In this document: positions 1 to 64,000 of the stretch, one piece after another
Layout of the letters: each line of letters opens with the position of its first letter
How positions within the stretch are numbered: the stretch's first letter is position 1
Assembly (NCBI GenBank): GCA_937952285.1
Contig: CALFZE010000048.1
Location: forward strand, 3,320 to 67,319
DNA: 64,000 nt
Origin: an uncultured Bacteriovoracaceae bacterium
Lineage (GTDB): Bacteria > Bdellovibrionota > UBA2428
Reading direction: 5' to 3'
The notes under the pieces: generated by a model
What the model was told of the DNA's origin: nothing
What the model saw: only the letters and a program-made list of their open reading frames with translations
Databases searched by the model: none
Translations under genes and position numbers: made by a program

Positions 1-583
1 GCTGTTCGTAACGCCGGGGCGACCATTCCTTCGCGAATTCGCCGGCGGCGAAGATGTCGTAGTTGGCGGCGTTGATCTTGCGGAAGAGGGACTTCTTGAG
101 GACGGGGTCGGCTTGGATCTCGGTCTCGAGTTGCTTCATGAAGGCCGCGTTCATCTCGGCGATGAACTTGATCGGGTCTTCCTGTGCGCCCTGGATGAGA
201 CCGTCCTTGATCGCGCCCGCGCCGAAAGCGAAGAGCTTGGCGTCGATGACGTTCGGGTGCGGCCAGCGGTCGCCGCCCATCACGTCGAGGCCCGCGCCGC
301 CGCCGCCGTTCGCGCCGCGGTCGAAGCGGATCTGTTTGATGAGGTCCGGATGCAGGTAGTCCACGCCGTTGTCGATGATGGCCACGTCGATGCGGCTGCG
401 CGGGTCGCCGAAACCGCGTGACAGTTGGCTCGAGCTCGGTCGCGGATTCGCGAAGCGATCGAGGGCCTTGGGGAGCTCCTTGCGATCGGCGAAGATCTCT
501 TCGGGCTTCTGCGAGGGAGTCAGGCACCCTCCGAACGAAAGACCGGCGAGGACGTAGGCTTTGGTGGAGAAACGCTTTTTCAA
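1..583 (-). CDS. Subtilisin-like serine protease (peptidase S8), N-terminal part; gene runs off window start. Lipoprotein-type signal peptide.
   Basis: Reverse-strand translation from TTG at 583, with GGAGG 7 nt upstream, gives LKKRFSTKAYVLAGLSFGGCLTPSQ...RIDVAIIDNGVDYLHPDL. The lipobox LAGLSFGGC and the subtilase Asp-motif (V/I)AIIDxG(V/I)D are present. No stop before position 1. The supplied ORF track does not list it because it is incomplete. Confidence 0.6.
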   Translation of the reverse strand, partial: MKKRFSTKAYVLAGLSFGGCLTPSQKPEEIFADRKELPKALDRFANPRPSSSQLSRGFGDPRSRIDVAIIDNGVDYLHPDLIKQIRFDRGANGGGGAGLDVMGGDRWPHPNVIDAKLFAFGAGAIKDGLIQGAQEDPIKFIAEMNAAFMKQLETEIQADPVLKKSLFRKINAANYDIFAAGEFAKEWSPRRYEQ

Positions 584-770
584 GGTGGGACCTCCGAAGT
601 TGAGAACTCTTATCGATGGATCCGCCCGAGAAACTGAGGGGATCGAAAACAAATCGTCGCGGTCGAAGAAAGCCGTGGAGCGTCTAAAACTTAGACACTT
701 TCGCGCGGGGGCGAGGCGCCGGAAGCCCTCGCCCCGCTTGGATCGCGCTTTGCTAGTTCCGTCCCTAAGC

Positions 771-2321
771 ATGCGAGAATTCGGCGTCCCGAGAAGCCGC
801 CTCCTCCTCGTCGGGCTCCTGCTCGCCCTGGGAGCTTGCGGGAAGCCCCGCGCTCCGGTCGCGCCGAAGCCGCTCGCGCCGGCGGAACTGGTCGACGAAA
901 AAGACCTGGAGTTCCGCTACGACGCCGATACGCAGGCCTGCCGAAACGCCAAGGGCGAGACGGGCTTCAACGAGAATCGCGTCGTCGAATGCGGCCGCGT
1001 GAAGGGCGTCAAGCTCGAAGGCTACAACCACGAAGGGCGCAACCTGCGCGGACTCGTGTTGGAGACCAGTCGCCTCGCGAATTCCGTGTTTCGCGGAGCC
1101 GACCTGACCGGCGCGACGTTTCGTCGCTGCGATTTGTCGGGATCGATCTTCGAGGGCGCCCAGCTCGCGAGAGCTTCCTTCGTGGCCCATCCGAGCAACT
1201 TTATCCTTGGGCCCGAGGCCTTCGCGGGCGCGCGCTTTGATCGTTTCACGTTTTTCTCCGCCGGCCTCGTGAACTACGGGGAGCTGATCCTCAAGAACCC
1301 GATCGCCGAAGCGGCCGGCGAAAAATCTTCGATTCTTGTGGACGACGAGGTCCCGGCCGCGGAGGCGGCGCTCTTCCGTTACGACGTCGCCCGTCTCGGC
1401 GATCTTCCGCGCCCGGTCGCGAAAGGCGACCCTCGCTTCGTGCGAAGGCTTTTCGGCGAGCTCGCGTCCGCCGGCGACTGGCAACGCTTCTTCGCGGAGC
1501 GGACTCGGCGCCTCGTCCATGATCAGAAAACCCGCGAAAGCCCGATCACCATCGCGGTCAACCTGTCGCCGACGGCCTTCGCCGCGTCGAACGATCAGCG
1601 TCTCCTCGACCTCGAAGAGATCCTTTCGGACCTCCGGCGCTCCATCGGGCTCGTGCCCGCCTGGCTGCCCCGGAGCATCGAGAACCTTCCGCTCCTGAGG
1701 CTCGGCGGCGAACCCGTACTTTACGAAACGCCCGCCGCGGGCGTCATGGCGCTCGGTCAAAGCTACTCCGCCCGGCCGATCTTGGATCGGCTCGAGACGC
1801 TTTTGCACGAGGTGCGCCACGCGGACTGCCCGGTCGCCGTCGACGACGAGGATCGGCGTTTCGTCGAGGAGTTCCCCGCGAAGATCAAAGCCTTGCGCGA
1901 AGATTTGCTGAGCCTCCGTCCGTTGGCGGAGCGCGAAAGCGCCCATCGCGCGGTCGAATCCGAGATCAAGCGCCTCGAGGAATCCCTCGACACGCTCGAA
2001 TCTCGGCTCGAGCAGGCAACCAAGCGCTTGATGGGACGTCAGTGCAATTTTGCCCACGTCCGATGCCCGATGGACCATCCGACCAAAGCCTACCGCGGCC
2101 TTTACGCTTGCGATCGCATGGCGTGGGGAGCCTACGCGGTCGGGGCGGCCTTCCTTACCAAGATGGCGAAGGACTGTCCGACTTGCCCGGCCGAAACGAA
2201 GGCGCAGGCCGAGATCGAGGCCGCCGACCAGTTCGATCGTCTGTTGAACCTCGAAAGCATGATGGGATCGAAGGCCGAGAAGCCGCCCACCGCTTACTGG
2301 CGGGAGCCGGTGAAGCGATGA
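771..2321 (+). CDS. Pentapeptide-repeat lipoprotein with Cys-rich C-terminus (hypothetical)
   Basis: Internal ATG at 771 of ORF 561..2321 gives MREFGVPRSRLLLVGLLLALGACGKP, a signal peptide plus lipobox. Tandem A(D/N)LxG/ADLTGATFRRCDLSGSIFEGAQLARASF pentapeptide repeats follow. C-terminus carries a CNFAHVRCP...DCPTCP cysteine cluster. Confidence 0.55.
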   Translation: MREFGVPRSRLLLVGLLLALGACGKPRAPVAPKPLAPAELVDEKDLEFRYDADTQACRNAKGETGFNENRVVECGRVKGVKLEGYNHEGRNLRGLVLETSRLANSVFRGADLTGATFRRCDLSGSIFEGAQLARASFVAHPSNFILGPEAFAGARFDRFTFFSAGLVNYGELILKNPIAEAAGEKSSILVDDEVPAAEAALFRYDVARLGDLPRPVAKGDPRFVRRLFGELASAGDWQRFFAERTRRLVHDQKTRESPITIAVNLSPTAFAASNDQRLLDLEEILSDLRRSIGLVPAWLPRSIENLPLLRLGGEPVLYETPAAGVMALGQSYSARPILDRLETLLHEVRHADCPVAVDDEDRRFVEEFPAKIKALREDLLSLRPLAERESAHRAVESEIKRLEESLDTLESRLEQATKRLMGRQCNFAHVRCPMDHPTKAYRGLYACDRMAWGAYAVGAAFLTKMAKDCPTCPAETKAQAEIEAADQFDRLLNLESMMGSKAEKPPTAYWREPVKR

Positions 2322-2881
2322 GACGGGTGGGATTCTTTTTCGCCCTCGCGATGATCGCGTTGTCGGCGATCCTCGCGCTGCGGCCGGGTTCGCCGGCGGG
2401 GGATCTCGTCGAGTCGAAAGCACGCTCCGTCGTCGAGAAGTCCGAGTCGGTCGCGTCGACCTCGGACGCGACCGTGCCCACGGCGAAGCCGCGGCCCGAG
2501 CCTTCTTCGGCCGTTCGGAAGCCCGTCTCGCCCCGCTTACGATCCGCGCTGCCGCCGGCGTCGTCCCTGCGCGCCGAAGCCGCCCACGATCCGCATTCGT
2601 CGCCGCCGTCGCTCGGGACTTTCGCGCGCGAACTCGAGGGCATGATCGCCGAAGCTCTCCACGATCCGCTTTCGGCGGCCGCGCTCGTCGAGGAACTGTC
2701 TTCCTGCGCGCTCGGCCGCATGGACGCCGCGACCCAAAGCACGGCCGTTCGAGTTCACTGCGTCCGCAAGCTGCGTGTATTGGGCCGCGCTTACCCGGGC
2801 CGTTTCGACGAGCGGGTCGCCGGCGTCGAGCGGGCCCTGGACCGACGCTCCAAACTCATTCTCGACGCAATGGAGCGCTGA
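2318..2881 (+). CDS. Hypothetical secreted protein
   Basis: ATG overlaps the upstream stop (ATGA). N-terminus MRRVGFFFALAMIALSAILALRP is signal-peptide-like. Ala/Ser/Pro-rich low-complexity body. No recognisable domain. Confidence 0.4.
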   Translation: MRRVGFFFALAMIALSAILALRPGSPAGDLVESKARSVVEKSESVASTSDATVPTAKPRPEPSSAVRKPVSPRLRSALPPASSLRAEAAHDPHSSPPSLGTFARELEGMIAEALHDPLSAAALVEELSSCALGRMDAATQSTAVRVHCVRKLRVLGRAYPGRFDERVAGVERALDRRSKLILDAMER

Positions 2882-3802
2882 TCAAAGTTTCGACCAGACC
2901 AGGTTGCGGAGCTCGTTGTAGAGGTTCACGTAGTTGTTGAACTGCGCGTCCGACAAAGACCCGAAAAACGCGAAGGACAGGAGCTCGCTCGAGCAGGACC
3001 CCTTGAGCGGGAAGGTCGCGACGACCGTCTTGCCGGCCGCTTGGGTGTAACCCAGCTTGTAGAGGTAACCGGACGAGGCGCCCTGGACGCCCGCGCTTTC
3101 GAGCGTCGAGCGGAAGCCCGAGTTCTTCATGATCGCGCCCGCGATGCGCGCGAGCTCCGACGCCGTGGACTGCTGGCGACGGGTCGTGCCGGTGAAGCGA
3201 TAGGTGTCGGAGCTGTCCGTGAGGCCGCTCGGGTTCTGGAAGTAGGATTGCGCGTTGGCGCCGAGCAGGCTCTGCGCCTCCGAGTTCAAGCGCGTCATGA
3301 AGGCGTTCACGCTGCCGGCGGCGCCGCGGCCGAGGGCCTGGGCCGCGCCGTTCGAGGACTTCATGATGAGGCTGTAGAGATACTCGGACTGGTTGAGCTT
3401 CTCGCCCACGAGCACGGTGCGTCCCGTGTCGGGGTGCACGGCCCGGTTGCCTTGCTCGTCGAAGAAGAGGTCGCTGTCGGTGAAGGCCGTCTCGCGGCTG
3501 AGTCCGCCGAACTTGTAGGCCGTCCAGGCGGTCATGATCTTCTGGGTCGAGGCGACGGGTTGCGCGACCGAAGCGTTGCGCTCCAGCAGGCTTTGCGCGA
3601 CGCCGCCGTTCGAGCCGATGCGGTAGACCGCGCCGGCCGGTCCGCGGCCGTTCGAGCCGGAGGGAACGTAGCGGTTCATGATCGCGGTGATCTCGCTCGA
3701 CGAGACGTTGATCTGGCAGGGAGCTTTGGCGCCGGCGGCGACCGCGGCATGCGGGATCGCGAAGAGAAAAAGGGTGAAGCTGAGAGTCTTGGCGTGTTTC
3801 AT
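2882..3802 (-). CDS. D-alanyl-D-alanine carboxypeptidase (peptidase S11 / PBP5-like), secreted
   Basis: Signal peptide MKHAKTLSFTLFLFAIPHAAVAAG. SxxK motif (ASTQKIMTA), SxN motif (MKSSNGAA) and a KTG-like box (YKLGYTQAAGKTVVA) sit in the same order and spacing as E. coli DacA (ASLTKMMT / LQSGND / IKTGHT). Confidence 0.7.
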   Translation of the reverse strand: MKHAKTLSFTLFLFAIPHAAVAAGAKAPCQINVSSSEITAIMNRYVPSGSNGRGPAGAVYRIGSNGGVAQSLLERNASVAQPVASTQKIMTAWTAYKFGGLSRETAFTDSDLFFDEQGNRAVHPDTGRTVLVGEKLNQSEYLYSLIMKSSNGAAQALGRGAAGSVNAFMTRLNSEAQSLLGANAQSYFQNPSGLTDSSDTYRFTGTTRRQQSTASELARIAGAIMKNSGFRSTLESAGVQGASSGYLYKLGYTQAAGKTVVATFPLKGSCSSELLSFAFFGSLSDAQFNNYVNLYNELRNLVWSKL

Positions 3803-3895
3803 GACTCTCTCTTCGGAAGAGAATCACGCGGGCCTTAACTCGCCCTTCTCGGACCGGGGCGTCGAAGCCGTACGGATCGCCGCGGCGACAGACCG

Positions 3896-4600
3896 TTAGG
3901 GGAGCTCTTCGCGGAGCTCCATCCAGATCTCGTGGTAGTGCCAGGCGGGTGGGGCGTCGGGCTCCTGGTGATGGTCGGGGCGCAGGCGCAATCCCCGCGT
4001 GGCGCGGAGAACCTCACGGACATTCTCGTTCTGCGCGAGTTTGGCCGCCATGGCTTCGCGAATAATCCGGTAGTGCTCGCCTTTTTCCGAGGTCCAGTAC
4101 GGAAAACGTCGTCCCTCAAAACTGACCCAGTCGATCCCGAGCTTCTTCATGTTCGCGCGCGCGCCGTCCCCCGCGCGTTTGGCGGCGAAGGCCGTCATTC
4201 CTTCGACCTGTTCGCGGGTGAACTTCCACTCGATTTCCGCGGACCGCGCGCTCGGATCCTCGGGTCCTTCCGGAAAGAGCATCGCCTGCCAAAATCCCTC
4301 GACGCTTGCGTAACGCTTTCCACGATACGCAAAGGGCGTCGCCGCAAAATTCGAAAGCAACCCCAACTCGTTTCGCTTCGAGAGAATCACCTCTCCAGGC
4401 CCCGCCGCCTGCGGCAAAATCTCCCAAGCCGGCGCCCCCGCCGCCTCAACGGCGGCAAACCAATGCGAAGGATAATTCGCTCTCTTCACATCCGCAGTGG
4501 CGGCGCAGCCAGCCACCAACAAAAAAGCCACAAGAATCTGCCCCCCAGAACGCGCCAGGAGGCTTGGGCGCAAGGCCGCAGGGAGCGAAGTGTATTTCAT
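3896..4600 (-). CDS. NADAR-domain protein (YbiA-like N-glycosidase family), lipoprotein
   Basis: LGLLSNFAATPFAYRGKRYASVEGFWQAMLF matches YbiA FSNFAAWPI..DGKTWPTSEHYFQAQKF. C-terminal IWMELREEL matches YbiA LLMELREQL. N-terminal lipobox LLVAGCAA. Confidence 0.65.
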   Translation of the reverse strand: MKYTSLPAALRPSLLARSGGQILVAFLLVAGCAATADVKRANYPSHWFAAVEAAGAPAWEILPQAAGPGEVILSKRNELGLLSNFAATPFAYRGKRYASVEGFWQAMLFPEGPEDPSARSAEIEWKFTREQVEGMTAFAAKRAGDGARANMKKLGIDWVSFEGRRFPYWTSEKGEHYRIIREAMAAKLAQNENVREVLRATRGLRLRPDHHQEPDAPPAWHYHEIWMELREELP

Positions 4601-4646
4601 ATACTCGAGCGACCGAGAACGCCGCGGCCAAGCCTTCTGGCGCGTT

Positions 4647-5450
4647 CTAGTCGACGACGTTTTCGCCGCCGTCGATCCGGATCGTGTTTCCGGTCATGAA
4701 ATCGAAGTGCGGCAAACAGAACGCCACGAGCGACTGGGCGACGTCATCGGGCGTCGTGAGGCGCTTCATCGGGTTACGGCCCTGGGCGACTTCGATCATC
4801 TTCTCGTTGCCCGGGATCTTGCGAAGCGCCGGGGTGTCGGTGACGCCGGCGAGCAGCGCGTTCGCCGTGACGCCGAGGGGCGCGAGTTCGAGCGCCAGCT
4901 GCCGGCAGTAGCTCTCGAGCGCGGCCTTGGCGGCACTCACCGCGCCGTAGCTCGTCCAGACCCGCGAAGAGCCGGCCGAGGTCATCGCGAAAATGCGGGC
5001 GCCGCGGCAAAAGAGTCCGGCGCGGGCGAGATCCTGGGTCCAGTAGATGAGCGAACTCGCCATGACGTCCAGGGTCATGTCGACTTGGGCTTTGGTCAGG
5101 GAATCTTCGGGCGTCGCGCCGACGAGCGGCTTGAGGGCGCCGAAGGCGAGGGAGTGCATGAGCACGCGAACGCGTCCGTTCGCCCGCTCCTTGAGCTGGG
5201 CGACAACTTCTTGGCGCTTGGCCTCGTCGGCGGCGTTCGCATTCACGAAGACGACCTCGCGTCCCATCGCTTTGAGGTCGGCCTGAAGGCTTTCGACGTG
5301 GGCCATGCCGGCTTTGCGGTCCAAATGGACGCCGAAGATGTTGAAACCGGCCTCCGCCAAGCGCCGGCAGGCGGCTTCGCCGAATCCGCTCGAAGCGCCA
5401 AGAACGAGAGCCCAATCACCTTTGAAGAATCCGTTGAATTCCTTCGACAT
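4647..5450 (-). CDS. SDR-family enoyl-[acyl-carrier-protein] reductase, FabL/FabI-like
   Basis: Start placed at internal ATG (MSKEFNGFFKGDWALVLGASSGFGEAACRRLAEAGFNIFGV), a glycine-rich NAD(P)-binding loop. Active site YGAVSAAK has Y-x6-K spacing, typical of FabI/FabL enoyl reductases rather than the classical SDR Y-x3-K. The upstream extension in the ORF track overlaps the fliD start on the other strand and lacks GC3 bias. Confidence 0.55.
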   Translation of the reverse strand: MSKEFNGFFKGDWALVLGASSGFGEAACRRLAEAGFNIFGVHLDRKAGMAHVESLQADLKAMGREVVFVNANAADEAKRQEVVAQLKERANGRVRVLMHSLAFGALKPLVGATPEDSLTKAQVDMTLDVMASSLIYWTQDLARAGLFCRGARIFAMTSAGSSRVWTSYGAVSAAKAALESYCRQLALELAPLGVTANALLAGVTDTPALRKIPGNEKMIEVAQGRNPMKRLTTPDDVAQSLVAFCLPHFDFMTGNTIRIDGGENVVD

Positions 5451-5547
5451 GGGCCCCTTTAAACACGCCCCGGATTTCACGTCAAAACACTGGCTGGAGA
5501 GGGCGCCTCCGAAACGAGAACATGGATGTCGGAGGGGTACGATCGCT

Positions 5548-6918
5548 ATGGATCTCGAAAACATCGCATTCGATTCGTCCCTGACGAATCCCAATCTTCA
5601 GAAGGCGCTCGTACGGGTCGCGCGCGCGGGACAAAAACCGCTCGAGAAGTTCGACGAGAAAATCCAGAAGATCACGGATCGCAAACAGGCGATCGGCGAT
5701 CTGAAGGGCAAGTTCTCCGAGATCAAGGACGCGCTCAGCCCGATTCGGAATACTTCCGAGTTTCGCGACCTCAAGGCGACTTCGTCGCAGCCCGAGCTCG
5801 TGAACGTGACGTCCGTCGACAAGGAAAAGGCCGCGCCGGGCACTTACGACATCGAAGTCCTCAACACGGCGAACACGAACTCGATCATGACCTACGGATT
5901 TCCCGATCGCGATCAGACGCGCGTCGGCATCGGCTACATCAGCTTCGAGACGCCCGAGGGCGAGAGCCGCGAGATTTACATCAACTCCGACAACAACACG
6001 CTGGACGGCGTCGCGAGCGCGATCAACGCCTCGCGGAGCGGCGTCACGGCGCAGGTCATCAACGACGGTACGGACTCCGACGAGCCGTGGAAGCTGCTCA
6101 TCACGAGCGAACATACCGGGTGGAAGAACAACTTCGAGTGGCCGAGCTTCAACATGCTCGACGGCGAACTCGAGTTCGACCACGATCGTCTCCGCGAGGG
6201 GAAAAGCGCCACGCTCCGGATCAACGGCCATCCCGTCATGGTCGACGAGAACAAGGTCAAGGATCTCATCCCGGGCCTGACCTTCGACCTGAAGAATGCC
6301 GAGCCGGGCAAGCGCATCACGATCGAGGTCCAGCCCGACATCGAGAAGGTCGGCGCCAAGGTCAAGAACTTCGTCGAGAAGATGAACGGGGTTCTCGGCT
6401 ACATCCAATCGCAACACTCGCGCGGCGCGGATTCCCGCAAGGACAAGACCAAGCTCTTCCAGGGCGACGTCGGCCTGCAGGCCATCGAAAGCCGCATGCG
6501 CAGCGTGATCCAGCAGGCGCACTCGCGCAATCCCTCGCAGATCGAGGCCCTCCGCGACGTCGGCATCGTCTTTAACCGCAACGGCACGCTCGATTTCGAC
6601 GAGAAGAAGTTCCAGTCCAAGCTCGAGTCGAACTTCGACGAGGTCGCGCACATGTTCGGCGGGTCCGGCGGGCTGGGCGGCTTCGCCGGCGAGATGATGC
6701 GTCTCGTGGACGGCGTCGTCCGGAGCGGAGACGGCATGCTCTCCCAGCGAGAGAAGGCGGCGACGGATCAGGCGAACAAGCTTCAGGGCGAGAAGGACCG
6801 CGCCACGGCGCGGGCCGAAGAGCGGATGCAAAAGGTCAAGGCGCAGTTCGGCCGGGTCGAAGCGGCCCTGCAGAACATGCAGAACATGGGCGGAGTGGCT
6901 CAAGGGGCCGGGGGTTAG
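5548..6918 (+). CDS. fliD: Flagellar filament capping protein FliD (hook-associated protein 2)
   Basis: Start at internal ATG with GGAGGGG 7-10 nt upstream. N- and C-terminal coiled-coil segments flank a central cap domain. Overall FliD_N / FliD_C-like composition (KFDEKIQKITDRKQAIGDLKGKFSEIKDAL ... ATDQANKLQGEKDRATARAEERMQKVKAQFGRVEAALQNMQ). Immediately followed by fliS. Confidence 0.8.
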   Translation: MDLENIAFDSSLTNPNLQKALVRVARAGQKPLEKFDEKIQKITDRKQAIGDLKGKFSEIKDALSPIRNTSEFRDLKATSSQPELVNVTSVDKEKAAPGTYDIEVLNTANTNSIMTYGFPDRDQTRVGIGYISFETPEGESREIYINSDNNTLDGVASAINASRSGVTAQVINDGTDSDEPWKLLITSEHTGWKNNFEWPSFNMLDGELEFDHDRLREGKSATLRINGHPVMVDENKVKDLIPGLTFDLKNAEPGKRITIEVQPDIEKVGAKVKNFVEKMNGVLGYIQSQHSRGADSRKDKTKLFQGDVGLQAIESRMRSVIQQAHSRNPSQIEALRDVGIVFNRNGTLDFDEKKFQSKLESNFDEVAHMFGGSGGLGGFAGEMMRLVDGVVRSGDGMLSQREKAATDQANKLQGEKDRATARAEERMQKVKAQFGRVEAALQNMQNMGGVAQGAGG

Positions 6919-6925
6919 TTAGGTC

Positions 6926-7321
6926 ATGAGTTACGGAGCGAAGTCCTACAAAAGCACGAGCATCCAGACGGCGACGCCGGAGCAGGTTCTTCTCATGCTC
7001 TACGAGGGGGCCATCAAGGCGACGAAGCTCGCCAAGCTCGCCATCGAGAAAAAGAACATGGCCGAGAAAGGCAAGCAGATCGGCAAGGTCCATGACATCC
7101 TCATGGAGCTTTCGAACACGCTCGATCACTCCAAGTCGCCCGACGTTTCGGGGCAGCTTTCCTCGCTTTACGACTTCTGTATCGCGCAGTTGTTCAAGGC
7201 GAACATGGAGAACGATGCGAACTCGCTCGATTCCGTCGTTAAGGTGCTGACGACCCTTTACGAAGGGTGGGTCTCGGCGGTTCAGGAAATCCGGAAGACG
7301 GCCAAGAAGGAGAAGACGTGA
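6926..7321 (+). CDS. fliS: Flagellar export chaperone FliS
   Basis: 131 aa, four-helix FliS-like sequence (ATPEQVLLMLYEGAIKATKLAK ... LYDFCIAQLFKANMEND ... LYEGW). Sits directly downstream of fliD. Confidence 0.8.
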   Translation: MSYGAKSYKSTSIQTATPEQVLLMLYEGAIKATKLAKLAIEKKNMAEKGKQIGKVHDILMELSNTLDHSKSPDVSGQLSSLYDFCIAQLFKANMENDANSLDSVVKVLTTLYEGWVSAVQEIRKTAKKEKT

Positions 7322-7662
7322 AGATCACCGTGGAAGCCCTCCTCAAGAAGCTCGGGCAGCTCGACCAACGCCTTCTGAACATCTGGGTTTCCGAGGACGC
7401 GGACCTCTCCGACGACGAGCGCTGGGAAATCTTCGCGGTTCTGCTCGAGAGCCGCGTCGAATTGCTCGCCGTGTTGCGTGACGCGGGTCACCGGCTGACG
7501 CCCGAGATTTGCCTGCCGCCGTGGCTCGATCGTCTGACTTCGCGCAAACGCGAAGTTCGCTTGCGTGAACTCAAGACGACGCTCGAAGAAAAGCGGTCGC
7601 GGGATCGCATTTCCGCGTATCGTGAAGTAGCCTCAGCTCCGGGGGAGTCTGAAAATACGTGA
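7318..7662 (+). CDS. Hypothetical small helical protein in the FliT position downstream of fliS
   Basis: GTG start overlaps the fliS stop (GTGA). About 114 aa, acidic and helical (DLSDDERWEIFAVLLESRVELLAVLRD). Position matches the fliD-fliS-fliT pattern only. No sequence-level FliT call is possible. Confidence 0.35.
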   Translation: MKITVEALLKKLGQLDQRLLNIWVSEDADLSDDERWEIFAVLLESRVELLAVLRDAGHRLTPEICLPPWLDRLTSRKREVRLRELKTTLEEKRSRDRISAYREVASAPGESENT

Positions 7663-8411
7663 GCTCGGTTCGAGATACTTTTGCCGAAAGATTCGAAGCT
7701 TCTCGCATCCTCTATAGGCATGGCGAGAAGCAGGAAGCCAAGGCGCTCCTGCGCCATCTCTGGGAAGCGCCCTACCGCAAACCGATCCACGAGTTTCGCG
7801 TCTTCTGCGCGCTCATGGAAGTCTGGTGCTTCGAGAATCCTCGCGCGGTCCTCGGGTTCCTCGAGAGCCTGATCCTCGGCGAGGGCGACCTGCAGGCGTT
7901 CTGGGCCCGTCGTTCCTTGGCCGAGCAGGCCTGCCTCTTCGAGTGGCACGGGCAGTTGGCCTTCGCCACGGGCGACGATTTTCTCGCGCTCGAAAGTCTC
8001 GCGCGCGCCGCCTCGCTCGGCCGCGACACGAGCCTGCTGTGGCGCTTGCTCGCGACCTTGCACGCCAATCACGGCGAGCTCGACCTCGCGGTCCGTTATT
8101 GCCGCCGTAGCCTGAATCTCTTCAAGCAACTCGAACTCGACATCCTCGGGACGCACGCCGACGCGCTCGGCTGGTTCTCGGGCGAGCATCCGCTCCGTTT
8201 CGAATCGGGCGTCGAGCCCTACATGAAGATCCTGTTGCTCGTCACTCGCCTGGCCAAGAGCCACCGCAACTTGCGGGCCGTGCGCGAGCTGCTCGTCGAG
8301 CTCATCCACTGCTTCCCCGACGAAGGGCGCTTGCACCGGATCCGGCTCATGCTCGAGCGGTCGATCGTCGAGTCGAGTCTCACGTCGACGGCGATCGAAG
8401 CGCCGCGCTAG
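7659..8411 (+). CDS. Hypothetical helical-repeat (TPR-like) protein
   Basis: GTG start overlaps the preceding stop. 250 aa, alpha-helical repeat composition, no catalytic motifs. Co-directional and translationally coupled with the fliD-fliS unit. Confidence 0.4.
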   Translation: MSSVRDTFAERFEASRILYRHGEKQEAKALLRHLWEAPYRKPIHEFRVFCALMEVWCFENPRAVLGFLESLILGEGDLQAFWARRSLAEQACLFEWHGQLAFATGDDFLALESLARAASLGRDTSLLWRLLATLHANHGELDLAVRYCRRSLNLFKQLELDILGTHADALGWFSGEHPLRFESGVEPYMKILLLVTRLAKSHRNLRAVRELLVELIHCFPDEGRLHRIRLMLERSIVESSLTSTAIEAPR

Positions 8412-8461
8412 GCTCCGTTCCGCCTTTCCTTCACGGAATCTTCATTTGGGCTCCGCTTCCC

Positions 8462-10369
8462 TTGCGCCGAAACGGCGGAAGGGAGGAAGTGCCTTTGCCG
8501 TTTGGTCCGCGCGACATTCGACGTCTGACGCAAAGCCTCGCGCCGGGCCTCCTCGCGTTCGCGCTGTCGGCTTGCGGCGACCTCTCGCTCAAGACGACGC
8601 TCGACGCCGCCGTTCGCAAACAAAGCGGCGTCGATTCCCGAAGCCTCGCCTTGTGGGCGCGCAGCCCCGTCGTGGATGGCGGCGATCCGGGCTTGCACGC
8701 CGGCTCGAGCCTCGAATCGGTGCCGCGCACGGACCTCGACTTCGCGATGCTCGCCACCACGAAGTCCCTTCCGCAGTCGACGCTCGTGAGCGTCTACGAA
8801 ACGTCTTTCCTGTCGCTCGACGCGGACCGCCCGATCTTCTTCGATTGGGCGGGCACGCGCATTCCGTGGTCGAACCCGGCCTTCCAGGTCTTCATGGCGC
8901 TCCACCACGGGGCGAAGGCTGCCACGCACGCGCTTGGGCTGCTCGACGACTACCAGCCCGCCTCGGTCAAGATCCTCGCCGCCGAGCCGGGCGACGCCTA
9001 CTCGACGCACTACAGTCCTTCGAAGAAGACGATCACTTTCTACAAGAACGAGACGGGCCCGGCCTTCAACCCGGTCGACGAGGCCGACGCGACCTACCAC
9101 GAGTACGGTCACGTCGTTCAGCATGTCCTTTCGCCGGAAGCCGTGGCGGCTCCGACCCTCTTGAACTACCAGTTCGACGCGCTCCAGGAAGGACTCTCGG
9201 ACTTCGCGGCCGCGGTCGTCGCGCGCGATGACCGAACGAACGGCTACTTGAACTCGAATACCCGGCAGCTCGCGCAGGCTTCGGCCGTCTTCGACCCGGC
9301 CCAGTACACGCGCTCCGTCCGCAACGACTTCGCCTTTCCCCAGGCTTGGGTGGGGGGGCTTCTGAGCTGCCAGGAGACCGACGCCGATTGCGGCGGCAAC
9401 GGGAATATCCACCAGGACGGGCGCGTCGTCGCCGGCGCGCTGAACGACATTCGCAAGTACCTCTCGGGTTTCGAGGTCGTCGAGAAGAACTGCAGCGGCG
9501 CGAACTGCTCACTCAAGCTGGGGTCGGGCGCCTTGGGCGAGACCAAAGCGTGGGACGAAGTTTACGTTCTCGCGCACGAGGCGTTCCGGCTCATGAGCGA
9601 AACCAAGACGCTCTACTACTACGCGAAGACGCTCGTCGGCATCTGCTCGGCGCCGGCCTTCGCGTGGTGCACGACGGAGGTCAAGACCGGCATCAAACGC
9701 ATCCTCGTCGGCCGGGGGCTCTACGTGCAGGACGACGGCCTCTCGGCCGGCCCCTACGCCTGGGGCGAGTTCGGCGATGGCAACGCCTTCACCACGAGCA
9801 CGGGCGCGACCGGTCACCTCCGCACGCACACGGCGGGCGGCTGGTTCCCGCTCGCCGGCGAGGGTTACGCGAACTCCAACGGCGTCTTGGGACGTTGCGA
9901 AGCCGTTTTCCTCTACCCGAACTTCGACAACGTGAGCGACCTGCGCGCGCTCGGGGACCGCGTGCGTCTGGCCGGCATCTCGGTCGAGATCACGGCGATC
10001 TCGGGGTTCCGCAATCTCACGGCGCCTTCGACGGGCGCCGTCGTCGAGGACGTGACCTCGTCGGCGCGCGAGGAAAAGTTCTTGGGTTGGATGGATCCGG
10101 CCGACACGGTGACGGAGCTCATCTCGGATCCGGCCTCGCGTTGGTACAAGAACATCGGCGGCTCGAGCCTCTCGGCGTTCCCGAGCCTGTCGAACGCGTA
10201 TTCGGAGCTCGCTTGGCTCGCGCGCGCGCCGACGGCCGCGGGCGCCGCGGCGGGATCGGTGACCTACCGCCTGACGTTGAGAATCCAGAACCGCGAAAGC
10301 TACGAACCTTTTTCGGTGTCCTTTACGCAGAACTACGAAGTCTCCGCGAACGAAAGTTTCTGCGACTAA
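8462..10369 (+). CDS. Secreted thermolysin-like (gluzincin, HEXXH...E) zinc metalloprotease, lipoprotein
   Basis: Lipobox LLAFALSAC. HEYGHVVQH zinc-binding HEXXH, with QEGLSDF about 30 aa downstream resembling thermolysin's NEAISD third-ligand Glu motif. An alternative TTG start at 8498 has a better-spaced GGAGG. Confidence 0.6.
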   Translation: MRRNGGREEVPLPFGPRDIRRLTQSLAPGLLAFALSACGDLSLKTTLDAAVRKQSGVDSRSLALWARSPVVDGGDPGLHAGSSLESVPRTDLDFAMLATTKSLPQSTLVSVYETSFLSLDADRPIFFDWAGTRIPWSNPAFQVFMALHHGAKAATHALGLLDDYQPASVKILAAEPGDAYSTHYSPSKKTITFYKNETGPAFNPVDEADATYHEYGHVVQHVLSPEAVAAPTLLNYQFDALQEGLSDFAAAVVARDDRTNGYLNSNTRQLAQASAVFDPAQYTRSVRNDFAFPQAWVGGLLSCQETDADCGGNGNIHQDGRVVAGALNDIRKYLSGFEVVEKNCSGANCSLKLGSGALGETKAWDEVYVLAHEAFRLMSETKTLYYYAKTLVGICSAPAFAWCTTEVKTGIKRILVGRGLYVQDDGLSAGPYAWGEFGDGNAFTTSTGATGHLRTHTAGGWFPLAGEGYANSNGVLGRCEAVFLYPNFDNVSDLRALGDRVRLAGISVEITAISGFRNLTAPSTGAVVEDVTSSAREEKFLGWMDPADTVTELISDPASRWYKNIGGSSLSAFPSLSNAYSELAWLARAPTAAGAAAGSVTYRLTLRIQNRESYEPFSVSFTQNYEVSANESFCD

Positions 10370-10551
10370 CGGGGTCTCCGCGGGGGCTTGGAACGGGTCT
10401 TTAAGTGGCCAGAATCCATGGCCTTTTCGCGTCGGATGCCTTCACGAAATCTTTGCGAGGCAGCGCATTATGGCCCCGTTAGTCTACAGAAAGAAATCAA
10501 GTTTTTGCGTGGGCTTCCGAAAAGCTCCGGAGACCTTTCAAGGGGGAATTT

Positions 10552-10743
10552 ATGAAGCTTTTCAAAATCAAGAACTCCAAGCGCGGCCAAACCTCGGTCG
10601 AGTACATCCTGATCATCGCCGTCGTCGTCGGCGTCATCATGATGTTCGGTGACCAACTGAACAGCGGCATCAAGAAGGTCACGCAGAGCCTCTTCCAAGG
10701 CGCGGACCGCAACGTGTCCAGCCTCACCGATCGCAAGAACTAA
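10552..10743 (+). CDS. flp: Flp-family type IVb pilin
   Basis: 63 aa, MKLFKIKNSKRG/QTSVEYILIIAVVVGVIMMF. Has the G-xxxxEY prepilin peptidase motif followed by a hydrophobic segment. First gene of a tad operon. Confidence 0.75.
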   Translation: MKLFKIKNSKRGQTSVEYILIIAVVVGVIMMFGDQLNSGIKKVTQSLFQGADRNVSSLTDRKN

Positions 10744-10794
10744 GGAACGCGGGATTCGCTCGCGACCGGTCTTGGCAAGCGGAAGGGAGGCGTC

Positions 10795-11001
10795 ATGAAC
10801 TCGTTTCGTACGGCGCGCCCTTCTTCTCGCAAGCGGGGGCAGGCGCTTCTCGAGTACGTCCTGCTCCTCGGCCTCATCTCGACGATGGCGGCCGCGATGA
10901 CGCGTTTCTTCCTGAACGACTTCTTCGCGGAAGGATTGCGCGAGCTGCCGAGCGCCGTCTCTCCGTGTCTCTCGCAAGGGGCCGGAAAATGCGGTCCCTA
11001 G
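10795..11001 (+). CDS. flp: Flp-family pilin, second paralogue
   Basis: 68 aa, ...SSRKRG/QALLEYVLLLGLISTMAAAM. GGAAGGGAGG RBS. C-terminus has a Cys...Cys pair (CLSQGAGKC). Confidence 0.65.
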   Translation: MNSFRTARPSSRKRGQALLEYVLLLGLISTMAAAMTRFFLNDFFAEGLRELPSAVSPCLSQGAGKCGP

Positions 11002-11279
11002 GTGCCCCACGCGAACGCGCGCCCCGCCGTCGTCGCTTCGGATCCCGCTCGGGCCAAGCCATGGCCGAGTACATCCTGTTACTCGCGGTCGTGATGGGAG
11101 TCGTTTCCGTCTTTCGCGTCGTCTTCCTGCAGAACCTTGCGCCGCGACTCACGACGCGCTTCGAGAGCATGGCGACCTTCGAGGCCAAAGGCCTGGGCGA
11201 GGGCTCCGCGCCGCTGCTCGACAGCTACTACACGGGCTACGGAGGGGCACATGCCGACGCGCAAGTCATCGTCAAATAG
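10989..11279 (+). CDS. Flp-like pilin, third paralogue (atypically long leader)
   Basis: ...FGSRSG/QAMAEYILLLAVVMGVVSVF contains the G-xxxxEY motif. Start is uncertain and overlaps the previous gene by about 13 nt. Confidence 0.5.
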   Translation: MRSLGAPRERAPRRRRFGSRSGQAMAEYILLLAVVMGVVSVFRVVFLQNLAPRLTTRFESMATFEAKGLGEGSAPLLDSYYTGYGGAHADAQVIVK

Positions 11280-11934
11280 CGCCGCGGCCGCGCGCAAGAC
11301 GTCCCGCTCCGGCCAGACCTTGGTCGAGTTCATCTTCGTCTCGATTCTTTTCGTGTTCATGGTCGCCATCTCATTCAACGCCGTTTTGGCGATGAGTCTC
11401 CATCAGTACATGTCCTTCGCGGCGTTCATGTCGGCCCGTGCCTACCAGGCCTCGGCGAGCGACAAAGCCGTCCAAGTCGCTTCGGCGCGCGGCACCCTCT
11501 CACTCTACCTGCCGGGCCGCACGCCCCAGAACGTCACCGACGTCCCCTACGAGATCACCTTTCCGGTCTTCAGCAAGCCCGGTACTATCCTCGTCACGAA
11601 CGTCGTGCTGCCGCCGGGCGACGCGAGCCTGGACTACGGGCCGGGCGCGACGCTCGAGACCCAGGCCGGAAGCGCGCCCGCGATCGTCATCGAGTACGTC
11701 GTGCCGATCGCGAACCTTCCGCTCGGCGACGAGCTGGCGCAGATCAGCCAGATCAAGCTGCGCTCGCGCGCCTACTTGGGCCGCGAGGTTTCGCAGTCGG
11801 AGTGCCGGCGCTTTTTCACGAGCTTCTTCAACTACTACACCTTCGAGAACTCCGGTCTCGGCGGCAGCCCCATGCGGGCCAACGAAAGCTACGTGCGCTC
11901 GTTGGCCCCTAACATGGAGGACAACGGATGTTGA
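11251..11934 (+). CDS. TadE-like pseudopilin
   Basis: N-terminus ...RSGQTLVEFIFVSILFVFMVAISF is a TadE-type processed N-terminus (G/Q..VEF plus TM helix). Sits in the tad operon. Confidence 0.55.
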   Translation: MPTRKSSSNSAAAARKTSRSGQTLVEFIFVSILFVFMVAISFNAVLAMSLHQYMSFAAFMSARAYQASASDKAVQVASARGTLSLYLPGRTPQNVTDVPYEITFPVFSKPGTILVTNVVLPPGDASLDYGPGATLETQAGSAPAIVIEYVVPIANLPLGDELAQISQIKLRSRAYLGREVSQSECRRFFTSFFNYYTFENSGLGGSPMRANESYVRSLAPNMEDNGC

Positions 11935-12386
11935 GTCGTCGCTCGGTTTCGAGCCGTCGCGGTCAGGCCGTTGTCGAGCTGTTGCCGGCCGTCCTGATCT
12001 TTCTCCTCGTGACGACGGCGGCCATGACCTATTTCCGCACGCTCCGCCACGCGACGCTTCGCCAGGAGGTCGTGCGCAACCTTGCCTTCGCGAAGATCGC
12101 GAACTCGGGCACGCTCACGACGCCGACCGAGCAGAGCGGCGGCGAGCTCCCCGTCCAGTACGCGGCGTCTGGGGAGCGGAGCGTGGCCGGCATCCAGGCC
12201 AGCGCGAACGCCTTCGTGTCGAACGAGAACGTTTGCTTTCGCATCGTTCCGCACGAGCCGACGACGGAAGTCTCCCTTTCGGGGGTCTACGGTATGGGGG
12301 ACCTCGTCAAAGTTCCGTTCTCGACCTCGAGCGTGGTGTACCGCGGCGCTTTGGGACAGCGCGTGGCGGCGGCCTGCGGACCTTAG
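11928..12386 (+). CDS. TadE/TadF-like pseudopilin
   Basis: MLSRRSVSSRRGQAVVELLPAVLIFLLVTTAAMTYF. GGAGG RBS 7 nt upstream. 7-nt overlap with the preceding gene. Confidence 0.55.
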   Translation: MLSRRSVSSRRGQAVVELLPAVLIFLLVTTAAMTYFRTLRHATLRQEVVRNLAFAKIANSGTLTTPTEQSGGELPVQYAASGERSVAGIQASANAFVSNENVCFRIVPHEPTTEVSLSGVYGMGDLVKVPFSTSSVVYRGALGQRVAAACGP

Positions 12387-12450
12387 CGCGCAGCCTCAAG
12401 GGTCCCGCCCGGATGGCCGATAGGAATGAGAGGAGCGTAAGGCCGACTTT

Positions 12451-13365
12451 ATGAACCAGTCCAAAGCCTTCGGTATCAGTCTCGTCTTCGCGGGCCTCGC
12501 CATGCTTCTCGTTTTCCTTTACGTGGACTCCGAGAAGAAGCAGATCCGCGATGAGTTCGGCGAAGAAGTGACCGTCGTGGTCGCGCGCGAAGACATCAAC
12601 GAGATGCAAGAGATCTCGACCAAAGTTCTCGAGACGAAGCGCGTCCCGAAACGCTTCGTGCAACCGGGCGTCCAGTTCGACCCGAACGTCTACGAAGGTA
12701 CGATCGCGGCCGCGCCGTTCAAGGCGGGCGAGCAAGTCCCGCTTTCCAAGGTGCTGCTGAAGGGCGGCGAAACCGGTCTCGCGACCCAAGTCGCCGTGTC
12801 CAAGCGCGGGATCGCGATTCCGATCTCGGACACGACGGGCGTGAACCGCCTCGTGCGTCCGGGCGACCGCGTGGACCTCATCGCGAACGTGACCTACGAA
12901 GACGCGGCCGGCAAGCGCGGCTCCGAGATCAAGACGATCCTGCAGGACGTGCAGATCATCGCCGTCGGAGAGATGATCCAGAACAACATTCCGCAGGTCT
13001 TCGAGGAAGATCCCATCTCCGGCGGCCGTCGCGCCAAGAGCCTGCGCGGCTCGCGCGGCTTCGCGACGATCACCGTCGAGGTCACGCCCCTCGAGGCCCA
13101 GTCGCTCATCTACCTCGTGTCGTCGGGCACCGACATCTTTTCGACTTTGCGCAATCCGGTCGACCGCGTCGTCCAGCCGGTGCCCACGACGACCGTCGAC
13201 GAAGTGCTCGGTCAGAACTCGAAGAAGGCCGAGATCGAGCGCCGCATGAGAATCCCGGCGGCGGCTCCCGTCGTCGCGGCGCCTCCGCCTCCGCCCCGCA
13301 TGATCTTCAATCCGATGACCGGAACGATGGTTCCGGCGATGGGAGGCGGCATTGGCCCGAAGTGA
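12451..13365 (+). CDS. cpaB: Flp pilus assembly protein CpaB/RcpC
   Basis: N-terminal TM anchor, then a SAF-like and CpaB-like body (VVVAREDINEMQEISTKVLETKRVP...VRPGDRVDLIANV). Position is between the pseudopilins and the secretin. Confidence 0.7.
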   Translation: MNQSKAFGISLVFAGLAMLLVFLYVDSEKKQIRDEFGEEVTVVVAREDINEMQEISTKVLETKRVPKRFVQPGVQFDPNVYEGTIAAAPFKAGEQVPLSKVLLKGGETGLATQVAVSKRGIAIPISDTTGVNRLVRPGDRVDLIANVTYEDAAGKRGSEIKTILQDVQIIAVGEMIQNNIPQVFEEDPISGGRRAKSLRGSRGFATITVEVTPLEAQSLIYLVSSGTDIFSTLRNPVDRVVQPVPTTTVDEVLGQNSKKAEIERRMRIPAAAPVVAAPPPPPRMIFNPMTGTMVPAMGGGIGPK

Positions 13366-15112
13366 ATTGTTTTCCAAGGGCGTGAAGGGATTCCTCGGCG
13401 CGGCGCTTTGGCTGTCGTTCGCCGTGGTTTCCTCTTCGCGGGCGCAGGACGGCGGGCGTGATCCGGCGTCGGCGTCGCGTCCGCCCTCGCAAAAGCCCGC
13501 TTTGCTCGACGGCAAGGAAACCGATCTGCTCGGCGCGATCCCGAACACGACTTTCCGCGAAATCGAATCCGTGCGCCGCGATGACGCCGTTCTGCGTCCG
13601 AAGCACGGCTTTCGCGACATCTTCATGACCAAGGGCAAGACGACGGTGCTGGACGTGCACACGATCCCGCCCGGCAAGCCTTGCCCGGAGCGTCTCGACC
13701 AGCTCCCCATCCGCGTTTCCCAGGTCGGGCTCATCGTGAACTCGGTGCGCGACGGCAGCTCGAACGGCTGTCGGGTCACGGCGAGCGACCAGGTCGGGTC
13801 GACCCAGATCCTTTGGTACGACAACCGCGCCCAGGCGGCGGATGCCCCGCCGGTCCTCGGCGAGCTTCTGCGTGTCTACCGCATCACCGTGACGACGGAC
13901 GATATCCTCACGATGATGCAGGAGCTCCAAGGCCTCATCGGCGATATCGAAGGCATCGAGATTCGTATCGTCGGCACGCAAGTCGTCGTCGACGGCAAGA
14001 TCCTCGTGCCCTCCGAGCTCCGTCGGCTCGAGACGGTCCTCTCGGTTCCGCGTTACCAGGGCAAGGTCTTGAGCCTCGCCGAGATCTCGCCGGTTTCGCA
14101 GAAGCTCCTCGCGCGCAAGATGGAGGAATCCATCGCGGGCGGCAAGGATCGGCCCAAGGAGATCACGGTTCGCGTCGTGAACGGCCGCTTCTTCCTGGAA
14201 GGCCTCGTCGACAAGCAGGGCGACCGCCAGGCGGCCGAGGTCATCTGTAAGAGTTTTCTCCAAGAGAAGTACTACCTCTCCAAGGGGCCCAAGCCTCCGG
14301 AAGGTATCGGGTCGGATTGCGTGCAGATGGTGCGTATCCGCGCCCAGCAGCCTTCCGAGCCGGATCCCATCGTCTCCGTGCGCGTGGACTTCGTGAAGCT
14401 CAACCGCGAGTTCATGAAGAACTTCGAGTTCAGCTGGGCGCCGACCATCGGCGCTTCGGCCGAAGCTGCCTACAGCACGGACCTCGGGCGCTTCGTGGGC
14501 AGCTTCACCGCCACGCTCTCGAGCCTCTTTCCCAAACTCCATTCCGCGAGCTCGAACGGCCACGCCCGCATCCTGAAGTCGGCGCACCTCCTCGTGCGCG
14601 ACGGCGCGGACGCGCAGCGGGGCGACGGCGCGCCGCCCGAAGCCAAGATCAGCGAAGTCATCCAGATCCCGTACACCCTCCGCGACGCGCAGGGGAACGA
14701 GCAGCTGCAGTTCCAGGAAGTCCGCACGCAGGTCTCCCTGCGCGTGAAATCCGTGGCGGGTTCCGACAAGCTCAACCTCGACGTCCTCGCGACCCAGGCC
14801 GAGCTCCGCGGAAGCGGCGGCGGCGCGGGTCAGCAGTCGGGCACCGTATCGAACGAGGTCAAGACGAGTCTCGTCGTGGGCGACGGCGAAAGCGCCGCGC
14901 TCGGCGGGCTCGTGTCGGAGCGCAAGCAGATCTCGAACGGCCGCAAGCCTTCCGCCGAGGCCGGGAACACTTTCTCGCTCTTCTCGCTCGACAAGAAGCA
15001 CGACTACTTGGACAGCAAGGAGCAGTTCATCGTTTTCATCACCCCCGAGAAAATTCGCTCCCCTTCGGAAGGCACGGAACGCCTCAAGCGCAAGTTCCGT
15101 CTGAGGAAGTAA
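13352..15112 (+). CDS. cpaC: Flp pilus secretin CpaC/RcpA
   Basis: Signal peptide. C-terminal secretin domain (TSLVVGDGESAALGGLVSERKQ...EQFIVFITPEKI) typical of the T2SS/T3SS secretin family. Confidence 0.75.
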   Translation: MARSELFSKGVKGFLGAALWLSFAVVSSSRAQDGGRDPASASRPPSQKPALLDGKETDLLGAIPNTTFREIESVRRDDAVLRPKHGFRDIFMTKGKTTVLDVHTIPPGKPCPERLDQLPIRVSQVGLIVNSVRDGSSNGCRVTASDQVGSTQILWYDNRAQAADAPPVLGELLRVYRITVTTDDILTMMQELQGLIGDIEGIEIRIVGTQVVVDGKILVPSELRRLETVLSVPRYQGKVLSLAEISPVSQKLLARKMEESIAGGKDRPKEITVRVVNGRFFLEGLVDKQGDRQAAEVICKSFLQEKYYLSKGPKPPEGIGSDCVQMVRIRAQQPSEPDPIVSVRVDFVKLNREFMKNFEFSWAPTIGASAEAAYSTDLGRFVGSFTATLSSLFPKLHSASSNGHARILKSAHLLVRDGADAQRGDGAPPEAKISEVIQIPYTLRDAQGNEQLQFQEVRTQVSLRVKSVAGSDKLNLDVLATQAELRGSGGGAGQQSGTVSNEVKTSLVVGDGESAALGGLVSERKQISNGRKPSAEAGNTFSLFSLDKKHDYLDSKEQFIVFITPEKIRSPSEGTERLKRKFRLRK

Positions 15113-15116
15113 CGGC

Positions 15117-17357
15117 ATGAGCCAACAACCTCCGCTTCGAGCCGTTCCGCCCCCCGCCGCCGGATCGCCGTCGCCGACGGCCGCCGCGGCCGCGCCCCAA
15201 GGCCACGTCATCGCGGTCGTGGGCGGGAAGGGCGGCGTCGGCAAGTCCGTCTTCGCGGGCAACTTCGCGCTCGCGATGGCGGCCGACGCCAAGAACGGCC
15301 CCGCGCTCATCGACATGGATCCGCAGGGCTCCGGCGACCTGAGCCTGATCTTGGGCGTGAAGCAGGTCAAAGGCTACGGCGACGACTTGCTGGCGGGCAA
15401 ACTCCGCGACAGCGCCGCGCTCCGCAGCTTCCTGACCCAGGTCCCGGCGGGTCCGGCGGGCGGTCCCGTCCTGAACGTTCTCCAAATGAGCGCGAACCCC
15501 GACAAGCTCCTCTCCGTCGAAGAAGACAAGATGGATCTCGCGCTCAAGCTCGTGCGCCGGACTTACCCGGTGACGATCATCGACTGCGGCAGCCGTCTCG
15601 AGGGGCCCATCCTCAAGGCGATCGATCTCGCGACGATGATCCTCGTCGTGACGAACCCCGAGATCCTCGTCCTCAACCAGACCCGCCGCGTGCTCGATCG
15701 GCTACAGACGCTGCTCGTGCCGCCGGACATGGTGAAGGTCGTCCTGAACAAGATGCCGACGGGCGGCACGCCCTATACGCCGCAGTTCATCGAACAGAAC
15801 CTCAAGCGCCAAGTCGTCGCGGTGATCCCCGAGGACGCGGCTTCCGCGCAGGCGGCGCTCTCCAAGGGCGTGCCCATGGTGGCCTCGGCGCCGGGATCGC
15901 CCGCGACCAAGGCGCTCTACGGCTTGAGCCGGGTCCTGCTCGAGAAGCGGGTGCTCGATACCCTCGCCCAGGTTCAGCGCGCGCCCCGGCCCGTGCCGGC
16001 CGCCGATGCGAAGCCGGCCGCGGCGGGCGGCGCCCCCGAGCCGGGCGGCCAGTCGAAAATGGGCAAGGAGCCGCGCGACCCGCGGAGCATCCTGAAGATC
16101 CGTATCCAGGCCCAGCTCGTCGAGCGCATGGACCTCAAGCGCGAACAACTCGACCGCAACCTCGACGCCGAGAAACGCGCCGAGCTCCGCGCGAAGGCCC
16201 TCAAGATCGTCACCGACATCCTGAACGTCGAGGACCATCCGTGGAAAGCCCGCGAGGAGATGGCCAAGCTCACGAAAGAAATCCTGGACGAAGCGCTCGT
16301 GCTCGGTCCCCTGGAGGACCTGCTCGCCGACGACGACGTCAAGGAAATCATGGTGAACCGCGCCGACCTGATCTTCATCGAAAAAGGCGGGCGCATCCAG
16401 AAGTCGCCCGTCACCTTCTCGAGCAACGTTCAGCTCATGTCGGTCATCGAGCGTATCGTGAACCCCCTCGGCCGTCGCATCGACGAGAAGACGCCCTACG
16501 TCGACGCGCGTCTCGTGGACGGCAGCCGGGTGCACGCAATTATCCCGCCGCTCGCCCTCGACGGCCCCATGCTCACGATCCGGAAGTTCCCCAAGAAACG
16601 CCTGGGACCCGAGGATCTCATCAAGTTCGGAACCTTCACGCCCGAGATGTCGGACTTCCTGCGCGCCTGCATCGAGGCCCGCCTGAACGTCCTGATCAGC
16701 GGCGGTACGGGTTCGGGTAAAACGACGCTCCTCAACGTGCTGTCGAGCTTCATTCCCGCCACCGAGCGCATCCTGACCGTCGAAGATGCGGCCGAGTTGC
16801 AACTCGTGCAGGAACACGTCGGACGCCTCGAAACGCGGCCCGCCAACATCGAAGGCACGGGCGCCGTGACGATTCGCGACCTCGTCCGCCAAACGCTCCG
16901 GATGCGCCCCGACCGCATCGTCATCGGGGAAGTCCGCGCCGGCGAGGCGCTCGACATGCTCCAGGCTATGAACACGGGTCACGACGGCTCGATGGCCACG
17001 GTCCACTCGAACAACCCGCGCGACGCCGTCGCGCGTCTCGAGACCCTCGTCATGATGGCCGGCATGGACTTGCCCGCGAAGGCGATCCGCGAGCAGATCT
17101 CGAACGCCGTCCACCTCATCGTGCAGCAGTCGCGCCTTTCGGACGGTTCGCGCCGGGTCACCCACGTGACCGAGGTCTCCGGCATGCAAGGCGAAGTCGT
17201 CACGATGCAGGACATCTTCGTCTTCCGGCAGGACGGCCTCGACGAGAAGCGCAAGGTGAAGGGCAAACACGTCGCGACGGGCTTCATCCCCAAGTTCATC
17301 GACAAGATCGAGGCGACGGGCATCAAGCTCCCGCGCGGTCTCTTTAAGGCGGCTTGA
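15117..17357 (+). CDS. Fused CpaE(TadZ)-like ParA/MinD ATPase and CpaF(TadA) secretion ATPase
   Basis: N-terminus has the deviant Walker A VIAVVGGKGGVGKS (ParA/MinD fold, CpaE-like), then an Ala/Pro-rich linker. C-terminal about 450 aa is CpaF/TadA-like (LISGGTGSGKTTLLNVLSSF Walker A, TVEDAAELQL, NTGHDGSMATVHSN). One 746-aa ORF with no internal stop. Confidence 0.75.
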   Translation: MSQQPPLRAVPPPAAGSPSPTAAAAAPQGHVIAVVGGKGGVGKSVFAGNFALAMAADAKNGPALIDMDPQGSGDLSLILGVKQVKGYGDDLLAGKLRDSAALRSFLTQVPAGPAGGPVLNVLQMSANPDKLLSVEEDKMDLALKLVRRTYPVTIIDCGSRLEGPILKAIDLATMILVVTNPEILVLNQTRRVLDRLQTLLVPPDMVKVVLNKMPTGGTPYTPQFIEQNLKRQVVAVIPEDAASAQAALSKGVPMVASAPGSPATKALYGLSRVLLEKRVLDTLAQVQRAPRPVPAADAKPAAAGGAPEPGGQSKMGKEPRDPRSILKIRIQAQLVERMDLKREQLDRNLDAEKRAELRAKALKIVTDILNVEDHPWKAREEMAKLTKEILDEALVLGPLEDLLADDDVKEIMVNRADLIFIEKGGRIQKSPVTFSSNVQLMSVIERIVNPLGRRIDEKTPYVDARLVDGSRVHAIIPPLALDGPMLTIRKFPKKRLGPEDLIKFGTFTPEMSDFLRACIEARLNVLISGGTGSGKTTLLNVLSSFIPATERILTVEDAAELQLVQEHVGRLETRPANIEGTGAVTIRDLVRQTLRMRPDRIVIGEVRAGEALDMLQAMNTGHDGSMATVHSNNPRDAVARLETLVMMAGMDLPAKAIREQISNAVHLIVQQSRLSDGSRRVTHVTEVSGMQGEVVTMQDIFVFRQDGLDEKRKVKGKHVATGFIPKFIDKIEATGIKLPRGLFKAA

Positions 17358-17365
17358 GGTCGGCG

Positions 17366-18454
17366 ATGGACGGCGTGTTGGGCGTTACCCTCGGAGCCGG
17401 ATTCCTGGGTTTCCTGGGCGTCTACATGACCTTCGACTATTGGTACGACCTTTTCTGGGTCCGCGGCATGAAGCAGATCCACGAGGCCACCGTCGCGCTT
17501 AGCGAGGACCTCTTCATCGAGGGCGACGCCGACGCCGTTTGGGCCAAGCAGATCCGCCTCTCCTCGGGCTTCGCGCTCGTGAACTTCGTCGGGGTCCTCG
17601 TGTCGAAGGATCTCTTCCTCATGGGACCGCTCCTCGTCGTGGGCATGCTCCTCTTCCAATTCATGAACTCGAAGGGAGTCGAGGACTTCATCGCGGCGAA
17701 TCCGGGTTCCGCCGTCGAGCAGCAGGTTCGGGGCCTCAAGCTCCGCGCCGCCCACATGTTCGGCAACGTTATCCTGAGCATTCTCCTTCTCATGCTTCCG
17801 ACCCTCGCGCGTCTGCCGCCGATCGTGCTCTCGATCGTGACGTCGATCATGCTCTTTTACTTCGCGTGGCGCCTGCCCTTCCTTTGGTACAGCTTCATGA
17901 TCCGGCCCGCGCGGATCAAGAAATTCTCGACCCAGATGGTCGACGCGCTCACGCTCATGTCGAATGGCATGAAGTCGGGCCTGAACGTTCCGCAGACCCT
18001 CCAGATCGTCGTGGACGAGATGCCGAACCCGATCAGCCAAGAGTTCCGTCTCATCCTGACCGAGAACCGCATCGGTTTGACTTTCGAAAAGGCCTTCGAG
18101 AACCTCGGCCGCCGCATCCCTTCCGAGGACGTGAGTATGTTCGTGACGAGCGTCAACATCCTGCGCGAAACGGGCGGCAACATCTCGGAGACTTTCGACA
18201 CGATCGCCCAGACGATCCGCGAACGGATGAAGCTGCAGAGCAAGATCGGCGCGATGGTCGCGCAGGGCATGATGTCGGCCATTATCGTGGGCGCGCTGCC
18301 CTGGGGCTTGGGCGTGATGCTCTACCTGATCGATCCCGTGCGTATGACGCCGCTCTTCACGACGCCGCTCGGCTGGGTGATCCTGCTCGCGATCCTCATC
18401 CTCGAGGCCATCGGCTTCGTCGTGATTCTGAAGATCGTGAAAATCCGCGTTTAG
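17366..18454 (+). CDS. Tad platform inner-membrane protein (TadB/TadC, T2SS-F family)
   Basis: Polytopic membrane protein with a single T2SSF-like cytoplasmic domain (QMVDALTLMSNGMKSGLNVPQTLQIVVDEMPNPISQEFRLI). Follows the ATPase gene. Only one such gene is present before the strand switch. Confidence 0.65.
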   Translation: MDGVLGVTLGAGFLGFLGVYMTFDYWYDLFWVRGMKQIHEATVALSEDLFIEGDADAVWAKQIRLSSGFALVNFVGVLVSKDLFLMGPLLVVGMLLFQFMNSKGVEDFIAANPGSAVEQQVRGLKLRAAHMFGNVILSILLLMLPTLARLPPIVLSIVTSIMLFYFAWRLPFLWYSFMIRPARIKKFSTQMVDALTLMSNGMKSGLNVPQTLQIVVDEMPNPISQEFRLILTENRIGLTFEKAFENLGRRIPSEDVSMFVTSVNILRETGGNISETFDTIAQTIRERMKLQSKIGAMVAQGMMSAIIVGALPWGLGVMLYLIDPVRMTPLFTTPLGWVILLAILILEAIGFVVILKIVKIRV

Positions 18455-18457
18455 CGA

Positions 18458-18940
18458 TTAGTGAGTCGTCATCCGGCCTTTGATGACGCGGATGAGCGAT
18501 CCGATGGCCGGAATTCGCTCGTAAACGAAGTCTCCCATGTCGAAGTAGTCGCGCTGGTAGACAACCTTGCCGTTGGCCATGCGGAAAACGGAGTTGCCGG
18601 GCACGCCGTATTCCCGGCCGCCGTTGAGGCGAGGGTGGGCAAGATGCATCGTCCAAACGAGAACGCGGCGATCGCCTTGCACGATCTCGGGTTCGAAGTC
18701 CCAGCGAATCGAGGTCACTCCCTCGTACTGGTACGCGTAGTGCGCTCGGATCGCCGCGGGGCCCTTGAGCGAGACGACGGGGTCCTGGAAGACGGCGTCC
18801 TCGGCGTAGAACTCCTCGACGAGCTCCATCGTATCTTTGTTGAGTCGTTCGAAGAATTCTCTCGGGGTGAGGGCCGGGGTGGACTTCATGGGAGCCAAAC
18901 TTAGCATGGCGGCGGAAAGGCAGACTAAGAAACGTTTCAT
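18458..18940 (-). CDS. SnoaL/NTF2-like fold protein, secreted
   Basis: Start taken at internal ATG (MKRFLVCLSAAMLSLAPMKSTPA signal peptide). Body resembles the ketosteroid-isomerase/SnoaL-like fold. The long N-terminal extension in the ORF track is Arg/Pro-rich and implausible. Confidence 0.45.
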   Translation of the reverse strand: MKRFLVCLSAAMLSLAPMKSTPALTPREFFERLNKDTMELVEEFYAEDAVFQDPVVSLKGPAAIRAHYAYQYEGVTSIRWDFEPEIVQGDRRVLVWTMHLAHPRLNGGREYGVPGNSVFRMANGKVVYQRDYFDMGDFVYERIPAIGSLIRVIKGRMTTH

Positions 18941-19740
18941 CGGTGACCTCTTTTGGTTGATTTGGGGGGCCAGGGGAAGAAGAGACTCGTCCGGCGTTGG
19001 TAGTCCGCGTAGTCGGATCGGCTCTCGAGCGAGCGCGCTTCGGTCGGGCGAATGCCGGTGACCTTGAAGAGAAACGCCATCATGACGACGGGGCCGAGAA
19101 GCGTGAGCGCAAAGGTCAGTGCGGCGTTCTCGGCGCCGGCGACGAGGGCCCCGGCCGCCCAAATCACGTAGGTCCACCAATGAAGCCATTCGAAGAAGTA
19201 GTTGGGATGGCGGGAGTAACGCCAAAGCCCACGGTCGCACGTTTTCCCCCGGTTCGAAGGATCCGAAGCAAAGGCTTTGAGTTGGCGGTCTGCCAGGGCC
19301 TCGCCGAGAATCGAGCCCAGTCCCCACAGCAGTCCGACTCCGAAGAAGGGATTGCCCTCGATCGTGGCCCCCTTAAGGCCGCCTTCCATCGGGACCAGGA
19401 GAAGCCAAATGAGCAGAGCCTGGACTTGGTAGAAGACAAAAAACTGGCGGCTACCCCAACCGCGTTGGCGGAGGGAAGCGTAACGACGATCTTCGGCTTT
19501 GGCTTTCAGGACTCGGGTCGAGAGAAGATAGAGGCCCAAGCGCAGAGACCAAAGCACGGGAACGAGGGCGGCCACCCAAGCCCTTCGGGAATCCAGGCCG
19601 AGGACGATCCAGGGCACCGCCACGGCGAAACTCAGTGACCAAGCGGCGTCGACCGCGTTCGCGTTGCGGCTACGTTGCTGCCGCCACCACAAGAAAAACA
19701 TCGCGATCGCGGCCGCGACGTAGAGCGCGCAAAGAGTCAT
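18937..19740 (-). CDS. DUF1295 / steroid-5-alpha-reductase-like membrane methyltransferase family protein
   Basis: Multi-TM protein with the conserved YSRHPNYFFEWLHWW motif of the DUF1295/ICMT/PEMT superfamily. 4-nt overlap with the downstream SnoaL-like gene. Confidence 0.55.
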   Translation of the reverse strand: MTLCALYVAAAIAMFFLWWRQQRSRNANAVDAAWSLSFAVAVPWIVLGLDSRRAWVAALVPVLWSLRLGLYLLSTRVLKAKAEDRRYASLRQRGWGSRQFFVFYQVQALLIWLLLVPMEGGLKGATIEGNPFFGVGLLWGLGSILGEALADRQLKAFASDPSNRGKTCDRGLWRYSRHPNYFFEWLHWWTYVIWAAGALVAGAENAALTFALTLLGPVVMMAFLFKVTGIRPTEARSLESRSDYADYQRRTSLFFPWPPKSTKRGHR

Positions 19741-19899
19741 ACCTCGGTGAACTTAGCAGGGGGCGGCCCAAAGATCAGGGAAAGCTCTGGATAGTGCGAT
19801 GTGTCGACGGGCGCTCGCCGGCTCGGCCTAAATTTTGGCGAAGGGCCGGCCGATACATCCGATAAGATACCCGTGGGGAATCATTCGGAGGTTTTCGCT

Positions 19900-21507
19900 A
19901 TGCGTTTTTCCTTGAAGGGACTCGGACGAGTCATGGGTTGTGCGGCCACGCTTTGGGCGGGTGCCAGCTTCGGCGGCGTCAATGTGAACAACGGGAACTT
20001 CTACATCGCCTACACGGACTTCCTCGTGCAGACGCCCGGGCTCAATATCGACATCACGCGCACCTACAACAGCCGCTCGAACTACGTGCGCGGCTTCTTC
20101 GGGGTGGGCTGGTCGAGCGAGATCGAAAGCTACCTTAGCTTCGAGAAAGACGTCGTTTCGCTCTCGGAAGGCGGCGGCGGCAACATCGTCCGCTTCGAAC
20201 CCGTCAAGGGCAAGCCCGGCACTTGGGCGAACGGGGTCTTCGGCAACCAGACGCTGACCAAGGAAAAGACCGGGGGCTACGTCCTCGAGACGGCCACGGC
20301 CAAGGTCATGAGCTTCTCCGACAAGGGCCGGCTGCTGCGCATCGCGGACCGCAACAAGAACGTGATCGAGCTCGTCTACAAGGGCGATCGCATCGACATG
20401 ATCAAGGATAACCTCAACAACCAGATCAAAGTGACCTGGAAGGAGAACGTCGGCCGCCATCCGCGGATCGAAACCCTCCAGATGGGACCGAAGAAGGCTC
20501 GTTACGAGTACTCGAACGTGGGGAACCTCACGAAGGCGGCGGGTGCGGACGGCATCCAGTACGTCTACGCCTACGACGACGAGCACAACATGACCAAGAT
20601 CTCCTACGCGAACGGCTCGTTCAAGGAGATGGGCTACAACAAGGGCCGCGATTGGGTCACGAGCTTCCGCGACCAGGACGGCACGCGCACTTCCTACGAC
20701 TACTTCTCGGACACGCTCGACCCCGAGAACAAGTTCGGCACGACGGTGACGCGCGTCCCCGCCGGTTCGACGAACAAGGAAATCGCCCGCTTCTGGTACG
20801 AGTTCCGCAAGCGCGCCGACGGCAGTCGTTACAACTACAAGGCGGTCACCGAGATGCGCGACGTCGTGACGGAAACGCTCTTCACGGAATGCTGCGGCAC
20901 CCCGCTCGTCATCACCCAGTGGAAGTCCGTCGCGCCGAAGGCCGGCGAGACGACCCTCGCCTGGACGACGCCCAAGGCCGACAAGCGCTCGACCAAGTTC
21001 GAGTACTTCGAGGACGGCCTGCTCCGTCGCAAGACGGCGGCGGACGGCACGATCACGGCCCTGACCTACGATACGAAGCACAAGAAAGTCGCGAGCGTGG
21101 ATCGTGGCGGTCGCAAGGTCGAGTACAACTACGATCCGCGCGGTAACCTCGCGTGGGCCTTCGACGTGAACGACAAGCGTCGCCTCGACCTGACCTACGA
21201 CGTGAAGGGTCGCATCACGGTCGTCCAAGAAAAGCGTCCGACGATGGCCGGGCCGACCAAGATCTTCTTCCGCTACGACGCGATGGGGCGCCCCGTCGAG
21301 ATCAAGGAAACGCCCACGAACGCGAAGGAATCGATCATTCGCTTCGCGTACGGCTCCGAGGGCGAAGTCGTGGGCGTGCTCAACGCCCAGGGCCGCGCGG
21401 TCGCTTCGCAAGTCGAAGTCCAGAGCGCCCAACGCGTGGCCGCGACCTTCCAAAATCTTCTGCAGATCGTTCAACCGACGGGCGTGACGCTCACGCCGGA
21501 GGGCTAA
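19900..21507 (+). CDS. YD-repeat (RHS-family) secreted protein
   Basis: Start at internal ATG with GGAGG 8 nt upstream. Signal peptide. N-terminal GNFYIAYTDFLVQTPGLNIDITRTYNSRS block is typical of RHS N-regions. Multiple YD-type repeats (YDPRGNL, LTYDVKGRI, YDAMGRPVE). No recognisable C-terminal toxin domain. Confidence 0.6.
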   Translation: MRFSLKGLGRVMGCAATLWAGASFGGVNVNNGNFYIAYTDFLVQTPGLNIDITRTYNSRSNYVRGFFGVGWSSEIESYLSFEKDVVSLSEGGGGNIVRFEPVKGKPGTWANGVFGNQTLTKEKTGGYVLETATAKVMSFSDKGRLLRIADRNKNVIELVYKGDRIDMIKDNLNNQIKVTWKENVGRHPRIETLQMGPKKARYEYSNVGNLTKAAGADGIQYVYAYDDEHNMTKISYANGSFKEMGYNKGRDWVTSFRDQDGTRTSYDYFSDTLDPENKFGTTVTRVPAGSTNKEIARFWYEFRKRADGSRYNYKAVTEMRDVVTETLFTECCGTPLVITQWKSVAPKAGETTLAWTTPKADKRSTKFEYFEDGLLRRKTAADGTITALTYDTKHKKVASVDRGGRKVEYNYDPRGNLAWAFDVNDKRRLDLTYDVKGRITVVQEKRPTMAGPTKIFFRYDAMGRPVEIKETPTNAKESIIRFAYGSEGEVVGVLNAQGRAVASQVEVQSAQRVAATFQNLLQIVQPTGVTLTPEG

Positions 21508-21508
21508 G

Positions 21509-21817
21509 ATGAAATTCCGTGGATTCCGTTTCGTCACGATCGCTTCGCTGCTCCTTTCGAGCTCCGCGTTCGCGAACATGATGATGTCGCCGGGGATGGT
21601 CGCGCCGGGCATGATGGCGCCCACCGCGAACTACGCGAACGCGCAGTTGCAGCCGGTGCAGGGCCCCCCGGGGGCCGGCGTCGTGCAACAGCCGAGCGAA
21701 GGCGAGGTTGCGGCGAACGCGCCTCAACAGGCGATGGGTTGCGGCGCGGGCCACTACGGTCGCATCAAAGATGGCTTCACGATCGAGGAATCGCGCAGCG
21801 GTTCGCACATGTTCTAA
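21509..21817 (+). CDS. Small secreted Met/Pro/Gly-rich protein (hypothetical)
   Basis: Signal peptide MKFRGFRFVTIASLLLSSSAFA. 1 nt after the stop of the YD-repeat gene. Confidence 0.4.
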   Translation: MKFRGFRFVTIASLLLSSSAFANMMMSPGMVAPGMMAPTANYANAQLQPVQGPPGAGVVQQPSEGEVAANAPQQAMGCGAGHYGRIKDGFTIEESRSGSHMF

Positions 21818-21842
21818 GACGGAAAACGAAAGGCGGATTTTG

Positions 21843-22415
21843 ATGTCGGGCGCTCAGAAGAAACTCATCCCTTGGTTCGTGGCCGCATTCTGCTTCGTGG
21901 CCTTCGGCGCCATGTACTACTTCCAAAGTCGGCCGGAAGCGGTCGAAACCGCCGCCGTCGAGGAAGACGTGGAACGTGACCCGGCCGGTTTGATCGGGGC
22001 CGCCACGGAACAAGACGCGATCAATCTCCTGAACACGGTCCGCAAGCTCGCGGGGACTTCGCTCTGCATCGAGTGCACGGCCAACAACGCCGCCCAGGAA
22101 ACCTGTACCTTCGAGAACGGCGGGCAGCCGTCCACCAGCGAGCTGGCCTCGATGGTGCTTATGATCGGAAAGATCTCGACCGCCCTCGGCAGCAACAAGA
22201 TCGTGCGTAAGGAGATGTCGCCCGCCGACTTCGCTTTGGTCACGCGTTTCTCGGGCCTCTGGCAGTCGCTTAACCGCAAGGGATCGGGCATGACCCGTCA
22301 AGGCAAGACCTTGGTGGTCGAGCGCAACAGCGCGTCCGGCCAGAGCCTCAAGAAAGACTTCGCCAGCGTGCTCAAGAGCCTAACGAACGGCGGCTCGCCC
22401 GGCTTCTGCAAGTAA
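21843..22415 (+). CDS. Hypothetical membrane-anchored protein
   Basis: MSGAQKKLIPWFVAAFCFVAFGAMYYF N-terminal TM anchor. Last gene before a strong intrinsic terminator. Confidence 0.4.
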   Translation: MSGAQKKLIPWFVAAFCFVAFGAMYYFQSRPEAVETAAVEEDVERDPAGLIGAATEQDAINLLNTVRKLAGTSLCIECTANNAAQETCTFENGGQPSTSELASMVLMIGKISTALGSNKIVRKEMSPADFALVTRFSGLWQSLNRKGSGMTRQGKTLVVERNSASGQSLKKDFASVLKSLTNGGSPGFCK

Positions 22416-22495
22416 AAGGTGTCCGGCGCCTTTGGGTTGCCACGCGATTTGCTTTGGCCGCGTTTTGGCCGCCTGTCTAAAGATTCGACGATTTG

Positions 22496-22535
22496 AAACC
22501 CAGGCCCCTTTCCGGGGGCCTGGGTTTTTTCTTTT
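22496..22535 (+). terminator. Rho-independent terminator
   Basis: Perfect 10-bp GC-rich stem cccaggcccc / ggggcctggg with a 6-nt loop, extendable by A:T pairs. Followed by TTTTTTCTTTT. Confidence 0.7.
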
Positions 22536-22647
22536 AAAATCAGATAGTTGATCAATTATTAAGGGCGGGTGAAGTCGGCACGGCCCCTGCATCACCTCGG
22601 GAAGGGGGAATTCTCGATCTTCGAGTTTTCCGTTTTTGGGGGGGACT

Positions 22648-22863
22648 ATGAAACTTTCTTCGATGCGTGAACTGCTCATGGCTGCGTTCGTGGCCGCTTC
22701 GAGCTTCGTGGGGTTGGGAATCGCCGCCGCCGCGGAAAGATCGGACGAGGTCATGAACCAAATCTGCTCGCAATTGGCGGATACGCGGATTCCTCCGCAG
22801 CTGCCGACGAACTCGGGCACGGCGACTCCCGCCGCGGGCCAGCACGAAGCCACCCGCCGCTGA
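22648..22863 (+). CDS. Small secreted protein (hypothetical)
   Basis: MKLSSMRELLMAAFVAASSFVGLGIAAAAE signal-like N-terminus. G-rich RBS upstream. Confidence 0.35.
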   Translation: MKLSSMRELLMAAFVAASSFVGLGIAAAAERSDEVMNQICSQLADTRIPPQLPTNSGTATPAAGQHEATRR

Positions 22864-22897
22864 CGCTCGTCTTCGTGGTCGCGTTCGTCAGCGTTCG

Positions 22898-23125
22898 TCA
22901 GCGAACGAGGGATTCTTTCCGTTCGCGCGTGAGGTCTTGGACCTTTTCCCACGTCCACGTGACGGGGCGGACGGTCGTCCAGAAGAAGTTCTGGAACTTG
23001 TCCGAATTCACGCTGCGGTGATAGCGCTGCTCGAGGCTGTGTTCGCCGATGCGGACCTGCCCGACGATCGTGAGCAGCACGAGGAAGAAGGCCGTTTGGA
23101 CGAGCGCACGTAAAACGGTGAACAT
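22898..23125 (-). CDS. Small membrane protein (hypothetical), downstream of map
   Basis: 75 aa with one TM helix (LVQTAFFLVLLTIVGQV). Its stop overlaps a small hairpin. Confidence 0.35.
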   Translation of the reverse strand: MFTVLRALVQTAFFLVLLTIVGQVRIGEHSLEQRYHRSVNSDKFQNFFWTTVRPVTWTWEKVQDLTRERKESLVR

Positions 23126-23200
23126 GCTTCCAGTCTAAGGTCGCGGCCGCTCGGCCCGCACCCTTTCGCGCGCCAAAGAATTTGACGCCTCCCCGCGGGT

Positions 23201-23944
23201 CTACGCGGTCATGAGGATCGGCGCGTCTTCCGTGATGACCATCGTATGCTCGAACTGCGCGCCCAAATGGGGCCGCGGGATCGAGAGCGTCCATCCGTCG
23301 CGCTCTTCGCGCACCATGGTGGGGCCCGTCGTCAGGAAGGGCTCGATCGTGATGACCATCCCCTTCTTCAAGACGCGTTTCTCGTTCGGGTCGTAGAATC
23401 CCGGAATGAATTCCGGCGCTTCGTGAAGGGAGCGGCCGACGCCGTGGCTGCCCAGATTGCGGATGACCGCGAACGAGGATTCGCGCGCGACGTTCTCGAT
23501 GGCGTGACCGATCGCGGAGAGCGGCGCTCCGTGTCGGGCGGCGGCGCAAGCTTCGGCCAGCGCGCGGCGCGTGGCTTCGAGGAGACGCTGCTTCTTGGCC
23601 GAACCTTGGCCGACGATGAAGCTCGATCCCGTATCGGCGAAGTAGCCGTCCTTGACCGCCGACACGTCGATGTTGACGAGGTCGCCTTCGCGCAGGACGC
23701 GATCGCCGGGAATCCCGTGCGCGAGCTCTTCGTTGACGCTGATGCAGACCGCGCCGGGGAACTTGTAGCAATGCTGGGGGGCCGACTTCGCGCCCCGCGC
23801 TCGGAGCGCCTCGGCCGCCATGCGATCGAGCTCCGAGGTCGTGACGCCCGGCACGAGTCCGCCGGAGACGTGCCCGAGCACGTCCCGTACGATGGCTCCG
23901 ATCAGACGCAAGGCTTCCAAGTCACGTTCGTTCTCGATCGACAT
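23201..23944 (-). CDS. map: Type I methionine aminopeptidase
   Basis: Full-length MetAP-I with metal-ligand context (DLVNIDVSAVKDGYFADTG, HGVGRSLHEAPE, ITIEPF, EHTMVITE). Confidence 0.85.
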   Translation of the reverse strand: MSIENERDLEALRLIGAIVRDVLGHVSGGLVPGVTTSELDRMAAEALRARGAKSAPQHCYKFPGAVCISVNEELAHGIPGDRVLREGDLVNIDVSAVKDGYFADTGSSFIVGQGSAKKQRLLEATRRALAEACAAARHGAPLSAIGHAIENVARESSFAVIRNLGSHGVGRSLHEAPEFIPGFYDPNEKRVLKKGMVITIEPFLTTGPTMVREERDGWTLSIPRPHLGAQFEHTMVITEDAPILMTA

Positions 23945-23967
23945 TCCCCCAGCGTAGGCCGCCCCCG

Positions 23968-24456
23968 TTGGCCACTCAACAAAAAGATCCGTCGGGCTTT
24001 CCGGAGGATGGGGAGCCCCGCTTCGTCAATCGTTTGTCGGGCCCTCAGGCCGGAGGCGCAAAGTTCCGAAAGCGGGGTATGGACCTTGGAGGCGTCAATC
24101 GTATCAAGCCGCGGATTCCGGCCGCGGCGGCGACCGGCGAGCTGCGGACGAAAACCGCGAGCTCCGGCGAGCGCGACGCCCATGGCCACGGCGGATACCA
24201 GAAGCAGGAACGGCCCAAGCAGCTGAGTCCCGAGCAGGAAACCGAAGGCGTGGCGGCGCTGAACGCGCTGCCTTCCTTCGTGAACGCGGGGCTCGTCGCT
24301 TCGCTCGTGAAGGAAGAGGGCAAGGCCCCGCACGTCGTCGTGAAAGATCGCAACGGGCAGACCGTGCGCTACCTTCCTTACGAGCAGATCGTGGAACTCT
24401 ACTTCGACCGCAAGAGCGACCGTCAGACCGGTCGCTTGATCAATCGCGCCGCGTAG
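23968..24456 (+). CDS. Hypothetical protein
   Basis: GC3-biased ORF, especially the 3' two-thirds. Start may be the internal ATG at 24079. No recognisable domain. Confidence 0.35.
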   Translation: MATQQKDPSGFPEDGEPRFVNRLSGPQAGGAKFRKRGMDLGGVNRIKPRIPAAAATGELRTKTASSGERDAHGHGGYQKQERPKQLSPEQETEGVAALNALPSFVNAGLVASLVKEEGKAPHVVVKDRNGQTVRYLPYEQIVELYFDRKSDRQTGRLINRAA

Positions 24457-24491
24457 GTCGGGCCGCGTAGGCCGGGCCGGCGAAGCGCGCC

Positions 24492-25253
24492 TTACTTGAA
24501 CAGCGAAAAGACGTAGGTCAACACGAAGTCCAGGACGATGATCCAGATGGAGTTTGCCACGACGGCGTCCGTCGTCGTCATGCCGACGCCCTCGGAACCG
24601 AAGCGGCAGCGAAATCCGTAGGTCGAGCTGATGATGGGAATGCTGCCGCCGAAGAGCGCCGCCTTGACCGCGCAGAGCAGGAAGTCCGACGGGGTCGTGA
24701 AGGCGAAAAGGCTTTGGAAGAATTCGCCCGTCGAGAAATGCAGCTTGAGCACGGCCGAGAGCCAGCCCCCCATGACGGCCAGGTAGAGCGCGACGACCGA
24801 AAGGATGACCGTCGCGACGGTCGAAGCGATGAAACGGGGCGCGACGAAAAGGTCCACGGGATTCAGCCCGAGCAGACGGTAGGCGTCGAGTTGCTCGGTC
24901 GTCTTCATCGCGCCGAGCTCGGCGGCGATGCTCGCGCCCATCTTCGAGGTCAGCAGCAGCGCCGTGACCGCGGGAGCGAGCTCGCGCACGAGCAGGATCA
25001 TGGCGAAGCCCGGGATGAGCGAGTCGTTCGCGAGGATGAGCTTCATGTGGAAGCTGTACTCGAGGATAATGATGATGCCCGTGAACGTGACGCAGAGGCT
25101 GACGATCCCGAGGCATCCCCACGCGAACTCGTAGAGCTGCTTGACGACTTCGGTCCGCGCGAAGCGGCCCCGCGCGACCGAGCGCAAGGTCTGGCCCGCC
25201 ACCGAGAGGATATTCGAGATCAAGAGGCTCTTCTGGCTTCCCTCGAGGCTCAT
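24492..25253 (-). CDS. MlaE/YrbE-family ABC transporter permease
   Basis: About 253 aa, 5-6 TM permease with the characteristic MlaE layout (GIIIILEYSFHMKLI ... EQLDAYRLLGLNPVDLFVAPRFIA). Confidence 0.7.
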   Translation of the reverse strand: MSLEGSQKSLLISNILSVAGQTLRSVARGRFARTEVVKQLYEFAWGCLGIVSLCVTFTGIIIILEYSFHMKLILANDSLIPGFAMILLVRELAPAVTALLLTSKMGASIAAELGAMKTTEQLDAYRLLGLNPVDLFVAPRFIASTVATVILSVVALYLAVMGGWLSAVLKLHFSTGEFFQSLFAFTTPSDFLLCAVKAALFGGSIPIISSTYGFRCRFGSEGVGMTTTDAVVANSIWIIVLDFVLTYVFSLFK

Positions 25254-25254
25254 C

Positions 25255-26016
25255 TCATTTCCCCAGCGCCGTGAAGATCCCGTTGAGGAACCAGCTGATC
25301 GAGAAGTCGGCCAGCACGATCGCGACCATGCTCTGCACGGCGGTCGTGCGCACGGCGCGGCCCACGCCTTGGGTGCCGCCTTCGGTCCAGTAGCCGTTCG
25401 CGCAGCAGAGGTGGCCCATGAGGACGCCGAAGACGAGCGCCTTCACGCAGGCGAGCGCGACGGTCTCGGCCGCGGCGAAGCGGGGAATCATGCTGAGGTA
25501 CTGCTGGGGGTTCACGCCCCCCACGAAGTAGGAGGCGATCATGCCGCCCGTCACCGAGACGACGAGTCCGAACGCGAGCAGGAGGACGGAGCTCAGCACG
25601 ACGGCCCAAAAGCGCGGCACGACGAGAAAGGCGACGGGGTCCACGCCGAGGCAGCGGATGGCCTGGATCTGGTCGGTCACTTTCATCGTGCCGAGCTCGG
25701 CCGAGGTGAAGGCGCCGACTTTGCCGGCCAGCATGAAGGCGATGAGGATCGGGCCGACCTCGCGCAGCGTGCCCGAGGTATTGAGTCCGCCGAGCGTGGC
25801 TTCGGCGCCGAAGTCCTTCAGCTGCAGGTGAAACTGGACGGCCATGATCGCGCCGGTGAAGACGCCGGCCGTGAGCGTCGTCGGCAGGGAACGCCAACCG
25901 ATCGAGGCGAGCTGCGAAGTGAACTCCCGGCTCTCGAAGCGGGAGAAAAGGCTCGTGCGGAGCAAGCCGAGGAAGAACTCGACGTGTTGGCCGATGGCCG
26001 AAAGAAGAGCCGTCAT
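25255..26016 (-). CDS. MlaE/YrbE-family ABC transporter permease (second paralogue)
   Basis: Start placed at internal ATG (MTALLSAIGQ...), which overlaps the stop of the upstream ATPase (ATGA). Same family signature (DQIQAIRCLGVDPVAFLVVPRFWA). The longer ORF-track version is Arg/Pro-rich antisense-like sequence. Confidence 0.7.
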   Translation of the reverse strand: MTALLSAIGQHVEFFLGLLRTSLFSRFESREFTSQLASIGWRSLPTTLTAGVFTGAIMAVQFHLQLKDFGAEATLGGLNTSGTLREVGPILIAFMLAGKVGAFTSAELGTMKVTDQIQAIRCLGVDPVAFLVVPRFWAVVLSSVLLLAFGLVVSVTGGMIASYFVGGVNPQQYLSMIPRFAAAETVALACVKALVFGVLMGHLCCANGYWTEGGTQGVGRAVRTTAVQSMVAIVLADFSISWFLNGIFTALGK

Positions 26017-26744
26017 CGTCGCACCTCGCGAAGAAAATCTTGGGTGAGCGTCGTCGCGCTCGTTCGGATCGAGTCCGGCGTGCCTTCGTCGACGACCCGG
26101 CCGGCGTCGAGCACGACGATACGATCGGCCGTCTTGAGCGCGTTCTCCATGTCGTGCGAAACGACGATGGCCGTCTTGCCGAGTTTGCGCGAGACGTCGC
26201 GGATGAGTTGGTGCACCTGGCGCGAGGTCGCGGGATCGAGGCCGGTCGTCGGCTCGTCGTAGAGGACGTAGGCCGGGTCGACGAGCAGCGTGCGGGCGAG
26301 GGCGAGTCGCTTCTGTTCCCCGTAGCTGAGCTGCGGCGGGTAGCGCTCGGCCATGCGGTCGGCCAAGGCCTCGAGCCCCACTTCGGGCAGCATCCGGCGC
26401 GCGGCCTCGATCTGCTCGCGGAGCGGCTTCGTGCGGATGCCGAAGGTGACGTTCTCGAAGACCGTGCGCGAATCGAGGAGCGCGGGCAGTTGAAAGACGA
26501 GCCCGCACTTGCGCCGCACGGGCCCGAACCCCGCTTCGTCGAGTTGGGTGATGTCTTGCCCGTCGAGGACGATGCGTCCGCGGTCGCAGCGCAGGAGGCC
26601 GACGAGGTGCTTGAGCATGACGCTCTTGCCCGTGCCGGAACGGCCGAGCGCGAAGAGGATCTCGCCGCGCTCGACCCGAAGGTTGAGCCCGTTCAGGACC
26701 GTTTTCGGCCCGAAGCGCTTGTGGACGTCCTCGAAAAGAATCAC
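26013..26744 (-). CDS. ABC transporter ATP-binding protein, MlaF-like (consensus NBD)
   Basis: Walker A GRSGTGKS, Q-loop, LSYGEQKRLALAR signature, Walker B LYDEPTTGLD, H-loop VVSHD. Confidence 0.75.
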   Translation of the reverse strand: MILFEDVHKRFGPKTVLNGLNLRVERGEILFALGRSGTGKSVMLKHLVGLLRCDRGRIVLDGQDITQLDEAGFGPVRRKCGLVFQLPALLDSRTVFENVTFGIRTKPLREQIEAARRMLPEVGLEALADRMAERYPPQLSYGEQKRLALARTLLVDPAYVLYDEPTTGLDPATSRQVHQLIRDVSRKLGKTAIVVSHDMENALKTADRIVVLDAGRVVDEGTPDSIRTSATTLTQDFLREVRR

Positions 26745-27463
26745 AGGAAGATCCTTCCGAGCTCTTCGTGCCGCGGCGAGCCCGGCGAGTGAAGCTCGCG
26801 GTCGGCGAGAAAGTGGATGTTCGGTCCCCAGTCGCGCGCGCGATCCGGGTCGTTCGTGACGATGACGATGAGTCCGTCGAGGCCGCGCAGGAGCTCCTTC
26901 ACGAGCTCGGCCATCTGCCGCGAAGTGATCGGATCAAGTCCGGCCGTGGGATCGTCCAGGAAGATGAGCGTCGGCTTGAGCATGAGGCAGCGGGCGATCG
27001 ACAGGCGCTTCTGCATGCCCCCGGAAAGCTCGTGGGGGAAAAGCGGGGCGGCGGCCTCGAGCCCGACTTTCGCGAGCCAGGATTGTGCGAGTTCGCGCCG
27101 CTCGCTTTCGGGAGTTGAAGGATGGCGGCAGCGGTGGGGAAAGGTCAGGTTCTCGATGACGCGAAGCGATCCGAAGAGCGCGTTGTTCTGGAAGGCGAAA
27201 CCGATCTCGGCCAGCAGGCCGGCGTCTTGCGCGTAGCCCTCCCGCGCCCACAGCGGACGTCCGTTCAGGAGCAGCCGGCCGCGCCGCGGCTTCCACACGC
27301 CGCCCAAGGTCTTGAGCAAAGAAGATTTGCCGCCGCCCGACGAGCCCATGACGACGTGCACGCCCGGTCCGCGCCACGCGAGGCTCACGTTTTCGAAAAG
27401 CCACGGCGTCAGGAGTTCCTGCCCTTGGCTTTGCGCGATGGCTTCGGTTTCGATCGAAATCAC
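26741..27463 (-). CDS. ABC transporter ATP-binding protein, MlaF-like paralogue with degenerate H-loop
   Basis: Walker A GSSGGGKSS, LSGGMQKRLSIAR, Walker B IFLDDPTAGLD. The switch His is replaced (IVIVTNDPD). 4-nt overlap with the downstream ATPase. Confidence 0.7.
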   Translation of the reverse strand: MISIETEAIAQSQGQELLTPWLFENVSLAWRGPGVHVVMGSSGGGKSSLLKTLGGVWKPRRGRLLLNGRPLWAREGYAQDAGLLAEIGFAFQNNALFGSLRVIENLTFPHRCRHPSTPESERRELAQSWLAKVGLEAAAPLFPHELSGGMQKRLSIARCLMLKPTLIFLDDPTAGLDPITSRQMAELVKELLRGLDGLIVIVTNDPDRARDWGPNIHFLADRELHSPGSPRHEELGRIFL

Positions 27464-27540
27464 TTACCCCCAGTATGAGCGAGGGAATTGACGCAAAACA
27501 GATCTTGGCCGATCACGTCTTTGACGCTAGGGTTTTAGCC

Positions 27541-28689
27541 ATGTCCACACCTACGATTTTCCGTGAAGCTATCGACAAAGGCCTTGAGGGTATCGTCGCC
27601 TGCACGACGCGTATCAGCAGCATCCAGGGGAACACCCTGACGTATCGCGGTTACGCGATCGAGGATCTGGCCGAAAACTCGAATTTCGAAGAAACGATCT
27701 GGCTGCTTTGGAACGACCGCCTCCCGACGGCCGCCGAGCTGGAAGGCTTCCGCAAGGAGCTCTTTGCCGCCTCGCGCCTCGAACCCGAAGTCAAAGAGCT
27801 CATGAAGACGCTCCAGCAGGCGGCGAACTCGAAGACGCATCCGATGGACTACCTGCGGACGGTCGTTTCGACCCTTTCGCTTCGCGATCCCGAGGTCGCC
27901 GACAACTCGGAAGCCGCCCTTCGCCGCAAATCCCTTCGCTTGACCGCGCAGATCTCCTCGATTGTCGGCGCCTACGAGCGGGTCCGCAAGGGCCAACCCC
28001 TCGTGGAACCCGTCGAAGGCAAGGGCCTCGCTTGGAACTTGCTCTGGCAGATGTTCGGCAAGGAGCCGACGGCCGACCACGTCAAGATCATGGACACGGC
28101 CCTCATCCTGCACGCCGATCACGAGATCAATTGCAGCGCCTTCTCGGCCCGCGTGACGGCTTCGAGCCTGAGCGATCTGCACTCGGCCGTCGTTTCGGCC
28201 ATCGGCACGCTGAAGGGTCCCTTGCACGGCGGCGCCAACGAAGCCGTCATCAAGATGCTCAAGGAGATCGGCACGATCGACAAAGCCAAGACCTACGTCG
28301 AGCAAGCCCTCGAAGGGAAGCAGAAGGTCATGGGCATCGGTCACCGCGTCTACAAGAACGGCGACCCCCGCGCCAAGATCCTCCGCAAGATCAGCGAACG
28401 CATCACGAAGGAAGCCGGACAACCCGAGCTTTACGAGATGAGCGTGCTGATCGATGACACGATGCTCGAGAAGAAGGGCCTCATGCCGAACGTCGATTTC
28501 TATTCGGCCTCGGTTTACCACTGCATGGGCCTGCCGCATGACCTCTTCACCCCCCTCTTCGCGGCGAGCCGCATCGCGGGATGGTGCGCGCACGTGATCG
28601 AGCAGTTGGCCGCCAACCGGATTTACCGTCCACGGGGCGAGTATGCCGGCCGCACGGACCTCGTCTGGAAACCTATCGCGTCGCGCTAA
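27541..28689 (+). CDS. gltA: Citrate synthase (type I, short form)
   Basis: GLEGIVACTT...TYRGY N-terminus like CitZ. Catalytic region GPLHGGANE and H at GIGHRVYKNGDPRA. Start set at the internal ATG (MSTPTIF...) by comparison with short citrate synthases. Upstream ATG at 27475 is the alternative. Confidence 0.8.
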   Translation: MSTPTIFREAIDKGLEGIVACTTRISSIQGNTLTYRGYAIEDLAENSNFEETIWLLWNDRLPTAAELEGFRKELFAASRLEPEVKELMKTLQQAANSKTHPMDYLRTVVSTLSLRDPEVADNSEAALRRKSLRLTAQISSIVGAYERVRKGQPLVEPVEGKGLAWNLLWQMFGKEPTADHVKIMDTALILHADHEINCSAFSARVTASSLSDLHSAVVSAIGTLKGPLHGGANEAVIKMLKEIGTIDKAKTYVEQALEGKQKVMGIGHRVYKNGDPRAKILRKISERITKEAGQPELYEMSVLIDDTMLEKKGLMPNVDFYSASVYHCMGLPHDLFTPLFAASRIAGWCAHVIEQLAANRIYRPRGEYAGRTDLVWKPIASR

Positions 28690-28707
28690 ATCGTCTTCGC
28701 TTCGGAT

Positions 28708-28752
28708 AAACGGGGGCTTTCGCGAAAACGCGAAAGCACCCGTTTCTTTTTG
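28708..28752 (+). terminator. Rho-independent terminator after citrate synthase
   Basis: Long hairpin aaacggg-g-gctttcgcg-aaaa-cgcgaaagc-a-cccgttt, followed by CTTTTTG. Confidence 0.65.
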
Positions 28753-28794
28753 TCCGCTCAAGTTTTCTTTCGTTTAAGTCGAAAGAGGCTTGTG

Positions 28795-29937
28795 ATGAAG
28801 GCGTTCCGCCAAGTCGGTTTGCTCGTATTCTTGGCGTTGGCCGCCTTGGGATTCGTGTACTTCGGCCCGGTCGAATACACGGGCGTCGTGACCCGTACGG
28901 ACTTCTATCGCTATTATCTCGGCCCGCACCTGGATCGTTTCATGTCGTTGACCGGGCAGGGCAGTCTCACGATCGCCTACCTTTTTGATTCGGAAGGCTC
29001 GGTGGATTTCACGCCGGGCAACGATACGGTGACTTTGCCCGCTCGCCCCGGCCAGCGCTTTTCGCGCCGCACGACGGTGTCGACCTCCTCGCGTTCGCGC
29101 GCCGTCATCGCGCTCGTGGACGACTCCAAGGTCACGCTCGAAGCGAACTCGACGATCCTGCTCGATATTCCCACCGACGACAGCACCGAAGCGCTAACCC
29201 TTAAGGTCTTGGGCGGTAGCGTGACGGCCGAGCGTTCGGCCACTTCGACGACGCAGATTACGATCGTGTCTCCCAAGGGCGTCGCGAAAGAACTGACGCA
29301 AGCGAAACTGGCCGTCGTGACGACGAAAGCCGCGCCCGGCGCGGCGGATGTCGCGAAGGATTCGCAGGAATTCTTCGGCACGCCCGAAGAGCCCCTCGAG
29401 GCGATTCAATCCAAGCTCGCGACCGCGCGTCGCGAAGAACTCCAGAACGCCGACACGGGCTTCGAAGCCGTCGCCGATGCCGAAGAGCAAGCGCGTGCGG
29501 CCGAAGCGGCACGGGCGCCGGCGTCCGAAGCCGAAGCGGTTCCCGTCGAGCCCGAACGGCCGACCTCCTTCGCGCCCCGTCGCAAGGCGGCGTCGATCCG
29601 TTGGGCACCGCCTCCCGAAGGCAACGATCTCTCGCAGGCGTTCTTTGCCGAGCGTGCCGGTCGCAAAGACGATTCCAAGCGTCTCATGGCGCGCGCCCTC
29701 ACGAAGCCGGGTTACCAAGGCGAGGGCTTCAGCGAGTCGACGCGCGTCGCGCTCGATGGTCTCCTCCGCGGCTACGTCGAGAACGGCGACGCTCGCCTGG
29801 CGCAAGAAACCCTGCGGAACGCCAAAGAGACCTACGGTCACGACGCGGCCGCGCAGGATTGGCTGCGCGAATGGGATCGGCGACTGGGATCATCGTCCTC
29901 CTCGCGCGTTCCCGCCAGCGTCAAACCCGGCCGCTAG
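28795..29937 (+). CDS. Hypothetical membrane-anchored protein (possible FecR-like beta-domain, Ala/Glu-rich linker, helical C-terminus)
   Basis: AAAGAGG RBS 6 nt before the ATG. N-terminal TM MKAFRQVGLLVFLALAALGFVYF. Middle segment resembles FecR-type beta strands (VTLEANSTILLDI...LTLKVLGGSVTAE). Confidence 0.4.
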   Translation: MKAFRQVGLLVFLALAALGFVYFGPVEYTGVVTRTDFYRYYLGPHLDRFMSLTGQGSLTIAYLFDSEGSVDFTPGNDTVTLPARPGQRFSRRTTVSTSSRSRAVIALVDDSKVTLEANSTILLDIPTDDSTEALTLKVLGGSVTAERSATSTTQITIVSPKGVAKELTQAKLAVVTTKAAPGAADVAKDSQEFFGTPEEPLEAIQSKLATARREELQNADTGFEAVADAEEQARAAEAARAPASEAEAVPVEPERPTSFAPRRKAASIRWAPPPEGNDLSQAFFAERAGRKDDSKRLMARALTKPGYQGEGFSESTRVALDGLLRGYVENGDARLAQETLRNAKETYGHDAAAQDWLREWDRRLGSSSSSRVPASVKPGR

Positions 29938-30000
29938 TCGAAGCGAAATCCCGGGGCCTCGTAGAGAACTCGGGATCGCATGTTATACTGATTTGAATTC

Positions 30001-31122
30001 ATGGGGAATTTTCGGCGTAGCATCGGAGCGTTCGCGATGGCTTTCGCGGCTCCGGTCGCGGCCCAAACGCACTTGCAAAAGTTTTCGATCGATAAGCTGA
30101 GTTTCCAGTATCGATCGGTCGAAACGCCCAAGCTTCCTCGCTGTCTGCATTGGAATCCGCTCGATTCCGACGCCGCTCCGACCACGCTCCAGTACGACCA
30201 AGAGGGGCGTCCTTTCCTGAAGGTCCCGATCACCGCTTTGCAGTCCTCGCCGAACTGCGCGATCCGCGTGGTCGGCGAAGGCTTGGACGAGATCCCTGCG
30301 GGGGAAGGTCCGGGTGAGCGTCGGTTTATCGCGACCGTGCGTCCGCCGGTTTCCGTGCTGAAGGTCGAGGGTCCCGGTTTCCGTGACGACTTGATCTTCG
30401 AGGCGCCGCTGAGGTCTTTCACGAGCTCGAACTTCTTCGAGTTCTTCGGCCGTTCGAAGGTCTACTTCGAATCGCGTTACGCTTCGTTCAATACGAACAA
30501 CCCCGATCGCCCGCTCGATTCGCCGGTCGTGCTGTTGCCGGTCTTCGGCGGAAACATCGCGCTTCCCGTGCCCGCCGTGAGCTTTCTTTTCGTCGGCTTC
30601 TCGATGTTCCAGAACCTCGGGAGCCTGATTCCGAACGCGGACGTCGGACTTCAATACAGCGAGTTCGCGTTCGATCTGAGGGCCATCTACCGCGGCTCCG
30701 AGAGCTGGGGCGCTCCCACGATCGGGCTTATGGGCGAGTTCCGCGGCCGTAACGTCTACCAGATCGGCGCCCAACGCTCCTTCGTCATCGCGGCCGCCGC
30801 GTTGCCGTACGCCGGCTTCGAGGCAAGCTGGTTCCCCTTCGGCGCCTTCCTGGATTGGAATCATTGGCTTTCGCGTCTCGGGGTCGAGGTCGCCGGGCAC
30901 TTGGCCCTTCAGCGTCAGCTCGCGGGCCGTCCCTTCCGATCGGATTTCTACGAAGGCCTGCTGCAATACCGTCTTTCGAGCAAGTGGGCTTTGGGCGTGG
31001 GTTACTCGCTCATCCGCCAGTCCGCGGATTTCTCGGACGCCGGCTTCGGGTCCATCGAGGAAACCGCGAAGAACTACTTTCTTCGCTTGAGCCTGCTTCC
31101 GCGGGCGTCGGAGTCGCGATGA
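30001..31122 (+). CDS. Secreted / probable outer-membrane protein (hypothetical)
   Basis: Signal peptide ...AFAAPVAAQT. Alternating aromatic-rich strands. No enzyme motif. Confidence 0.4.
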   Translation: MGNFRRSIGAFAMAFAAPVAAQTHLQKFSIDKLSFQYRSVETPKLPRCLHWNPLDSDAAPTTLQYDQEGRPFLKVPITALQSSPNCAIRVVGEGLDEIPAGEGPGERRFIATVRPPVSVLKVEGPGFRDDLIFEAPLRSFTSSNFFEFFGRSKVYFESRYASFNTNNPDRPLDSPVVLLPVFGGNIALPVPAVSFLFVGFSMFQNLGSLIPNADVGLQYSEFAFDLRAIYRGSESWGAPTIGLMGEFRGRNVYQIGAQRSFVIAAAALPYAGFEASWFPFGAFLDWNHWLSRLGVEVAGHLALQRQLAGRPFRSDFYEGLLQYRLSSKWALGVGYSLIRQSADFSDAGFGSIEETAKNYFLRLSLLPRASESR

Positions 31123-32318
31123 ATCGCTTTGCTTTGGGGTTGGCGGTCGCGTTCTTCTCGAGTTCCGCGCTTGCGCAGATCAAGCCGCGCCAGCGCGTCG
31201 CGCCCCGTCCGCGCGCCGCGCTTCCGGCCCCGCCGGAAAATCAAAACGCCGCCGCGCGGAGCGAAGGGGCCGGAACCGAGCTCGTTTTCCCGAGCGGAAA
31301 AGTCTGGCGTTCGGCCCGTTGGTACGTCGTGGGTCGTTGGCACGCGGCCGACGAAATCGTGTGGCTCGGCGGCGGTCGGACGCGGATTCGGTACGGGAAC
31401 CCGAAATGCGGCAACGTCGAGGGGCTCGGCTTCGTCGCCCGCGCCGAGCGTGCGGGCGATCTCGAGGTCTTGCGTTCCGGCGTTTGGACCCTGATCGAAG
31501 TCAGCCCGAACGTTCAGACCGAGGCGTTCACGTTCTCGGTCCCGGGGGCGGACGCCGATTGCCGTCGCGAGGCCAAGGTGACCTACGCCTGGTCCGGCGC
31601 CCGGGAAGGCGTGAAGCCTTTGCTCTTCCTTCAGCCCGCCAACAATCGCTACTTCGGCGCCACTTTTCACGTTCGTCCCGACATCCCGGCCGAGAAGGCG
31701 GATATCCAGTTGGATCTTCTCCTCGGCGGAGCCAAGGGTAAGTTTCCGAACGCCGACACCGCGAACGGGGCGAGCTCGAGTTTTTACCTGGCCCCCATGG
31801 CGATCGCGCGCGGCGAGTGGCTGTTGCCGTTCTTTCGCGACGTCGGTCTGAACCTGGGCCTCGAGCAAACCGTCGCGAACTTCGGGGGCGCTCCGCTTCA
31901 GAACGTCTTCTTCTCGGATTGGAACGTCGGCGCCTTCTACCAACGCCTCTTGCCCGTCGCGAACGGCTTCCTGCTCCGCGGCGGTTTCAAGTTTCACAAT
32001 CACGTCGCCGACGACAACAAAGAGCTTCGCTCGCTCGCCGACTCCGGCGTCGAGTCCAAGGGCTTCCTGCTCGGCGCTTCGGCGACTCTCTACTTCGCGG
32101 ACGCTTGGCTCGTGGGCGCGGACTTCGATTACGGTTTGCCGAGCAGCATGGCGGGCCGTGGAAAATCGTCCATGATGGATTTCACCGGGCGCTTCGGTTT
32201 GAGGGTAACCGGTTTTCTCTACCTGCTGGGCGAGCTCGGTTACCGTACTTACGCGAACGAAGCGATGAACACGGATTCGCTGCTGCGTTTCTCGGGCGGC
32301 CTTCGCTTCGATCTCTAA
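31119..32318 (+). CDS. Secreted / probable outer-membrane beta-barrel protein (hypothetical)
   Basis: ATG overlaps the previous stop (ATGA). Signal peptide MNRFALGLAVAFFSSSALAQ. Gly/aromatic-rich amphipathic strands (GADFDYGLPSS..., LRVTGFLYLLGELGYRTYANE). Confidence 0.4.
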   Translation: MNRFALGLAVAFFSSSALAQIKPRQRVAPRPRAALPAPPENQNAAARSEGAGTELVFPSGKVWRSARWYVVGRWHAADEIVWLGGGRTRIRYGNPKCGNVEGLGFVARAERAGDLEVLRSGVWTLIEVSPNVQTEAFTFSVPGADADCRREAKVTYAWSGAREGVKPLLFLQPANNRYFGATFHVRPDIPAEKADIQLDLLLGGAKGKFPNADTANGASSSFYLAPMAIARGEWLLPFFRDVGLNLGLEQTVANFGGAPLQNVFFSDWNVGAFYQRLLPVANGFLLRGGFKFHNHVADDNKELRSLADSGVESKGFLLGASATLYFADAWLVGADFDYGLPSSMAGRGKSSMMDFTGRFGLRVTGFLYLLGELGYRTYANEAMNTDSLLRFSGGLRFDL

Positions 32319-32321
32319 AGT

Positions 32322-33707
32322 TTATTCGCCGAAGAGCGCGAGCCAGTGGCCGAACTGGCGTTCGGCGCGCGCGACCATCTTGGGGCGCTTTTCCTTGTCG
32401 CGCTCGTTGATCTCGCGCAGGGGTACGAGCCCCCAGTTGATGTTCATCGGCTGGAAGTCCGTCACGCGGCCGTTCACGATCGCGTTCGCGAGCGCGCCGA
32501 TCGCGGTCGTGGCCGGGGGCAAAGGCGGTTCGAGTCCGCGCAGGCGAAGCGCGAGCAGACGACCGACGAGCGCGCCGATCGCCGTGCTCTCCAGGTAGCC
32601 CTCGACGCCCGTGATCTGACCCGCGAAGTGGATCGCCGGGAATCCTTTGGCGCGAAAGTTCGCGTCGAGCAGCGTCGGCGATTGGATGTACGTGTTGCGA
32701 TGGAGCGAGCCGAAGCGGAAGAATTCCGCCTTCTCGAGCCCCGGGATCATGCGGAAGATGCGCGCCTGCTCGGGGTACTTGAGCTTGGTTTGGAAGCCGA
32801 CGAGGTTCCACGCGCGTCCTTCCGAGTCTTCCTTGCGGAGTTGGACGACCGCGTAGGGCTGCCGGTCCGTGCGGGGATCGCGCAAGCCCACCGGCTTCAT
32901 CGGCCCGAAGGCGAGAGTGCGGTCACCCTTTTCGAGCAGGGCTTCGATCGGTTGGCAGCCCTGGAAGTAAACGAGTTTCTCGAAGTCGTGCGAGGGGACT
33001 TTCTCCGCCGCTTTCAACGCCTCGATGAAGCGCGTGTACTCTTCCTCGCTGAACGGGCAGTTGAGGTAGTCGCCTTCGGCGCCTTCCTCGGTTCCTTTGT
33101 CGTAGCGGTTCTGCGCGAAGGCGATCGATCGGTCGATCGAAGTCCCGTCCACGATCGGGGCGATGGCGTCGTAGAAATAGAGGCGATCGCCGGTGATTTT
33201 CTTGAGGGACTCGGCCAGGTCGGACGAGGTCAGCGGCCCCGTCGCGATGACGACGGGTTTGAGTCCCTTCGGGCCCGTGACCATGAGCTCCTCGAAGTTC
33301 GTCGCGGGCGTACGCACGATCTCGAGCTTGGCGTTGGATTCGAGGGCCTTCGTGATCCCTTCGCTGAAACGGTGGCGATCCACGGCCAGGGCTTGGCCGG
33401 CGGGAACGCGGGCGGCGTAGGCGCACTTGAGCACGAGCGAGTCGAGCCGCTCGAGCTCCATTTTGAGGAGCTGCGGCGCGGATTCGGGATCCGTCGACTT
33501 GAGGCTGTTGCTGCACACGAGCTCGCCGAGTTGGGAGCCGGTATGGGCCTCGGTCGATCGAACGGGACGCTGCTCGACGAGTTGGACGCGGAAGCCTTGG
33601 CGCAGCAACTGCCAAGCGCATTCCGATCCGGCCAGCCCGCCTCCGACCACGATAACGTCGGCGGACGAGGATTTGAGGGTGTTGCTGAGCGACTGGGTTC
33701 TGGCCAT
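32322..33707 (-). CDS. trmFO: Methylenetetrahydrofolate--tRNA-(uracil54-C5)-methyltransferase TrmFO (Gid)
   Basis: FAD-binding N-terminus DVIVVGGGLAGSECAWQL. Full-length similarity pattern of TrmFO/GidA-related proteins (GQITGVEGYLESTAIGALVG). Start at the internal ATG. Confidence 0.8.
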   Translation of the reverse strand: MARTQSLSNTLKSSSADVIVVGGGLAGSECAWQLLRQGFRVQLVEQRPVRSTEAHTGSQLGELVCSNSLKSTDPESAPQLLKMELERLDSLVLKCAYAARVPAGQALAVDRHRFSEGITKALESNAKLEIVRTPATNFEELMVTGPKGLKPVVIATGPLTSSDLAESLKKITGDRLYFYDAIAPIVDGTSIDRSIAFAQNRYDKGTEEGAEGDYLNCPFSEEEYTRFIEALKAAEKVPSHDFEKLVYFQGCQPIEALLEKGDRTLAFGPMKPVGLRDPRTDRQPYAVVQLRKEDSEGRAWNLVGFQTKLKYPEQARIFRMIPGLEKAEFFRFGSLHRNTYIQSPTLLDANFRAKGFPAIHFAGQITGVEGYLESTAIGALVGRLLALRLRGLEPPLPPATTAIGALANAIVNGRVTDFQPMNINWGLVPLREINERDKEKRPKMVARAERQFGHWLALFGE

Positions 33708-33724
33708 GGGAGAGTAGGTTCGAG

Positions 33725-34726
33725 TTGATACCTTACGAAACCCTGGAGTACAACGACGGGGTGCAAAGGCTGACAAAAGGACAGGAGATCAAAGAACTCT
33801 TTGTTTTTCTTTCGGTTTTTGCGCTTTTTTTGATCGCGGCCCAAGGCTTCCTGAATCTTGTCTCTTCGACCTTCGGGCTTCCGCCGTCGCTTTTTGAACG
33901 ACTTTCCTTCGATAACGAGCTTCTCGTTCAGGTCGTTGGCCTCTTTTTGGCCATTTTCGCTCTCCGCTTCGTTTCGAGCCCGCGCCCGAAGGAATGGCGC
34001 CAGTGGGCTCGCTTCGAGAGCTTCGGGAAGGGCGTGTTCGTGAGCCGCGAGGACTTTGGCGGGCGACTTTACCAAAGCCTTTTCAACGGGTTTCTGGTGG
34101 CGAGCTTCCTCATGGCGCTCATGAGTCTCTTGGGTCATTCGACGATCGAGCGCGCCAGCTGGGACTGGGGCAGCTTCTTCGTGGCCCTGCCGCGAGCCGT
34201 GGGGCAGCTCGCGGTCTTGTTCCTTTGGATTTTCGCGCGCCTGCTCGCCCGTTCGCGCCTGCGGCAAGTCCTCATGGGGCATTTCGGTCGCGACGGCGGC
34301 GACGACCTTGCCGCGCGCCTGCTCCTGATCGGCTTCGAGAGCGTCCTGCTCTTCCGGGTTTTTCAGTCGGACGAAGACATGGTCGCGCGTCTCGTGACTT
34401 ATCTCGTTTGCGCCCTCATGGCGGCGGCCTTCCAGATTTGGGAAGAAGGCGTGCCGGCGCCCTTGCGGCTTCGCCGCGCTTGGAGTCTGGCCGGTTTTGA
34501 GACGGGTCTCTTGGTCACGCTTTTCCACATCTACGGCTTCCCGCGCGGGATGCTGCGCTTGGAGTCCGTTTTCCTCGTTTTTCCAGGCCCCCAGGCCGAT
34601 CGGTGGGGCTGGATGGCGCAGGGAAGCCTGCCCAGTCAGTTCGTTTTCGTGGCCTTCATGATTTTTGCGACCTACCTCTTGGCGCGTCGTGCCTTACGGC
34701 GTCGTTCTAACCGCTTGATATATTGA
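33725..34726 (+). CDS. Hypothetical polytopic membrane protein
   Basis: Multiple hydrophobic helices, no recognisable family. Divergent from trmFO. Confidence 0.35.
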   Translation: MIPYETLEYNDGVQRLTKGQEIKELFVFLSVFALFLIAAQGFLNLVSSTFGLPPSLFERLSFDNELLVQVVGLFLAIFALRFVSSPRPKEWRQWARFESFGKGVFVSREDFGGRLYQSLFNGFLVASFLMALMSLLGHSTIERASWDWGSFFVALPRAVGQLAVLFLWIFARLLARSRLRQVLMGHFGRDGGDDLAARLLLIGFESVLLFRVFQSDEDMVARLVTYLVCALMAAAFQIWEEGVPAPLRLRRAWSLAGFETGLLVTLFHIYGFPRGMLRLESVFLVFPGPQADRWGWMAQGSLPSQFVFVAFMIFATYLLARRALRRRSNRLIY

Positions 34727-34793
34727 GTCGTAAGGCGCCTTTTTGGCGCGCCTCGGCTACCCTCGCGGATCCCCCCGTTCTACACTGGAGAGC

Positions 34794-35498
34794 ATGGAAA
34801 CGACTCTCGTGAATCCGAACGCGTTCGAAATGGCTCTCGGCACCGGTCCGGTCGTGAAGGGGGTGTTGATCATCCTCATCGCCTGCTCCGTGCTTTCGTG
34901 GACGGTCATCTTCGCCAAAATCTTCACCTTCCGCCAAGCCCGTCGTGAGTCGGACAGCTTCTTGGATCTGTTCTGGAACGCGAAATCGTTGGAATCGATC
35001 TTCGCGGAGTCGAAGGGATTTCAGTCGAGTCCCGTCTCGAACGTTTTCCGCTCGGGTTACCTCGAGTTCCAGAAGCTCGCCGCCAAGGGACAAGAGGCCG
35101 GCGGCGACAAAGCTTCGAACATGATCGGATCGGGACTCGAGAACGTGCAGCGCGCGCTCCGCAAAGCCGCGACGACGGAAATGCTTCGGCTCGAGAAAGC
35201 GGTACCCTACCTCGCGACGATCGCTTCGGTCGCGCCGTTCATCGGTCTCTTCGGTACCGTGTGGGGCATCATGGATAGTTTCCAAGGCCTCTCGACGGGC
35301 GGACCCGCGACCTTGCAGCGCGTGGCGCCCGGCATCTCGGAAGCGCTCATCGCGACGGCCGTCGGTTTGGCGGCGGCCATCCCGGCCGTCGTCGCCTACA
35401 ACCAATACGTGAACCGGATGAAGGGGTTCCGCGCCGAAGTCGACAGCTTCGCCTCGGACTTCACGAACATCCTCAAGCGTAACTACCTCAACGGGTGA
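34794..35498 (+). CDS. tolQ: TolQ (MotA/TolQ/ExbB proton-channel family)
   Basis: Three-TM topology. Conserved C-terminal region PYLATIASVAPFIGLFGTVWGIMDSF...ALIATAVGLAAAIPAVVAYN. Confidence 0.75.
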   Translation: METTLVNPNAFEMALGTGPVVKGVLIILIACSVLSWTVIFAKIFTFRQARRESDSFLDLFWNAKSLESIFAESKGFQSSPVSNVFRSGYLEFQKLAAKGQEAGGDKASNMIGSGLENVQRALRKAATTEMLRLEKAVPYLATIASVAPFIGLFGTVWGIMDSFQGLSTGGPATLQRVAPGISEALIATAVGLAAAIPAVVAYNQYVNRMKGFRAEVDSFASDFTNILKRNYLNG

Positions 35499-35501
35499 AC
35501 G

Positions 35502-35936
35502 ATGGCTTTCAACGTTGGATCCGACGACGGCGGCGGTGATTCCTACTCGGGCCAGCCGATGGCCGAGATCAACATCATTCCGCTCGTCGACGTCATGCTC
35601 GTGTTGCTCATCATCATGATGGTGACGGCGCCGTTCCTCGAGCAGGGCGTGAACGTGAACCTTCCCGTCGCCCAGGGGCAAAGCCTCCGGAAGGAAGTCG
35701 TCGAGGATCCCGTCATCCTCTTCATCGCGAAGGACCGTAACCTACGCTTGGGCTCGATGCCGGTGACGCGCCAAGAGCTCGCGCTTCGCCTGTCCGAAGT
35801 CTTCGGCAAGCGTTCGTCGAAGGAGCTTTTCGTGCGGGCCGATCGCGACGTGCCTTACGGCGAAGTCGCCGAGATCATGGCGCGCATTCAGGCCGCGGGC
35901 GTCGAGAAAGTCGGGCTCGTGACCCAACCGGAGTAA
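35502..35936 (+). CDS. tolR: TolR (ExbD/TolR family)
   Basis: EINIIPLVDVMLVLLIIMMVTAPF single TM plus the ExbD/TolR periplasmic domain. 3 nt after tolQ. Confidence 0.75.
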   Translation: MAFNVGSDDGGGDSYSGQPMAEINIIPLVDVMLVLLIIMMVTAPFLEQGVNVNLPVAQGQSLRKEVVEDPVILFIAKDRNLRLGSMPVTRQELALRLSEVFGKRSSKELFVRADRDVPYGEVAEIMARIQAAGVEKVGLVTQPE

Positions 35937-35937
35937 G

Positions 35938-36858
35938 ATGCGACTCGAGGAGGAGCGCCAAAGCCAGACGCCGGAAGAACCGACGCTCGCGCCGGTTTCT
36001 CCGCGTCGTCCTATCGCCCCGGCCGGCCCGGCCAAGCGCCCTCGTCGCTCGCCGCGCGGTTTCTCGGCCGTGCCCGAACTCTCGAAGGGGCTCAAGATCT
36101 CGCTCTTCCTGCACGGGCTCCTGTCCGTCGGATTTCTCGTGAACACGCTCGTCGAGCATTTGGATCCCGAGGCCCAGGTCGCACGCCTGAAGGCCCGCGA
36201 AGTCCGCAACGCGATTCGCGTCGACGTCGTCGATCTGCCGTCGTTGAAGCCCGAACAGCTGGCCATGGTCGATCCGACGGTGGAGCCCACGAAGAACGGC
36301 AGCCAGGAATCCAAACCGCCCGAGGCTTCGCCGGACGCGATGGTCGAGCCGAAGGACGCGAAGCCCGCCAAGCCCGATCCCAAGGTGGCCAAGAAGGACG
36401 CCAAGGTTCCGGACAAGCCGGGCGTCCAAGACGTCCGCGAGCGACTTCGCGCCGAGCAAAAACGCCAGGAACTCATGGCGAAACTCAAAGGCGAAGCTTC
36501 GACCGGCGGCGGCGGGCGTCCGTTGCTGGCCGGCAACAAGATCTCCGAAGGGTATTCCGTCACGGGCGACGTCGCGAAGGACCAGGATATCTACGTGGGC
36601 AAGATCGAAGCGCGCCTGCGCCAATTCTGGACGGTGCCGGCCTGGATGGACACGGGCAAGCTGACGGCCAAGGTTCTCGTCAAAGTCGCGCCCGACGGGC
36701 GCGTGATCTCGAAAGAGTTTCTCAAGTCGAGCGGTAACGCCGAGTTCGACGGCTACGTCGTCTCGACGATCGAGCGTGCGAGCCCGCTGCCGCCGCCGCC
36801 CGACACGCTCAAGCACATCGCGCTCGAAAATGGCTTCGAATGGGGGTTCCCGAAATGA
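35938..36858 (+). CDS. tolA: TolA-like protein (TM anchor, Lys/Pro/Ala-rich linker, TonB/TolA C-terminal domain)
   Basis: Architecture and position between tolR and tolB. C-terminal YVGKIEARLRQFWTVPAWMDTGKLTAKVLVKVAPDGRV is TonB_C/TolA_C-like. Confidence 0.55.
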   Translation: MRLEEERQSQTPEEPTLAPVSPRRPIAPAGPAKRPRRSPRGFSAVPELSKGLKISLFLHGLLSVGFLVNTLVEHLDPEAQVARLKAREVRNAIRVDVVDLPSLKPEQLAMVDPTVEPTKNGSQESKPPEASPDAMVEPKDAKPAKPDPKVAKKDAKVPDKPGVQDVRERLRAEQKRQELMAKLKGEASTGGGGRPLLAGNKISEGYSVTGDVAKDQDIYVGKIEARLRQFWTVPAWMDTGKLTAKVLVKVAPDGRVISKEFLKSSGNAEFDGYVVSTIERASPLPPPPDTLKHIALENGFEWGFPK

Positions 36859-38369
36859 AAACATCGCGCTTTGGATGGGCCGCGCTCGCGGCCCAAGCTC
36901 TTTCGGCATCCCTGGCTTGGGCGCAGATGGCGCCGGTGACTCAGCCAGGCGCGGCGGCGCCGCAACCGGTTGCGTCTCAGCCCCCTCAGCCGGGCGCGAC
37001 CGCGTCTCAGCCCCCTCAGCCGGGCGCGACCGCGTCTCAGCCCCCTCAGCCGGGCGCAACCGCGTCTCAGCCCCCTCAGCCGGGCGCAACCGCGTCTCAG
37101 CCGACCGCGTCGACCTCCGAAAGCGGTCGCATTTATATCGCGGTCGGAAGTCCGAACGTGAAGAAGGTGCTGCTCGCCATCGAGACGACGCGCGGGACCC
37201 AAGGTCTCATGGGTGATTTCTACGCGACGCTCACGAACGACATGGACTACACGGATCTCTTCGAGGTCCTGCCTCCGGGGCGTCTGCCGCCCGCCAAGGC
37301 CCTCGGTACCATCGACGTGAACGTCTACCGCGGACTCGGCGTCGAGTTCGTCCTCCAAAGTAGCGTCGAGCGCAAGGCCAACGGCCAGGTCGAAGCGCAG
37401 GTGCGACTCTTCGACGTGTCGCGCGGCACGCAGATCCTGGGTCGTGCCTATCCCCTCGTGTCCGCGAGCGGCCAGCCCGCACGTGAACTCGCGCATTACG
37501 CCGGCAACGACATCATCCAAACGCTCACGGGTGAACCCGGAATTTTCCGCACCCGTTTGCTCATGAGCTGCGGCAACCGCACCAAAGAAATCTACATCAT
37601 GGATTTCGACGGCATGAACGTGCGCCAACTCACGCAGGATCGCAACTTCGCGCTTTCGCCTTCGTGGGCGCCCGACGGCAAGCGCCTTCTCTTCACGTCG
37701 TACAAGCCGGCCGTCAAGGGCGGCGCGCTCAACCCGAACCTCTACCTCTACGACATGTCCAATCAGCAGCGTCGCCTGTTGAGCGCGGCGCGCGGTTTGA
37801 ACACGGGTGGGGCCTTCCATCCGCGCGACGACAAGGTCGCGTACACCTTCTCGCAAAACGGTCGCCCCGAGATCTACGTGCTCGACCTGAGCTCGAACAC
37901 CCGCCGCGCGATCACCAAGACGCAGTTCTTCAGCGTCGAGCCGGCCTGGTCGCCGGACGGCACGCGCCTCGCGTATTCGAGCAGCGCCACGGGTCGCCCG
38001 CACATTTACGTCGCAAGTTCCGAGGGAACGAACGCCGTGCGCCTGACCTTCGCGGGCGTCTACAACAGCTCGCCCCAATGGGCCCCGCGCGGCGATCGCA
38101 TCGTGTTCTCGGGCCAAGAGAACAAGGCGAACAACTTCAACGTCTTTTCGATCGACCCGAACGGTTCCAACTTGCAGCGCCTGACCGACGGCCGCCACTC
38201 GAGCGAGAACCCGGTCTGGAGCCCGGACGGCCGCCACATCGCTTTCTCCAGCAACCAAGACGGCCAGTACCGCATCTACGTCATGAGCGCCCGCGGCACC
38301 AAGATCCGCGTCCTCTCTCCCCGCAACCTAGGCCCTTGCAAACAGCCCTCCTGGTCCCCGCGCCTCTAG
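36855..38369 (+). CDS. tolB: TolB (Tol-Pal system periplasmic beta-propeller protein)
   Basis: ATG overlaps the tolA stop. Signal peptide. N-terminal TolB domain, then WD-like blades (SPSWAPDGKRLLF, EPAWSPDGTRLAY, SPQWAPRGDRIVF, NPVWSPDGRHIAF). Confidence 0.8.
   Translation: MKTSRFGWAALAAQALSASLAWAQMAPVTQPGAAAPQPVASQPPQPGATASQPPQPGATASQPPQPGATASQPPQPGATASQPTASTSESGRIYIAVGSPNVKKVLLAIETTRGTQGLMGDFYATLTNDMDYTDLFEVLPPGRLPPAKALGTIDVNVYRGLGVEFVLQSSVERKANGQVEAQVRLFDVSRGTQILGRAYPLVSASGQPARELAHYAGNDIIQTLTGEPGIFRTRLLMSCGNRTKEIYIMDFDGMNVRQLTQDRNFALSPSWAPDGKRLLFTSYKPAVKGGALNPNLYLYDMSNQQRRLLSAARGLNTGGAFHPRDDKVAYTFSQNGRPEIYVLDLSSNTRRAITKTQFFSVEPAWSPDGTRLAYSSSATGRPHIYVASSEGTNAVRLTFAGVYNSSPQWAPRGDRIVFSGQENKANNFNVFSIDPNGSNLQRLTDGRHSSENPVWSPDGRHIAFSSNQDGQYRIYVMSARGTKIRVLSPRNLGPCKQPSWSPRL
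36974..37109 (+). repeat. In-frame 30-bp tandem repeat (4 near-identical units plus a partial) inside tolB, encoding (ASQPPQPGAT)n
   Basis: Units at 36974-37003, 37004-37033, 37034-37063 and 37064-37093, with 0-1 mismatch between them. Partial unit 37094-37109. Confidence 0.9.
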
Positions 38370-38374
38370 TTTAC

Positions 38375-38845
38375 TTAGAGAGTGGAAGCCCACGTTCCCC
38401 TCGCTCCCGAATCGCGTATCTCCGGAATGAGGGTGCTGAGGGGGCGAGGCAGGAGTGGGACGTCGTTCAATCGCCGAACCGGAATCCAAGAGAACTTCAG
38501 GTGTGATTCCTTAGATCGAGGATCGGCGGCGATATTTTCGGGAAGGGCTTTTACTTCGAAGAGATAGTTGACCTCGATGATTTTAACTTTTTGGTCGTCG
38601 AATGTTCGCTCATGAATCCATGTGTTTTCGAGGCAACCGAAGAACCCTCCGACTTTGATTTTCCAGCCGAGTTCTTCGTCCCATTCACGGGCAAGCGCAG
38701 TCGGAATGCTCTCTCCGGGCTCGACGCTGCCACCGGGCAGAAAGAAGTGCCCCTGGCCCGGTCGCATGTCTTGGACCAGAAGGATTTCATCTTCTTTGAA
38801 AAGGACCCCACGTGCGAGTTTGAGTTCCTTCAGGAGAAAATCCAT
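38375..38845 (-). CDS. NUDIX hydrolase
   Basis: Nudix box GGSVEPGESIPTALAREWDEELG (GX5EX7REUXEEXGU). The gene is conspicuously lower in GC than its neighbours. Confidence 0.7.
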   Translation of the reverse strand: MDFLLKELKLARGVLFKEDEILLVQDMRPGQGHFFLPGGSVEPGESIPTALAREWDEELGWKIKVGGFFGCLENTWIHERTFDDQKVKIIEVNYLFEVKALPENIAADPRSKESHLKFSWIPVRRLNDVPLLPRPLSTLIPEIRDSGARGTWASTL

Positions 38846-38941
38846 CGTTTTCTATTGTAAGCCTTTTCGGGGACAAACAAGGCGTCGTGGATTCCCGATA
38901 CGGAGTTTGACACGGCGGGGTGGCTGGGCGAGTTTTTCTTC

Positions 38942-39148
38942 ATGATCGAGACCGACCTCAAGCGCCTGGAAGAACTCGCCAAACAGATGGAAGCCTCGGA
39001 GCTTCCCCTCGAAAAAGCGCTCGAGCTTTTCCAAGAAGGCGTGGAGCTCGTGAAGCGCTGCACGAAGTCTATCGAGACGGCCGAACTCAAGGTGAAGCAG
39101 ATCCTGGAGAGCTCGGACGGTTCCTTCACCGAAAAGCCGCTCGGCTAA
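38942..39148 (+). CDS. xseB: Exodeoxyribonuclease VII small subunit
   Basis: 68 aa helical hairpin protein (LKRLEELAKQMEASELPLEKALELFQEGVELVKRC). Conserved xseB-ispA-tlyA order. Confidence 0.7.
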   Translation: MIETDLKRLEELAKQMEASELPLEKALELFQEGVELVKRCTKSIETAELKVKQILESSDGSFTEKPLG

Positions 39149-39159
39149 GCGAGGGCCGC

Positions 39160-40020
39160 TTGGAATTCGAAGCCTCGCTTCGTTCGGCCCGTGAATGGGT
39201 CGATGCCCGTTACCTCGAGCGCCGCGCCGCCTTCGGTTGGAGTGAGCGCCTCGCCAAGCAAATCGACCACGTTTTCTTGGGCGCGGGCAAGGCCTTCCGA
39301 CCCGCGCTGCTCTTCTGGACCCGCGCCCAACTCGAGGGGGATTTTTCTCGGCCGCCCGCGCCCATCGTTGATGCCGCTTTGGCGCTGGAGTTCGTGCACA
39401 CTTATTCTCTCGTCCACGACGATTTGCCGGCGATGGACAACGATGATTTTCGGCGCGGTAAACCCACGCTCCATCGACTCTACGGCGAGGCCGATGCCAT
39501 TTTGGCCGGCGACGCCTTACTTACGGCCGCCTTCGAGATTATCGCGACTTCGGGCGGCTCGGCCGAATGGAAAGTCGCCGTTCTCGCTCGTCTCGCCCGC
39601 GCGGCGGGCGGCGCGGGCATGATCGAAGGGCAGCTGCTCGATATCCACGGGGACTCCGAGGACCTCGAACGTCTTCACCGCCGCAAGACCGGGGATCTCA
39701 TTGCGTGCGCGGTCGAAGTGGGCGCGCTCTCTTCGTCGGTTGGCTCTGCCTCACCCACGAGTGACTTCGTTTCGCTGGGGTCGGACTTGGGTTTGTACTT
39801 CCAGATCGTCGATGACTTGTTGGATGATGCCGAAGGCACGGGCAAGACCGCCGGCAAGGACGCGCGTTCGGGTAAGAAGACCTTCGCGGCCGATCCGTTG
39901 GCGGCCCGTCGCCGCTTGGCCGAACTTGCGGGCGCGACGCAATCGACTTCTCTGCGTTTGGGTTTCCGTTCGGGCGCGATCGACTCCCTGCTTTTCTTTC
40001 TCTCCTCGCGTAAGAGTTGA
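39160..40020 (+). CDS. ispA: (2E,6E)-farnesyl/geranylgeranyl diphosphate synthase (polyprenyl synthetase family)
   Basis: First and second aspartate-rich motifs LVHDDLPAMDNDDFRRGKPT and FQIVDDLLD. GKAFRPALL substrate region. TTG start chosen right after xseB, because the ORF-track start lies in another gene's region. Confidence 0.75.
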   Translation: MEFEASLRSAREWVDARYLERRAAFGWSERLAKQIDHVFLGAGKAFRPALLFWTRAQLEGDFSRPPAPIVDAALALEFVHTYSLVHDDLPAMDNDDFRRGKPTLHRLYGEADAILAGDALLTAAFEIIATSGGSAEWKVAVLARLARAAGGAGMIEGQLLDIHGDSEDLERLHRRKTGDLIACAVEVGALSSSVGSASPTSDFVSLGSDLGLYFQIVDDLLDDAEGTGKTAGKDARSGKKTFAADPLAARRRLAELAGATQSTSLRLGFRSGAIDSLLFFLSSRKS

Positions 40021-40023
40021 TCG

Positions 40024-40806
40024 GTGGCCAAGAACAAAGTTCGCGCCGACGAGCTCGTCCACGCCAAGGGCTTTTGCGAAAGCCGCACGCGCGCGCAGGC
40101 CCTCATCCTCGCGGGCCGCGTCCGTTTTCGAAAGTCTCCCGAAGATCGGTGGGAGACCGTGGCGAAGGCGGGTCAGTCCCTTCCCGACGACGTCGAGTTC
40201 GAAGTCGACGATCCCAATCGCCAAGACGTCGGTCGCGGTGCCCAAAAACTGCGCGGGGCTTTGGATCATTGGCGCGATCTGGACGTGAAGGGCGCTTGGG
40301 CGCTCGATATCGGCGCGAGCACCGGTGGTTTTACGCAGGTTCTGCTCGAGCGCGGGGCGGAGAGAGTACTTGCCCTCGACGTCGGTCGGCATCAGCTGCA
40401 CGAACGTTTGCGCGCCGATCCGCGCGTGATTTCCGTCGAAGAACAGCACGTCCTCCGGATCGAGCCCCCCTTTTGGGAAGAGAGGGTCGGGCGTTCGCCT
40501 CCGTTTGGCGTCATCGTGACCGACGTTTCGTTTATTTCCGCCACGAAGCTCGTGGGCGTCGTGGCCGACTGGCTCGCCCCCGGCGCGCCGTGGATCCTGC
40601 TCGTCAAACCGCAGTTCGAACTGGAAGCCCGCAAGGTTCCCCACGGCATCGTGAGGACCGAAGAACATCGGCAAGAAGCCCTGGCCAAGGTCCGGGGCGC
40701 CGTCGAGGCCGACGGTCGTCTCGTTTGGGACGCCATCATCGAAAGCCCGATCCAGGGTGGCGACGGAAACGTCGAGTACCTTGCCAGAATCCGCCGCAAG
40801 GCGTGA
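40024..40806 (+). CDS. tlyA: TlyA-family 16S/23S rRNA (cytidine-2'-O)-methyltransferase
   Basis: N-terminal S4-like region (RADELVHAKGFCESRTRAQALILAGRV). FtsJ-like SAM-binding motif LDIGASTGGFTQVLLERGA. Canonical position after ispA. Confidence 0.75.
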   Translation: MAKNKVRADELVHAKGFCESRTRAQALILAGRVRFRKSPEDRWETVAKAGQSLPDDVEFEVDDPNRQDVGRGAQKLRGALDHWRDLDVKGAWALDIGASTGGFTQVLLERGAERVLALDVGRHQLHERLRADPRVISVEEQHVLRIEPPFWEERVGRSPPFGVIVTDVSFISATKLVGVVADWLAPGAPWILLVKPQFELEARKVPHGIVRTEEHRQEALAKVRGAVEADGRLVWDAIIESPIQGGDGNVEYLARIRRKA

Positions 40807-40807
40807 A

Positions 40808-41833
40808 ATGAAAGTCATGCGCATGAAAATTCCCTTCGCCGCTCTTTTGATCGCGATGCCCTTTCTGTCGGCGGCTTGCGCTTCCCGGCCGACGGCGTTG
40901 GGCGAAAGCGGGGCCCCCGTCGTCGAGACGGTAAAGCCCGTCGAAGACATCGAAGCGCCCGCGCAGGTCGAATCCTCCGAGCTTCCGGCCGAGGCGGCTC
41001 CCGAAGAGGCGCTCCCTCTCCTCGCGGTTTACATCGACGGCGCCGGCTTGGATGCCTTCGAGGCCCTCGGCGTGCTGCAGGAGTTCGAGAAATCCGGATT
41101 GAACCCGCGCTTCGTCGCGGGCGGCGGCTTCGGTTGCTGGATCGCCCTCTCTTGGGCCCTCGAGAACAAGGGCAGCCGCGCCGAATGGCAGGCCTTCAAA
41201 TGGACGAATTGGAACTTCATTCCGAAGGCCGGCGTTCTCGGTCGCTTGCGCGCGATCGGTTCGCGATCCGAATTCGAGGCAGAGTTCAATCGCTTGATGA
41301 CGTCCCACGCTCGGGCCGACTTCGCGATTCCCGTCGCATGCCCTCTCTTCGCCCGGGACGCGGCGCCGAAGCTGGCCGTTTCTTCGGCGCTCCCGGACGC
41401 CCGTAATTTTGCGCTCCAGATGGCCATTCCCGATCTCGGCTTTGCTCCCTCCCGGGATGTCTCGGAGCCTCTTTCCGCGGTCGTGGCGGGAATCCCGGCT
41501 CCCGCGGAACTCGACGAGTTTACGCGCGCGATGCTGGCATCGGGCGAACGCGTCTTTTGGTTGGTCCTCAAAACCCGCCCCGGACGACTGGGGCTGAATG
41601 GGTCGGAAGGCTGGTCAGACTACGCCAAATCGCGCGAAATCCAGCCTGCGACGTCGGGTCATACCCCTTCCGGCCACGGCTACCTCGTGGTGGACATCGC
41701 GAGCGCGGCCGAACCCCCTGACCTTTTGCGCTTTGAGCTGCGCCGTAACCGGCTGCTGTCGGGTCGGGCCAAAGCCGCGGCTTTGAAGCAACGGGAAGAG
41801 CTCAAGAAGTTCTTCCCCCCCAAGCACCCCTGA
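40808..41833 (+). CDS. Patatin-like lipoprotein with degenerate catalytic motifs (possible pseudo-phospholipase)
   Basis: Lipobox PFLSAACAS. Patatin-like layout, but the oxyanion box reads DGAGLD (cf. GGGxRG) and the nucleophile elbow reads GGGFG (cf. GxSxG). Confidence 0.4.
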   Translation: MKVMRMKIPFAALLIAMPFLSAACASRPTALGESGAPVVETVKPVEDIEAPAQVESSELPAEAAPEEALPLLAVYIDGAGLDAFEALGVLQEFEKSGLNPRFVAGGGFGCWIALSWALENKGSRAEWQAFKWTNWNFIPKAGVLGRLRAIGSRSEFEAEFNRLMTSHARADFAIPVACPLFARDAAPKLAVSSALPDARNFALQMAIPDLGFAPSRDVSEPLSAVVAGIPAPAELDEFTRAMLASGERVFWLVLKTRPGRLGLNGSEGWSDYAKSREIQPATSGHTPSGHGYLVVDIASAAEPPDLLRFELRRNRLLSGRAKAAALKQREELKKFFPPKHP

Positions 41834-41912
41834 AAAGACTTCGGGCGCGATCGATCATTTTTTGGCTCTTGCCGGCTTCCCGGGCGGAGGGAACTCCGCC
41901 TAAACTTCTCGT

Positions 41913-42380
41913 ATGGCGATTTCCAGGGTCCTTCAGTCGTCTTCTCTTTTCAAAAACTGGTCCGAGGCCGACTTGGCCAAGCTCGCGACGCTTTGCTCGA
42001 CGCGGGTGCTGACCGGAGGCGAAGCGCTCTTCTACGAGAACGACGAAGCGCCGTCTTTCTACATCATCGAGACGGGTACCATCGCGATCCGCAAGAGCGC
42101 GGCCAGCGGCGACGAAGACGTCGCGAAGATGGGAACCGGCAACCACTTCGGCGAAATGGGACTCTTGGGCGAGGCGCAGCGTCGCTCCGCGACGGCCGAA
42201 GCGGTCGAGCCGACGACGGTCGTCGAGATTCCGATCCGTGCCTTCGAAGACTTGATCAACGAGCACCAAAACGCGGGCCTGCATTTCTACCGCAACTTGG
42301 CCGTGACCTTGGCGGGTCGTATCCGCCGGACGACCGAGGACCTGACGGGCATTCGGTCCTTGCGCTTGCGTCACACCTAG
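41913..42380 (+). CDS. Cyclic-nucleotide-binding domain protein
   Basis: cNMP-binding fold with conserved GEALFYENDEAPSFYIIETGTIAI ... FGEMGLL ... RSATAEAVEPT(T)V. Confidence 0.6.
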   Translation: MAISRVLQSSSLFKNWSEADLAKLATLCSTRVLTGGEALFYENDEAPSFYIIETGTIAIRKSAASGDEDVAKMGTGNHFGEMGLLGEAQRRSATAEAVEPTTVVEIPIRAFEDLINEHQNAGLHFYRNLAVTLAGRIRRTTEDLTGIRSLRLRHT

Positions 42381-42399
42381 GCGAGGGTGGGCCGCATCG

Positions 42400-43416
42400 A
42401 TGGCCCTCGTTTTACGCGCTCCGCAACAGCTCGATCGTGCCCTCGCGACGCTGAAGGCCGGTTTACCCGTCGCTTTGCCGACGGAGACCGTTTACGGCCT
42501 CGCGGCGAACGGGCTTGATCCTCGGGCCCTGGCCGCGATCTTCGCGCTGAAGGCGCGCCCGAATTTCGATCCCCTCATCCTGCACGTTCTCGATATCGAG
42601 CGCGCTTCGGCCGTCGCGGAGTTCCGCTTCGAGCTCGAGCGCTCCTTGGCCCGTGCCTTTTGGCCCGGTCCGCTGACCCTCTTGCTCGAGCGGCGTCCGC
42701 TCGTGCCGGATCTTTGCACCGCCGGGTTGCCGACGGTCGCGCTTCGCGTTCCTTCGCACCCCGTCTTCCGCGAAGTCTTGTCCCGCTTCGGGGGCCCCTT
42801 GGCCGCGCCGAGCGCGAACCGTTTCGGTCGAGTTTCGCCGACCTCCTCGGACGACGTCGTGAAGGAGCTCGGCCCCCACGGTCTCGAAGCCGTGGTCGAG
42901 GGGGGCCGCTGCGATCTGGGCGTGGAGAGCAGCATCGTGCGCGTCGAATCGGAGAGCAGCCTGAAGATCTTGCGTCCGGGGGCGCTCTCGTTGGACGAGC
43001 TTCGCGCGCACGTCGGCCCGGACATCCGCATCTCGATCGAAACCTCGAGCTCGGAGCCGGGGCGAGCGGCGGTCGCGCCGGGAACCCTCGAGAGTCATTA
43101 CGCCCCTCGTTGCCCGCTCTTTTTCGTCGAGGGCGCCGCCCTGCCGCCTTCGGTTGCGACGGAAGGCGCGGTCCTCCTGAGTTTCGCGCCGGAACTTCCC
43201 GCTTGGGCGGCGGACCGCGTTTGGAAACGTCACGTCGTCTTAAGCCCTTCCCGCTCCGACCGCGAAGCCGCGGCCAAGCTTTTCCAGACGCTGCGCGCTT
43301 TCGACGGCGAAAGCCTTGTCGTGGCCGAGCGCCTTCCGGAATCGGGTTTGGGCCTGGCCGTGAACGATCGCTTGCGTCGCGCGGGCGCCGAAGGTCGCCG
43401 TCGCTTCGGCGCCTAG
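42400..43416 (+). CDS. tsaC: L-threonylcarbamoyladenylate synthase (YrdC/Sua5 family)
   Basis: YrdC domain motifs (ALPTETVYGLAANG, PLILHV, GPLTLLL, LAAPSANRFG) plus a Sua5-type C-terminal domain. Confidence 0.75.
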   Translation: MALVLRAPQQLDRALATLKAGLPVALPTETVYGLAANGLDPRALAAIFALKARPNFDPLILHVLDIERASAVAEFRFELERSLARAFWPGPLTLLLERRPLVPDLCTAGLPTVALRVPSHPVFREVLSRFGGPLAAPSANRFGRVSPTSSDDVVKELGPHGLEAVVEGGRCDLGVESSIVRVESESSLKILRPGALSLDELRAHVGPDIRISIETSSSEPGRAAVAPGTLESHYAPRCPLFFVEGAALPPSVATEGAVLLSFAPELPAWAADRVWKRHVVLSPSRSDREAAAKLFQTLRAFDGESLVVAERLPESGLGLAVNDRLRRAGAEGRRRFGA

Positions 43417-43449
43417 GCCCGCTCGCTTGCCTGCCGGGGCGAAGCCCGC

Positions 43450-44196
43450 TTGGATAGCGGCATGAAGCGACAACGGTTCTCCCACGGGCTTTCCATCATG
43501 CTCGAGTCCATCGTGAGCCTTTTCGGTCGGCCCGACGCGCGGGCCTGGTACTCGCGGGCCGTCGGTCGGAGCTTTTCGCTCGGGATCGTTTCGCTCGTCG
43601 TCCTGAACGCGATCGTCTACGGCGCCATCGCGTGGAACCTCGAGGGCTGGCGAAGCTGGGCCGTCGCGATCCTTTGGCTGATCGCTTCTTTTTTTCTGAG
43701 CGGTCGTTTGGCGGGGCTCTTCATGAGCTTGGCGGCCGGCGCCTGGGTCGACGAGCTCGGCCTGATGAGCGTCATCACGGGCGACAAGATCGTTCGTCTG
43801 GAGCGCGCCCGCTTCGGGGACCTTGGGCGCGAGTGGGGGAGCGCGCTGCTGAGCGGCTTGGTCTCGCTGGCGGTCGCGCCGCTTTTCTTTTTTCCGTTGC
43901 TCATCCCGCTCGCGGTCCTGCCGCTCGCGTGGGCGTTAGGCCGCGAGTCCGTCGCGCTCGGACTACGGATCAATCGGCAGAATCTTTCGGGACCGCGCGG
44001 TGGCCTCGAAACCCGCTCGGCGCTCTTCTACGCGGGGCTCGGCTTCGTGCCTGCGCTGTTGTCGCTCTTTCCCGTTCTGGCTTGGATCGCGCTTCCGTTC
44101 CTTCAGCTCGCGGGCGCGCGGGTCGTGCTAAACGAGGCTCCAATCGCGAAGCAGGCCATGTCGGAGTCCCCAATCCGTCACGAGGACTTCCGATAG
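43450..44196 (+). CDS. Hypothetical polytopic membrane protein
   Basis: Several TM helices. 3' end overlaps the convergent ppx/gppA gene by about 69 nt, so the true extent is uncertain. Confidence 0.35.
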   Translation: MDSGMKRQRFSHGLSIMLESIVSLFGRPDARAWYSRAVGRSFSLGIVSLVVLNAIVYGAIAWNLEGWRSWAVAILWLIASFFLSGRLAGLFMSLAAGAWVDELGLMSVITGDKIVRLERARFGDLGREWGSALLSGLVSLAVAPLFFFPLLIPLAVLPLAWALGRESVALGLRINRQNLSGPRGGLETRSALFYAGLGFVPALLSLFPVLAWIALPFLQLAGARVVLNEAPIAKQAMSESPIRHEDFR

Positions 44197-45057
44197 CCCG
44201 GCCCGCTCAAGCAAGTGCTCGAGGATGAGGAGTCCGCTCACCACGATGTCGGCCCTTCCTTCCGCCATGTGCGGAACTTGGAAGCGATCCTTCGCGTCGA
44301 GACGCCGCAAGCGCTCCCCGAGCTCGCGGACTTCTTCCAGGCTCACGACGAGCCCCGCGGGCGAGTGATCCCGGGCCGTCGGCACGAGCTTGGAAGCTAA
44401 CACGAGGGTGCCGCCCACGGCCACGGCCGTCGGCGCCCGATCCGAAGCTCCCGAGAAGAGGCGGTCCCAGTCGGCGGCCGGAAAGAAGTTCGCGATCTCG
44501 CGGTGGGCCTTCGCCCAAGCCGTGTCGTCGACGACCGCGGAGCCGAACCCGAAGGCGTTGTGGCAGCGCACGGCGCCGGCTTGGAAGGAGTGCGCCCGGA
44601 AGCTCGGCTCGATCCGCCCGACCTCGGTCGAAGCTCCGCCCATGTCGAAGAAGAGGCTGCGCCGGTGGGAGAAAACTCGCTCCGAGGCGGCCGCGGCTCC
44701 CTCGATGGCGATCCTCGCTTCCTCGAGTCCGCTCAGCACGCGCACGGGCACGCCGAGAATTTCTTCCGCGAGCGCGGTCACGGCTTCGGGGTTCGTGGCG
44801 TCCCGCACCGCGGAGGTCGCGACGATTTTGACCTCGGGCGCGCCGTGCTCGTCGCGGAAGCCTCGCAGGGCTGTGTTGATTTCGTCGAGGGCGTGTCTCG
44901 TTTTCGCGACAGCTTCGGGCAAAAGTCGGCGCTGGGCCGATCCGGAGCCGAGTCGGGTGATCCAGGACCCCGATCCCAGGACGACCGGCGCGTCGCGTTC
45001 GACCCGGGCCACGGTGAATTTGACGGAGTTACTTCCGATATCGACGACGGCGCGCAT
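44128..45057 (-). CDS. Ppx/GppA-family phosphatase (exopolyphosphatase / pppGpp phosphohydrolase)
   Basis: N-terminal AVVDIGSNSVKFTVA (actin-like ATPase fold phosphate-1 motif) and further Ppx/GppA conserved blocks (DMGGASTE, VAVGGT). Confidence 0.65.
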   Translation of the reverse strand: MRAVVDIGSNSVKFTVARVERDAPVVLGSGSWITRLGSGSAQRRLLPEAVAKTRHALDEINTALRGFRDEHGAPEVKIVATSAVRDATNPEAVTALAEEILGVPVRVLSGLEEARIAIEGAAAASERVFSHRRSLFFDMGGASTEVGRIEPSFRAHSFQAGAVRCHNAFGFGSAVVDDTAWAKAHREIANFFPAADWDRLFSGASDRAPTAVAVGGTLVLASKLVPTARDHSPAGLVVSLEEVRELGERLRRLDAKDRFQVPHMAEGRADIVVSGLLILEHLLERAGLSEVLVTDWGLRHGLLRDWSLV

Positions 45058-45075
45058 CGGGCGTAGTTTAGTCGG

Positions 45076-46509
45076 ATGGTTGGAATTCTCCTAGCGGCCG
45101 GTCGCGGCACTCGCATGAAGAGCGAGACGCCGAAAGTTCTCTTCGACGTCAATGACGAGCCCCTTTGCATGGCGCCCTTCCGCGCCCTCGCTTCGTGTTG
45201 CGACAAGATCGTCGTGGTCGTGGGTTACCGCGGCGCCGACGTCAAGCTCGCGCTCAGCGAGGCGGCGAAGCGCGAGATGGGTGCGGCCCGCTTCGAGAGC
45301 CAGGTTCTCTTCGTGACCCAAGATCCTCCCCGCGGAACCGGCGACGCCGTTCGCCGCGCGATCGAGGGAGCGGGGCACGCCGTCTCGAAGTCCGAAGAGA
45401 TCATCGTCCTGAACGGCGACCTTCCGCTCATCCGCGGAACGACGATCGAGCGCTTCGCCAAGACCTGTCGCGCCGAACGCGCGAGTTCCGCTTGTCTCTC
45501 TTTCCGCACGTCGAATCCCAAGGGCCTCGGTCGCATCCTGCGCGACGAGACGGGGGTCTTCACGGGCATCCGCGAGGAAGCCGACGCGAGCGCGGACGAA
45601 AAGCGCATCCGCGAAGTGAACGGCGGCGTTTACTATTTTAGCGCCGAGCTCCTGACCCGCGAAATCTCCTCGCTCCAGAGCGGCAACGCCCAAGGCGAGT
45701 TCTACTTGACCGACCTTCTCGGCGCGAAGCCGGGCCGTCGCTCCGAAGCCATGCTCGTCCGCGCCCCGAACGATCTCATGGGCGTCAACACGACTTGGGA
45801 GCTCGCCCAGGCGCGCCGTATCGCGCAGAGCCGTCTGCAACGCGCCCTCTGCGAGGAGAAGGGCGTGGACTTCCGGGATCCCGCTTCCGCGTTCGTGTCG
45901 GCGCGCGCGCAGTTTCACGGTAGCTGCACGATCGGGCCCGGCGTCTCCATCCTCGGCGACAGCGTCATCGAGGCCGGCGTCGTCATCGAGGGGCAAGTGC
46001 TCCTCGAGAAAGCCATCGTCAGGCAGAACGCCAAAATCCTCTGGGGCTGCGTCATCCGCGAGTCGACCGTGGGCGTGAGGTCCTCGGTGGGGCCGCTCGC
46101 GCACCTGCGCCCGGGCACCGAGCTCGAGGAAGGCGTCCGCATCGGCAACTTCGTCGAAACCAAGAAAACCCGTTTCGGCAAGAACGCCAAGGCCGCGCAT
46201 CTCACCTACCTCGGCGATGCCGAGATCGGCGAAGAAGCCAACATCGGTTGCGGCACGATCACGTGCAACTACGACGGTTTCCAGAAGCACCGAACGAAAG
46301 TCGGCGCGCGCGCCTTCGTCGGCAGCGACACCCAGCTCATCGCGCCCGTCGTGATCGGCGACGATGCCTACATCGCGTCCGGCACCGCCGTCACGCAAGA
46401 CATCCCGTCCGGCGCCCTCGCGTTGGCGCGGGCCAATCTCGTTATCAAGCCGGAGTACGCCAAGCGTCTCCTGGACAAGAAGAAGAAACCCTCGGGTTCT
46501 GGAAAGTAA
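45076..46509 (+). CDS. glmU: Bifunctional UDP-N-acetylglucosamine pyrophosphorylase / glucosamine-1-phosphate N-acetyltransferase
   Basis: N-terminal LAAGRGTRMKS nucleotidyltransferase motif. C-terminal left-handed beta-helix hexapeptide repeats (IGDDAYIASGTAVTQDIPSGALAL). Directly upstream of glmS. Confidence 0.8.
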   Translation: MVGILLAAGRGTRMKSETPKVLFDVNDEPLCMAPFRALASCCDKIVVVVGYRGADVKLALSEAAKREMGAARFESQVLFVTQDPPRGTGDAVRRAIEGAGHAVSKSEEIIVLNGDLPLIRGTTIERFAKTCRAERASSACLSFRTSNPKGLGRILRDETGVFTGIREEADASADEKRIREVNGGVYYFSAELLTREISSLQSGNAQGEFYLTDLLGAKPGRRSEAMLVRAPNDLMGVNTTWELAQARRIAQSRLQRALCEEKGVDFRDPASAFVSARAQFHGSCTIGPGVSILGDSVIEAGVVIEGQVLLEKAIVRQNAKILWGCVIRESTVGVRSSVGPLAHLRPGTELEEGVRIGNFVETKKTRFGKNAKAAHLTYLGDAEIGEEANIGCGTITCNYDGFQKHRTKVGARAFVGSDTQLIAPVVIGDDAYIASGTAVTQDIPSGALALARANLVIKPEYAKRLLDKKKKPSGSGK

Positions 46510-46520
46510 GGACGAAGCGT

Positions 46521-48410
46521 ATGTGCGGAATCGTTGGTTACGTCGGTCGTGAAAAGGTCAAGGACCTCCTGGTGGACGGTCTGTCGCGTTTGGAATACCG
46601 CGGTTACGACTCGGCCGGCTTCGCGCTTTACCCCAAGGATGACACGGCGAACTTCGTGGTCCGCCGCTGCGTCGGCGTCGTCGCTGAGCTGCGCAAGGCG
46701 ACCCAGGACGTCGGCCAGACCGAAACCCAGGGCATCGCCCATACCCGTTGGGCGACCCACGGCGTCCCGAACGAGGTGAACGCGCACCCGCATCTCACCG
46801 GCCTGACCGTACTCGTGCACAACGGCATCATCGAGAACCACGCCCATCTGCGTTCGGCTTTCCAGGAGCAGGGCGTCGCCTTCCATTCGCAGACGGACAC
46901 CGAAGTCTTCGCTCGTCTCATCGAGTCCAACCGCGAATGGCACGTGCAGAAAGAAAAGGAAGCCTCCGGCAAGGACTTTCTGGATCTTCCCACGGAGCGC
47001 AAGCGCGACATCGTTCTGGAAGCTTTGCGCCAGTCCATGCGCCAGGTCGACGGACACTACGCGATCCTCTTCATGGTGAAAGGCTTGCCGGGCTACCTCT
47101 TCGGCGTGCAAAGCGGCGCGCCGATGGTCGTGGGTCGCACGCCCCACGGCTCCCTGATCGCGAGCGACCTGCACGCGCTCATCCGGCACACGCGCGAAGT
47201 GAGCTTCGTCCCCCACGGCGCCATCGTCGAGGCTTCGGCGGAAGGCTACCGCTACATCGATCCCGCGAGCGGCAAGGCGAGCACGCCCAAGTTCGAAACG
47301 ATCAACTGGTCCGCTCAGGAAGTCGAAAAGGAAGGCTACGAGCATTTCATGCTCAAGGAGATCCACCAGCAGCCGCTCGTGGTCGCCGACACTCTTTCCG
47401 GCCGCTTGCCCCAGGAAGCGGGCGACCCCTTCATCTGGGACCATCCGAAGGCCCACGAAGTCCTTTGGAAGAACTGCAAGAAGGTCTACCTCGTCGCCTG
47501 CGGCACGGCTTACTACGCCGCCATGGTCGGAAAGTACTTCCTCGAACGCTGGGCGCGCATTCCCGTCGAGGTCGATCTCGCCAGCGAGTTCCGTTACCGC
47601 TCCCCGATCCTCGAGCCGGGCACCGTGCTCGGGGTCATCAGCCAGTCCGGCGAGACGGCCGACACCTTGGCGGCCCTGCGTCTCGCCAACGAGATGGGCG
47701 TGACGACCTTCTCGGTCTGCAACGTGCCGGGCTCGACGATCATGCGCGAGTCCAGCTTTCAGTACCCGACGAAGGCCGGTCCCGAGATCGGCGTCGCTTC
47801 GACGAAAGCCTTCACGGCCCAGCTCGTCGTGCTCGCCGCGCTCGCCCAGGACATCGCGCGCTTGCGCGGTTTCAAGGCGGATCCGGCGCCCTTCGCGCGT
47901 TTGCCCCACGACATGGAGCAGATCCTGGCCCGTGCGCAATCCTACATGGACCTCGGCGCGCGCTTGGCCGACAAGAAAACGATTCTCTTCGTGGGGCGCG
48001 GCGCGATGTATCCCCTCGCGCTCGAGGGTGCGCTCAAGCTGAAGGAGATCAGCTACCGCCACGCCGAGGGCTACGCCGCGGGCGAGCTCAAGCACGGCCC
48101 CATCGCTCTCGTCGACGAACGCCTCGCGACGATCGTCCTCGGGCCGAGCGACGACCTGCTCCCCAAGACGCTTTCCAACCTCGAAGAGATCCGCAGTCGG
48201 AAGGGCTACATCATCGGGATCGGCGAAGAGTCGAACAAGAACTTCAAGGCACTTTGCGACGAGTACATCGGCATGCCGGCGACGGATTGGGCGCTCGCGC
48301 CCTTGCTCTACGTCCTACCGCTCCAGTTGATTTCGTACGGCCTCGCGAAGCACCTGGAATGCGACATCGACAAGCCCCGCAACCTCGCCAAGTCTGTCAC
48401 CGTGGAGTGA
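46521..48410 (+). CDS. glmS: Glutamine--fructose-6-phosphate aminotransferase
   Basis: MCGIVGYVG Ntn-amidotransferase start with catalytic Cys2. Two SIS domains. C-terminal ...KPRNLAKSVTVE. ORF-track start replaced by the conserved MCGIV. Confidence 0.85.
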   Translation: MCGIVGYVGREKVKDLLVDGLSRLEYRGYDSAGFALYPKDDTANFVVRRCVGVVAELRKATQDVGQTETQGIAHTRWATHGVPNEVNAHPHLTGLTVLVHNGIIENHAHLRSAFQEQGVAFHSQTDTEVFARLIESNREWHVQKEKEASGKDFLDLPTERKRDIVLEALRQSMRQVDGHYAILFMVKGLPGYLFGVQSGAPMVVGRTPHGSLIASDLHALIRHTREVSFVPHGAIVEASAEGYRYIDPASGKASTPKFETINWSAQEVEKEGYEHFMLKEIHQQPLVVADTLSGRLPQEAGDPFIWDHPKAHEVLWKNCKKVYLVACGTAYYAAMVGKYFLERWARIPVEVDLASEFRYRSPILEPGTVLGVISQSGETADTLAALRLANEMGVTTFSVCNVPGSTIMRESSFQYPTKAGPEIGVASTKAFTAQLVVLAALAQDIARLRGFKADPAPFARLPHDMEQILARAQSYMDLGARLADKKTILFVGRGAMYPLALEGALKLKEISYRHAEGYAAGELKHGPIALVDERLATIVLGPSDDLLPKTLSNLEEIRSRKGYIIGIGEESNKNFKALCDEYIGMPATDWALAPLLYVLPLQLISYGLAKHLECDIDKPRNLAKSVTVE

Positions 48411-48440
48411 CGCGGCGGGCGCTCGTTTTGTGAGGCGCCT

Positions 48441-49202
48441 TTAGGCGGCGGGAAGGTTGGCGACGGGCACGAAGGCGCGAACCTTGAAGAGATCCGCGAA
48501 GGCCGTCACGAGTTGCTCGGCGTCTTCGGTCACCTGGATGAATTCGATGCCGATGCCAAAGAGCCCGTTCTCGCGGTAGACCCAGCGCACGAGCCCTTCG
48601 CCTTGCAACGAGGTCGAAGGCAGCATCGCGAGCTGGATATCGAACTTCACGACTTGACCGACCTCGGGAATCTTCTGGCTCCGTTCCAGGAAGAGCGAGA
48701 AGCCGCCCCGTCCGACCGCGTGAACTTCGGCTTGCAGGTCGAAGTGGCGCTTCGTCGATCGCGGCGCGTTCCCGAGCAGGGCATTCCGCTCGGCGGGGCT
48801 CGGATCCGAAAGCCGGCGCGTTTTGGCGGCCACGGGTACGAGCCGCGCGGCGATCGCCAGGAATTCCTCCACGACGAAGGGCTTCTTGAGGGTTCCCCAG
48901 ACGCCCAGGTGATGCAGGTCGCGCAGGCTCAGTCCCGGCTGTTCGCCGAGCACGAGGATCTCGGGCTTGATGGGGTAGCGCATCCGGAGCTTCTCCACGA
49001 AGTCTGGCAGGTCGAGTTCGGGCAACTGGGAGTCGATCAGGAGCAGGCTCCACGTCCGCTCGGCCAGCTTGTCGGCGAGATCATGGGCCTCGCTCACGAT
49101 CTCGACCACGAAGTCGTGGTCCGCGAGGCTGCGGCGAAGGGCTTCGAGGCCTTCCGGAGAGGGACTCCAAGCCAAGACGGGAACCTGATTTCGTTTCATC
49201 AT
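48441..49202 (-). CDS. Receiver-like domain plus PilZ-like domain protein (putative c-di-GMP effector)
   Basis: N-terminal CheY-like layout with candidate phosphoacceptor in [13 protein letters not shown]-terminal region has an RxxxR-like box (RSTKRH) and a beta-barrel-like segment resembling PilZ. Domain calls are tentative. Confidence 0.45.
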
Positions 49203-49361
49203 CGACCCTCTCAGGATAGTCCGGAGACGAGTCCCCCGTCCGTGAAGATTTCGTGTGCCCGCCGTGTCGGCGGGGTGAAACTTCGCGCCGCCGCCCGACT
49301 TTTGCGGAAGGCCTCCGTCGGCCGTTGCGAGGCGGGGAAGGCGGGATTAAACCTCGGGGCC

Positions 49362-50789
49362 ATGGCAAATCAGACTCCTTCCGACACCCACTCCAACGTC
49401 CCGACCCGCGTCGAAACCGACACGATGGGCGAAATGAAGGTCCAGAGCGACAAGTACTGGGGCGCGCAAACGCAGCGCTCGCTCATCAACTTCCCCGTCG
49501 GCGAGGACCGCATGTCCCGCCCGATCATCCGCGCCCTCGGCATCCTCAAGAAGGGCGCTGCGCAGGCGAACTTCGAGCTCGGCAAGCTCCCCAAGGATAA
49601 GTTCGACGCCATCTGCAAGGCCGCCGACGAAGTCATCGAGGGCAAGCTCGACTCGCACTTCCCCCTCGTCGTCTGGCAAACGGGCTCGGGCACGCAAACG
49701 AACATGAACGCGAACGAGGTCATTTCGAACCGCGCCATCGAGATGATGGGCGGTACGATGGGTTCCAAGAAGCCCGTTCATCCGAACGACGACGTGAACA
49801 AGAGCCAAAGCTCGAACGACGTCTTCCCCACGGCCATGCACATCGCCGCGGTCGAAGTCGTCGAGCGTCAGCTCCTTCCCGGCCTGCACAAGCTCCAAAA
49901 GGCCCTCAAGGAGAAGGAAGAGAAGTTCGCCAAGGTCATCAAGGTCGGTCGCACCCACCTCATGGACGCGACGCCCCTCACGGTCGGCCAAGAAATCTCC
50001 GGTTGGCGCACGCAAGTCGAGTACGGCATCGAGCGCGTCGAGCAGTCCCTCGGCAAGCTTCGTTACCTCGCCCAAGGCGGCACGGCCGTCGGCACGGGTC
50101 TCAACACGCACCCCAAGTTCGCCGAGCTCGTGGCCAAAAAGATCACCGAGCTTTCGGGCTGCCAATTCGTGACGGCGCCCAACAAGTTCGAAGCCCTCGC
50201 TTCGCACGACGCGATCGTCTTCGCCCACGGCGCGCTCAAGACCCTCGCGTGCTCCTTCATGAAGATTGCCAACGACGTGCGCTGGCTCGGCTCGGGCCCC
50301 CGCTGCGGCCTGAACGAGTTCAAACTCCCCGAAAACGAACCCGGCTCCTCGATCATGCCGGGCAAGGTGAATCCCACGCAGAGCGAGTCGATGACGATGG
50401 TCTGCTGCCAGGTGCTCGGCAACGACGTCGCCATCAACATGGGCGGCGCTTCGGGTAACTTCGAGCTCAACGTCTTCAAGCCCCTCATGATCCACAACTT
50501 CTTGCATTCAGCGCGTCTGCTCGCGGACTCGGCTTCGACTTTCGTCGACCACTGCCTCGACGGACTCGAGATCGACGAGAAGGCCATCGCCAAGCACCTC
50601 GAGAATACGCTCATGCTCGTGACGGCGCTCAACACGCACATCGGCTACGACAAGGCGGCCGCGATCGCGAAGAAGGCCCACAAAGAGGGCAAAACCCTTC
50701 GCGAGACGGCGCTCGAGCTCGGCCACCTCACGAACGAGCAGTTCGACCAGTGGGTCCGCCCCGAAGACATGATCTATCCTCGCGAGTAG
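49362..50789 (+). CDS. fumC: Class II fumarate hydratase
   Basis: Full-length FumC including the [15 protein letters not shown] signature loop. Start at the internal ATG (MANQTPSD). Confidence 0.85.
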
Positions 50790-50848
50790 CTAACTACTCG
50801 GAACATTCGTAGAGGCAGCCTGAATCTGGCGGTCCTTAGGAGTTTGCG

Positions 50849-51403
50849 ATGGCCCGTACGCCTTCCGTCATGATCGAACTCGGCACGAAGTTGCCGTCTT
50901 TCCGTTTGCCCGACGTTGACGGACGCCCGGTGGCGTCCGACGACGTCGCCAAGTCGAAGGGCCTCCTCGTTATGTTCATCTGCAACCACTGCCCCTTCGT
51001 GAAGCATTTGCACCCCGTGCTCGGGGAGCGAGCGAACGCTTGGGTGAAGGCGGGCCTCGGCGTCGTCGCGATCAGTTCGAACGATGCCGTCGCCTATCCC
51101 GAGGATTCCCCCGAAAAGATGAAGCAGGAAAGCCGCGAGCGTGGTTTTGGGTTTCCGTATCTTTTCGACGAAACCCAGTCCGTCGCGAAGGCTTTTCGAG
51201 CGGCTTGCACCCCCGATTTCTTCCTCTTCGATGGTTCGCAGAGGCTCGTCTACCGGGGCCAGTTCGACGCGAGTCGGCCGGGTAATGGGAAAGCGGTGAA
51301 CGGCGAGGATCTGGAACGCGCGGTCCAGGCGCTTTTGGCCAATAAGCCGATTGATTCCAACCAGATGCCAAGTATCGGTTGCAACATTAAGTGGAGAGCC
51401 TAG
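50849..51403 (+). CDS. Thioredoxin-fold thiol-disulfide oxidoreductase (redoxin/AhpC-TSA-like)
   Basis: GLLVMFICNHCPFVKH active-site CxxC-type motif in a thioredoxin-fold context. Confidence 0.6.
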   Translation: MARTPSVMIELGTKLPSFRLPDVDGRPVASDDVAKSKGLLVMFICNHCPFVKHLHPVLGERANAWVKAGLGVVAISSNDAVAYPEDSPEKMKQESRERGFGFPYLFDETQSVAKAFRAACTPDFFLFDGSQRLVYRGQFDASRPGNGKAVNGEDLERAVQALLANKPIDSNQMPSIGCNIKWRA

Positions 51404-51571
51404 GCTTCGTTTGGGTATTCCGGGGATCGCCGCGCGCCTTCGAAAAAGTCTAACGGCAGGCGTTCCGGCGGCGTTCGCTGACATAAGTGCCTGAATTTTG
51501 ACACAGTCTTTGACGAGGCGAGTTAAGGTGTGGTAAATCTCCCCCTGGCTTTAGGCAAGGGAGTGCTTCGC

Positions 51572-53431
51572 ATGACGGCTCAACAAGGCCCCGCAAAAAT
51601 GAGAACGCTAATCACGTCTCAGGCCCGTACGCTTGTCTTCGAAGGCAAGCCGAAAGAAGCCGAGCAAAGCCTCAACAATCTTCTTAAGCAATCCCTCAGC
51701 ACGGCCGAGCGTCTCGAAGTCCTGGCGCTTCTCATCCGCTTAGCGGCCGAAAGCCGCAACGTCGAGCGCTTCCCGGAACTCATCGCCGAAGTCAAAAAGC
51801 TCGAAGTGACGACGGATGCCGATAAGGAAGCCCTGGCCGACTGTATCTACAGCACGGCGACGGGATGGTTCTACCTCGGTAACCACGACAAGGCTCGTTC
51901 CGGATTTGAACAGGCCCGCGAGATCTTCTCGAACCTCGCCAACGAGACCAAGGTCCTGAAGGCCGAGTTCTCGCTGGCCGAGATCATGCGTCAGGAAGGC
52001 CGATACTTCGAGATCCTCGAGAATCTCTCGATCATGAAAGAGCGTGCCGAACGTTTGGCCGACAACTTCTTGCTCGGGGACGTCCTGATCCTGGAAGGGA
52101 ACATTTACCGCAAGACGGGCGACTACGTTCGCGCGATCGACGCCTACGAAAAGGCGCGCGAGTTCCTCAGCGAAAACAAAAACTCCGAAAAGTACCACTA
52201 CACTCTGTGGGCCCTCGGCACTTGCTACGCGGCCCTCGAAGACAAGACGAAAGCCAAGATCTACCTCGAGCTCGCGAGCAACAACTTCAAGGGCGCCGCC
52301 TTCGTCCGTATCAATATCCTCTCCCTTCTGACGCTCGCCGAGCTTTACACGGTGCTCGGGCAATACAGCGACGCCGAGCAATCCTACAAGCGGGTCGAAG
52401 AACTCGTCGGCTCGGAAGAGAACTCTTATTTCGGCCGTCGTTTGCTCCGCGGCCAAGCGTTGCTGGCGATCAAGCGGGGCGAGTTCGACGTTTCCAACCG
52501 CCTCATCGATCAGCTCGTCCTTAACGCGATCAAGGAAAAGAACTCCAAAGAGATCATGCGCCTTCGCCTGTTGAAGGCGGAAGTGCTTTTGCGCGGCGGC
52601 GAGTCGCTGCAGCACGAAGAAGCGCGTGCCATGCTCCAGGAAGCCTTGGCTTTCTACCGCGAACAGAACGTTCGCCGTCACCAGGCCGTTTGCCTTGAGC
52701 TTCTCGCGCGTCTCGACTCCGCGTCGGGTTACCCGCAGGATTCGCTTAAGAAGGTCGAAGAAATGCTGGGGCTCGCGCAAGAAGGCGGATTCGAGCGTCT
52801 CGTCATCCGCGCTCACCTGGCTAAGCTTGTGCTCATGCGCAAGCTCGGAAATCAGATCAAGACCGAGGAGCTCGACCGTCTCATGCCGATGATCGAAAAG
52901 CTCTCGGCTTCGGCGGAACGCGTCGCCCTGTTGCGCTTCAAGCTCGAGAAGTACGAGGAGTGGACGAGCGAACTCAATCGCCTCGATCCCCATTCGCAAC
53001 GCTTCGTGAACGAATTCTTCGAGGATTTCCATTTCATCCCGAACCAGACGGTGGACCTCGAGATCGATCGCAATTCGCACTACGTGCGCGAGAAGCACCT
53101 GGGCGAGATTCCGTTCCATAATAAGTTCACGCTGATGAAGATCCTGTTGTTGCTGGCGGAAACGCCGGGGCGCGAGTTCTCCAAAGAGCAGCTCGCCAAG
53201 GAAATCTGGGAGCAGGAATACAATCCGCTCCGGCACGACAACAACATCTACATCAACATCAACCGCTTGCGGAAGCTCATCGAGCCGAACCCTCGCGAAA
53301 GCCGTTACGTCATGAACGGCTCGCGTGGTTACTATCTGAACCCGGCGATGAAGGTGAACATTTCTTCCAAAATCGCGGATGTCGCGCCTCGCGCGATGCC
53401 GAAGTCTAAAACGGAAGGGCCTCGCGCCTAG
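51572..53431 (+). CDS. TPR-repeat protein with C-terminal OmpR/PhoB-type winged-helix DNA-binding domain (transcriptional regulator)
   Basis: AAGGGAG RBS 8 nt upstream of the ATG. Long N-terminal TPR array. C-terminal FTLMKILLLLAETPGREFSKEQLAKEIWEQEYNPLRHDNNIYININRLRKLIE matches the trans_reg_C wHTH consensus. Possible sigma70 promoter TTGACG...TAAAT about 30-60 nt upstream. Confidence 0.55.
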   Translation: MTAQQGPAKMRTLITSQARTLVFEGKPKEAEQSLNNLLKQSLSTAERLEVLALLIRLAAESRNVERFPELIAEVKKLEVTTDADKEALADCIYSTATGWFYLGNHDKARSGFEQAREIFSNLANETKVLKAEFSLAEIMRQEGRYFEILENLSIMKERAERLADNFLLGDVLILEGNIYRKTGDYVRAIDAYEKAREFLSENKNSEKYHYTLWALGTCYAALEDKTKAKIYLELASNNFKGAAFVRINILSLLTLAELYTVLGQYSDAEQSYKRVEELVGSEENSYFGRRLLRGQALLAIKRGEFDVSNRLIDQLVLNAIKEKNSKEIMRLRLLKAEVLLRGGESLQHEEARAMLQEALAFYREQNVRRHQAVCLELLARLDSASGYPQDSLKKVEEMLGLAQEGGFERLVIRAHLAKLVLMRKLGNQIKTEELDRLMPMIEKLSASAERVALLRFKLEKYEEWTSELNRLDPHSQRFVNEFFEDFHFIPNQTVDLEIDRNSHYVREKHLGEIPFHNKFTLMKILLLLAETPGREFSKEQLAKEIWEQEYNPLRHDNNIYININRLRKLIEPNPRESRYVMNGSRGYYLNPAMKVNISSKIADVAPRAMPKSKTEGPRA

Positions 53432-53451
53432 CGCGCGAGCTAAGGGGTTTC

Positions 53452-54006
53452 ATGGGGGGTTCCATGATGAATCAGGGTTGCTTGTCGGCGCTCGTTTTGA
53501 GCTTGGGAATGGCCGTTTCGGGTTTGGCGGAGGCGGGCCCCAAGTCCGCGTCGTCGTTATTCCCGGTTCCGGCTTGCGAAGTTCGTCACGATCGCGAAAC
53601 TCTCGCGACGCAAGTCCGGGGCGAGTACCGTCCGACGGGTGACGGGTCGATCCCCTGGCTGAGCCTGGTCGGGACGTGGGTAGATGAAAAGCGCGGCATC
53701 ATCGTGCAGTTCCAAACGGAACCTTTCAGCAATAACAAGTTCGGGATCGCCCGCATCACGTTGAAGAATCTTTGCACGCTCCAGGTGATCGCCAAAGGAG
53801 CACGCCTGGTGACCGAGGAAGATCTGGATGCCGAAGTCTTTGAAGCCTCCTTGCGAGTCTATGGCTATCTGCGTCATAGTCAGATTTCGATCCTCCTCGA
53901 TATGAACCCGGAAGGAATTGCGACGCCTTACACGCGGGTTCGCTTCAAGCGGATGGACCTGACGAAGCCCAAAATCGTCGACGAGTTCTGGCTTCAGCGC
54001 CCGTAA
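53452..54006 (+). CDS. Hypothetical secreted protein
   Basis: Signal peptide LSALVLSLGMAVSGLAEA. No recognisable domain. Followed by a 9-bp perfect hairpin at 54017-54039. Confidence 0.4.
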   Translation: MGGSMMNQGCLSALVLSLGMAVSGLAEAGPKSASSLFPVPACEVRHDRETLATQVRGEYRPTGDGSIPWLSLVGTWVDEKRGIIVQFQTEPFSNNKFGIARITLKNLCTLQVIAKGARLVTEEDLDAEVFEASLRVYGYLRHSQISILLDMNPEGIATPYTRVRFKRMDLTKPKIVDEFWLQRP

Positions 54007-54038
54007 GAACAAAGCAAGGGCCGACGCGAAGTCGGCCC

Positions 54039-54068
54039 TTGACGCCCCGAGTATCTGTCGATAATACC
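54039..54068 (+). promoter_or_regulatory. Putative sigma70-type promoter (TTGACG - about 16-17 nt - ATAATA/TAATAC) driving the small basic ORF and rpsR
   Basis: -35 TTGACG at 54039-54044 and -10-like GATAATAC at 54060-54067. The ATG at 54079 lies only about 5-10 nt downstream of the predicted start site and has no SD, suggesting a leaderless or near-leaderless mRNA. Confidence 0.4.
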
Positions 54069-54078
54069 CACAACTCTT

Positions 54079-54192
54079 ATGGCACGTGGTGACAATCGCA
54101 GAACCCTCAAGAAAACTCGCCGCAAGGCTCAGCGTAAGAAGAAAGCGCGCATTCAAAAGCGCAAGGCGGCTGGTAAAGCCGCTAAGAAGTAA
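54079..54192 (+). CDS. Unlisted 37-aa highly basic small protein, possible ribosomal protein bTHX-like
   Basis: MARGDNRRTLKKTRRKAQRKKKARIQKRKAAGKAAKK. Codon usage is typical of highly expressed genes (CGT/GGT/GCT/AAG). Lies between a promoter-like element and rpsR. N-terminal MxRGDxRRT resembles Thermus Thx (MGKGDRRTRRGK...). Below the length cut-off of the ORF track. Confidence 0.45.
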   Translation: MARGDNRRTLKKTRRKAQRKKKARIQKRKAAGKAAKK

Positions 54193-54226
54193 GCCAGCGC
54201 CGGCATTTAAGGGATAGAGACGGAAA

Positions 54227-54529
54227 ATGGATAAGCCGAATTTCAATCAAATGGACGATTCCGGAGCCAAAGAAGGCCGTGAAGGCGGTCGCGAAGGCCG
54301 CGGCGGCGGTCGTGGTTTCGGTCGCCGCAAGGTCGACCCCTTCCTCCTCGATAAAACCCTCGTTCTTGACTACAAGAACATCAAAGCGCTCGGCCGTTTC
54401 GTTTCCGAAACCGGCAAGATCGTTCCGCGCCACATCACCGGCGCGACGGCTAAGCACCAGCGTCAGATCGCCCGCTTCGTGAAGCGTTGCCGTAACCTCG
54501 GCCTCTTCGCTCCGAAGATGGAAGGCTAA
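54227..54529 (+). CDS. rpsR: 30S ribosomal protein S18 with Gly/Arg-rich N-terminal extension
   Basis: Core LDYKNIKALGRFVSETGKIVPRHITGATAKHQRQIARFVKRCRNLGL matches bS18. About 35-aa N-terminal extension (EGREGGREGRGGGRGFGRR). Confidence 0.8.
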   Translation: MDKPNFNQMDDSGAKEGREGGREGRGGGRGFGRRKVDPFLLDKTLVLDYKNIKALGRFVSETGKIVPRHITGATAKHQRQIARFVKRCRNLGLFAPKMEG

Positions 54530-54573
54530 AAAGCTGGCTGTTCAAGGCTCCTCGCGGGGCCTAAACTGAGGGA

Positions 54574-56862
54574 ATGGCGACATCCCCTCAGGAGCCCAAG
54601 ACTCTGGATTTGAACCGAATTCGTGAGTCGGTCAGAACCCGTTTCGAGCAATCGAAGCGGGTTTTGTCGTTTGAAGAGTACCTGGGCCTCCTGGCCTCGG
54701 ACCCTTTCCGTTATCTGCGAGGGGGGCCGCACTACCTCCTCGACGCCATCCAGCACTTTGGGATCGACGAGGTCCCCGTCCGCGGCGTTACGCGCAAGCG
54801 CTACCGTATCTTCGAGAAAAGCTTCGCCGAGAACCACCAGCCCGTGGTCTCGCACGAAAACGTCCAGCACGAGCTCGTGCGCTTGCTCACGAGCTTCGTA
54901 CGGAGCGGTCGGGCCGACAAGCTGATCGTTCTCCACGGCCCCAACGGCTCGGCTAAGTCGACTTTCGTGCGTTCCCTGCTCGCGGGACTCGAGGATTACT
55001 CGAAGGCCAACGAAGGCGCGCTCTTCTCGTTCTCGTGGGTCTTTCCCCAAGATAGTTTCGAGAAGGCCACGCTCGGCCTCGGGGCGCGGAAGGCCACCAT
55101 CGGCGGCGAGACGGACTCCTTCGCCGCCCTCGATCACGAGAAAGTCGCCGCGGTCGTCCGCAGCGAGCTGCGTGAGAATCCGCTCGCGCTCATCCCCCAC
55201 GAAGATCGCATGATGCTTTTCGACGAGTGGCTGCACGCGATTCCCGCGGGAGCCGAGCGCGATCGATTGGCGGCCCTGCGGCCCACGGTTTCCAAGCTCG
55301 AGCTTAGCCACAAGAACGCCATCATTTTCGAAGCGCTCCTGAACGACTGCAAGGGTGACCTCAAACGCGTTTTCCGCCACGTCCGCGTCGAGCGCTTCTA
55401 TCTGAGCCGTCGTTTCCGCACGGGCCTCGTCACGGTCGAACCCCAGTTCGGCGTCGACGCTCAGCTTCGCCAGGTCACGCTGGACCGGTCGATGTCGCTC
55501 CTGCCGCCGGCGCTCCAGTCCCTGAATCTCTTCCAGCTCGAAGGCGACCTCGTCGACGGTAACCGCGGGGTCGTCGAGTTCAACGACTTGCTCAAGCGTC
55601 CGCTCGAATCCTTCAAGTATCTGCTCGGTACTTCGGAGACGGGCACGGTGACGCTCGGCCACGTCATGGCATATCTCGACACCGTCTTCATCGCGACGAC
55701 GAACGACCGCCAGCTCGAGGCCTTCCGGGAGCATCCCGAGTTCAACAGCTTCAAGGCTCGCATCGAGCTCATCAAGGTGCCTTATCTCCTGCGTTACTCG
55801 GAGGAGGCCAAGGTCTACGGGGAGACGGCGCGCCGGGCGGCCGGTCCCAAGGAGCTCATGCCGCACACGACTTCGCTGCTCGCGCTTTGGGCGGTGATGA
55901 CCCGCCTCAAACGGCCGAACGCCAAGAACAAGAGTTCGATGCTCGCCGGTGTCCTTGAGAACCTCGGGCCTTTGGCGAAGGCCAAGCTTTACGACTCGGC
56001 CGATATACCGGAGAACCTCAACGACGAAGAGCGCCGCGAGCTCAAGTCCGCGCTCGAAGACCTGATCCTCGAGCAGCAGAACCAGCCCTTCTACGAAGGT
56101 TACCTGGGCGCCTCGGCGCGCGAGCTCAAGGTCGTCCTGCAGATGGCCGCGCAGAACGATCAGTTCCCGACCCTCGGGCCGGGCGCGGTCTTCGCCGAGC
56201 TCGACAAACTCATCCGCCGCCCGCTCGATTTCGAGTACCTGCGCATCGAGCCCAATCAGGGCTACCACGACTACGAAGGAATGCTGAAACTCGTGCGCCA
56301 GGAATGGCTGAACCTCGTGGATCGCGAGATGGAAGCCTGCCTCGAGCTCGACCGCAAGGACCAGATCAACGAGTCGCTCGAGAGGTACGTCCGCAACGTC
56401 ATGGCGAACGTGCGCAAGGAAAAGGTCAAGAACCGTATCACGGGCCAGTTCGAGGAAGTCGACGAGAGCCTGATGACCGAGTTCGAGAATTTCATTTCCG
56501 TCACGGACAACCGCGAAGACTACCGTCGCAACCTCATCTCGCGCCTCGGCGCGTGGAGCATCGAAAACCCCGGTCGCGCGGCCGGCGGCCAAGCGCTTCC
56601 TTACGACAAGATCTTCACCGATATCGTGAAGCGGCTGCGCGCCAAATTCCACGAACAGCACGTCGCGAAGATCCGCACGATGGGGGCCCTCTTCGTCGAG
56701 ACGGCCGGCTTCGACGTCGAGGCGCTCAAGAAGCGCCCCTCGACCAACGAAGCCGAGGGCCTCGCGATCCGCGTCTTCGAGGGCATGCAGGCGAAGTTCG
56801 GATACGGCCCGGCGGGCGCGAAGGAAGCGCTGACCGAGCTCATCCGTTCGCGTTACCACTGA
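54574..56862 (+). CDS. prkA: PrkA-family serine protein kinase (YeaG homologue)
   Basis: N-terminal PrkA AAA-like domain with Walker A LHGPNGSAKSTFVRSL. Long C-terminal PrkA domain. 762 aa. Confidence 0.8.
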   Translation: MATSPQEPKTLDLNRIRESVRTRFEQSKRVLSFEEYLGLLASDPFRYLRGGPHYLLDAIQHFGIDEVPVRGVTRKRYRIFEKSFAENHQPVVSHENVQHELVRLLTSFVRSGRADKLIVLHGPNGSAKSTFVRSLLAGLEDYSKANEGALFSFSWVFPQDSFEKATLGLGARKATIGGETDSFAALDHEKVAAVVRSELRENPLALIPHEDRMMLFDEWLHAIPAGAERDRLAALRPTVSKLELSHKNAIIFEALLNDCKGDLKRVFRHVRVERFYLSRRFRTGLVTVEPQFGVDAQLRQVTLDRSMSLLPPALQSLNLFQLEGDLVDGNRGVVEFNDLLKRPLESFKYLLGTSETGTVTLGHVMAYLDTVFIATTNDRQLEAFREHPEFNSFKARIELIKVPYLLRYSEEAKVYGETARRAAGPKELMPHTTSLLALWAVMTRLKRPNAKNKSSMLAGVLENLGPLAKAKLYDSADIPENLNDEERRELKSALEDLILEQQNQPFYEGYLGASARELKVVLQMAAQNDQFPTLGPGAVFAELDKLIRRPLDFEYLRIEPNQGYHDYEGMLKLVRQEWLNLVDREMEACLELDRKDQINESLERYVRNVMANVRKEKVKNRITGQFEEVDESLMTEFENFISVTDNREDYRRNLISRLGAWSIENPGRAAGGQALPYDKIFTDIVKRLRAKFHEQHVAKIRTMGALFVETAGFDVEALKKRPSTNEAEGLAIRVFEGMQAKFGYGPAGAKEALTELIRSRYH

Positions 56863-56867
56863 GCGCG

Positions 56868-57641
56868 ATGCGTACCGGCGCCGATCGATCGGCCCGCCTC
56901 GGCGGGCTTTACGTCGTCCATCAGAACGTGCCGGGCAAGCGCACGCGCGATCTTTCGTTCCCGGAGCCGATCCTCTTCTTTCCATTGCGCGGAGAGATCG
57001 AAGTGACCACCGCGACGGGCGTCCACAAGCTGGGACCGGGACGCATGCTTTTTCTGCCCGGCGGCGTCGTTCACTCCCTGCGTTCGTCCGAGGCCGAAGG
57101 CGAGCGGCTCATCGCGCTGATGGATCCCAAACTCTGGCGTCCGTACGCGAAGCTCGCGCGCGAAGCGACTTACCTCGCCTTGAGTCCTCTCTTGCGGGAG
57201 CTCCTTTTTCACCTGCTCTTGGAACCCGAGGCTGCGCTTCGCACCACGCTCGTGAGGGCTTTCGCCGGCACGCTCGCCGAGTCGCTCGCGCGGGCGCATT
57301 CGGGCGGCGATATCGAGGCCGTGGGCGCGCGGGCCGCCGACGGCCGTTTGAGAAAGGCCATTGCCTTTCTCGCCGAGCGCTTCGCCGACGAAGCCCCGCT
57401 CGAAGGCGCGGCCAAGCGGGCGGGGCTCTCGCCACGCTCTTTCCATCGCTTGTCGGTTACGGAACTAGGTCTGGCCCCGAAAGAGCTGCTCATCCGTTTT
57501 CGCGTCGCCAAGGCGCGCGAAATGCTCGCCACGGGAGCCTCGGTGACGGACGTGGCTTTCGCGGTCGGCTACCGCTCGCTCAGCGCCTTCATTGCCGCCT
57601 TCCGCTCCCGCACCGGGCATCTGCCGTCGGCCCGGTCTTAA
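56868..57641 (+). CDS. AraC-family transcriptional regulator (cupin-like N-terminus plus AraC HTH)
   Basis: Start at the internal ATG 5 nt after the prkA stop. C-terminal HTH_AraC signature (AAKRAGLSPRSFHRLSVTELGLAPKELLIRFRVAKAREML...VTDVAFAVGYRSLSAFIAAFRSRTG). Confidence 0.65.
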   Translation: MRTGADRSARLGGLYVVHQNVPGKRTRDLSFPEPILFFPLRGEIEVTTATGVHKLGPGRMLFLPGGVVHSLRSSEAEGERLIALMDPKLWRPYAKLAREATYLALSPLLRELLFHLLLEPEAALRTTLVRAFAGTLAESLARAHSGGDIEAVGARAADGRLRKAIAFLAERFADEAPLEGAAKRAGLSPRSFHRLSVTELGLAPKELLIRFRVAKAREMLATGASVTDVAFAVGYRSLSAFIAAFRSRTGHLPSARS

Positions 57642-57776
57642 CTAAGGCACGAAATACGGCCGCGTCGCGGATTGGCCGAAAACCGAAAATCTCCGGCGGC
57701 CGGCCGAAAGCGCGGACCGCGCGAAATCGCTACATTGGGCCCCACGAAACGTCCCTCACAAAAAGGAGTTCCCCCC

Positions 57777-58175
57777 ATGTCTAAGCCCCTCACGCCCCTC
57801 GCCACCGTCGAAGCCTACTTCGCAAGCCTCGCCACGGGCGACTTCGCTCGCCTTGGCTCGCTCTTGGCCGACGATATCGTTTGGCATCAGCCCGGGCAGG
57901 GCGCCCTCTCGAAAAGCTACCGCGGAAAGGACGAGGTTTTCGCGCTCTTCGGCAAGTTCATGGAGATCAGCGGCGGCACCTTCAAGATCCACGCCGTCGA
58001 TTCGGTGATGGCTAACCGCGATGTCGTCGCCGCGACGCTCGCTTTCTCGGCTTCGAATGCGCGCGGCCAGATCTCGATGAAGGGCGTCGACGTCATGCGC
58101 GTCGAGAACGGCCTCATCAAGGAAGTCCATCTCTTCTCGTCGGACCAAGCGGCGGAAGACGCCTTCTGGGTCTAA
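57777..58175 (+). CDS. SnoaL-like / NTF2-like fold protein
   Basis: AAAGGAG RBS 8 nt upstream. 132 aa with the ATVEAYFASLATGDFARLGSLLADDIVWHQPG pattern typical of SnoaL-like polyketide cyclase / ketosteroid isomerase-like proteins. Confidence 0.55.
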   Translation: MSKPLTPLATVEAYFASLATGDFARLGSLLADDIVWHQPGQGALSKSYRGKDEVFALFGKFMEISGGTFKIHAVDSVMANRDVVAATLAFSASNARGQISMKGVDVMRVENGLIKEVHLFSSDQAAEDAFWV

Positions 58176-58179
58176 GGAT

Positions 58180-58953
58180 CTAGAAGTCCCCGCGCAAACC
58201 GAAGACGAGTTTGTGGATCCAAGCGAAGTTGAAGACTTCGTCGTTGTTCGCGCCGCCTTCGATCGTTCGGTAACCGCCGAAGACGCTGAAGGCGTGGGCC
58301 GCGCCGAAGTAAGCCAAACGTCGCTCGAGAAAGAGCGCACCATCGAAGGCGCGGCCTTGGGGCGCCATGAGCCCATCCAAGTCGAAGCGGAAAGTCCAGT
58401 CCTCGGCGAATTCGTTGGCCGCCTGGAAGTTGAGCAGGGGCACGAAGCCGAGATTTTTCTTGCTCGCCTCGAGGGGGCCTTGGCGAAGCCGGATCTCGGC
58501 ATCGCGGATCTTGGCGGTGAAGCCGAACGCGAAACGCCAATCGCCCACGGGATCGAGGTGATACGCGTAGGTCAGCCGATAGGAATTGAAACGGTAGAAG
58601 GCTTGGGTGTCCGCGCCGGTGGCGAAGCTCGATCCCGCGAAGTCAACGGGCTCGGCCAAGCGGCCGTCGACTTCGACGCCGAACGGAGCGTAGAGCGCAC
58701 GCAGCTCGTGGCGTTCCGCGATCTTGTAACCGAGGTAAACGCGGTAATCCGCGGCCGGTCCTTTCGCGAGATCGGCGATCGAGAAGCGCGTCCCGCCCGC
58801 CCCCGGGATACGCGCTTCGTTTCGGCTTTGCCAGGCGAGCGATCCTTCCACGGCGAGTAACATGTCCGCCGAAGCGCGCCCGGACCAGGCGATCGCTAAG
58901 GCCATCGGAAGCCAGAGGCTCAGGGTCGTGCGCCGGATTCTCATGGCGCTCAC
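58180..58953 (-). CDS. Outer-membrane beta-barrel protein (hypothetical)
   Basis: Signal peptide. Alternating amphipathic strands rich in Y/F/G. C-terminal ...FGLRGDF ends with an aromatic residue, as in OMP beta-signals. Confidence 0.45.
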   Translation of the reverse strand: MSAMRIRRTTLSLWLPMALAIAWSGRASADMLLAVEGSLAWQSRNEARIPGAGGTRFSIADLAKGPAADYRVYLGYKIAERHELRALYAPFGVEVDGRLAEPVDFAGSSFATGADTQAFYRFNSYRLTYAYHLDPVGDWRFAFGFTAKIRDAEIRLRQGPLEASKKNLGFVPLLNFQAANEFAEDWTFRFDLDGLMAPQGRAFDGALFLERRLAYFGAAHAFSVFGGYRTIEGGANNDEVFNFAWIHKLVFGLRGDF

Positions 58954-58960
58954 CCTATCC

Positions 58961-60205
58961 TTAAGCGAGCATCGAAGCGATCGCGGACGCGAGCCGGCGG
59001 GCCAACGTTTCTTTCGTCGCTTCGCCCAGGTCCTTCGTCTCGCCGGACTTGGAAAGAAACCACAGGCGATTGCGTTCGCCGCCAGGACCTGCGCCCGCGC
59101 GCGCGGGATTGGCCACGATGGCGTCGGCGCCCTTACGGGCGAGCTTCGCCTGGGCTTTGGCGACGACTTCGGCGTCGTCCCCCGCCTCGAGGGCGAACGC
59201 GACGACCTTCTGCCCCGGGCGCCGCTCGGCCACGGCCCGGGCGACGAAGTCGATCGACGCCTTCGCGGCGAGCTCGATTTTTCCGTTCGCGGCCAAAGCC
59301 TCGCGGCTGATCTTGGCGTCGGTGCCTTGCACTTCGAAGTCCAGCACCGCGGCGGCGGACACGAAGACGTCGCAATCCCGAAAAGCTTGGGCGACGGCCG
59401 CGTCGTAATCCGCCAGGGTGACGTACGGGGTCACCGGAAAGTCGGCGAAGCCGCGGGCGATCTCTTCCCCGACGGGGCCCAAAATCACGCTCACGAGCGC
59501 GCCGGCTTCGCGCAGGGCGCGCGCGAGCTCGAGCCCCATGCGGCCGGACGAGCGGTTCTGGACGTAGCGAACGGCGTCGAGCGAGGTCCGCATCGGGCCG
59601 GCCGACAGCAGGATCCGGCGGCCCCGCAAGGAACTCTCCGCGTTCGCGCCGGGATTCGGGTGATTTTGTTGGGGGGCACGGGAAAGCGAAGCGAACGACG
59701 CGAAAATCTCGGAGTGGGGAGCGATGTGGCCGTAGCCGCTCTCGCCGCAGGCGACCTTGCCCCAACTCGGGCCGACGAATTGATACCCGTAAGTCCGCAA
59801 TCGCTCGGCGTTTGCGCGTACCGCCGGATGCTCCCACATGGACGGATTCATGGCCGGCACGACGAAGACGGGCCCTCGGAAGGCGAGGATCTGCAAGCTC
59901 ATGAAGTCGTCCCCCCGGCCGGCGGCCAGTTTGGCGAGGGTTTCGGCCGTCGCGCCGTAGACGACGAAGGCCTCGGCCCAGCGGGCCGTCGAGATATGGT
60001 CCGTGCCTTCGTGCGAGGGGTGGAAGATGTCGGGATGGTGAACGCGTCGGCCGGCGAAAGTCTCCAGGACTCGCGCCGATACGAATTCGAGCGCCGAGCG
60101 AGTAGGGACGACTTCGACTTCGTGACCGGCCGCGACCAGCTCCTTCACGAAATCCGCGCTCCGGTAAGCGGCGATGCTCCCGGCGATGCCGACGCAAATC
60201 TTCAT
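58961..60205 (-). CDS. coaBC: Bifunctional phosphopantothenoylcysteine decarboxylase / phosphopantothenate--cysteine ligase
   Basis: N-terminal flavoprotein domain (KICVGIAGSIAAYRSADFVKEL...PAMNPSMWEH). C-terminal CoaB ligase domain (RYVQNRSSGRMG, DAIVANPA). Confidence 0.85.
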   Translation of the reverse strand: MKICVGIAGSIAAYRSADFVKELVAAGHEVEVVPTRSALEFVSARVLETFAGRRVHHPDIFHPSHEGTDHISTARWAEAFVVYGATAETLAKLAAGRGDDFMSLQILAFRGPVFVVPAMNPSMWEHPAVRANAERLRTYGYQFVGPSWGKVACGESGYGHIAPHSEIFASFASLSRAPQQNHPNPGANAESSLRGRRILLSAGPMRTSLDAVRYVQNRSSGRMGLELARALREAGALVSVILGPVGEEIARGFADFPVTPYVTLADYDAAVAQAFRDCDVFVSAAAVLDFEVQGTDAKISREALAANGKIELAAKASIDFVARAVAERRPGQKVVAFALEAGDDAEVVAKAQAKLARKGADAIVANPARAGAGPGGERNRLWFLSKSGETKDLGEATKETLARRLASAIASMLA

Positions 60206-60294
60206 GGGAATCTTTTAGCAGGGACGCCGTGTCCATCCCAAGGTCTTTCTCCGTGCGACTGGTCGCTTGCGCGGGCCTCGCCTAAACTCGCGCC

Positions 60295-61695
60295 ATGTCG
60301 ATGCAAGTAAAGTTCTTGGGCGCCGCCGGGACCGTCACGGGAAGCCGTACCCTGCTGACCCACGGTCGAAGTCGTGTCCTCGTGGACTGTGGACTTTTTC
60401 AGGGCACGAAAGAACTGCGTGCCTTGAACTGGGATCGCTTTCCCGTGGATCCCGCTTCCATCGATACGGTCGTGTTGACCCACGCCCATCTGGACCATTC
60501 GGGCTACTTGCCCAAGCTCGTCCGGGAGGGTTTTCGGGGAAATGTTTTCGCGACGGCCGGCACCCGGGACCTTTGTGAAGTCCTCCTGCGGGATTCGGCC
60601 CGCTTGCAGGCTGAAGACGCGGAGTACGCGAATCGTACCGGGCATTCTCGCCATAAACCGGCTTTACCGCTCTACGACGAGGGAGATGTCGAGGCTTGTC
60701 TCCGGCTCTTTCGCGTCGTTCCCCGGCAGGAATGGAAAGCCTTGGTGCCGGGGCTCGCGGTTCGTTTCGGTCGGGCCGGGCACATCACGGGCGCCAGTTT
60801 CCTCGAGTTTCAGGTCGAGGCGTCGCCTTCCCGGTACCGTGTCTTGGGGTTCAGCGGAGACGTTGGGCATTCCCGTTCTCGGGTTTTAAGGCCGCCGGAG
60901 GCGATGGAGGGGCCCGATACCCTCGTACTCGAGTCGACCTACGGCGACCGTCTTCATGCTCGCGACGATGTCGCCCAAAGCGTCGTTCCGATCATTCGGC
61001 GAGTTCTCGAGCGCGGAGGCACTCTCATGATTCCCAGCTTCGCCGTGGGGCGAACGCAGGAAATTCTTTTCCTTTTGGCGGAGCTCGAACGCCAAGGTCG
61101 GATTCCCGAGGTGCCCGTTATCCTTGATAGTCCCATGGCGCAGTCGGCGACGAAGATTTTCTTTCGGCATCCCGAAGACCACATTTTCGACCAAGCTTTC
61201 GGCCCCACGCGCGAAGAACTCTTTCCTCGTTTCTTCGAGGAATCGGCTTCGCGCGACGACTCCATGCTTGCGACGATGCGGGATGATCCCAAGATTATCG
61301 TGGCGGGAGCCGGAATGGTTACGGGAGGAAGGATTCTGCACCATCTCAAGCGTCGTCTGCCGGACCCTCGCCACGGGGTCCTCTTCGTGGGCTACCAGGC
61401 CGAGGGAAGCAAGGGTCGCTATCTTCTCGACCAGGGACGGGCGAACGGATCGATTCGTATCCATCACGCCGAGATTCCGATCGAGGCCGAGATCTTTCAG
61501 GTTTCGGGTCTTTCCGCGCACGGGGACTACGAAGACCTCATGGAATGGGTGAGCCGATTTCATCAACTCCCCAAGAAGGTGTATCTCAATCACGGTAGCC
61601 CAACGGCAATGGAGGCTTTCGCCGAGAAGCTTCGATCTCGCTTCCACGTCGAAGTACAAATCGCTCGGAACGGAGAAAGTTTTAGCTGGGCCTAG
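60295..61695 (+). CDS. MBL-fold beta-CASP family RNA-metabolising hydrolase
   Basis: Metallo-beta-lactamase motifs (LTHAHLDHSGYLP, DSPMA) and beta-CASP motifs with the C-terminal RNA-specificity region (GLSAHGDYEDL, HGSP). Confidence 0.7.
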   Translation: MSMQVKFLGAAGTVTGSRTLLTHGRSRVLVDCGLFQGTKELRALNWDRFPVDPASIDTVVLTHAHLDHSGYLPKLVREGFRGNVFATAGTRDLCEVLLRDSARLQAEDAEYANRTGHSRHKPALPLYDEGDVEACLRLFRVVPRQEWKALVPGLAVRFGRAGHITGASFLEFQVEASPSRYRVLGFSGDVGHSRSRVLRPPEAMEGPDTLVLESTYGDRLHARDDVAQSVVPIIRRVLERGGTLMIPSFAVGRTQEILFLLAELERQGRIPEVPVILDSPMAQSATKIFFRHPEDHIFDQAFGPTREELFPRFFEESASRDDSMLATMRDDPKIIVAGAGMVTGGRILHHLKRRLPDPRHGVLFVGYQAEGSKGRYLLDQGRANGSIRIHHAEIPIEAEIFQVSGLSAHGDYEDLMEWVSRFHQLPKKVYLNHGSPTAMEAFAEKLRSRFHVEVQIARNGESFSWA

Positions 61696-61747
61696 GGCTT
61701 GATCGGCCATCTTGACAGGACGCTCTGGGTCATAATGAAAAGGACCC

Positions 61748-62899
61748 ATGTTCAGGGTGGGAGTCCTTGCGTTCACGGCATTGTTGGCATCGTTCTCGTT
61801 CGCTCGTGCGATAAAGAGCGATTATCGGGAAGTTCGCGGTATTAAGTACCCCGAATTTGGCGAAAACGGCCGTCGCCCCGTTTACTCTCGAACGTTAAGT
61901 CCTCGTGACAGTTCCGAGCCCTTGCCGGGTTACAGCGAGCTCGTTGAGTATGTTTTGCCTTCGCCCAACCAGTTGGACGCAGGAAGCTGCCTCTACATGT
62001 CGCTCACCGGGATCGCCGAGTGGTGGCTGGCGCGTCGTTCGCCGCAGGTTTCGCGGGCTTCCGAAGGTCCCCTCGATCTGAGCGAACGCTTCCTCATGAA
62101 CCTGGCCGACCGAGCTTCTTCCAACAACAACGTCATCAAGAATTGGAAGACCGACTCGATTTTGGCCTTTAACAAAGGGGGCCGCGCGGCCCTGAACCGC
62201 GACTACCCCTTTACGATGGGTTGGTACAAGTCGGGCGAGAACGGCTACGAAAAGGCCGTCGCGAACAGCGCGGGCGCGGAGTACGGCCCTTCCTTCAATT
62301 GGATCGATGACTTGGATAGCTACCGAGGTATCGGGGTTCTTCTACCGCGTTTCCGCCGGGACGTGCTTTTTGCCGATCCCGAGTCCAACCAGTGGAACGT
62401 CGGCGTCATGCCGGCGAACATTGTGGAGACGGTCAAGGAAGCCCTTCGCCGGAACCAGGCCCCCGTCCACGTGCTCTACAACCATTACGGCTACTGGCAC
62501 GCGAACATCGTTTTGGGCTACGACGATGAGCTCAAACGAGAAGGTTGCCCCTTCGTGACCCGCTTCCGTGAGCAGCAGGCGAACGAAGCCAAAAAGCTTC
62601 GCCAAGAAGCCCAGCGCACCAACGATCCCAAACAACGCGAGACCCTTTTGGCCCGCGCGACGAAATTCGAAGGAACCGTGCGAAAGTTCGATGCTTCGTG
62701 GCGAGCCCGCGGCGGCTGCCGGGGCCAAGGCGCGTTTTACGTTCGGGACTCGATTTACGACGACCCTAATGCCCCGGCTTATGACTACGACCGCCTTAAG
62801 AAGGGCGAGGAAGAGCCTTATTCCAAGCGCATCGTCATGCTGGAGTACGAGTGGCTCCAGCACATGGCGAACCACGCTATCCAGATCCTAATCCAATAG
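61748..62899 (+). CDS. Secreted papain-like (C1-family-like) cysteine peptidase, putative
   Basis: Signal peptide. QLDAGSCLYMS...EWW resembles the papain Q...C-W active-site block. HANIVLGYDD resembles the GGHAV..GYG His block. Family assignment is tentative. Confidence 0.4.
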   Translation: MFRVGVLAFTALLASFSFARAIKSDYREVRGIKYPEFGENGRRPVYSRTLSPRDSSEPLPGYSELVEYVLPSPNQLDAGSCLYMSLTGIAEWWLARRSPQVSRASEGPLDLSERFLMNLADRASSNNNVIKNWKTDSILAFNKGGRAALNRDYPFTMGWYKSGENGYEKAVANSAGAEYGPSFNWIDDLDSYRGIGVLLPRFRRDVLFADPESNQWNVGVMPANIVETVKEALRRNQAPVHVLYNHYGYWHANIVLGYDDELKREGCPFVTRFREQQANEAKKLRQEAQRTNDPKQRETLLARATKFEGTVRKFDASWRARGGCRGQGAFYVRDSIYDDPNAPAYDYDRLKKGEEEPYSKRIVMLEYEWLQHMANHAIQILIQ

Positions 62900-62940
62900 A
62901 GTAGAGTCCTAAAAGCTGAGCTTTGCTCGGTAAAAGTTTT

Positions 62941-62958
62941 CCTTATGTTTGCATAAGG
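62941..62958 (+). promoter_or_regulatory. Perfect 7-bp inverted repeat (ccttatg-tttg-cataagg) overlapping the RBS region of the repeat-tailed ORF; candidate operator or RNA hairpin
   Basis: Seen directly. Located about 25 nt upstream of the GTG start at 62983, within an AT-rich intergenic segment. Confidence 0.3.
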
Positions 62959-62982
62959 GAGGCTTACCTTTGAGGATGAACT

Positions 62983-63387
62983 GTGAATAACTTTTTAAGA
63001 ATTATGGCTCTCGACGAGCTTAAGACGCGTAGCGTTGTGTTTGTAAATGCTCGTCAAGAGGCAGGAATTAACGAAATCTACGATCCCGACGCCGGATCTT
63101 TCATGTTTCAAGTTTTTATCCACAACCAGTTTCCCTACACCGAAGAAGGGGCTTGGCTCTTCCCGACCTTTGCCGAAGCCCGAAGCTTCGCGGCCCAAAC
63201 TTTTCAGGGAGAATGGGAAATGCTCCTTTGGGATAAGGACATCAAACGTCCTTGTTCGGAGGGAGGCGGCGGTTGCGGGAGCGGCGGAAGCTGCGGTACC
63301 GGCGGTGGTTGCGGTAGTAGCGGTGGAGGCTGCGGCTCGAGCGGTGGTGGTTGCGGCAGCGAAGGCGGAGGCTGCGGCTCGGCCTAG
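62983..63387 (+). CDS. Small protein with AT-rich-encoded N-terminal domain and C-terminal (GGGCGS)x6 Cys/Gly/Ser repeat tail (hypothetical; RiPP-precursor-like or metal-binding)
   Basis: GTG start with GAGGA 6 nt upstream (ATG at 63004 is the alternative). 5' 270 nt is markedly AT-rich versus the window. 3' 110 nt encodes CGSGGSCGTGGGCGSSGGGCGSSGGGCGSEGGGCGSA. Confidence 0.5.
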   Translation: MNNFLRIMALDELKTRSVVFVNARQEAGINEIYDPDAGSFMFQVFIHNQFPYTEEGAWLFPTFAEARSFAAQTFQGEWEMLLWDKDIKRPCSEGGGGCGSGGSCGTGGGCGSSGGGCGSSGGGCGSEGGGCGSA

Positions 63388-63556
63388 TCCAGAATCCCGG
63401 AAGTCGGAAAACCGGATTTTCCTCGTTCGCGAACTTCATTCAAAAATCGCTCCACGTGCCTGGCATCTTTTTCGCTCGGCATGCGCTTTCGCTCTTTCTC
63501 CCAAGAAGTCCTCTCGGCATGGCCCTTGCGTTTCGGAACGCGGGGACCGGCAGAAA

Positions 63557-64000
63557 GGATTTCGAAATGTTCTTCTTCCAAAAATCTTCGACTCGCCGTT
63601 TGGCGCAGATCCTCCTGGGGATCGTGACCATTCCGGTCGGAACGCGTGCGTGGGCGCTTCCCGATCCGCGCCGCACGCTCATGGCGGATGCCCTCAAGGA
63701 GGTTTACGAAGCGCAGCCGTCGATCCGCGAATCCAAAATCCTCGGCGATCACGAACGGCAGACGACTCTCTACGTGGGGCCCGCGGCCCGCAAAGAACGG
63801 GCCGGAAGCTTTCAGTGGATCGACTACGCCGGCACTTGCGGGCAGCTCAAGAATCTCTTCGAGCTGAGCTACTTCATGCCCAAGGGCGATTCTTCGGGTT
63901 GGCCGAAAGCCGCGCGTCGGGGTTCGGTGTCGCCTTTCTTCGATTACCACTACGGCAACGCGGTCGCGCAATCCGAAACCCTGCGCCAGCTCGCCGGCCG
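63557..64000 (+). CDS. Secreted hypothetical protein, 5' part (runs off window end)
   Basis: ATG at 63557. Signal-like N-terminus RRLAQILLGIVTIPVGTRAWALP. Strong GC3 bias and no stop through 64000. Not in the ORF track because it is incomplete. Overlapping listed ORFs (63384..63971 -, 63646..63867 +) lack GC3 bias. Confidence 0.45.

Follow-up and report, generated by a model that had tools for sequence, protein, structure and literature searches.

Positions 10552 to 18454 of the window (the whole 64-kb stretch of DNA analyzed here) hold a real Tad (Flp) pilus cluster in which a positioning ATPase is fused to the motor ATPase. We consider it very probable that this region is the main tad (type IVc/Flp pilus) operon of an uncultured member of the Bdellovibrionota and the orthologue of Bdellovibrio bacteriovorus 'tad locus 1' (bd0110-bd0119), although the orthology is drawn from comparison with Bdellovibrio sp. 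HCB288 (50% identity) and from synteny, not from the HD100 sequence itself. The source MAG (GCA_002343545.1), assigned to this phylum from the names of homologues, has a GC content of 63% and is far from cultured Bdellovibrio. The fused layout is not novel: since it has been described and tested in B. bacteriovorus and occurs widely among Bdellovibrionota, the locus is a further example of a known arrangement.

The nine ORFs of the locus, all on the plus strand, encode three Flp-type pilins, two minor-pilin-like proteins, RcpC/CpaB, a secretin, a 746-aa fusion protein and one platform protein. Domain support was drawn from Pfam, NCBIfam and PDB matches, paralogues were sought by tblastn and structure was modeled with AF2; the ORF and domain matches confirmed the gene content, the gene order and the in-frame ParA/MinD-CpaF fusion reported in a preliminary description of this DNA. 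The ORFs scanned across the 64 kb yielded no prepilin peptidase, TadC, TadD or TadG, and Pfam scans of about 50 further window ORFs gave no match to peptidase A24, TadD or TadG, in agreement with the earlier statement that the window lacks TadV/CpaA, TadD and TadG.

Architecture of the TadZA fusion

The tadZA gene (15117..17357, plus strand) is a single 746-aa ORF containing both motifs previously quoted for it. Its product consists of a disordered N-terminus (residues 1-26), a TadZ/MinD-type ATPase domain with the Walker A motif GKGGVGKS (residues 30-285, nt 15204-15971), an Ala/Pro-rich disordered linker of about 35 aa (residues ~286-321, nt 15972-16079) and a full CpaF/TadA (residues 322-746, nt 16080-17354). 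Pfam matches to CbiA (2.8e-13) and AAA_31 (2.5e-10) cover residues 30-249, so that a ParA-like domain does lie in the N-terminal 290 aa, and T2SSE (5.8e-61) covers residues 397-671; together with T2SSF in the platform protein, these are the domains that the preliminary description had proposed to search for. Matches to PDB entries were consistent with this division (CpaF, 2e-129, residues 294-737; archaeal MinD, 1e-15, residues 31-274), and in the AF2 model both domains fold, with pLDDT below 50 only at residues 1-26, 293-315 and three short loops. The Walker A motif lies at residue 38 in TadZA, compared with residues ~145-205 in free-standing CpaE proteins, where receiver (REC) matches are found; the fused part is the ATPase half of CpaE/TadZ only, and the N-terminal receiver domain (ARD) is absent.

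The fusion is conserved. Of the 120 best database clusters (54-80% identity), 116 combine both Walker A motifs in one protein of ~713-1017 aa; those that bear a name are labeled Bdellovibrionales, Bdellovibrionota or Deltaproteobacteria. The MinD catalytic positions K38, K43, D66, D68 and D156 are invariant among 21 diverse TadZA members. The identical 746-aa protein is recorded in NCBI, MGnify, Logan and ENA, and the NCBI MAG contig and the ENA metagenome contig that were inspected both encode it.

Pilins and envelope components

All five pilin-like proteins of the locus share the motif [KR][RS]GQ-x3-E[YFL] followed by a hydrophobic helix. The first gene, flp1 (10552..10743, plus strand), has a good Shine-Dalgarno sequence (agggggaattt ATG) and encodes a 63-aa Flp-type prepilin (MKLFKIKNSKRG|QTSVEY...) with Pfam matches to Class_IIIsignal (30.9 bits, above the cut-off) and Flp1_like (29.8 bits) and a single TM helix at residues 15-33; homologues occupy the same position in loci L004, L057 and L066. 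The 68-aa product of flp2 (10795..11001, plus strand; …SRKRG|QALLEY…) matches Class_IIIsignal (E = 2e-3), and tblastn identified homologues in L003 and L004. Its C-terminus, ...PCLSQGAGKCGP, carries a Cys pair spaced Cys-x7-Cys, correcting the Cys-x8-Cys given earlier; such a pair is also present in the second pilins of L057 and L066 and absent from those of L003 and L004. The likeness of this pair to the type IVa D-region disulfide, raised in the preliminary description, is speculative. The larger flp3 overlaps the 3' end of flp2 on the plus strand and begins either at ATG 10989 (10989..11279, 96 aa) or at GTG 10965 (104 aa). The 30-aa leader previously assigned to Flp3 holds for the GTG start but not for the ATG start, which has the better Shine-Dalgarno context and gives a leader of 22 aa. 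In public gene calls flp3 begins at an internal MAEY and the leader is therefore lost. Flp3 has no Pfam match; it carries an Arg-rich leader (…GSRSG|QAMAEY…), the same G/Q-x3-EY motif and a TM helix, it matches flp1 at E = 1e-4, and a third pilin of ~100 aa with an intact G/Q site is kept in L003, L004, L057 and L066.

The two minor-pilin genes are tentatively labeled tadE and tadF, the former from a weak HMM match and the latter with no HMM match. The tadE-like gene (11251..11934, plus strand), which most likely starts at ATG 11251, encodes a 227-aa protein (…RSG|QTLVEF…) with a TM helix at residues 24-42, a match to PF07811 TadE (E = 0.017) that falls below the cut-off, and homologues encoded in the same slot of L003 and L004. 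The 152-aa product of the tadF-like gene (11928..12386, plus strand; …RRG|QAVVEL…) matched no family in Pfam or NCBIfam and takes its label from its class-III-type N-terminus, a TM helix at residues 15-33 and the position of its gene; a comparable gene follows tadE in L003.

RcpC/CpaB (12451..13365, plus strand, 304 aa) matches PF16976 RcpC (1e-18), SAF (1e-6) and TIGR03177 pilus_cpaB (3e-38, above the cut-off). The secretin RcpA/CpaC (13352..15112, plus strand, 586 aa) carries PF00263 Secretin at residues 400-566 (6e-11) and is 30-32% identical to the product of the gene preceding tadZA in L003-L007, L057 and L066. The tadB-type gene (17354..18454, plus strand; the start may instead be ATG 17366, giving 362 aa) encodes a 366-aa inner-membrane platform protein with one T2SSF domain (PF00482, 1.7e-20, residues 199-324), which over its C-terminal ~200-260 aligned residues is 46-58% identical to the product of the single gene following tadZA in L003-L007 and L066. 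No T2SSF paralogue was detected in the window by tblastn; the earlier claim of a single platform gene stands for the locus but not necessarily for the genome. In B. bacteriovorus tadC is encoded elsewhere.

Synteny and the downstream genes

The synteny comparison proposed in the preliminary description showed that the order rcpC-rcpA-tadZA-tadB with one platform gene recurs in Bdellovibrionota loci, namely Bdellovibrio sp. HCB288 (L006), Pseudobdellovibrionaceae (L003), Halobacteriovorax (L066), L004 and L007. The same order is found in the closer relatives L083 and L084, and L005 and L057, whose contigs are short or truncated, agree with it as far as they reach. In about 70 loci of other phyla, cpaE is a gene of its own, encoding ~400 aa (receiver plus ATPase), just upstream of cpaF.

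Conservation extends beyond tadB. After two genes on the minus strand, encoding SnoaL (18458-18943) and DUF1295 (18937-19740) proteins, lies a plus-strand gene (19900..21507) for a 535-aa RHS/YD-repeat protein with DUF6531 (Pfam RHS_repeat 1.5e-18, DUF6531 3.7e-13), the equivalent of B. bacteriovorus Bd0109 of the 'hit' locus, itself an RHS protein co-transcribed with bd0110/bd0111. Homologues lie immediately 3' of tadB in L003, L005, L006, L007 and L066 (E 1e-37 to 1e-49) and downstream of tadB in L083 and L084. The next gene (21509..21817, plus strand) encodes a 102-aa low-complexity protein, probably secreted, with a signal-peptide-like N-terminus followed by P/G/Q/A-rich sequence; an ORF of 94-115 aa also stands after the RHS gene in L006 and in the two closer relatives L083 and L084, with 32% identity in the latter two. 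From its position, size and character we infer a candidate equivalent of Bd0108. The pair is the probable counterpart of Bd0109/Bd0108, with synteny extending to these 'hit'-locus homologues at 19900-21817, and may plausibly act in prey attachment or invasion.

Proposed working of the machine and alternative explanations

Five products of the operon, the three Flp and two minor pilins, carry class-III-type signal peptides; the others are RcpC, which is the periplasmic alignment protein, RcpA, which is the outer-membrane secretin, TadZA and TadB. By comparison with the family and with Bdellovibrio, a peptidase whose gene lies outside the locus, probably the type IVa PilD, would cleave the prepilins at the G|Q site, and the CpaF part would form a hexameric motor that extends and retracts the pilus by way of TadB and a remotely encoded TadC. 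Together with its linker, the tethered TadZ part may dock this motor to a landmark at the pole, which in Bdellovibrio is RomR, and the machine would consequently be built at one pole. The earlier suggestion that the fusion couples localization to the motor agrees with experiments on the B. bacteriovorus orthologue.

A machine with one platform protein (a TadB homodimer), serving as the generic adhesion pilus of a non-predator rather than for predation as in Bdellovibrio with tadC at a remote site, is unlikely. Every Bdellovibrionota locus examined does have one T2SSF gene, TadB here is 70 aa longer N-terminally than Bdellovibrio TadB and has extra hydrophobic segments, and the source is bioreactor sludge. 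Nevertheless, B. bacteriovorus has a separate TadC that localizes with the secretin in a system needed for predation, the conserved 'hit'-locus-like RHS gene links the locus to the Bdellovibrio arrangement, and absence within a 64-kb window is uninformative about the remaining genome.

There is little chance that the N-terminal domain is an independently recruited MinD/ParA paralogue forming a 'MinD-TadA' that may not work like TadZ. The top NCBIfam match is archaeal MinD (89 bits, versus 61 bits for the CpaE-homologue model), archaeal MinDs are the nearest proteins of solved structure, TadZ of E. rectale gave no match to this domain even at E = 1, the receiver domain is missing, and the Walker A motif has the full MinD form KGGVGKS, where many free-standing CpaE proteins have KGGxGTT or KGGxGCS. 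However, similarity to MinD does not discriminate, because in eight loci the free-standing CpaE proteins, too, have MinD models as their top matches, with comparable scores (59-111 bits); GK[ST] occurs in some free-standing CpaE proteins, the N-terminal domain of the Bdellovibrio sp. protein scores best on the CpaE-homologue model, and the domain sits just where cpaE would, after the secretin gene and before cpaF.

Finally, it is scarcely conceivable that a frameshift or lost stop merged ordinary adjacent genes: cpaE lies directly upstream of cpaF in most phyla, so that a single error could mimic a fusion, and the junction is GC-rich and of low complexity, but the conservation of the fusion across clusters from many samples refutes this explanation. 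Against it stand also the identical database records and contigs, the missing receiver domain of ~140 aa expected from a merged cpaE, and the detection and tagging of the TadZA fusion protein in B. bacteriovorus. Judged from these sequences, the fusion is not an assembly artefact, and the splitting of the ORF envisaged in the preliminary description did not materialize.

Comparison with known systems

The N-terminal domain of TadZA shares with MinD/archaeal MinD (TIGR01969; PDB 1HYQ, 1G3Q) its fold and the complete deviant Walker A motif, and neither the switch Asp residues nor Walker B vary among the TadZA members compared. Unlike MinD, TadZA is encoded in a pilus operon without a MinC/MinE context, and its ATPase domain runs into the linker and CpaF, whereas MinD ends in a membrane-targeting helix.

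With the canonical Tad/Cpa systems (tadZABCDEFG with rcpCAB and flp-tadV in Aggregatibacter; cpaA-F in Caulobacter) the locus has in common Flp pilins with the G/xxxxEY motif, TadE/F-type minor pilins, RcpC/CpaB, a secretin, a TadB-type platform and the CpaF/TadA motor, which matches Caulobacter CpaF structures at E = 2e-129. It differs from them in that canonical TadZ/CpaE stands alone and begins with a receiver-like domain, two platform genes lie next to each other, and a dedicated TadV/CpaA peptidase and usually a TadD pilotin and TadG are encoded in the locus.

The Kil system of Myxococcus xanthus, a predatory 'delta-proteobacterium', derives from Tad, and the Bdellovibrionales systems have been placed as its relatives (Seef et al. 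2021, PMC8460266). Like the system described here, Kil has an extra N-terminal domain on its motor ATPase and lacks TadD, TadG and RcpB. KilF is, however, fused to an FHA domain rather than a ParA/MinD domain, the Kil genes form two clusters that include a prepilin peptidase, and Kil assembles at prey-contact sites, not at the pole.

In B. bacteriovorus HD100, tad locus 1 comprises TadZA (bd0111), TadB (bd0110), RcpA (bd0112) and RcpC (bd0113) together with flp1/flp2 and the minor pilin genes tadE/F (Tesseur et al., 10.64898/2026.07.08.737194; Avidan et al. 2017, PMC5430801). Its TadZA fusion has no receiver domain (ARD), tadC lies elsewhere in the genome, Flp1 is processed by PilD in the absence of TadV, and RomR binds the TadZ-plus-linker part (bioRxiv, July 2026, 10.64898/2026.07.08.737194). 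The Tad system of B. bacteriovorus is described as essential for attachment to and invasion of prey. Syntenic TAD loci among BALOs and a lack of TadV in Bdellovibrio have been reported (Avidan 2017, PMC5430801). Several features set the window locus apart: its GC content is 63%, its TadZA is only ~50% identical to a Bdellovibrio TadZA, its Ala/Pro-rich linker is unrelated in sequence to the Bdellovibrio linker, none of its three flp genes has a shortened leader like that of Bdellovibrio flp2, which is 'trimmed' to MxxEY, its TadB is longer at the N-terminus, two unrelated genes separate tadB from the RHS gene, and RomR, tadC and PilD, known Bdellovibrio components, are not visible within the window. 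The two loci share gene order, an ARD-less TadZ ATPase domain joined to TadA by a flexible linker, a Walker A motif fitting K/RGGxGx[S/T], a single tadB without TadV, and an RHS protein and small secreted protein after tadB (Bd0109/Bd0108).

The fused motor protein

The nine tad ORFs proposed between 10552 and 18454 (flp1, flp2, flp3, a tadE-like and a tadF-like gene, rcpC/cpaB, rcpA/cpaC, tadZA and tadB) are all present on the + strand, in the reading frame that has high GC3 (0.78-0.89), and the operon genes overlap or are closely spaced. The preliminary description had read one of them, at 15117-17357, as a fused CpaE(TadZ)-CpaF(TadA), and it is indeed a single ORF with no internal stop whose 746-aa product joins a TadZ-type ParA/MinD domain to TadA in one polypeptide. 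Domain searches with Pfam found both parts, a CbiA/AAA_31 (ParA/MinD) domain at residues 30-249 and a T2SSE domain at residues 397-671 (5.8e-61), and among solved structures the protein matched Caulobacter CpaF over residues 294-737 (E = 2e-129) and an archaeal MinD over residues 31-274 (1e-15). The score on the NCBIfam TadA family model TIGR03819 was 334 bits, slightly below the equivalog cut-off of 373; the locus has the CpaF/TadA-family secretion ATPase expected of a Tad system. In the AlphaFold2 model both halves of TadZA fold, and pLDDT drops under 50 solely in residues 1-26, in the linker (293-315) and in three short loops. The Walker A motif of the N-terminal half, KGGVGKS, fits the pattern K/RGGxGx[S/T], and the linker has the flexible character expected between the two halves.

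An identical 746-aa protein is recorded in NCBI, MGnify, Logan and ENA, and the two contigs that we read, one from the NCBI MAG GCA_002343545.1 (DDRA01000040.1) and the other from an ENA bioreactor-sludge metagenome, encode identical TadZA. The fusion is genuine. When the best 120 clusters from a search of 5.8 billion proteins were taken as the homologue set, 116 of them were single proteins carrying the deviant Walker A GKGG[VIL]GK[ST] and, ~490 residues downstream, the CpaF Walker A; the length of these 116 is ~713-1017 aa, with a single one outside 713-755 aa, and their identity is 54-80%. Across an alignment of 21 diverse members, K38, K43, D66, D68 and D156, which are MinD catalytic positions, are invariant and only the linker columns vary. 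A separate observation concerns an NCBI protein of 1158 aa (P0004), which scored 1240 bits against the TadZA query, does not have the ParA Walker A and carries PF16796, PF13604 and other domains.

Identity of the N-terminal domain

The best NCBIfam match of the N-terminal domain is to archaeal MinD (89 bits), and the solved E. rectale TadZ structure gave no sequence match to it, both of which could point to a MinD origin. Nevertheless, eight free-standing CpaE proteins scored on the MinD models at the level of this domain, and the corresponding Bdellovibrio domain had its top score on a CpaE-homologue model, so that MinD likeness characterises TadZ proteins in general. Given the position of the domain in the cpaE slot, the most economical reading is that it is the fused ATPase half of TadZ.

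Canonical TadZ/CpaE is free-standing and has an ARD/receiver domain at its N-terminus and a ParA/MinD ATPase domain at its C-terminus, whereas here the ATPase domain alone is present and is fused. The free-standing CpaE proteins are 390-460 aa long, their Walker A lies between residues 144 and 206 and they match REC domains; in TadZA the receiver domain (ARD) is absent and Walker A is found as early as residue 38, behind a disordered tail of 26 aa. Many free-standing TadZ/CpaE proteins have lost the P-loop lysine and read G[TCA][TS], while the fused, phylum-wide family keeps it (GK[ST]). Examples of free-standing CpaE from Chloroflexota and Bacillota are found in loci L009, L016, L041, L050 and L077, and in many CpaE proteins of these two phyla the N-terminal domain is a strong canonical CheY-type receiver (80-100 bits) rather than merely an atypical one.

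Pilins and remaining machine components

The motif [KR][RS]G|Q-x3-E[YFL] occurs in each of the five pilin-like proteins, with a single hydrophobic helix after it. Flp1 is a small major pilin of the Flp type that bears a class III signal peptide, and in it the G/xxxxEY motif takes the form RG|QTSVEY; in Pfam it matched PF04021 (Class_IIIsignal) above cut-off at 30.9 bits and Flp1_like at 29.8 bits. Flp2 had a weaker Class_IIIsignal match than Flp1, the TadE-like protein matched TadE weakly (E = 0.017, Pfam), and Flp3 and the TadF-like protein had no family match in Pfam or NCBIfam. The C-terminal cysteine pair of Flp2, previously given as Cys-x8-Cys, is in fact spaced Cys-x7-Cys. The 30-aa leader assigned to Flp3 stands if translation begins at the GTG at 10965, but the leader shortens to 22 aa from the ATG at 10989, where the ribosome-binding site is better. 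We also considered Flp3 as a "trimmed" Flp starting MAEY, the start chosen by public gene callers and comparable to Bdellovibrio flp2; this was rejected because there is an in-frame RSG|Q site, a Shine-Dalgarno sequence precedes the ATG at 10989 and homologues have full leaders. The tadE-like gene probably starts at 11251.

Both the RcpC/CpaB protein and the RcpA/CpaC secretin of Tad systems are encoded: 12451-13365 matched TIGR03177 at 131 bits (cut-off 71) and, above cut-off, PF16976, and 13352-15112 matched PF00263 above cut-off. Tad systems use two single-domain platform proteins, TadB and TadC; here the gene at 17354-18454 encodes one T2SSF domain and is the only T2SSF gene of the tad locus by Pfam, and tblastn found no TadB paralogue in the 64-kb window. 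The claim of a lone platform gene holds at this locus, while a tadC may lie elsewhere in the genome, as it does in B. bacteriovorus. The absences noted earlier were likewise borne out by Pfam scans of the window ORFs, with no match to peptidase A24 (TadV/CpaA), the dedicated prepilin peptidase of Tad systems, among ~60 window ORFs, and none to a second T2SSF, TadD or TadG among the ~50 ORFs scanned beyond those of the tad locus. Nor was a romR gene seen within the window. Scanning 10300-18700 gave no sigma-70 promoter-like site and terminator-like sites at background rate.

Genes surrounding the locus

Just upstream of the locus, 5305-8411 contains fliD, fliS, a 114-aa ORF and a gene for a 250-aa cytoplasmic TPR-like protein (7659-8411). 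TPR proteins near tad genes have been noted in Bdellovibrio (10.64898/2026.07.08.737194), and we considered the 250-aa protein as a TadD pilotin, a candidacy rejected because it has neither a signal peptide nor a lipobox. Immediately upstream of flp1, 8462-10369 encodes a protein of 635 aa whose N-terminus resembles that of a lipoprotein (…LLAFALSAC) and which contains HEYGH, a zinc-protease motif of the HExxH type; it had no Pfam match, and the related loci compared contain no homologue of it. In L083, a locus from a closer relative, a different large protein (Laminin_G_3) occupies this slot. Farther away the window encodes a MlaE/ABC cluster (24492-27463), a TolQRAB-like cluster (34743-38369), a TPR/winged-helix (Trans_reg_C) regulator (51530-53431) and a PrkA-type serine kinase (54574-56862), as well as citrate synthase, fumarase and GlmS.

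Downstream of tadB on the + strand lies a gene for a 535-aa RHS/YD-repeat protein with RHS_repeat and DUF6531 matches in Pfam (19900-21507), followed immediately by a small ORF (21509-21817) whose 102-aa product has a signal-peptide-like N-terminus and P/G/Q/A-rich low complexity. In B. bacteriovorus the "hit" locus genes for Bd0109 (RHS) and Bd0108 (a 101-aa secreted protein) are co-transcribed with bd0110/bd0111, and the window has the same combination of an RHS gene near tadB and then a secreted, disordered protein of ~100 aa. In seven Bdellovibrionota loci an RHS homologue directly follows tadB, and equivalents of the small ORF are present in three (L006, L083 and L084). Since the RHS gene and the 102-aa ORF are conserved and follow the Bd0109/Bd0108 pattern, the locus probably includes hit-locus counterparts, the two proteins being putative counterparts of Bd0109 and Bd0108. 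In L006, L066 and L084 the RHS gene directly follows tadB, whereas in the window SnoaL-like and DUF1295 genes on the - strand (18458-19740) are inserted between them. In the DUF1295 region the NCBI MAG contig differs from the window by a ~103-nt indel, and the ENA contig is the same as the window.

Distribution of the fusion

Species-representative genomes were scanned with CpaF-domain patterns only, followed by ORF checks, so that the result is a sample rather than a census; the window's own species was not among the matches listed. Those matches include single-ORF fusions in seven Bdellovibrionota loci, among them Bdellovibrio sp. HCB288 (L006), a Pseudobdellovibrionaceae member (L003), Halobacteriovorax (L066) and a Bacteriovoracaceae member (L057), together with L004, L005 and L007. 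The matches listed also include a single-ORF fusion in an uncultured bacterium whose tad locus has a pair of platform genes (L008) and, outside Bdellovibrionota, fusions in Omnitrophota (L017, L042), WOR-3 (L032) and Eremiobacterota (L020), which are apparently independent. The open frame of L020 continues through tadB, and a homologous protein of 1017 aa (P0104) combines ParA, T2SSE and T2SSF domains. These four loci and P0104 represent either further fusions or gene-calling read-through. Apparent fusions in Chloroflexota, Bacillota, Acidobacteriota and Actinomycetota, in which query residues 28-746 were matched, were rejected because the ORF check showed that tblastn had joined separate, adjacent cpaE and cpaF genes; at least about 70 loci in these phyla have a separate cpaE of 390-460 aa directly upstream of cpaF, often with a CheY-like receiver domain.

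When related genomes were compared by tblastn with the window proteins, the Bdellovibrionota loci proved to share the window's gene order (flp genes, tadE-like, rcpC, rcpA, tadZA, tadB), with only one platform gene after tadZA in contrast to two in L008 and L020. Between the HCB288 locus and the window, identities are 39% for rcpC, 32% for rcpA, 50% for tadZA and 49% for tadB, in the same order. The core order rcpC-rcpA-tadZA-tadB is also the same in the closer relatives L083 (78% identity) and L084 (68%), with flp and minor-pilin genes upstream in L083 but not in L084. It follows that the window carries an orthologous counterpart of the Bdellovibrio locus, from a relative that is uncultured, has 63% GC and is placed by the names of its homologues.

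Functional implications

The observation made in the preliminary description is confirmed and its interpretation supported. Judging from CpaF structures and Bdellovibrio experiments, a CpaF hexamer would drive pilus extension and retraction by way of the TadB (and TadC) platform; the same experiments suggest that the tethered TadZ domains and linker would dock this motor to a polar landmark, and that a peptidase also serving another type IV system would cleave the prepilins at G|Q. The fusion could also be more than a tether. Because the TadZ moiety retains every MinD catalytic residue (signature and P-loop lysines, switch aspartates and Walker B), it could act on the motor as an active, ATP-cycling switch, perhaps in a machine with one TadB only and with the RHS protein as an integral partner, although we regard this proposal as improbable. 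Such a moiety might be a dimerising switch on each subunit of the CpaF hexamer, gating or timing the motor, and an active switch, if real, would fit the sub-second movement of TadZA between the poles that is reported in Bdellovibrio. Under the same improbable proposal, a single TadB may suffice for the machine, and the RHS and small secreted proteins may be integral components of it phylum-wide.

Comparison with the Bdellovibrio system

The three features singled out as unusual (the fusion, the lack of a TadV and the single tadB) are already published for B. bacteriovorus and have been partly dissected there, so that their discovery value here is small. In a July 2026 preprint on the Tad system of B. 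bacteriovorus HD100, Tesseur, Denise, Santin and Laloux (10.64898/2026.07.08.737194), whose introduction credits the fusion to an earlier paper, report that tadC lies at a separate locus, that the TadZ region has no atypical receiver domain, that TadZ and the linker bind the polar hub RomR in experiments, and that TadZA is dynamic, with an invasive-pole bias. HD100 has no TadV and its Flp1 is processed by the type IVa peptidase PilD (10.64898/2026.07.08.737194), and the absence is paralleled in the window, where no peptidase A24 match occurred among the ~60 ORFs scanned. Avidan et al. 2017 (PMC5430801) found TAD loci to be syntenic among BALOs and Bdellovibrio genomes to be without TadV. The increment offered by our analysis is comparative: the entire arrangement, with the RHS gene resembling that of the hit locus, is conserved in all Bdellovibrionota loci examined, among them families beyond Bdellovibrio and a high-GC uncultured lineage, which supplies sequence diversity for structure-function work on the RomR-binding linker. 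This conservation, the invariant TadZ catalytic residues and the fusions in Omnitrophota and WOR-3 support the view that TadZA characterises the lineage and is not peculiar to strain HD100.

What the first reader, a model, noticed from the sequence alone, without database searches (positions are those of the whole stretch)
24492..27463. MlaFE-like ABC transporter with duplicated, asymmetric subunits and no MCE (MlaD) partner
Four translationally coupled genes on the minus strand (ATGA overlaps) encode two ATPases and two MlaE-family permeases. ATPase 1 has a consensus H-loop (VVSHD). ATPase 2 has the switch histidine replaced (IVIVTNDPD), yet retains the Walker A/B and signature motifs. That is the pattern of heterodimeric ABC transporters with one degenerate, non-hydrolytic site. 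No MCE-domain (MlaD) or MlaC/MlaB gene follows the permeases; the next gene is on the opposite strand. Two YrbE-like permeases are characteristic of actinobacterial Mce systems, but those use a single ATPase and adjacent Mce genes. This arrangement looks like a distinct heterodimeric lipid-transport ABC module.
Basis: partly seen in the sequence, partly recalled or inferred. Interest (0 to 1): 0.5.

Follow-up and report, generated by a model that had tools for sequence, protein, structure and literature searches.

The report
Asymmetric two-ATPase MlaFE-type lipid transporter
Four linked genes encode a Mla-type lipid ABC transporter built from two different ATPases (one with a crippled ATP site) and two different membrane subunits; this design is undescribed for the family, and this lineage has lost the adjacent MCE partner gene that its relatives keep.

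Summary
On the minus strand, 24492-27463, four abutting genes encode two ABC ATPases (A2, A1) and two MlaE-family permeases (E1, E2).

A2 lacks the switch histidine (VTND). A1 has intact catalytic residues but a non-consensus signature (LSYGEQ). These defects are complementary: an A1/A2 heterodimer would have one working and one degenerate ATP site. The pattern holds in all 46 related loci examined.

The "no MCE partner" claim holds only in cis. No MCE gene lies in about 80 kb around the operon, nor in 13 other loci of the same Bdellovibrionota clade. In the sister lineages, 25 of 26 informative loci have a MlaD/MCE gene directly after E2. Trees show E1 and E2 are old paralogues and that the MCE-less clade is nested among MCE-linked lineages. 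The module is therefore a derived form of a wider, undescribed A2-A1-E1-E2-MlaD family, not an MCE-free invention.

Whether an MCE protein is encoded elsewhere in the genome could not be tested.

Verdict: a new variant of a known kind, of moderate interest.

The parts
26741..27463 (-). A2: first gene, degenerate ABC ATPase (240 aa, GTG start)
   Evidence: PF00005 1.2e-25. An identical 240-aa product was called in a JGI assembly (P0001). Its nearest solved relatives are MlaF and MceG.
27323..27346 (-). A2 Walker A, GSSGGGKS (intact)
   Evidence: G40, S42, G43, G45, K46 and S47 are invariant in 35 homologues.
27011..27028 (-). A2 signature, LSGGMQ (consensus for MlaF-type ATPases). In a head-to-tail NBD dimer it would complete the A1 catalytic site.
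   Evidence: SGGMQKRL is invariant.
26948..26962 (-). A2 Walker B, FLDDP. Asp171 replaces the catalytic Glu (E. coli MlaF FDEP).
   Evidence: Asp occurs in 14/14 clade loci and 22/32 sister-lineage loci.
26849..26860 (-). A2 H-loop, VTND. Asn204 replaces the switch His.
   Evidence: Aligned with VVSHD of E. coli MlaF. His is absent in 46/46 A2 proteins.
26013..26744 (-). A1: second gene, catalytically competent ABC ATPase (243 aa). Its GTG start overlaps the A2 stop (GTGA).
   Evidence: PF00005 1.7e-30; junction read.
26313..26330 (-). A1 signature, LSYGEQ (Tyr in place of the first Gly). It would face the A2 Walker A/B and complete the degenerate site.
   Evidence: S-Y-G occurs in 44/46 A1 proteins.
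26250..26264 (-). A1 Walker B, LYDEP (catalytic Glu present)
26151..26162 (-). A1 H-loop, VSHD (His present)
25255..26016 (-). E1: MlaE-family permease (253 aa). Its ATG overlaps the A1 stop (ATGA).
   Evidence: PF02405 9.1e-62. TIGR00056 scores 194 bits, below its 212-bit cut-off. PDB hits are MlaE 3e-29 and YrbE1A 2e-20. The E1 orthogroup has 99% bootstrap support.
25981..26004 (-). E1 interfacial-helix motif, LSAIGQHV. Its Gly aligns with E. coli MlaE Gly21, the docking glycine for the MlaD transmembrane helix.
   Evidence: Alignment. Gly is present in 32/32 MCE-linked loci and 9/14 clade loci. The role of Gly21 is taken from PMC7790496.
24492..25253 (-). E2: second MlaE-family permease (253 aa, 29% identical to E1). 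It starts 1 nt after the E1 stop.
   Evidence: PF02405 2.6e-57. The E2 orthogroup has 95% bootstrap support. Identity.
27464..27540 (.). About 77-bp divergent intergenic region between A2 and citrate synthase; the presumed promoter region (inferred).
   Evidence: Gene callers give citrate synthase 382 aa, which puts its start at 27541. Homologous loci have 72-112 bp gaps here. No sigma-70 consensus match was found.

Best explanation
The four genes encode one heterotetrameric ABC transporter of the Mla/MCE type: permeases E1+E2 (MlaE fold) driven by an A1+A2 ATPase heterodimer with two unequal ATP sites.

The consensus site is built from A1's Walker A, Walker B-Glu and H-loop His, plus A2's LSGGMQ signature. 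It hydrolyses ATP. The other site is built from A2's Walker A, Asp171 and Asn204, plus A1's LSYGEQ signature. It binds ATP but hydrolyses it poorly or not at all. Its likely role is to hold the dimer together, the job done in E. coli by the MlaF C-terminal 'handshake', which both ATPases here lack.

The module descends from an A2-A1-E1-E2-MlaD operon that is still intact in related Bdellovibrionales, Oligoflexia and Leptospirales lineages. In this Bdellovibrionota clade the MCE gene has left the operon.

The transporter most likely still extracts or inserts phospholipid-like lipids at the inner membrane. I favour a single-pass periplasmic partner encoded elsewhere, most probably an MCE protein (about even odds).

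Shown: the gene set, the motifs, their conservation, the phylogeny, and MCE present in cis in relatives but absent here. Inferred: the heterotetramer, non-hydrolysis at one site, a lipid substrate, and a partner encoded in trans.
For: Domains.

Motifs were aligned to E. coli MlaF and mapped to window coordinates.

Complementary asymmetry across 46 non-redundant loci:
- A2 has no H-loop His in 46/46.
- A2 has Glu->Asp in 36/46.
- A2 has the consensus signature in 46/46.
- A1 has DEP and SHD in 45-46/46.
- A1 has the S-Y-G signature in 44/46.
- A locus with a different gene order (L048, A2-E1-E2-A1-MCE) shows the same complementarity.

Constraint: D170, D171, T203, N204 and D205 are invariant in 35 A2 homologues that are only 46-67% identical overall.

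Operon structure: 4-nt overlaps at two junctions, and the same gene order in every locus.

Origin: MCE lies directly after E2 in 25/26 informative sister loci and in 0/14 clade loci. The home-made MCE profile was validated on a Pfam-annotated MlaD that was not in its training set. E1 and E2 orthogroups have 99% and 95% support, and the clade (100%) is nested among MCE-linked lineages.

Family: the only solved relatives of E1 are MlaE and YrbE1A/B.

Partner in trans: the window's E1 keeps the glycine that docks the MlaD transmembrane helix in E. coli. In L007 the MCE gene is displaced 7 kb by a TetR+RND insertion, so relocation does happen.

Handshake: the MlaF-type C-terminal motif is absent from all 14 clade A2 proteins but present in 25/32 sister A2 proteins.
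Against: - No biochemistry is available. Asp and Asn could retain some catalysis.
- Heterodimer and heterotetramer stoichiometry is inferred from motif complementarity and gene linkage only.
- No MCE gene is present in about 80 kb around the operon or within +/-8-10 kb in 13 other clade loci.
- The docking glycine of E1 is lost in 5/14 clade members, against 0/32 MCE-linked relatives.
- A2 has lost its C-terminal extension.
- These last three points fit real loss of the MCE partner in at least part of the clade.
- The loci are phylogenetically related, so the counts overstate independence.
Confidence: 0.7

Rival explanations
1. The clade's transporter no longer uses any MCE protein. It works alone as a lipid flippase or extractor, or with a different single-pass periplasmic partner. 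The FecR-domain membrane protein at 28795-29937 and the two outer-membrane-like proteins after it are the obvious candidates.
For: - 0/14 clade loci hold an MCE ORF, against 25/26 sister loci.
- The E1 docking glycine is relaxed in the clade (9/14 against 32/32).
- The A2 C-terminal extension is lost.
- The FecR-like protein, with an N-terminal TM helix carrying a conserved Gly, neighbours the operon in 10/14 clade loci and in 0 of the 12 sister loci listed.
- In the P0024 locus it lies downstream on the operon strand.
Against: - The FecR-like gene is missing near the operon in L003, L087 and L096.
- It usually sits on the other strand, behind citrate synthase.
- The whole region (TrmFO, TolQRAB) is syntenic, so neighbourhood may only reflect shared descent.
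- Every characterised MlaE-family permease works with MCE proteins (established knowledge; PDB hits).
- The window's own E1 keeps the docking glycine.
- No usable structure was obtained for the FecR-like protein.
Confidence: 0.2
2. Both ATP sites are catalytically active. Asp171 and Asn204 are functional lineage-specific variants rather than signs of a dead site.
For: Both residues are strictly conserved rather than drifting. Asp can act as a general base in principle. Ten of 32 sister A2 proteins still carry Glu.
Against: - Glu->Asp or Glu->Gln, and loss of the H-loop His, strongly reduce hydrolysis in studied ABC ATPases (established knowledge).
- The substitutions co-occur with a signature defect on the opposite subunit, a combination typical of degenerate sites.
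- Strict conservation is also the rule in known degenerate sites, which still bind ATP.
Confidence: 0.1
3. The operon encodes two separate homodimeric transporters (for example A1 with E1 and A2 with E2) that merely share a transcript.
For: The gene order A2-A1-E1-E2 does not by itself say who pairs with whom. No interaction data exist.
Against: - An A2 homodimer would have two sites lacking both Glu and His.
- An A1 homodimer would have two sites with a defective LSYG signature.
- The defects are complementary only in a heterodimer.
- All four genes co-occur 1:1:1:1 in every complete locus of the 46.
Confidence: 0.05
4. The operon is a decaying remnant left after loss of the MCE gene.
For: The MCE gene is missing. 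NCBIfam MlaE and MlaF scores are below the curated cut-offs.
Against: - All four reading frames are intact.
- GC3 is 0.82-0.91, like neighbouring genes.
- 48 columns are invariant in A2 across homologues 46-67% identical to it.
- The architecture is kept in loci whose GC content ranges from 44% to 63%.
Confidence: 0.02

Closest known systems
E. coli / A. baumannii / P. aeruginosa MlaFEDB (PDB 6XBD, 7D06, 7CH8)
   Same: It has the MlaE-fold permease, with conserved R-E-x-G-P, T-E/D-Q, P-R-F, Lys205 and Asp250 equivalents. It has a MlaF-type ATPase with the LSGGM signature. These chains are the best PDB hits for both A2 and E1.
   Different: - MlaFEDB has one permease gene and one ATPase gene (homodimers) with two equivalent ATP sites.
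- MlaD is encoded directly after MlaE, together with MlaC and the STAS protein MlaB.
- MlaF has a C-terminal 'handshake' that is required for function.
- Here there are two of each subunit and one degenerate ATP site.
- Here there is no MlaD, MlaC or MlaB gene in the operon, and neither ATPase has the C-terminal extension.
Uncharacterised A2-A1-E1-E2-MlaD operons of Bdellovibrionales, Pseudobdellovibrionaceae, Oligoflexia and Leptospirales MAGs (e.g. L088 from GCA_041252335.1; L008; L009)
   Same: The four subunits are orthologous and in the same gene order. A1/A2 show the same complementary asymmetry.
   Different: - These operons keep a 258-310 aa single-domain MCE gene right after E2.
- In L088 a 210-aa outer-membrane-like gene follows the MCE gene.
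- Their A2 keeps the MlaF-type C-terminal motif.
- The E1 docking glycine is invariant.
- I found no publication on them.
Mycobacterial Mce1/Mce4 (YrbEA + YrbEB + MceA-F + MceG; PDB 8FED)
   Same: It has two different MlaE-family permeases forming a heterodimer. One subunit class is encoded away from the operon (MceG), which is a precedent for partners in trans.
   Different: - There is a single ATPase (MceG homodimer).
- Six adjacent mce genes form a heterohexamer.
- E1 is closer to MlaE (3e-29) than to YrbE1A (2e-20) or YrbE1B (1e-16), so the permease duplication here looks independent.
Heterodimeric ABC exporters with one degenerate site (TM287/288, LmrCD, BmrCD, TAP1/2, CFTR-type asymmetry)
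   Same: The division of labour is the same: catalytic Glu and H-loop His are replaced on one NBD, and the signature is non-consensus on the other (established knowledge of these families; motifs here).
   Different: Those are type IV exporters with fused TMD-NBD half-transporters. Here the NBDs are separate polypeptides on an MlaE-fold membrane domain. It works alike but is not a member.

Membership tests
Mla/MCE-type ABC transporters (MlaFEDB, TGD1-3, Mce, LinKLMN) | Permease of the MlaE family (PF02405) | tested here: met
   E1 scores 9e-62 and E2 3e-57. The only PDB relatives are MlaE and YrbE1A/B.
Mla/MCE-type ABC transporters (MlaFEDB, TGD1-3, Mce, LinKLMN) | MlaF/MceG-type ABC ATPase | tested here: inconclusive
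   The top PDB hits of A2 are MlaF and MceG, and it has the LSGGM signature. The NCBIfam MlaF equivalog scores only 108 bits against a 441-bit cut-off. For A1, other ABC families score higher.
Mla/MCE-type ABC transporters (MlaFEDB, TGD1-3, Mce, LinKLMN) | MCE-domain (PF02470) subunit encoded with the permease | tested here: not met
   There is no hit at E<=10 with a validated MCE profile among all six-frame ORFs >=40 aa of the window and two flanking extensions. No PF02470 annotation appears in the flanks. 0/14 clade loci have an MCE ORF, against 25/26 sister loci.
Mla/MCE-type ABC transporters (MlaFEDB, TGD1-3, Mce, LinKLMN) | MCE protein present anywhere in the genome and bound to the permease | not testable with these tools
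   Only about 80 kb of this genome could be read. The contig-length fingerprint trick on the best 120 MlaD homologues found nothing.
Mla/MCE-type ABC transporters (MlaFEDB, TGD1-3, Mce, LinKLMN) | Accessory MlaB (STAS) / MlaC encoded in the operon (Proteobacterial six-gene type only) | tested here: not met
   The operon has four genes only. Pfam scans of 34 window ORFs, including all neighbours, gave no STAS or MlaC hit. The remaining distant ORFs were not scanned.
ABC transporters with a degenerate nucleotide-binding site | Two different NBD polypeptides | tested here: met
   A1 and A2 are 37% identical and fall in separate groups in the tree (60-69% support).
ABC transporters with a degenerate nucleotide-binding site | Catalytic Glu and H-loop His replaced on one NBD | tested here: met
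   A2 has D171 and N204, both invariant in 35 homologues.
ABC transporters with a degenerate nucleotide-binding site | Non-consensus signature on the partner NBD, consensus signature on the degenerate NBD | tested here: met
   A1 has LSYGEQ and A2 has LSGGMQ. This holds in 44/46 and 46/46 loci.
ABC transporters with a degenerate nucleotide-binding site | ATP bound but not hydrolysed at the degenerate site | not testable with these tools
   This needs biochemistry or structures.
Actinobacterial Mce systems | YrbEA/YrbEB pair followed by six mce genes, with a single MceG ATPase | tested here: not met
   There are no mce genes and two ATPases sit in the operon. E1 and E2 form their own orthogroups together with Bdellovibrionota and Leptospirales sequences. 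No actinobacterial YrbE sequence was included in the tree.

The most novel reading that the evidence does not exclude
In this Bdellovibrionota clade an MlaE-fold ABC motor with a single catalytic ATP site has been uncoupled from MCE proteins altogether. It now serves a different periplasmic partner, with the clade-specific FecR-domain single-pass protein and its two outer-membrane-like neighbours as candidates. That would be the first MCE-independent member of the Mla/MCE transporter class.
Probability: 0.2. Interest if true: 0.75.

Novelty: new variant of a known kind. Interest (0 to 1): 0.55.

Why it matters
Every Mla/MCE transporter with a solved structure in the PDB search (MlaFEDB of three species and Mce1) has two identical ATPases.

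A natural family with one consensus and one degenerate ATP site would show that a single hydrolysis site can drive an MlaE-fold transporter. It offers a built-in asymmetric system for working out how ATP binding and hydrolysis couple to lipid movement, whose direction is still debated for Mla. It also suggests that a permanently ATP-bound site can replace the MlaF 'handshake'.

The MCE-less clade is a natural experiment on whether an MlaE permease can work without a cis-encoded, or any, MCE ring.

None of this is proven here, and it concerns uncultured Bdellovibrionota. Its main value is as a lead for structural and biochemical work.

Tried and rejected
- **MCE hidden in 23968-24456.** Rejected. 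That ORF is a conserved ~125-aa protein (true start about 24079) whose best Pfam match is FlaG, below threshold, in all four homologues tested. The MCE profile gives no hit.
- **Genome-contig scan with the single A2 protein.** It returned only one close relative (L006) and mostly unrelated ABC ATPases. It was still useful, because it supplied canonical MCE operons for building the MCE profile.
- **Looking for a trans-encoded MCE.** I searched homologues of the sister-lineage MlaD and matched 'longest contig' lengths to clade contigs. No match appeared among the best 120. This is inconclusive, because a diverged orthologue would rank lower.
- **Third protein search, with the FecR-like neighbour.** It returned only the query itself. 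It did identify the source as bioreactor-sludge assemblies, and a later lookup named GCA_002343545.1.
- **AlphaFold of the FecR-like protein.** The single-sequence model had mean pLDDT 49, so no fold search was run. A profile search against the PDB found nothing.
- **Promoter and terminator scan of the operon.** No promoter match, and terminator-like sites were no more frequent than in shuffled sequence.
- **Functional link to Tol-Pal.** TolQRAB lies 7 kb away in the window and near the operon in several clade loci. It was not within the held DNA of L086, L087, L091 and five other clade loci, so I treat it as synteny.
- **Literature.** No paper describes two-ATPase, two-permease Mla systems. 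Grasekamp et al. 2023 (PMC10665443) only note 'several duplications' of MlaDE in Gracilicutes.


Full report
**What is there.** On the minus strand of the window four genes abut.
- A2, 26741-27463: 240 aa, GTG start, ABC_tran 1e-25.
- A1, 26013-26744: 243 aa. Its GTG start overlaps the A2 stop as GTGA.
- E1, 25255-26016: 253 aa. Its ATG overlaps the A1 stop as ATGA. Pfam MlaE 9e-62.
- E2, 24492-25253: 253 aa. It starts one base after the E1 stop. MlaE 3e-57.

A1 and A2 are 37% identical, and E1 and E2 are 29% identical. Upstream and divergent lies citrate synthase. Gene callers give it 382 aa, which leaves an intergenic region of about 77 bp.

Downstream and convergent lies a small gene whose true product is about 125 aa. 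It is conserved next to the operon in other genomes, in either orientation. Its best Pfam match in all four homologues tested is FlaG, below threshold. It is not an MCE protein.

**The ATPase motifs.** I aligned both ATPases to E. coli MlaF, fetched from NC_000913.

| Motif | A1 | A2 |
|---|---|---|
| Walker A | intact | intact |
| Walker B + catalytic residue | LYDEP (Glu present) | FLDDP (Asp171 replaces Glu) |
| H-loop | VSHD (His present) | VTND (Asn204 replaces His) |
| Signature | LSYGEQ (non-consensus) | LSGGMQ (MlaF consensus) |

In a head-to-tail NBD dimer each ATP site combines the Walker A, Walker B and H-loop of one subunit with the signature of the other. All three defects therefore fall in the same composite site. 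The other site (A1 catalytic residues plus the A2 signature) is fully consensus.

The pattern makes sense only in an A1/A2 heterodimer. An A2 homodimer would have no catalytic residues. An A1 homodimer would have two defective signatures.

**Conservation.** A protein search with A2 found about 73 close homologues (46-68% identity) from Bdellovibrionota metagenome bins. All carry DDP, and all but one truncated sequence carry TND. In an alignment of 35 of them, D170, D171, T203, N204 and D205 are invariant.

I combined loci from exact-protein look-ups, a genome-collection scan and a metagenome scan. This gave 46 non-redundant loci with the two-ATPase, two-permease arrangement.
- A2 lacks the H-loop His in 46/46.
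- A2 has Asp for the catalytic Glu in 36/46.
- A2 has the consensus signature in 46/46.
- A1 has DEP and SHD in 45-46/46.
- A1 has the S-Y-G signature in 44/46.

A high-GC locus with a different gene order (L048, A2-E1-E2-A1-MCE) shows the same complementarity: FDDP on one ATPase and an APSER 'signature' on the other.

**The MCE question.** I built an MCE-domain profile from E. coli MlaD and the MCE proteins found in fetched loci. It recovered a Pfam-annotated MlaD that was not in its training set at 9e-23.

It gives no hit, even at E<=10, in any six-frame ORF of the window. It also gives none in 8.9 kb and 7.2 kb extensions of the same contig.

The 46 loci split into two groups.
- **The clade.** Fourteen loci including the window form a clade (100% bootstrap in both permease trees). 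None has an MCE ORF in the DNA held, usually 8-10 kb either side.
- **The sister lineages.** The other 32 come from bins named Bdellovibrionales, Pseudobdellovibrionaceae, Oligoflexia and Leptospirales. In 25 of the 26 with enough downstream sequence, an MCE gene follows E2 directly. In the remaining one (L007) it lies 7 kb away behind an inserted TetR+RND cluster.

**Phylogeny.** Neighbour-joining trees show E1 and E2 as separate old orthogroups, with 99% and 95% support. The MCE-less clade is nested among MCE-linked lineages in both trees. The ATPase tree agrees, with weaker support. The ancestral operon was therefore A2-A1-E1-E2-MlaD, and absence of the MCE gene is derived. Because the loci are related, these counts are not independent events. 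The loss probably happened once.

**Is the MCE partner gone, or only moved?** This could not be settled. Only about 80 kb of the genome is readable, and no tool lists the genes of a named assembly.

Evidence for a partner in trans:
- Every characterised MlaE-family permease works with MCE proteins.
- Mycobacteria encode one subunit (MceG) away from the operon.
- L007 shows that displacement happens.
- The window's E1 keeps the L-x-x-I-G motif whose Gly aligns with E. coli MlaE Gly21. That glycine packs against Gly11 of the MlaD transmembrane helix (PMC7790496; alignment).

Evidence for real loss:
- That glycine is invariant in the 32 MCE-linked loci but present in only 9 of 14 clade loci.
- The MlaF-type C-terminal extension motif (F..G...GP) sits on A2 in 25/32 sister loci and is absent from all 14 clade A2 proteins. 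This extension forms the dimer 'handshake' that is essential in E. coli (PMC7367683).
- A FecR-domain single-pass membrane protein (window 28795-29937) neighbours the operon in 10/14 clade loci and in none of the 12 sister loci listed. In one further locus it lies downstream on the operon strand.

The FecR link may be plain synteny. The gene is absent near the operon in three clade loci, and TrmFO and TolQRAB are syntenic too. Its structure could not be modelled usefully.

**Mechanism proposed.** The four proteins form an E1E2 membrane heterodimer of the MlaE fold. The functional residues mapped in E. coli MlaE are conserved in both: the R-E-x-G/A-P motif and the Lys205 and Asp250 equivalents.

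It is powered by an A1A2 heterodimer. ATP stays bound at the A2-centred degenerate site and keeps the NBDs together, replacing the missing handshake. Hydrolysis at the A1-centred site drives each cycle.

The substrate is most likely a membrane lipid, by homology only. The periplasmic acceptor or donor is, in my estimate:
- a trans-encoded MCE protein, about 50%;
- a new partner or none, about 20-30%;
- otherwise unknown.

**Comparison with what is known.** The nearest solved structures are MlaF and MceG for A2, and MlaE and YrbE1A/B for E1. All of those have homodimeric ATPases. Mycobacterial Mce systems share the heterodimeric permease but have one ATPase and six MCE genes.

The ATP-site asymmetry works like that of heterodimeric type IV exporters such as TM287/288 or TAP1/2, on an unrelated membrane fold. 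NCBIfam has no specific model. E1 and E2 fall just below the MlaE-family cut-off, and the ATPases match only generic models.

Eight full-text searches and three papers read found no description of a two-ATPase Mla/MCE system. The phylogenomic survey of Mla only mentions 'several duplications' in Gracilicutes.

**Verdict.**
The degenerate-site heterodimer is well supported. 'No MCE partner' is true in cis but is a derived state of an MCE-type family.
- This is a new variant of a known kind, and interest is moderate.

Noticed in passing
window 24079-24456 (+): A ~125-aa protein convergent with E2. Homologues lie next to the operon in 11/14 clade loci, on either strand. The best Pfam match is FlaG, below threshold (E 0.00045-0.16), in four homologues. 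The 162-aa ORF from 23968 is probably over-extended.
   Followed up: partly
window 28795-29937, 30001-31122, 31119-32318 (+): A trio downstream of citrate synthase. The first is a single-pass FecR-domain protein with a conserved Gly in its TM helix and a confidently helical C-terminal domain. The next two have N-terminal sequences that read like signal peptides and ends that read like outer-membrane barrels (by eye; no Pfam hit). The full trio is found in the window, L001, L006 and L095. The FecR-like gene alone is in 10/14 clade loci and in none of the 12 sister loci listed.
   Followed up: partly
window 27475-27540: The longest citrate synthase ORF (404 aa, ATG at 27475) would start 11 nt from the A2 start. 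Gene callers and homologues indicate 382 aa (start 27541), which gives a ~77-bp divergent intergenic region. Citrate synthase is divergently adjacent to the operon in 12/14 clade loci whose GC content ranges from 44% to 63%. In sister locus L088 the upstream genes are malate dehydrogenase and succinyl-CoA ligase, so adjacency to TCA-cycle genes recurs.
   Followed up: partly
window 36972-37102 (inside the TolB-like gene 36840-38369): A 30-bp tandem repeat (4.4 copies, 99% matches) encodes PQPGATASQP repeats between the start of a TolB homologue and its TolB_N domain. TolQ, TolR and a TolA-like gene lie at 34743-36858.
   Followed up: partly
window 5305-7321 and 11137-18454: Flagellar fliD-fliS, and a Flp/Tad pilus cluster: RcpC/CpaB, a secretin, a 746-aa T2SSE ATPase fused to an N-terminal ParA/MinD-like domain, and T2SSF. 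An RHS-repeat/DUF6531 protein follows at 19801-21507. The same pilus and RHS genes lie near the operon in L003 and L090.
   Followed up: partly
L088 13760-14392: In the MCE-linked sister operon the MlaD gene is followed by a 210-aa protein with no Pfam hit. By eye it has a signal peptide and a C-terminal ...GFNYFF, like a small outer-membrane barrel, so it could be the outer-membrane end of that system. No homologue was found in any other locus held.
   Followed up: partly
L099 7676-10588 and L100 9860-13432: In two sister loci A2 and A1 starts are about 2.9 and 3.6 kb apart, against about 0.7 kb elsewhere. The rest of the operon (A1-E1-E2-MCE) is intact. The inserted sequence was not examined.
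   Followed up: no
L048 3959-7715: A 72.6% GC bin labelled 'Deltaproteobacteria' has the order A2-E1-E2-A1-MCE. A2 has FDDP but keeps the H-loop His. A1 has a very degenerate signature (APSER) and carries the C-terminal F..G...GP motif. The asymmetric design therefore extends beyond Bdellovibrionota, with the features distributed differently.
   Followed up: partly
window 48513-50789 (+): The 758-aa ORF looks over-extended. By eye, only its C-terminal ~465 aa resemble class II fumarate hydratase, and the N-terminal part has an odd Arg/Glu-rich composition. Not checked with any tool.
   Followed up: no

Follow-up and report, generated by a model that had tools for sequence, protein, structure and literature searches.

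At the far end of the stretch of Bacteriovoracaceae DNA analysed here (64,000 nt; hereafter the window) a short gene combines a Cys/Gly/Ser-rich C-terminus with a sharp drop in GC content. An earlier note on this DNA saw in the gene a possible, perhaps horizontally acquired, precursor of a heterocycloanthracin-like or other TOMM/LAP-modified peptide, with a metal-chelating tail as its fallback. What does this gene encode, and why is it AT-rich in a GC-rich genome? The reading we favour, to which we assign a probability of about 0.5, is that it encodes a cytoplasmic protein with a metal- or redox-active thiol tail, working with the AAA+ protein PrkA and controlled at the start of its mRNA. The features on which the analysis rests are collected in Table 1.

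Table 1. Features of the locus, in window coordinates
Feature	Position	Strand	Details
Divergent prkA, upstream partner gene	54574..56862	+	762 aa; Pfam AAA_PrkA and PrkA C-terminal domain
AT-rich islet, lowest GC of the window	62801..63150	.	Sliding GC
Leader stem-loop (predicted)	62934..62965	+	14 bp including 3 G-U pairs, loop UUUG
Ribosome-binding context TGAGGATGAACTGTG	62971..62985	+	SD GAGGA at 62972-62976, 6-nt spacer, GTG
Second DnaA-box-like 9-mer TTATTCACA	62982..62990	-	Spans GTG start and codons 2-3
Complete ORF	62983..63387	+	134 aa, GTG start, TAG stop
N-terminal globular domain (predicted)	62983..63255	+	Residues 1-91, ending in invariant R-P-C
Candidate anti-SD CAAGTTTTTATCCACA	63109..63124	+	Codons 43-48, complementary to SD region
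DnaA-box 9-mer TTATCCACA	63116-63124	+	Only perfect DnaA-box consensus in the window
Cys/Gly/Ser tail	63253..63384	+	Residues 91-134 (44 residues), 7 Cys
Imperfect tandem DNA repeat under tail	63265..63381	+	Period 18/21/42 nt, 75-81% matches

The ORF is real, as the earlier note had it, and its GTG start at 62983 is backed both by the conserved N-terminus of its relatives (MNNFLRIM) and by the GAGGAT-N6-GTG context, which is maintained across 24 related loci. One public gene call begins instead at ATG 63004. The product carries no signal peptide. Scans at the ORF found no sigma-70 promoter, and terminator-like sites within it occurred only at chance level. Searches returned 13 full-length homologues with 47-62% identity, and all 14 genome loci came from Bdellovibrionota or Bacteriovoracaceae MAGs or from unclassified MAGs. 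When 1.84 billion representatives were searched exhaustively with a profile, just 10 clusters and no distant relatives emerged, and Pfam and NCBIfam gave nothing above threshold for the window protein or 34 relatives. A further protein, P0014, has a similar tail behind a different N-terminus; it can be aligned by eye but was rejected as a relative at an hhalign probability of 0.07%. By these comparisons the ORF is a member of an uncharacterised orphan family of small proteins found only in Bdellovibrionota, which are predators, a membership that we count among the results shown here.

The first 85-90 residues are confidently predicted to form a compact alpha/beta globular domain. AlphaFold2 modelled residues 1-85 at pLDDT >90, a value the domain reached in both of two independent predictions, as two short helices, four strands, a helix at 63-73 and a last strand. 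Across 13 compared sequences, 19 residues of the domain are invariant. It has no relative in Pfam, NCBIfam or PDB sequences, or by fold. In the window protein it is free of cysteine ahead of C91, and 26 of 31 family members likewise have none in this domain.

The genomic setting of the family is dominated by prkA. A same-strand prkA lies upstream of the family gene in 27 of 33 unique loci, with a gap of at most 223 nt in 20 of them and often of 0-160 nt. In one clade the gap is -4 to 22 nt, the start codon is ATG and the gene is apparently translationally coupled to prkA. In five of the six loci lacking prkA, the upstream DNA available is shorter than 2.7 kb; prkA is absent from L042 over a distance of 10 kb. 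The family gene is single-copy and stably positioned beside prkA. In the window, prkA lies 6.1 kb from the ORF with five ORFs between them; these are missing at that position in other loci, and a 6-kb insertion parts the two genes here. The ORF upstream of the family gene (61748..62899) had been called papain-like, a label that Pfam, NCBIfam and PDB sequence searches left unconfirmed.

Gene adjacency suggests a functional link with PrkA. In the PrkA/YeaG-YeaH(YhbH)-SpoVR(YcgB) modules, prkA is followed directly, on its own strand, by a small or medium-sized accessory gene. The family gene has the same position and strand, but position is all it has in common with them: the protein is unrelated to YeaH (DUF444) and SpoVR, matches neither the DUF444 (YeaH/YhbH) nor the SpoVR profile in Pfam, and no DUF444 or SpoVR genes were seen in the loci. 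The window PrkA is itself only a distant member of its family, scoring 59.6 bits against NF011999, for which the equivalog cut-off is 576. The family protein would be a partner of a divergent PrkA, whether as cofactor, sensor or substrate of this AAA+ ATPase.

Next, the tail was compared within the family. The string quoted in the earlier note matches residues 98-134 exactly, and its repetitive character stands; the six units described there as near-identical GGGCGS do differ, reading CGSGGS, CGTGGG, CGSSGGG twice, CGSEGGG and CGSA. A further cysteine at residue 91 brings the total to seven, with spacings of 6, 5, 5, 6, 6 and 6. The underlying DNA is repetitive too (TRF: 42-nt period, 2.9 copies, 76% matches; direct-repeat family D1). 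AlphaFold2 predicts the tail to be disordered, with pLDDT of 39-53 and below 50 for the window copy. Exactly six tail cysteines occur in 27 of 31 relatives and seven in the other four, mostly in the pattern C-x6-C-x4-C-x2-C-x(11-20)-C-x2-C. At least one CxxC is present in 29/31 tails; the window tail has none at all. Four loci (L015, L033, L035, L036) have identical or nearly identical tails although their N-domains differ. Many members share a [DE]GG motif after RPC, and in some clades the C-terminus is formed by an acidic or hydrophobic motif, TKEFDELL. Across these alignments the only strongly conserved feature of the tail is its six cysteines (seven in the window copy), and the window tail is the six-cysteine form expanded by GGGC[GS] units.

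We then checked whether a tail of this kind marks a RiPP precursor. Heterocycloanthracin/sonorensin precursors (TIGR03601; Haft 2009, PMC2674419) are also small proteins in which a repetitive, Cys/Gly-rich C-terminus follows a conserved N-terminal part. However, none of the leader-family models reached threshold: TIGR03601 scored the window protein at 11.2 bits (E-value 0.43) against a curated cut-off of 35 bits, with sub-threshold matches in 5/34 relatives (best E-value 0.016), and NHLP (TIGR03793) and Nif11 (TIGR03798) did not match it. Heterocycloanthracin precursors carry a cysteine at every third residue (Cys-Xaa-Xaa), about 13 in number, with strain-variable tripeptide indels (PMC2674419), whereas cysteine spacing is 5-6 rather than 2 in the window protein and 6-4-2-n-2 in its relatives, and the six or seven cysteines of the family are conserved. 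Their leader is roughly 35-50 aa, unlike the folded 90-aa domain found here, which bears no likeness in fold to nitrile hydratase or Nif11. Nor is the known group confined to Bdellovibrionota and linked to prkA, as this family is.

The neighbourhood was equally unpromising for a RiPP. No YcaO, radical-SAM, dehydrogenase or exporter genes were found in the 64-kb window or in a 2.6 kb extension of the contig, and modification or export genes were likewise missing from the neighbours common to 33 loci (up to 10 kb each side). The window scan took in 41 ORFs, namely every ORF called between 46.2 kb and the gene, plus those of at least 300 aa lying further upstream; the downstream extension (L001) contributed three ORFs scanned with Pfam. 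A flavoprotein at 58961-60205 proved to carry a fused DFP domain and is therefore CoaBC. These scans bear out the earlier note, which had seen neither a YcaO cyclodehydratase nor a dehydrogenase there. A heterocycloanthracin precursor can lie 1.27 Mb from its enzymes (PMC2674419), so missing local enzymes alone cannot exclude a RiPP precursor whose enzymes are encoded elsewhere in the genome, with the 90-aa domain as a large leader. The conserved [DE]GG motif, the weak TIGR03601 matches and the repetitive Cys/Gly/Ser tail behind a conserved N-terminal region would also suit such a precursor. Given the fixed cysteine count, the folded N-terminal region and the single-copy gene at a stable position, we consider it very improbable. 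On the evidence of the scans, the ORF does not provide the core of a RiPP encoded at this locus. The earlier note had itself said what would tell against its proposal, a lack of enzymes within about 15 kb together with a variable tail on a conserved housekeeping protein; this is largely what was found, the one exception being that this protein is lineage-specific and not a housekeeping one.

The region around the start of the gene was conserved to an unusual degree. The perfect inverted repeat reported earlier (CCTTATG-TTTG-CATAAGG, 62941-62958) is present, unique in the window, and extends into the 14-bp RNA stem predicted for the leader (local fold z-score -4.1). It had been said to overlap the ribosome-binding site, but the hairpin is clear of the conserved SD, and the GGGAGG in its 3' arm is unconserved in homologues. 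A hairpin occurs at the same place in about 19/25 related loci, with different stem sequences and a mean z of -1.36 (per-sequence folding with shuffles); the earlier suggestion of an RNA structure or repression is in this respect broadly borne out. RNAalifold found no common hairpin register on a MAFFT alignment of the leaders, because the stems occupy different registers. A hairpin serving purely as terminator of the upstream gene was rejected, as it persists in L002 and L014 where the upstream gene is divergent. Downstream of the hairpin, the ribosome-binding context is nearly invariant as TGAGGATAACTTGTGAATAAC in 24 loci whose hosts range from 31 to 63% GC. Codons 2-3 (AAT AAC) are synonymously invariant, and 23 of 24 loci share the same bases at the synonymous positions of codons 45-47. 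Nucleotide-level conservation of the family's mRNA start region is thus, on these alignments, unusually high.

Two kinds of element could account for this conservation. As in long-range mRNA helices that sequester a ribosome-binding site, the putative element at codons 43-48 complements the SD region of the same gene. The predicted 12-pair helix is maintained in 93% of cells, compared with 29-49% when slid, and in the MFE structure of the window every paired base of the SD region, 10 in total, has its partner in this element. Covariation does not separate the two kinds of element, both sides being nearly invariant; shuffles reached the observed values in 78-457 of 500 cases. The 9-mers within these sequences also resemble a DnaA-box operator, being inverted, 134 bp apart and in agreement with the consensus, which is TTATNCACA in E. 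coli and NN(A/T)TCCACA in B. bacteriovorus (PMC5124646, the source of the consensus used here). Both window 9-mers match TTATNCACA and retain positions 4 and 6-9. Of 25 clade loci, 23 carry two DnaA-like boxes, compared with a density of 0.02 per kb in the flanks; the minus-strand box is at the same offset in 22 of the 25, and in L034 it lies over the SD instead. In L002, position 9 is lost in both boxes whilst the RNA complementarity is kept, which argues mildly against the DnaA-box interpretation. No dnaA or oriC marker of the window lies close to the locus. The conserved start region would suit an RBS-sequestering RNA helix as well as two paired DnaA boxes, and expression appears to be regulated at the mRNA start.

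The AT-rich islet proposed earlier is both real and extreme. In sliding windows of 200 nt, GC averaged 0.631 (sd 0.046) with a minimum of 0.43, and only 4 of 1277 windows, starting at 62801-62951, were at or below 0.47. The N-domain has a GC of 0.47 versus 0.58 expected from its amino acids and host codon usage, and a GC3 of 0.51 compared with 0.84 in prkA and about 0.8 in neighbouring genes. Such values, in a gene separated from prkA by 6 kb of ORFs absent there in other loci, are what a small horizontal insert recently acquired from a foreign source might produce. However, the window shares its fumarase / AhpC / TPR-Trans_reg_C / S18 / PrkA block with relatives, and low GC3 is also seen in GC-rich hosts where the gene directly adjoins prkA; family gene and prkA differ at 0.57 vs 0.81 in L006 and 0.55 vs 0.69 in L015. 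The AT-rich positions are moreover the nucleotides that are invariant across the family, and we noted neither an integrase or tRNA nor direct repeats at the flanks. We therefore regard foreign origin as very unlikely indeed. The islet would instead be held AT-rich in this GC-rich genome by constraint at the nucleotide level, seen in the hairpin, the invariant SD/GTG context and the conserved synonymous sites.

What, then, might the tail do? Cysteine-rich metal-binding segments include the CxxC...CxxC sites of zinc ribbons and rubredoxins, the metallochaperone tails of SlyD and HypB, and bacterial metallothioneins. The family resembles them in having few, fixed cysteines in a flexible, otherwise variable cytoplasmic segment, and most relatives have C-x2-C pairs 11-20 residues apart, as in zinc-ribbon/rubredoxin knuckles. 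A Cys4 site of that type requires two CxxC knuckles, of which the window copy has none, and there are two extra N-proximal cysteines (C91, C98). With a 20-sequence alignment, AlphaFold2 predicted no zinc-ribbon-like knuckle in the tail of P0010, a typical CxxC-bearing member, and none of 34 members matched a metallothionein (SmtA/BmtA-type) profile in Pfam or NCBIfam. A metal-chelating tail, the fallback of the earlier note, nevertheless appears to be the best available reading.

A rather unlikely alternative is that the protein is a substrate or adaptor of PrkA, its disordered Gly/Ser tail acting as an engagement or degradation tag with the cysteines secondary. The tight, in one clade apparently coupled, arrangement with prkA, the predicted disorder and the terminal TKEFDELL of some clades would all suit this role, as would the report, relevant to the favoured partnership with PrkA as well, that B. 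subtilis PrkA is a Lon-like ATP-dependent protease (PMC9512850). A plain unstructured tag, however, leaves unexplained why six cysteines are conserved amid freely changing spacers. The two roles are compatible, and a PrkA substrate or adaptor could also sense thiols.

Taken together, our results are best accommodated by the thiol-tail reading. The protein would be small and cytoplasmic, with an alpha/beta domain of ~90 residues followed by a flexible cysteine tail that either coordinates metal, be it Zn, Cu(I) or an Fe-S cluster, or switches reversibly between thiol and disulfide. In the window copy, the usual CxxC-containing spacers have been replaced by tandemly duplicated GGGC[GS] units, which implies that the number of thiols matters more than their exact geometry. 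Its expression would be controlled at the mRNA start through the leader hairpin, the invariant SD/GTG context and the complementary element at codons 43-47. A bolder and doubtful extension is that the protein senses thiols or metal as partner of the divergent PrkA, its synthesis gated by the inverted DnaA boxes or the RBS helix.

The analysis removes a false-positive natural-product lead, as a RiPP call needs more than a conserved N-terminus followed by a Cys/Gly/Ser repeat. In its place stands a newly defined, lineage-specific orphan family of small proteins whose genomic partner, prkA, is clear. Whether PrkA acts biochemically as a kinase or as a Lon-like protease is still debated, and we know of no PrkA accessory with a six-thiol tail. 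A conserved tail of this type beside an AAA+ stress protein is thus a testable handle on PrkA function in Bdellovibrionota, and the conserved synonymous sites offer a compact case for separating RNA-level from DNA-level (DnaA-box) constraint within a coding region. If the gating element is real it would cover the first 140 nt of the family gene, and a protein gated in cis in this way would tie the activity of PrkA to replication or starvation status in the switch of these predatory bacteria from attack phase to growth phase.

The ORF proposed in the earlier note was confirmed to be present, encoding a protein with a repetitive Cys/Gly/Ser tail (residues 91-134). The 13 homologues of the window protein share the N-terminus M-N-N-[FLY]-[LI]-[RK]-I-[ML], and across related loci GAGGAT-N6-GTG-AAT-AAC hardly varies; both indicate that the GTG is the correct start. 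A public gene call made on the identical sequence begins instead at an internal ATG.

Features of the window around the small-protein gene and further upstream
Feature	Position	Strand	Detail
Tad/Flp pilus genes, then RHS-repeat protein	12451-21507	+	RcpC/CpaB, secretin, CpaE-CpaF-like fused ATPase, TadB/C
Wider shared block	48513-56862		fumarase, AhpC, TPR-Trans_reg_C regulator, ~190-aa unknown, S18, PrkA
TPR + Trans_reg_C protein and family-less protein	51530-54006	+	TPR + Trans_reg_C protein of 633 aa, OmpR-type winged helix
Ribosomal protein S18	54227-54529	+	TIGR00165, 67.9 bits
prkA	54574-56862	+	divergent PrkA-family ATPase
beta-CASP metallo-beta-lactamase nuclease	60295-61695	+	probably generic RNase-J or CPSF-like
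Upstream ORF	61748-62899	+	signal-peptide-like N-terminus
Starts of the lowest-GC 200-nt windows	62801-62951		four windows, GC <=0.47
Second hairpin, possible terminator	62915-62931	+	GCUGAGC-UUU-GCUCGGU then AAAAGUUUU
Leader RNA stem	62934-62965		14 bp
Perfect inverted repeat	62941-62958		core of the leader stem
Shine-Dalgarno (SD)	62972-62976		GAGGA
DnaA-box-like 9-mer	62982-62990	-	TTATTCACA, across start codon
Small-protein ORF	62983-63387	+	134 aa, GTG start
ATG of public gene call	63004		
Codon 21	63043-63045		GTA
Codon 28	63064-63066		GGA
DnaA-box consensus match	63116-63124	+	TTATCCACA, at +133

A word-indexed search of 5.8 billion clusters recovered 13 full-length relatives (121-139 aa, 47-62% identity), and a metagenome scan added 23 further loci. 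An exhaustive N-domain-profile HMM search of 1.84 billion representatives returned 10 clusters in all and no remote relatives. On one-genome-per-species contigs, all 14 matches came from Bdellovibrionota/Bacteriovoracaceae MAGs or MAGs without a finer label. No Pfam or NCBIfam model exceeded threshold for the window protein or any of 34 relatives, and a PDB search yielded no sequence relative. AlphaFold2 predicted the same confident N-domain, with pLDDT >90 over residues 1-85, for the window protein (13 sequences) as for P0010, a typical member (20 sequences). Its predicted fold has two short helices, four strands, a helix at 63-73 and a final strand. Tail pLDDT was 39-53 in both runs.

All ORFs within up to 10 kb on each side of 33 non-redundant loci were clustered. 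The sole gene family accompanying the ORF nearly everywhere encodes a PrkA-family protein (754-768 aa) in which Pfam recognises AAA_PrkA and the PrkA C-terminal domain. In 27 of 33 loci this gene precedes the ORF on the same strand; of the six loci that lack it, five have upstream DNA shorter than 2.7 kb, leaving L042 as the single real exception. This locus (contig Ga0209187_1000005, host GC 0.31), alone in having 10 kb upstream and no prkA, starts with TTG, has its SD shifted and lacks both DnaA-box-like 9-mers. The gap between prkA and the ORF is at most 223 nt in 20 loci. In one clade a gap of -4 to 22 nt is combined with an ATG start, which suggests translational coupling to prkA. Given this adjacency and apparent coupling, a functional partnership of the small protein with PrkA would be the most economical inference. 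In the window, ~6.1 kb and five ORFs separate the two genes (197-aa unknown, SnoaL-like, 257-aa unknown, CoaBC and the beta-CASP nuclease), followed by a C1-like peptidase candidate. At 59.6 bits, where the model of the YeaG-type equivalog has a cut-off of 576, the window PrkA is a distant family member. One report describes B. subtilis PrkA as an ATP-dependent, Lon-like protease and not a kinase (PMC9512850).

Most loci also keep the TPR/Trans_reg_C protein and the family-less protein (~184-225 aa) ahead of S18 and prkA, suggesting a larger conserved module around PrkA. The stand-alone S18 gene is directly upstream of prkA, a position kept in 20 of 33 related loci. The usual context of S18 genes is rpsF-ssb-rpsR-rplI, from which this copy stands away. 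The beta-CASP nuclease is absent at the corresponding position in other loci. Its best NCBIfam match was type VII CRISPR Cas14 (355 bits, cut-off 800), and archaeal aCPSF1 scored 279 bits (cut-off 580); its generic assignment follows from both matches lying far below cut-off. The upstream ORF had been called a secreted papain-like peptidase; Pfam, NCBIfam and PDB sequence searches did not confirm the papain-like assignment, matching nothing except a sub-threshold DUF6381. At the related locus L002, the Peptidase_C1 flag on a 394-aa ORF is no more than 'faint'.

The window tail (C-SEGGGG-C-GSGGS-C-GTGGG-C-GSSGGG-C-GSSGGG-C-GSEGGG-C-GSA) has seven Cys at spacings 6,5,5,6,6,6 and is 75% Gly + Ser; the DNA encoding it forms an imperfect tandem array (periods 18, 21 and 42 nt; 75-81% matches). 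Of 31 distinct full-length members, 27 carry exactly six tail Cys and four carry seven (window, L002, L006, L040), whilst the N-domain is without cysteine in 26. The most frequent pattern is C-x6-C-x4-C-x2-C-x(11-20)-C-x2-C. A second clade has C-x5-C-x4-C-x(10-18)-C-x(3-4)-C-x2-C, then an acidic TKEFDELL end, and L015, L033, L035 and L036 have the same tail despite differing N-domains. CxxC is absent from just two members, the window copy and L002. Several metagenome relatives (P0004, P0005, P0007-P0009) share with the window copy Gly/Ser-rich spacers made of GGGC units. Across the family, the constraint on the tail falls on its cysteine count and not on its sequence. A fixed thiol count in a flexible, otherwise free-running cytoplasmic segment is expected of a metal site or thiol switch, and is unlike the expectation for a hypervariable RiPP core or mere linker. 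We infer that the tail may be such a site or switch; the metal-binding tail, offered earlier as a fallback, survives in modified form. AlphaFold2 built no knuckle in the tail of P0010 from 20 sequences. Similar CG[ST]GG-type runs occur on unrelated proteins (P0014, P0015, P0016), two with a Cys/Gly/Ser insert in a NifX/NifB-like PF02579 domain and one of 156 aa whose N-terminus is different and whose C-terminus is a GGGCG tail; other scaffolds may thus also carry the motif as a module.

The earlier note had favoured a RiPP/LAP precursor. Pfam scans covered 41 window ORFs (all called from 46.2 kb to the gene and all of at least 300 aa upstream thereof), three ORFs of L001, which extends the window by 2.6 kb downstream, and the families that recur as neighbours. 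Among the genes identified were those for flagella, the Tad pilus, Tol-Pal, the TCA cycle, tRNA modification and the like. None of these sets contained a YcaO, SagB-type dehydrogenase, radical SAM, lanthipeptide enzyme or C39-ABC exporter, in line with the note as regards YcaO and dehydrogenase in the window, and the sole HFCD flavoprotein domain is part of a CoaBC fusion. The window protein scored 11.2 bits against TIGR03601 (heterocycloanthracin/sonorensin family; cut-off 35), and the NHLP and Nif11 models gave no match. Sub-threshold TIGR03601 matches occurred in 5 of 34 relatives (best E-value 0.016), driven by tail composition. Heterocycloanthracin precursors may sit far from their enzymes, so distance alone is insufficient to exclude a RiPP (PMC2674419). 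The same description (Haft, PMC2674419) defines these precursors by a Cys every third residue, a total of ~13 Cys and tripeptide indels that vary among strains; none of the three applies to the window family. A RiPP precursor is thus kept as a rival, but a very improbable one.

The AT-rich islet was borne out, as it holds the only four of 1277 sliding 200-nt windows with GC <=0.47 (minimum 0.43, against a window mean of 0.631, sd 0.046). N-domain GC is 0.47 against 0.58 expected from amino acids and host codon usage; amino-acid composition explains part of the islet's low GC. GC3 is 0.51 in the N-domain and 0.84 in prkA. This gap recurs in GC-rich hosts where the gene abuts prkA (L006, 0.57 vs 0.81; L015, 0.55 vs 0.69), and low GC3 thus goes with the gene. 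This and the shared synteny block argue against recent acquisition, and the horizontal transfer suggested previously is not supported.

The perfect inverted repeat is also real and unique in the window. In the GTG-start clade (24-25 loci, host GC 31 to 63%), a hairpin lies ~8 nt upstream of the SD in ~19 of 25 loci. Its stems vary by locus (window UUUUCCUUAUG/CAUAAGGGAGG; L038 CUUAAGUAAC/GUUACUUAAG; L040 AAGCAGG/CCUGCUU), with no common alignment register among related loci. Leader fold z-scores average -1.36 and fall below -1 in 17 of 25. The hairpin is retained beside divergent upstream genes (L002, L014) and hence belongs to the small-protein gene. The proposed RNA structure or repression survives in modified form, as a hairpin kept in most loci, with differing stem sequences. 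Between it and the upstream ORF's stop, a second, GC-richer hairpin, uncalled by a simple terminator scan, may be that ORF's terminator.

TGAGGATAACTTGTGAATAAC, GTG start included, is almost invariant in this clade, where some synonymous sites are frozen and the remainder saturated. Codons 2-3 are AAT (20/21) and AAC (24/24), codon 21 is identical in 21/21, codon 28 in 24/24, and codons 45-47 are TTT ATC CAC (each 23/24), the last being variable in the ATG-start clade, which has no leader. This pattern points to unusual nucleotide-level constraint on the start region.

The SD region, UGAGGAUAACUUG, is complementary to codons 43-48, CAAGUnUUUAUCCACA, and pairing between them is our slightly preferred explanation, at somewhat better than even odds. 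The 12-pair helix formed in 93% of cells, vs 29-49% with the partner slid by 1-3 columns. GGAUAA/UUAUCC was the sole shared long-range helix recovered by RNAalifold, and the SD paired with the codon 43-48 element in 12 of 24 single-sequence MFE folds, including the window's. Covariation statistics are uninformative since both sides are nearly invariant. Alternatively, and with lower probability, the frozen sequences would be putative DnaA boxes. Two DnaA-box-like 9-mers occur in 23 of 25 loci, vs 0.02 per kb in ~370 kb of flanking DNA, and the plus-strand match is the sole perfect copy in 64 kb. The minus-strand box varies at a degenerate fifth position, and at L034 covers the SD, not the start codon. 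In the B. bacteriovorus consensus NN(A/T)TCCACA, positions 4 and 6-9 are critical (PMC5124646). In L002 both boxes have lost position 9, but the coding element has changed such that it forms a perfect 8-bp pairing with the start region, and this case tilts us slightly towards RNA pairing. Codons 21 and 28 are explained by neither the helix nor the boxes.

Taken together, our results identify an uncharacterised small protein, specific to Bdellovibrionota and linked to prkA, that has a six-thiol tail and whose function is at present inferred. The protein family, its PrkA link and its conserved cis elements are new, and each is testable.
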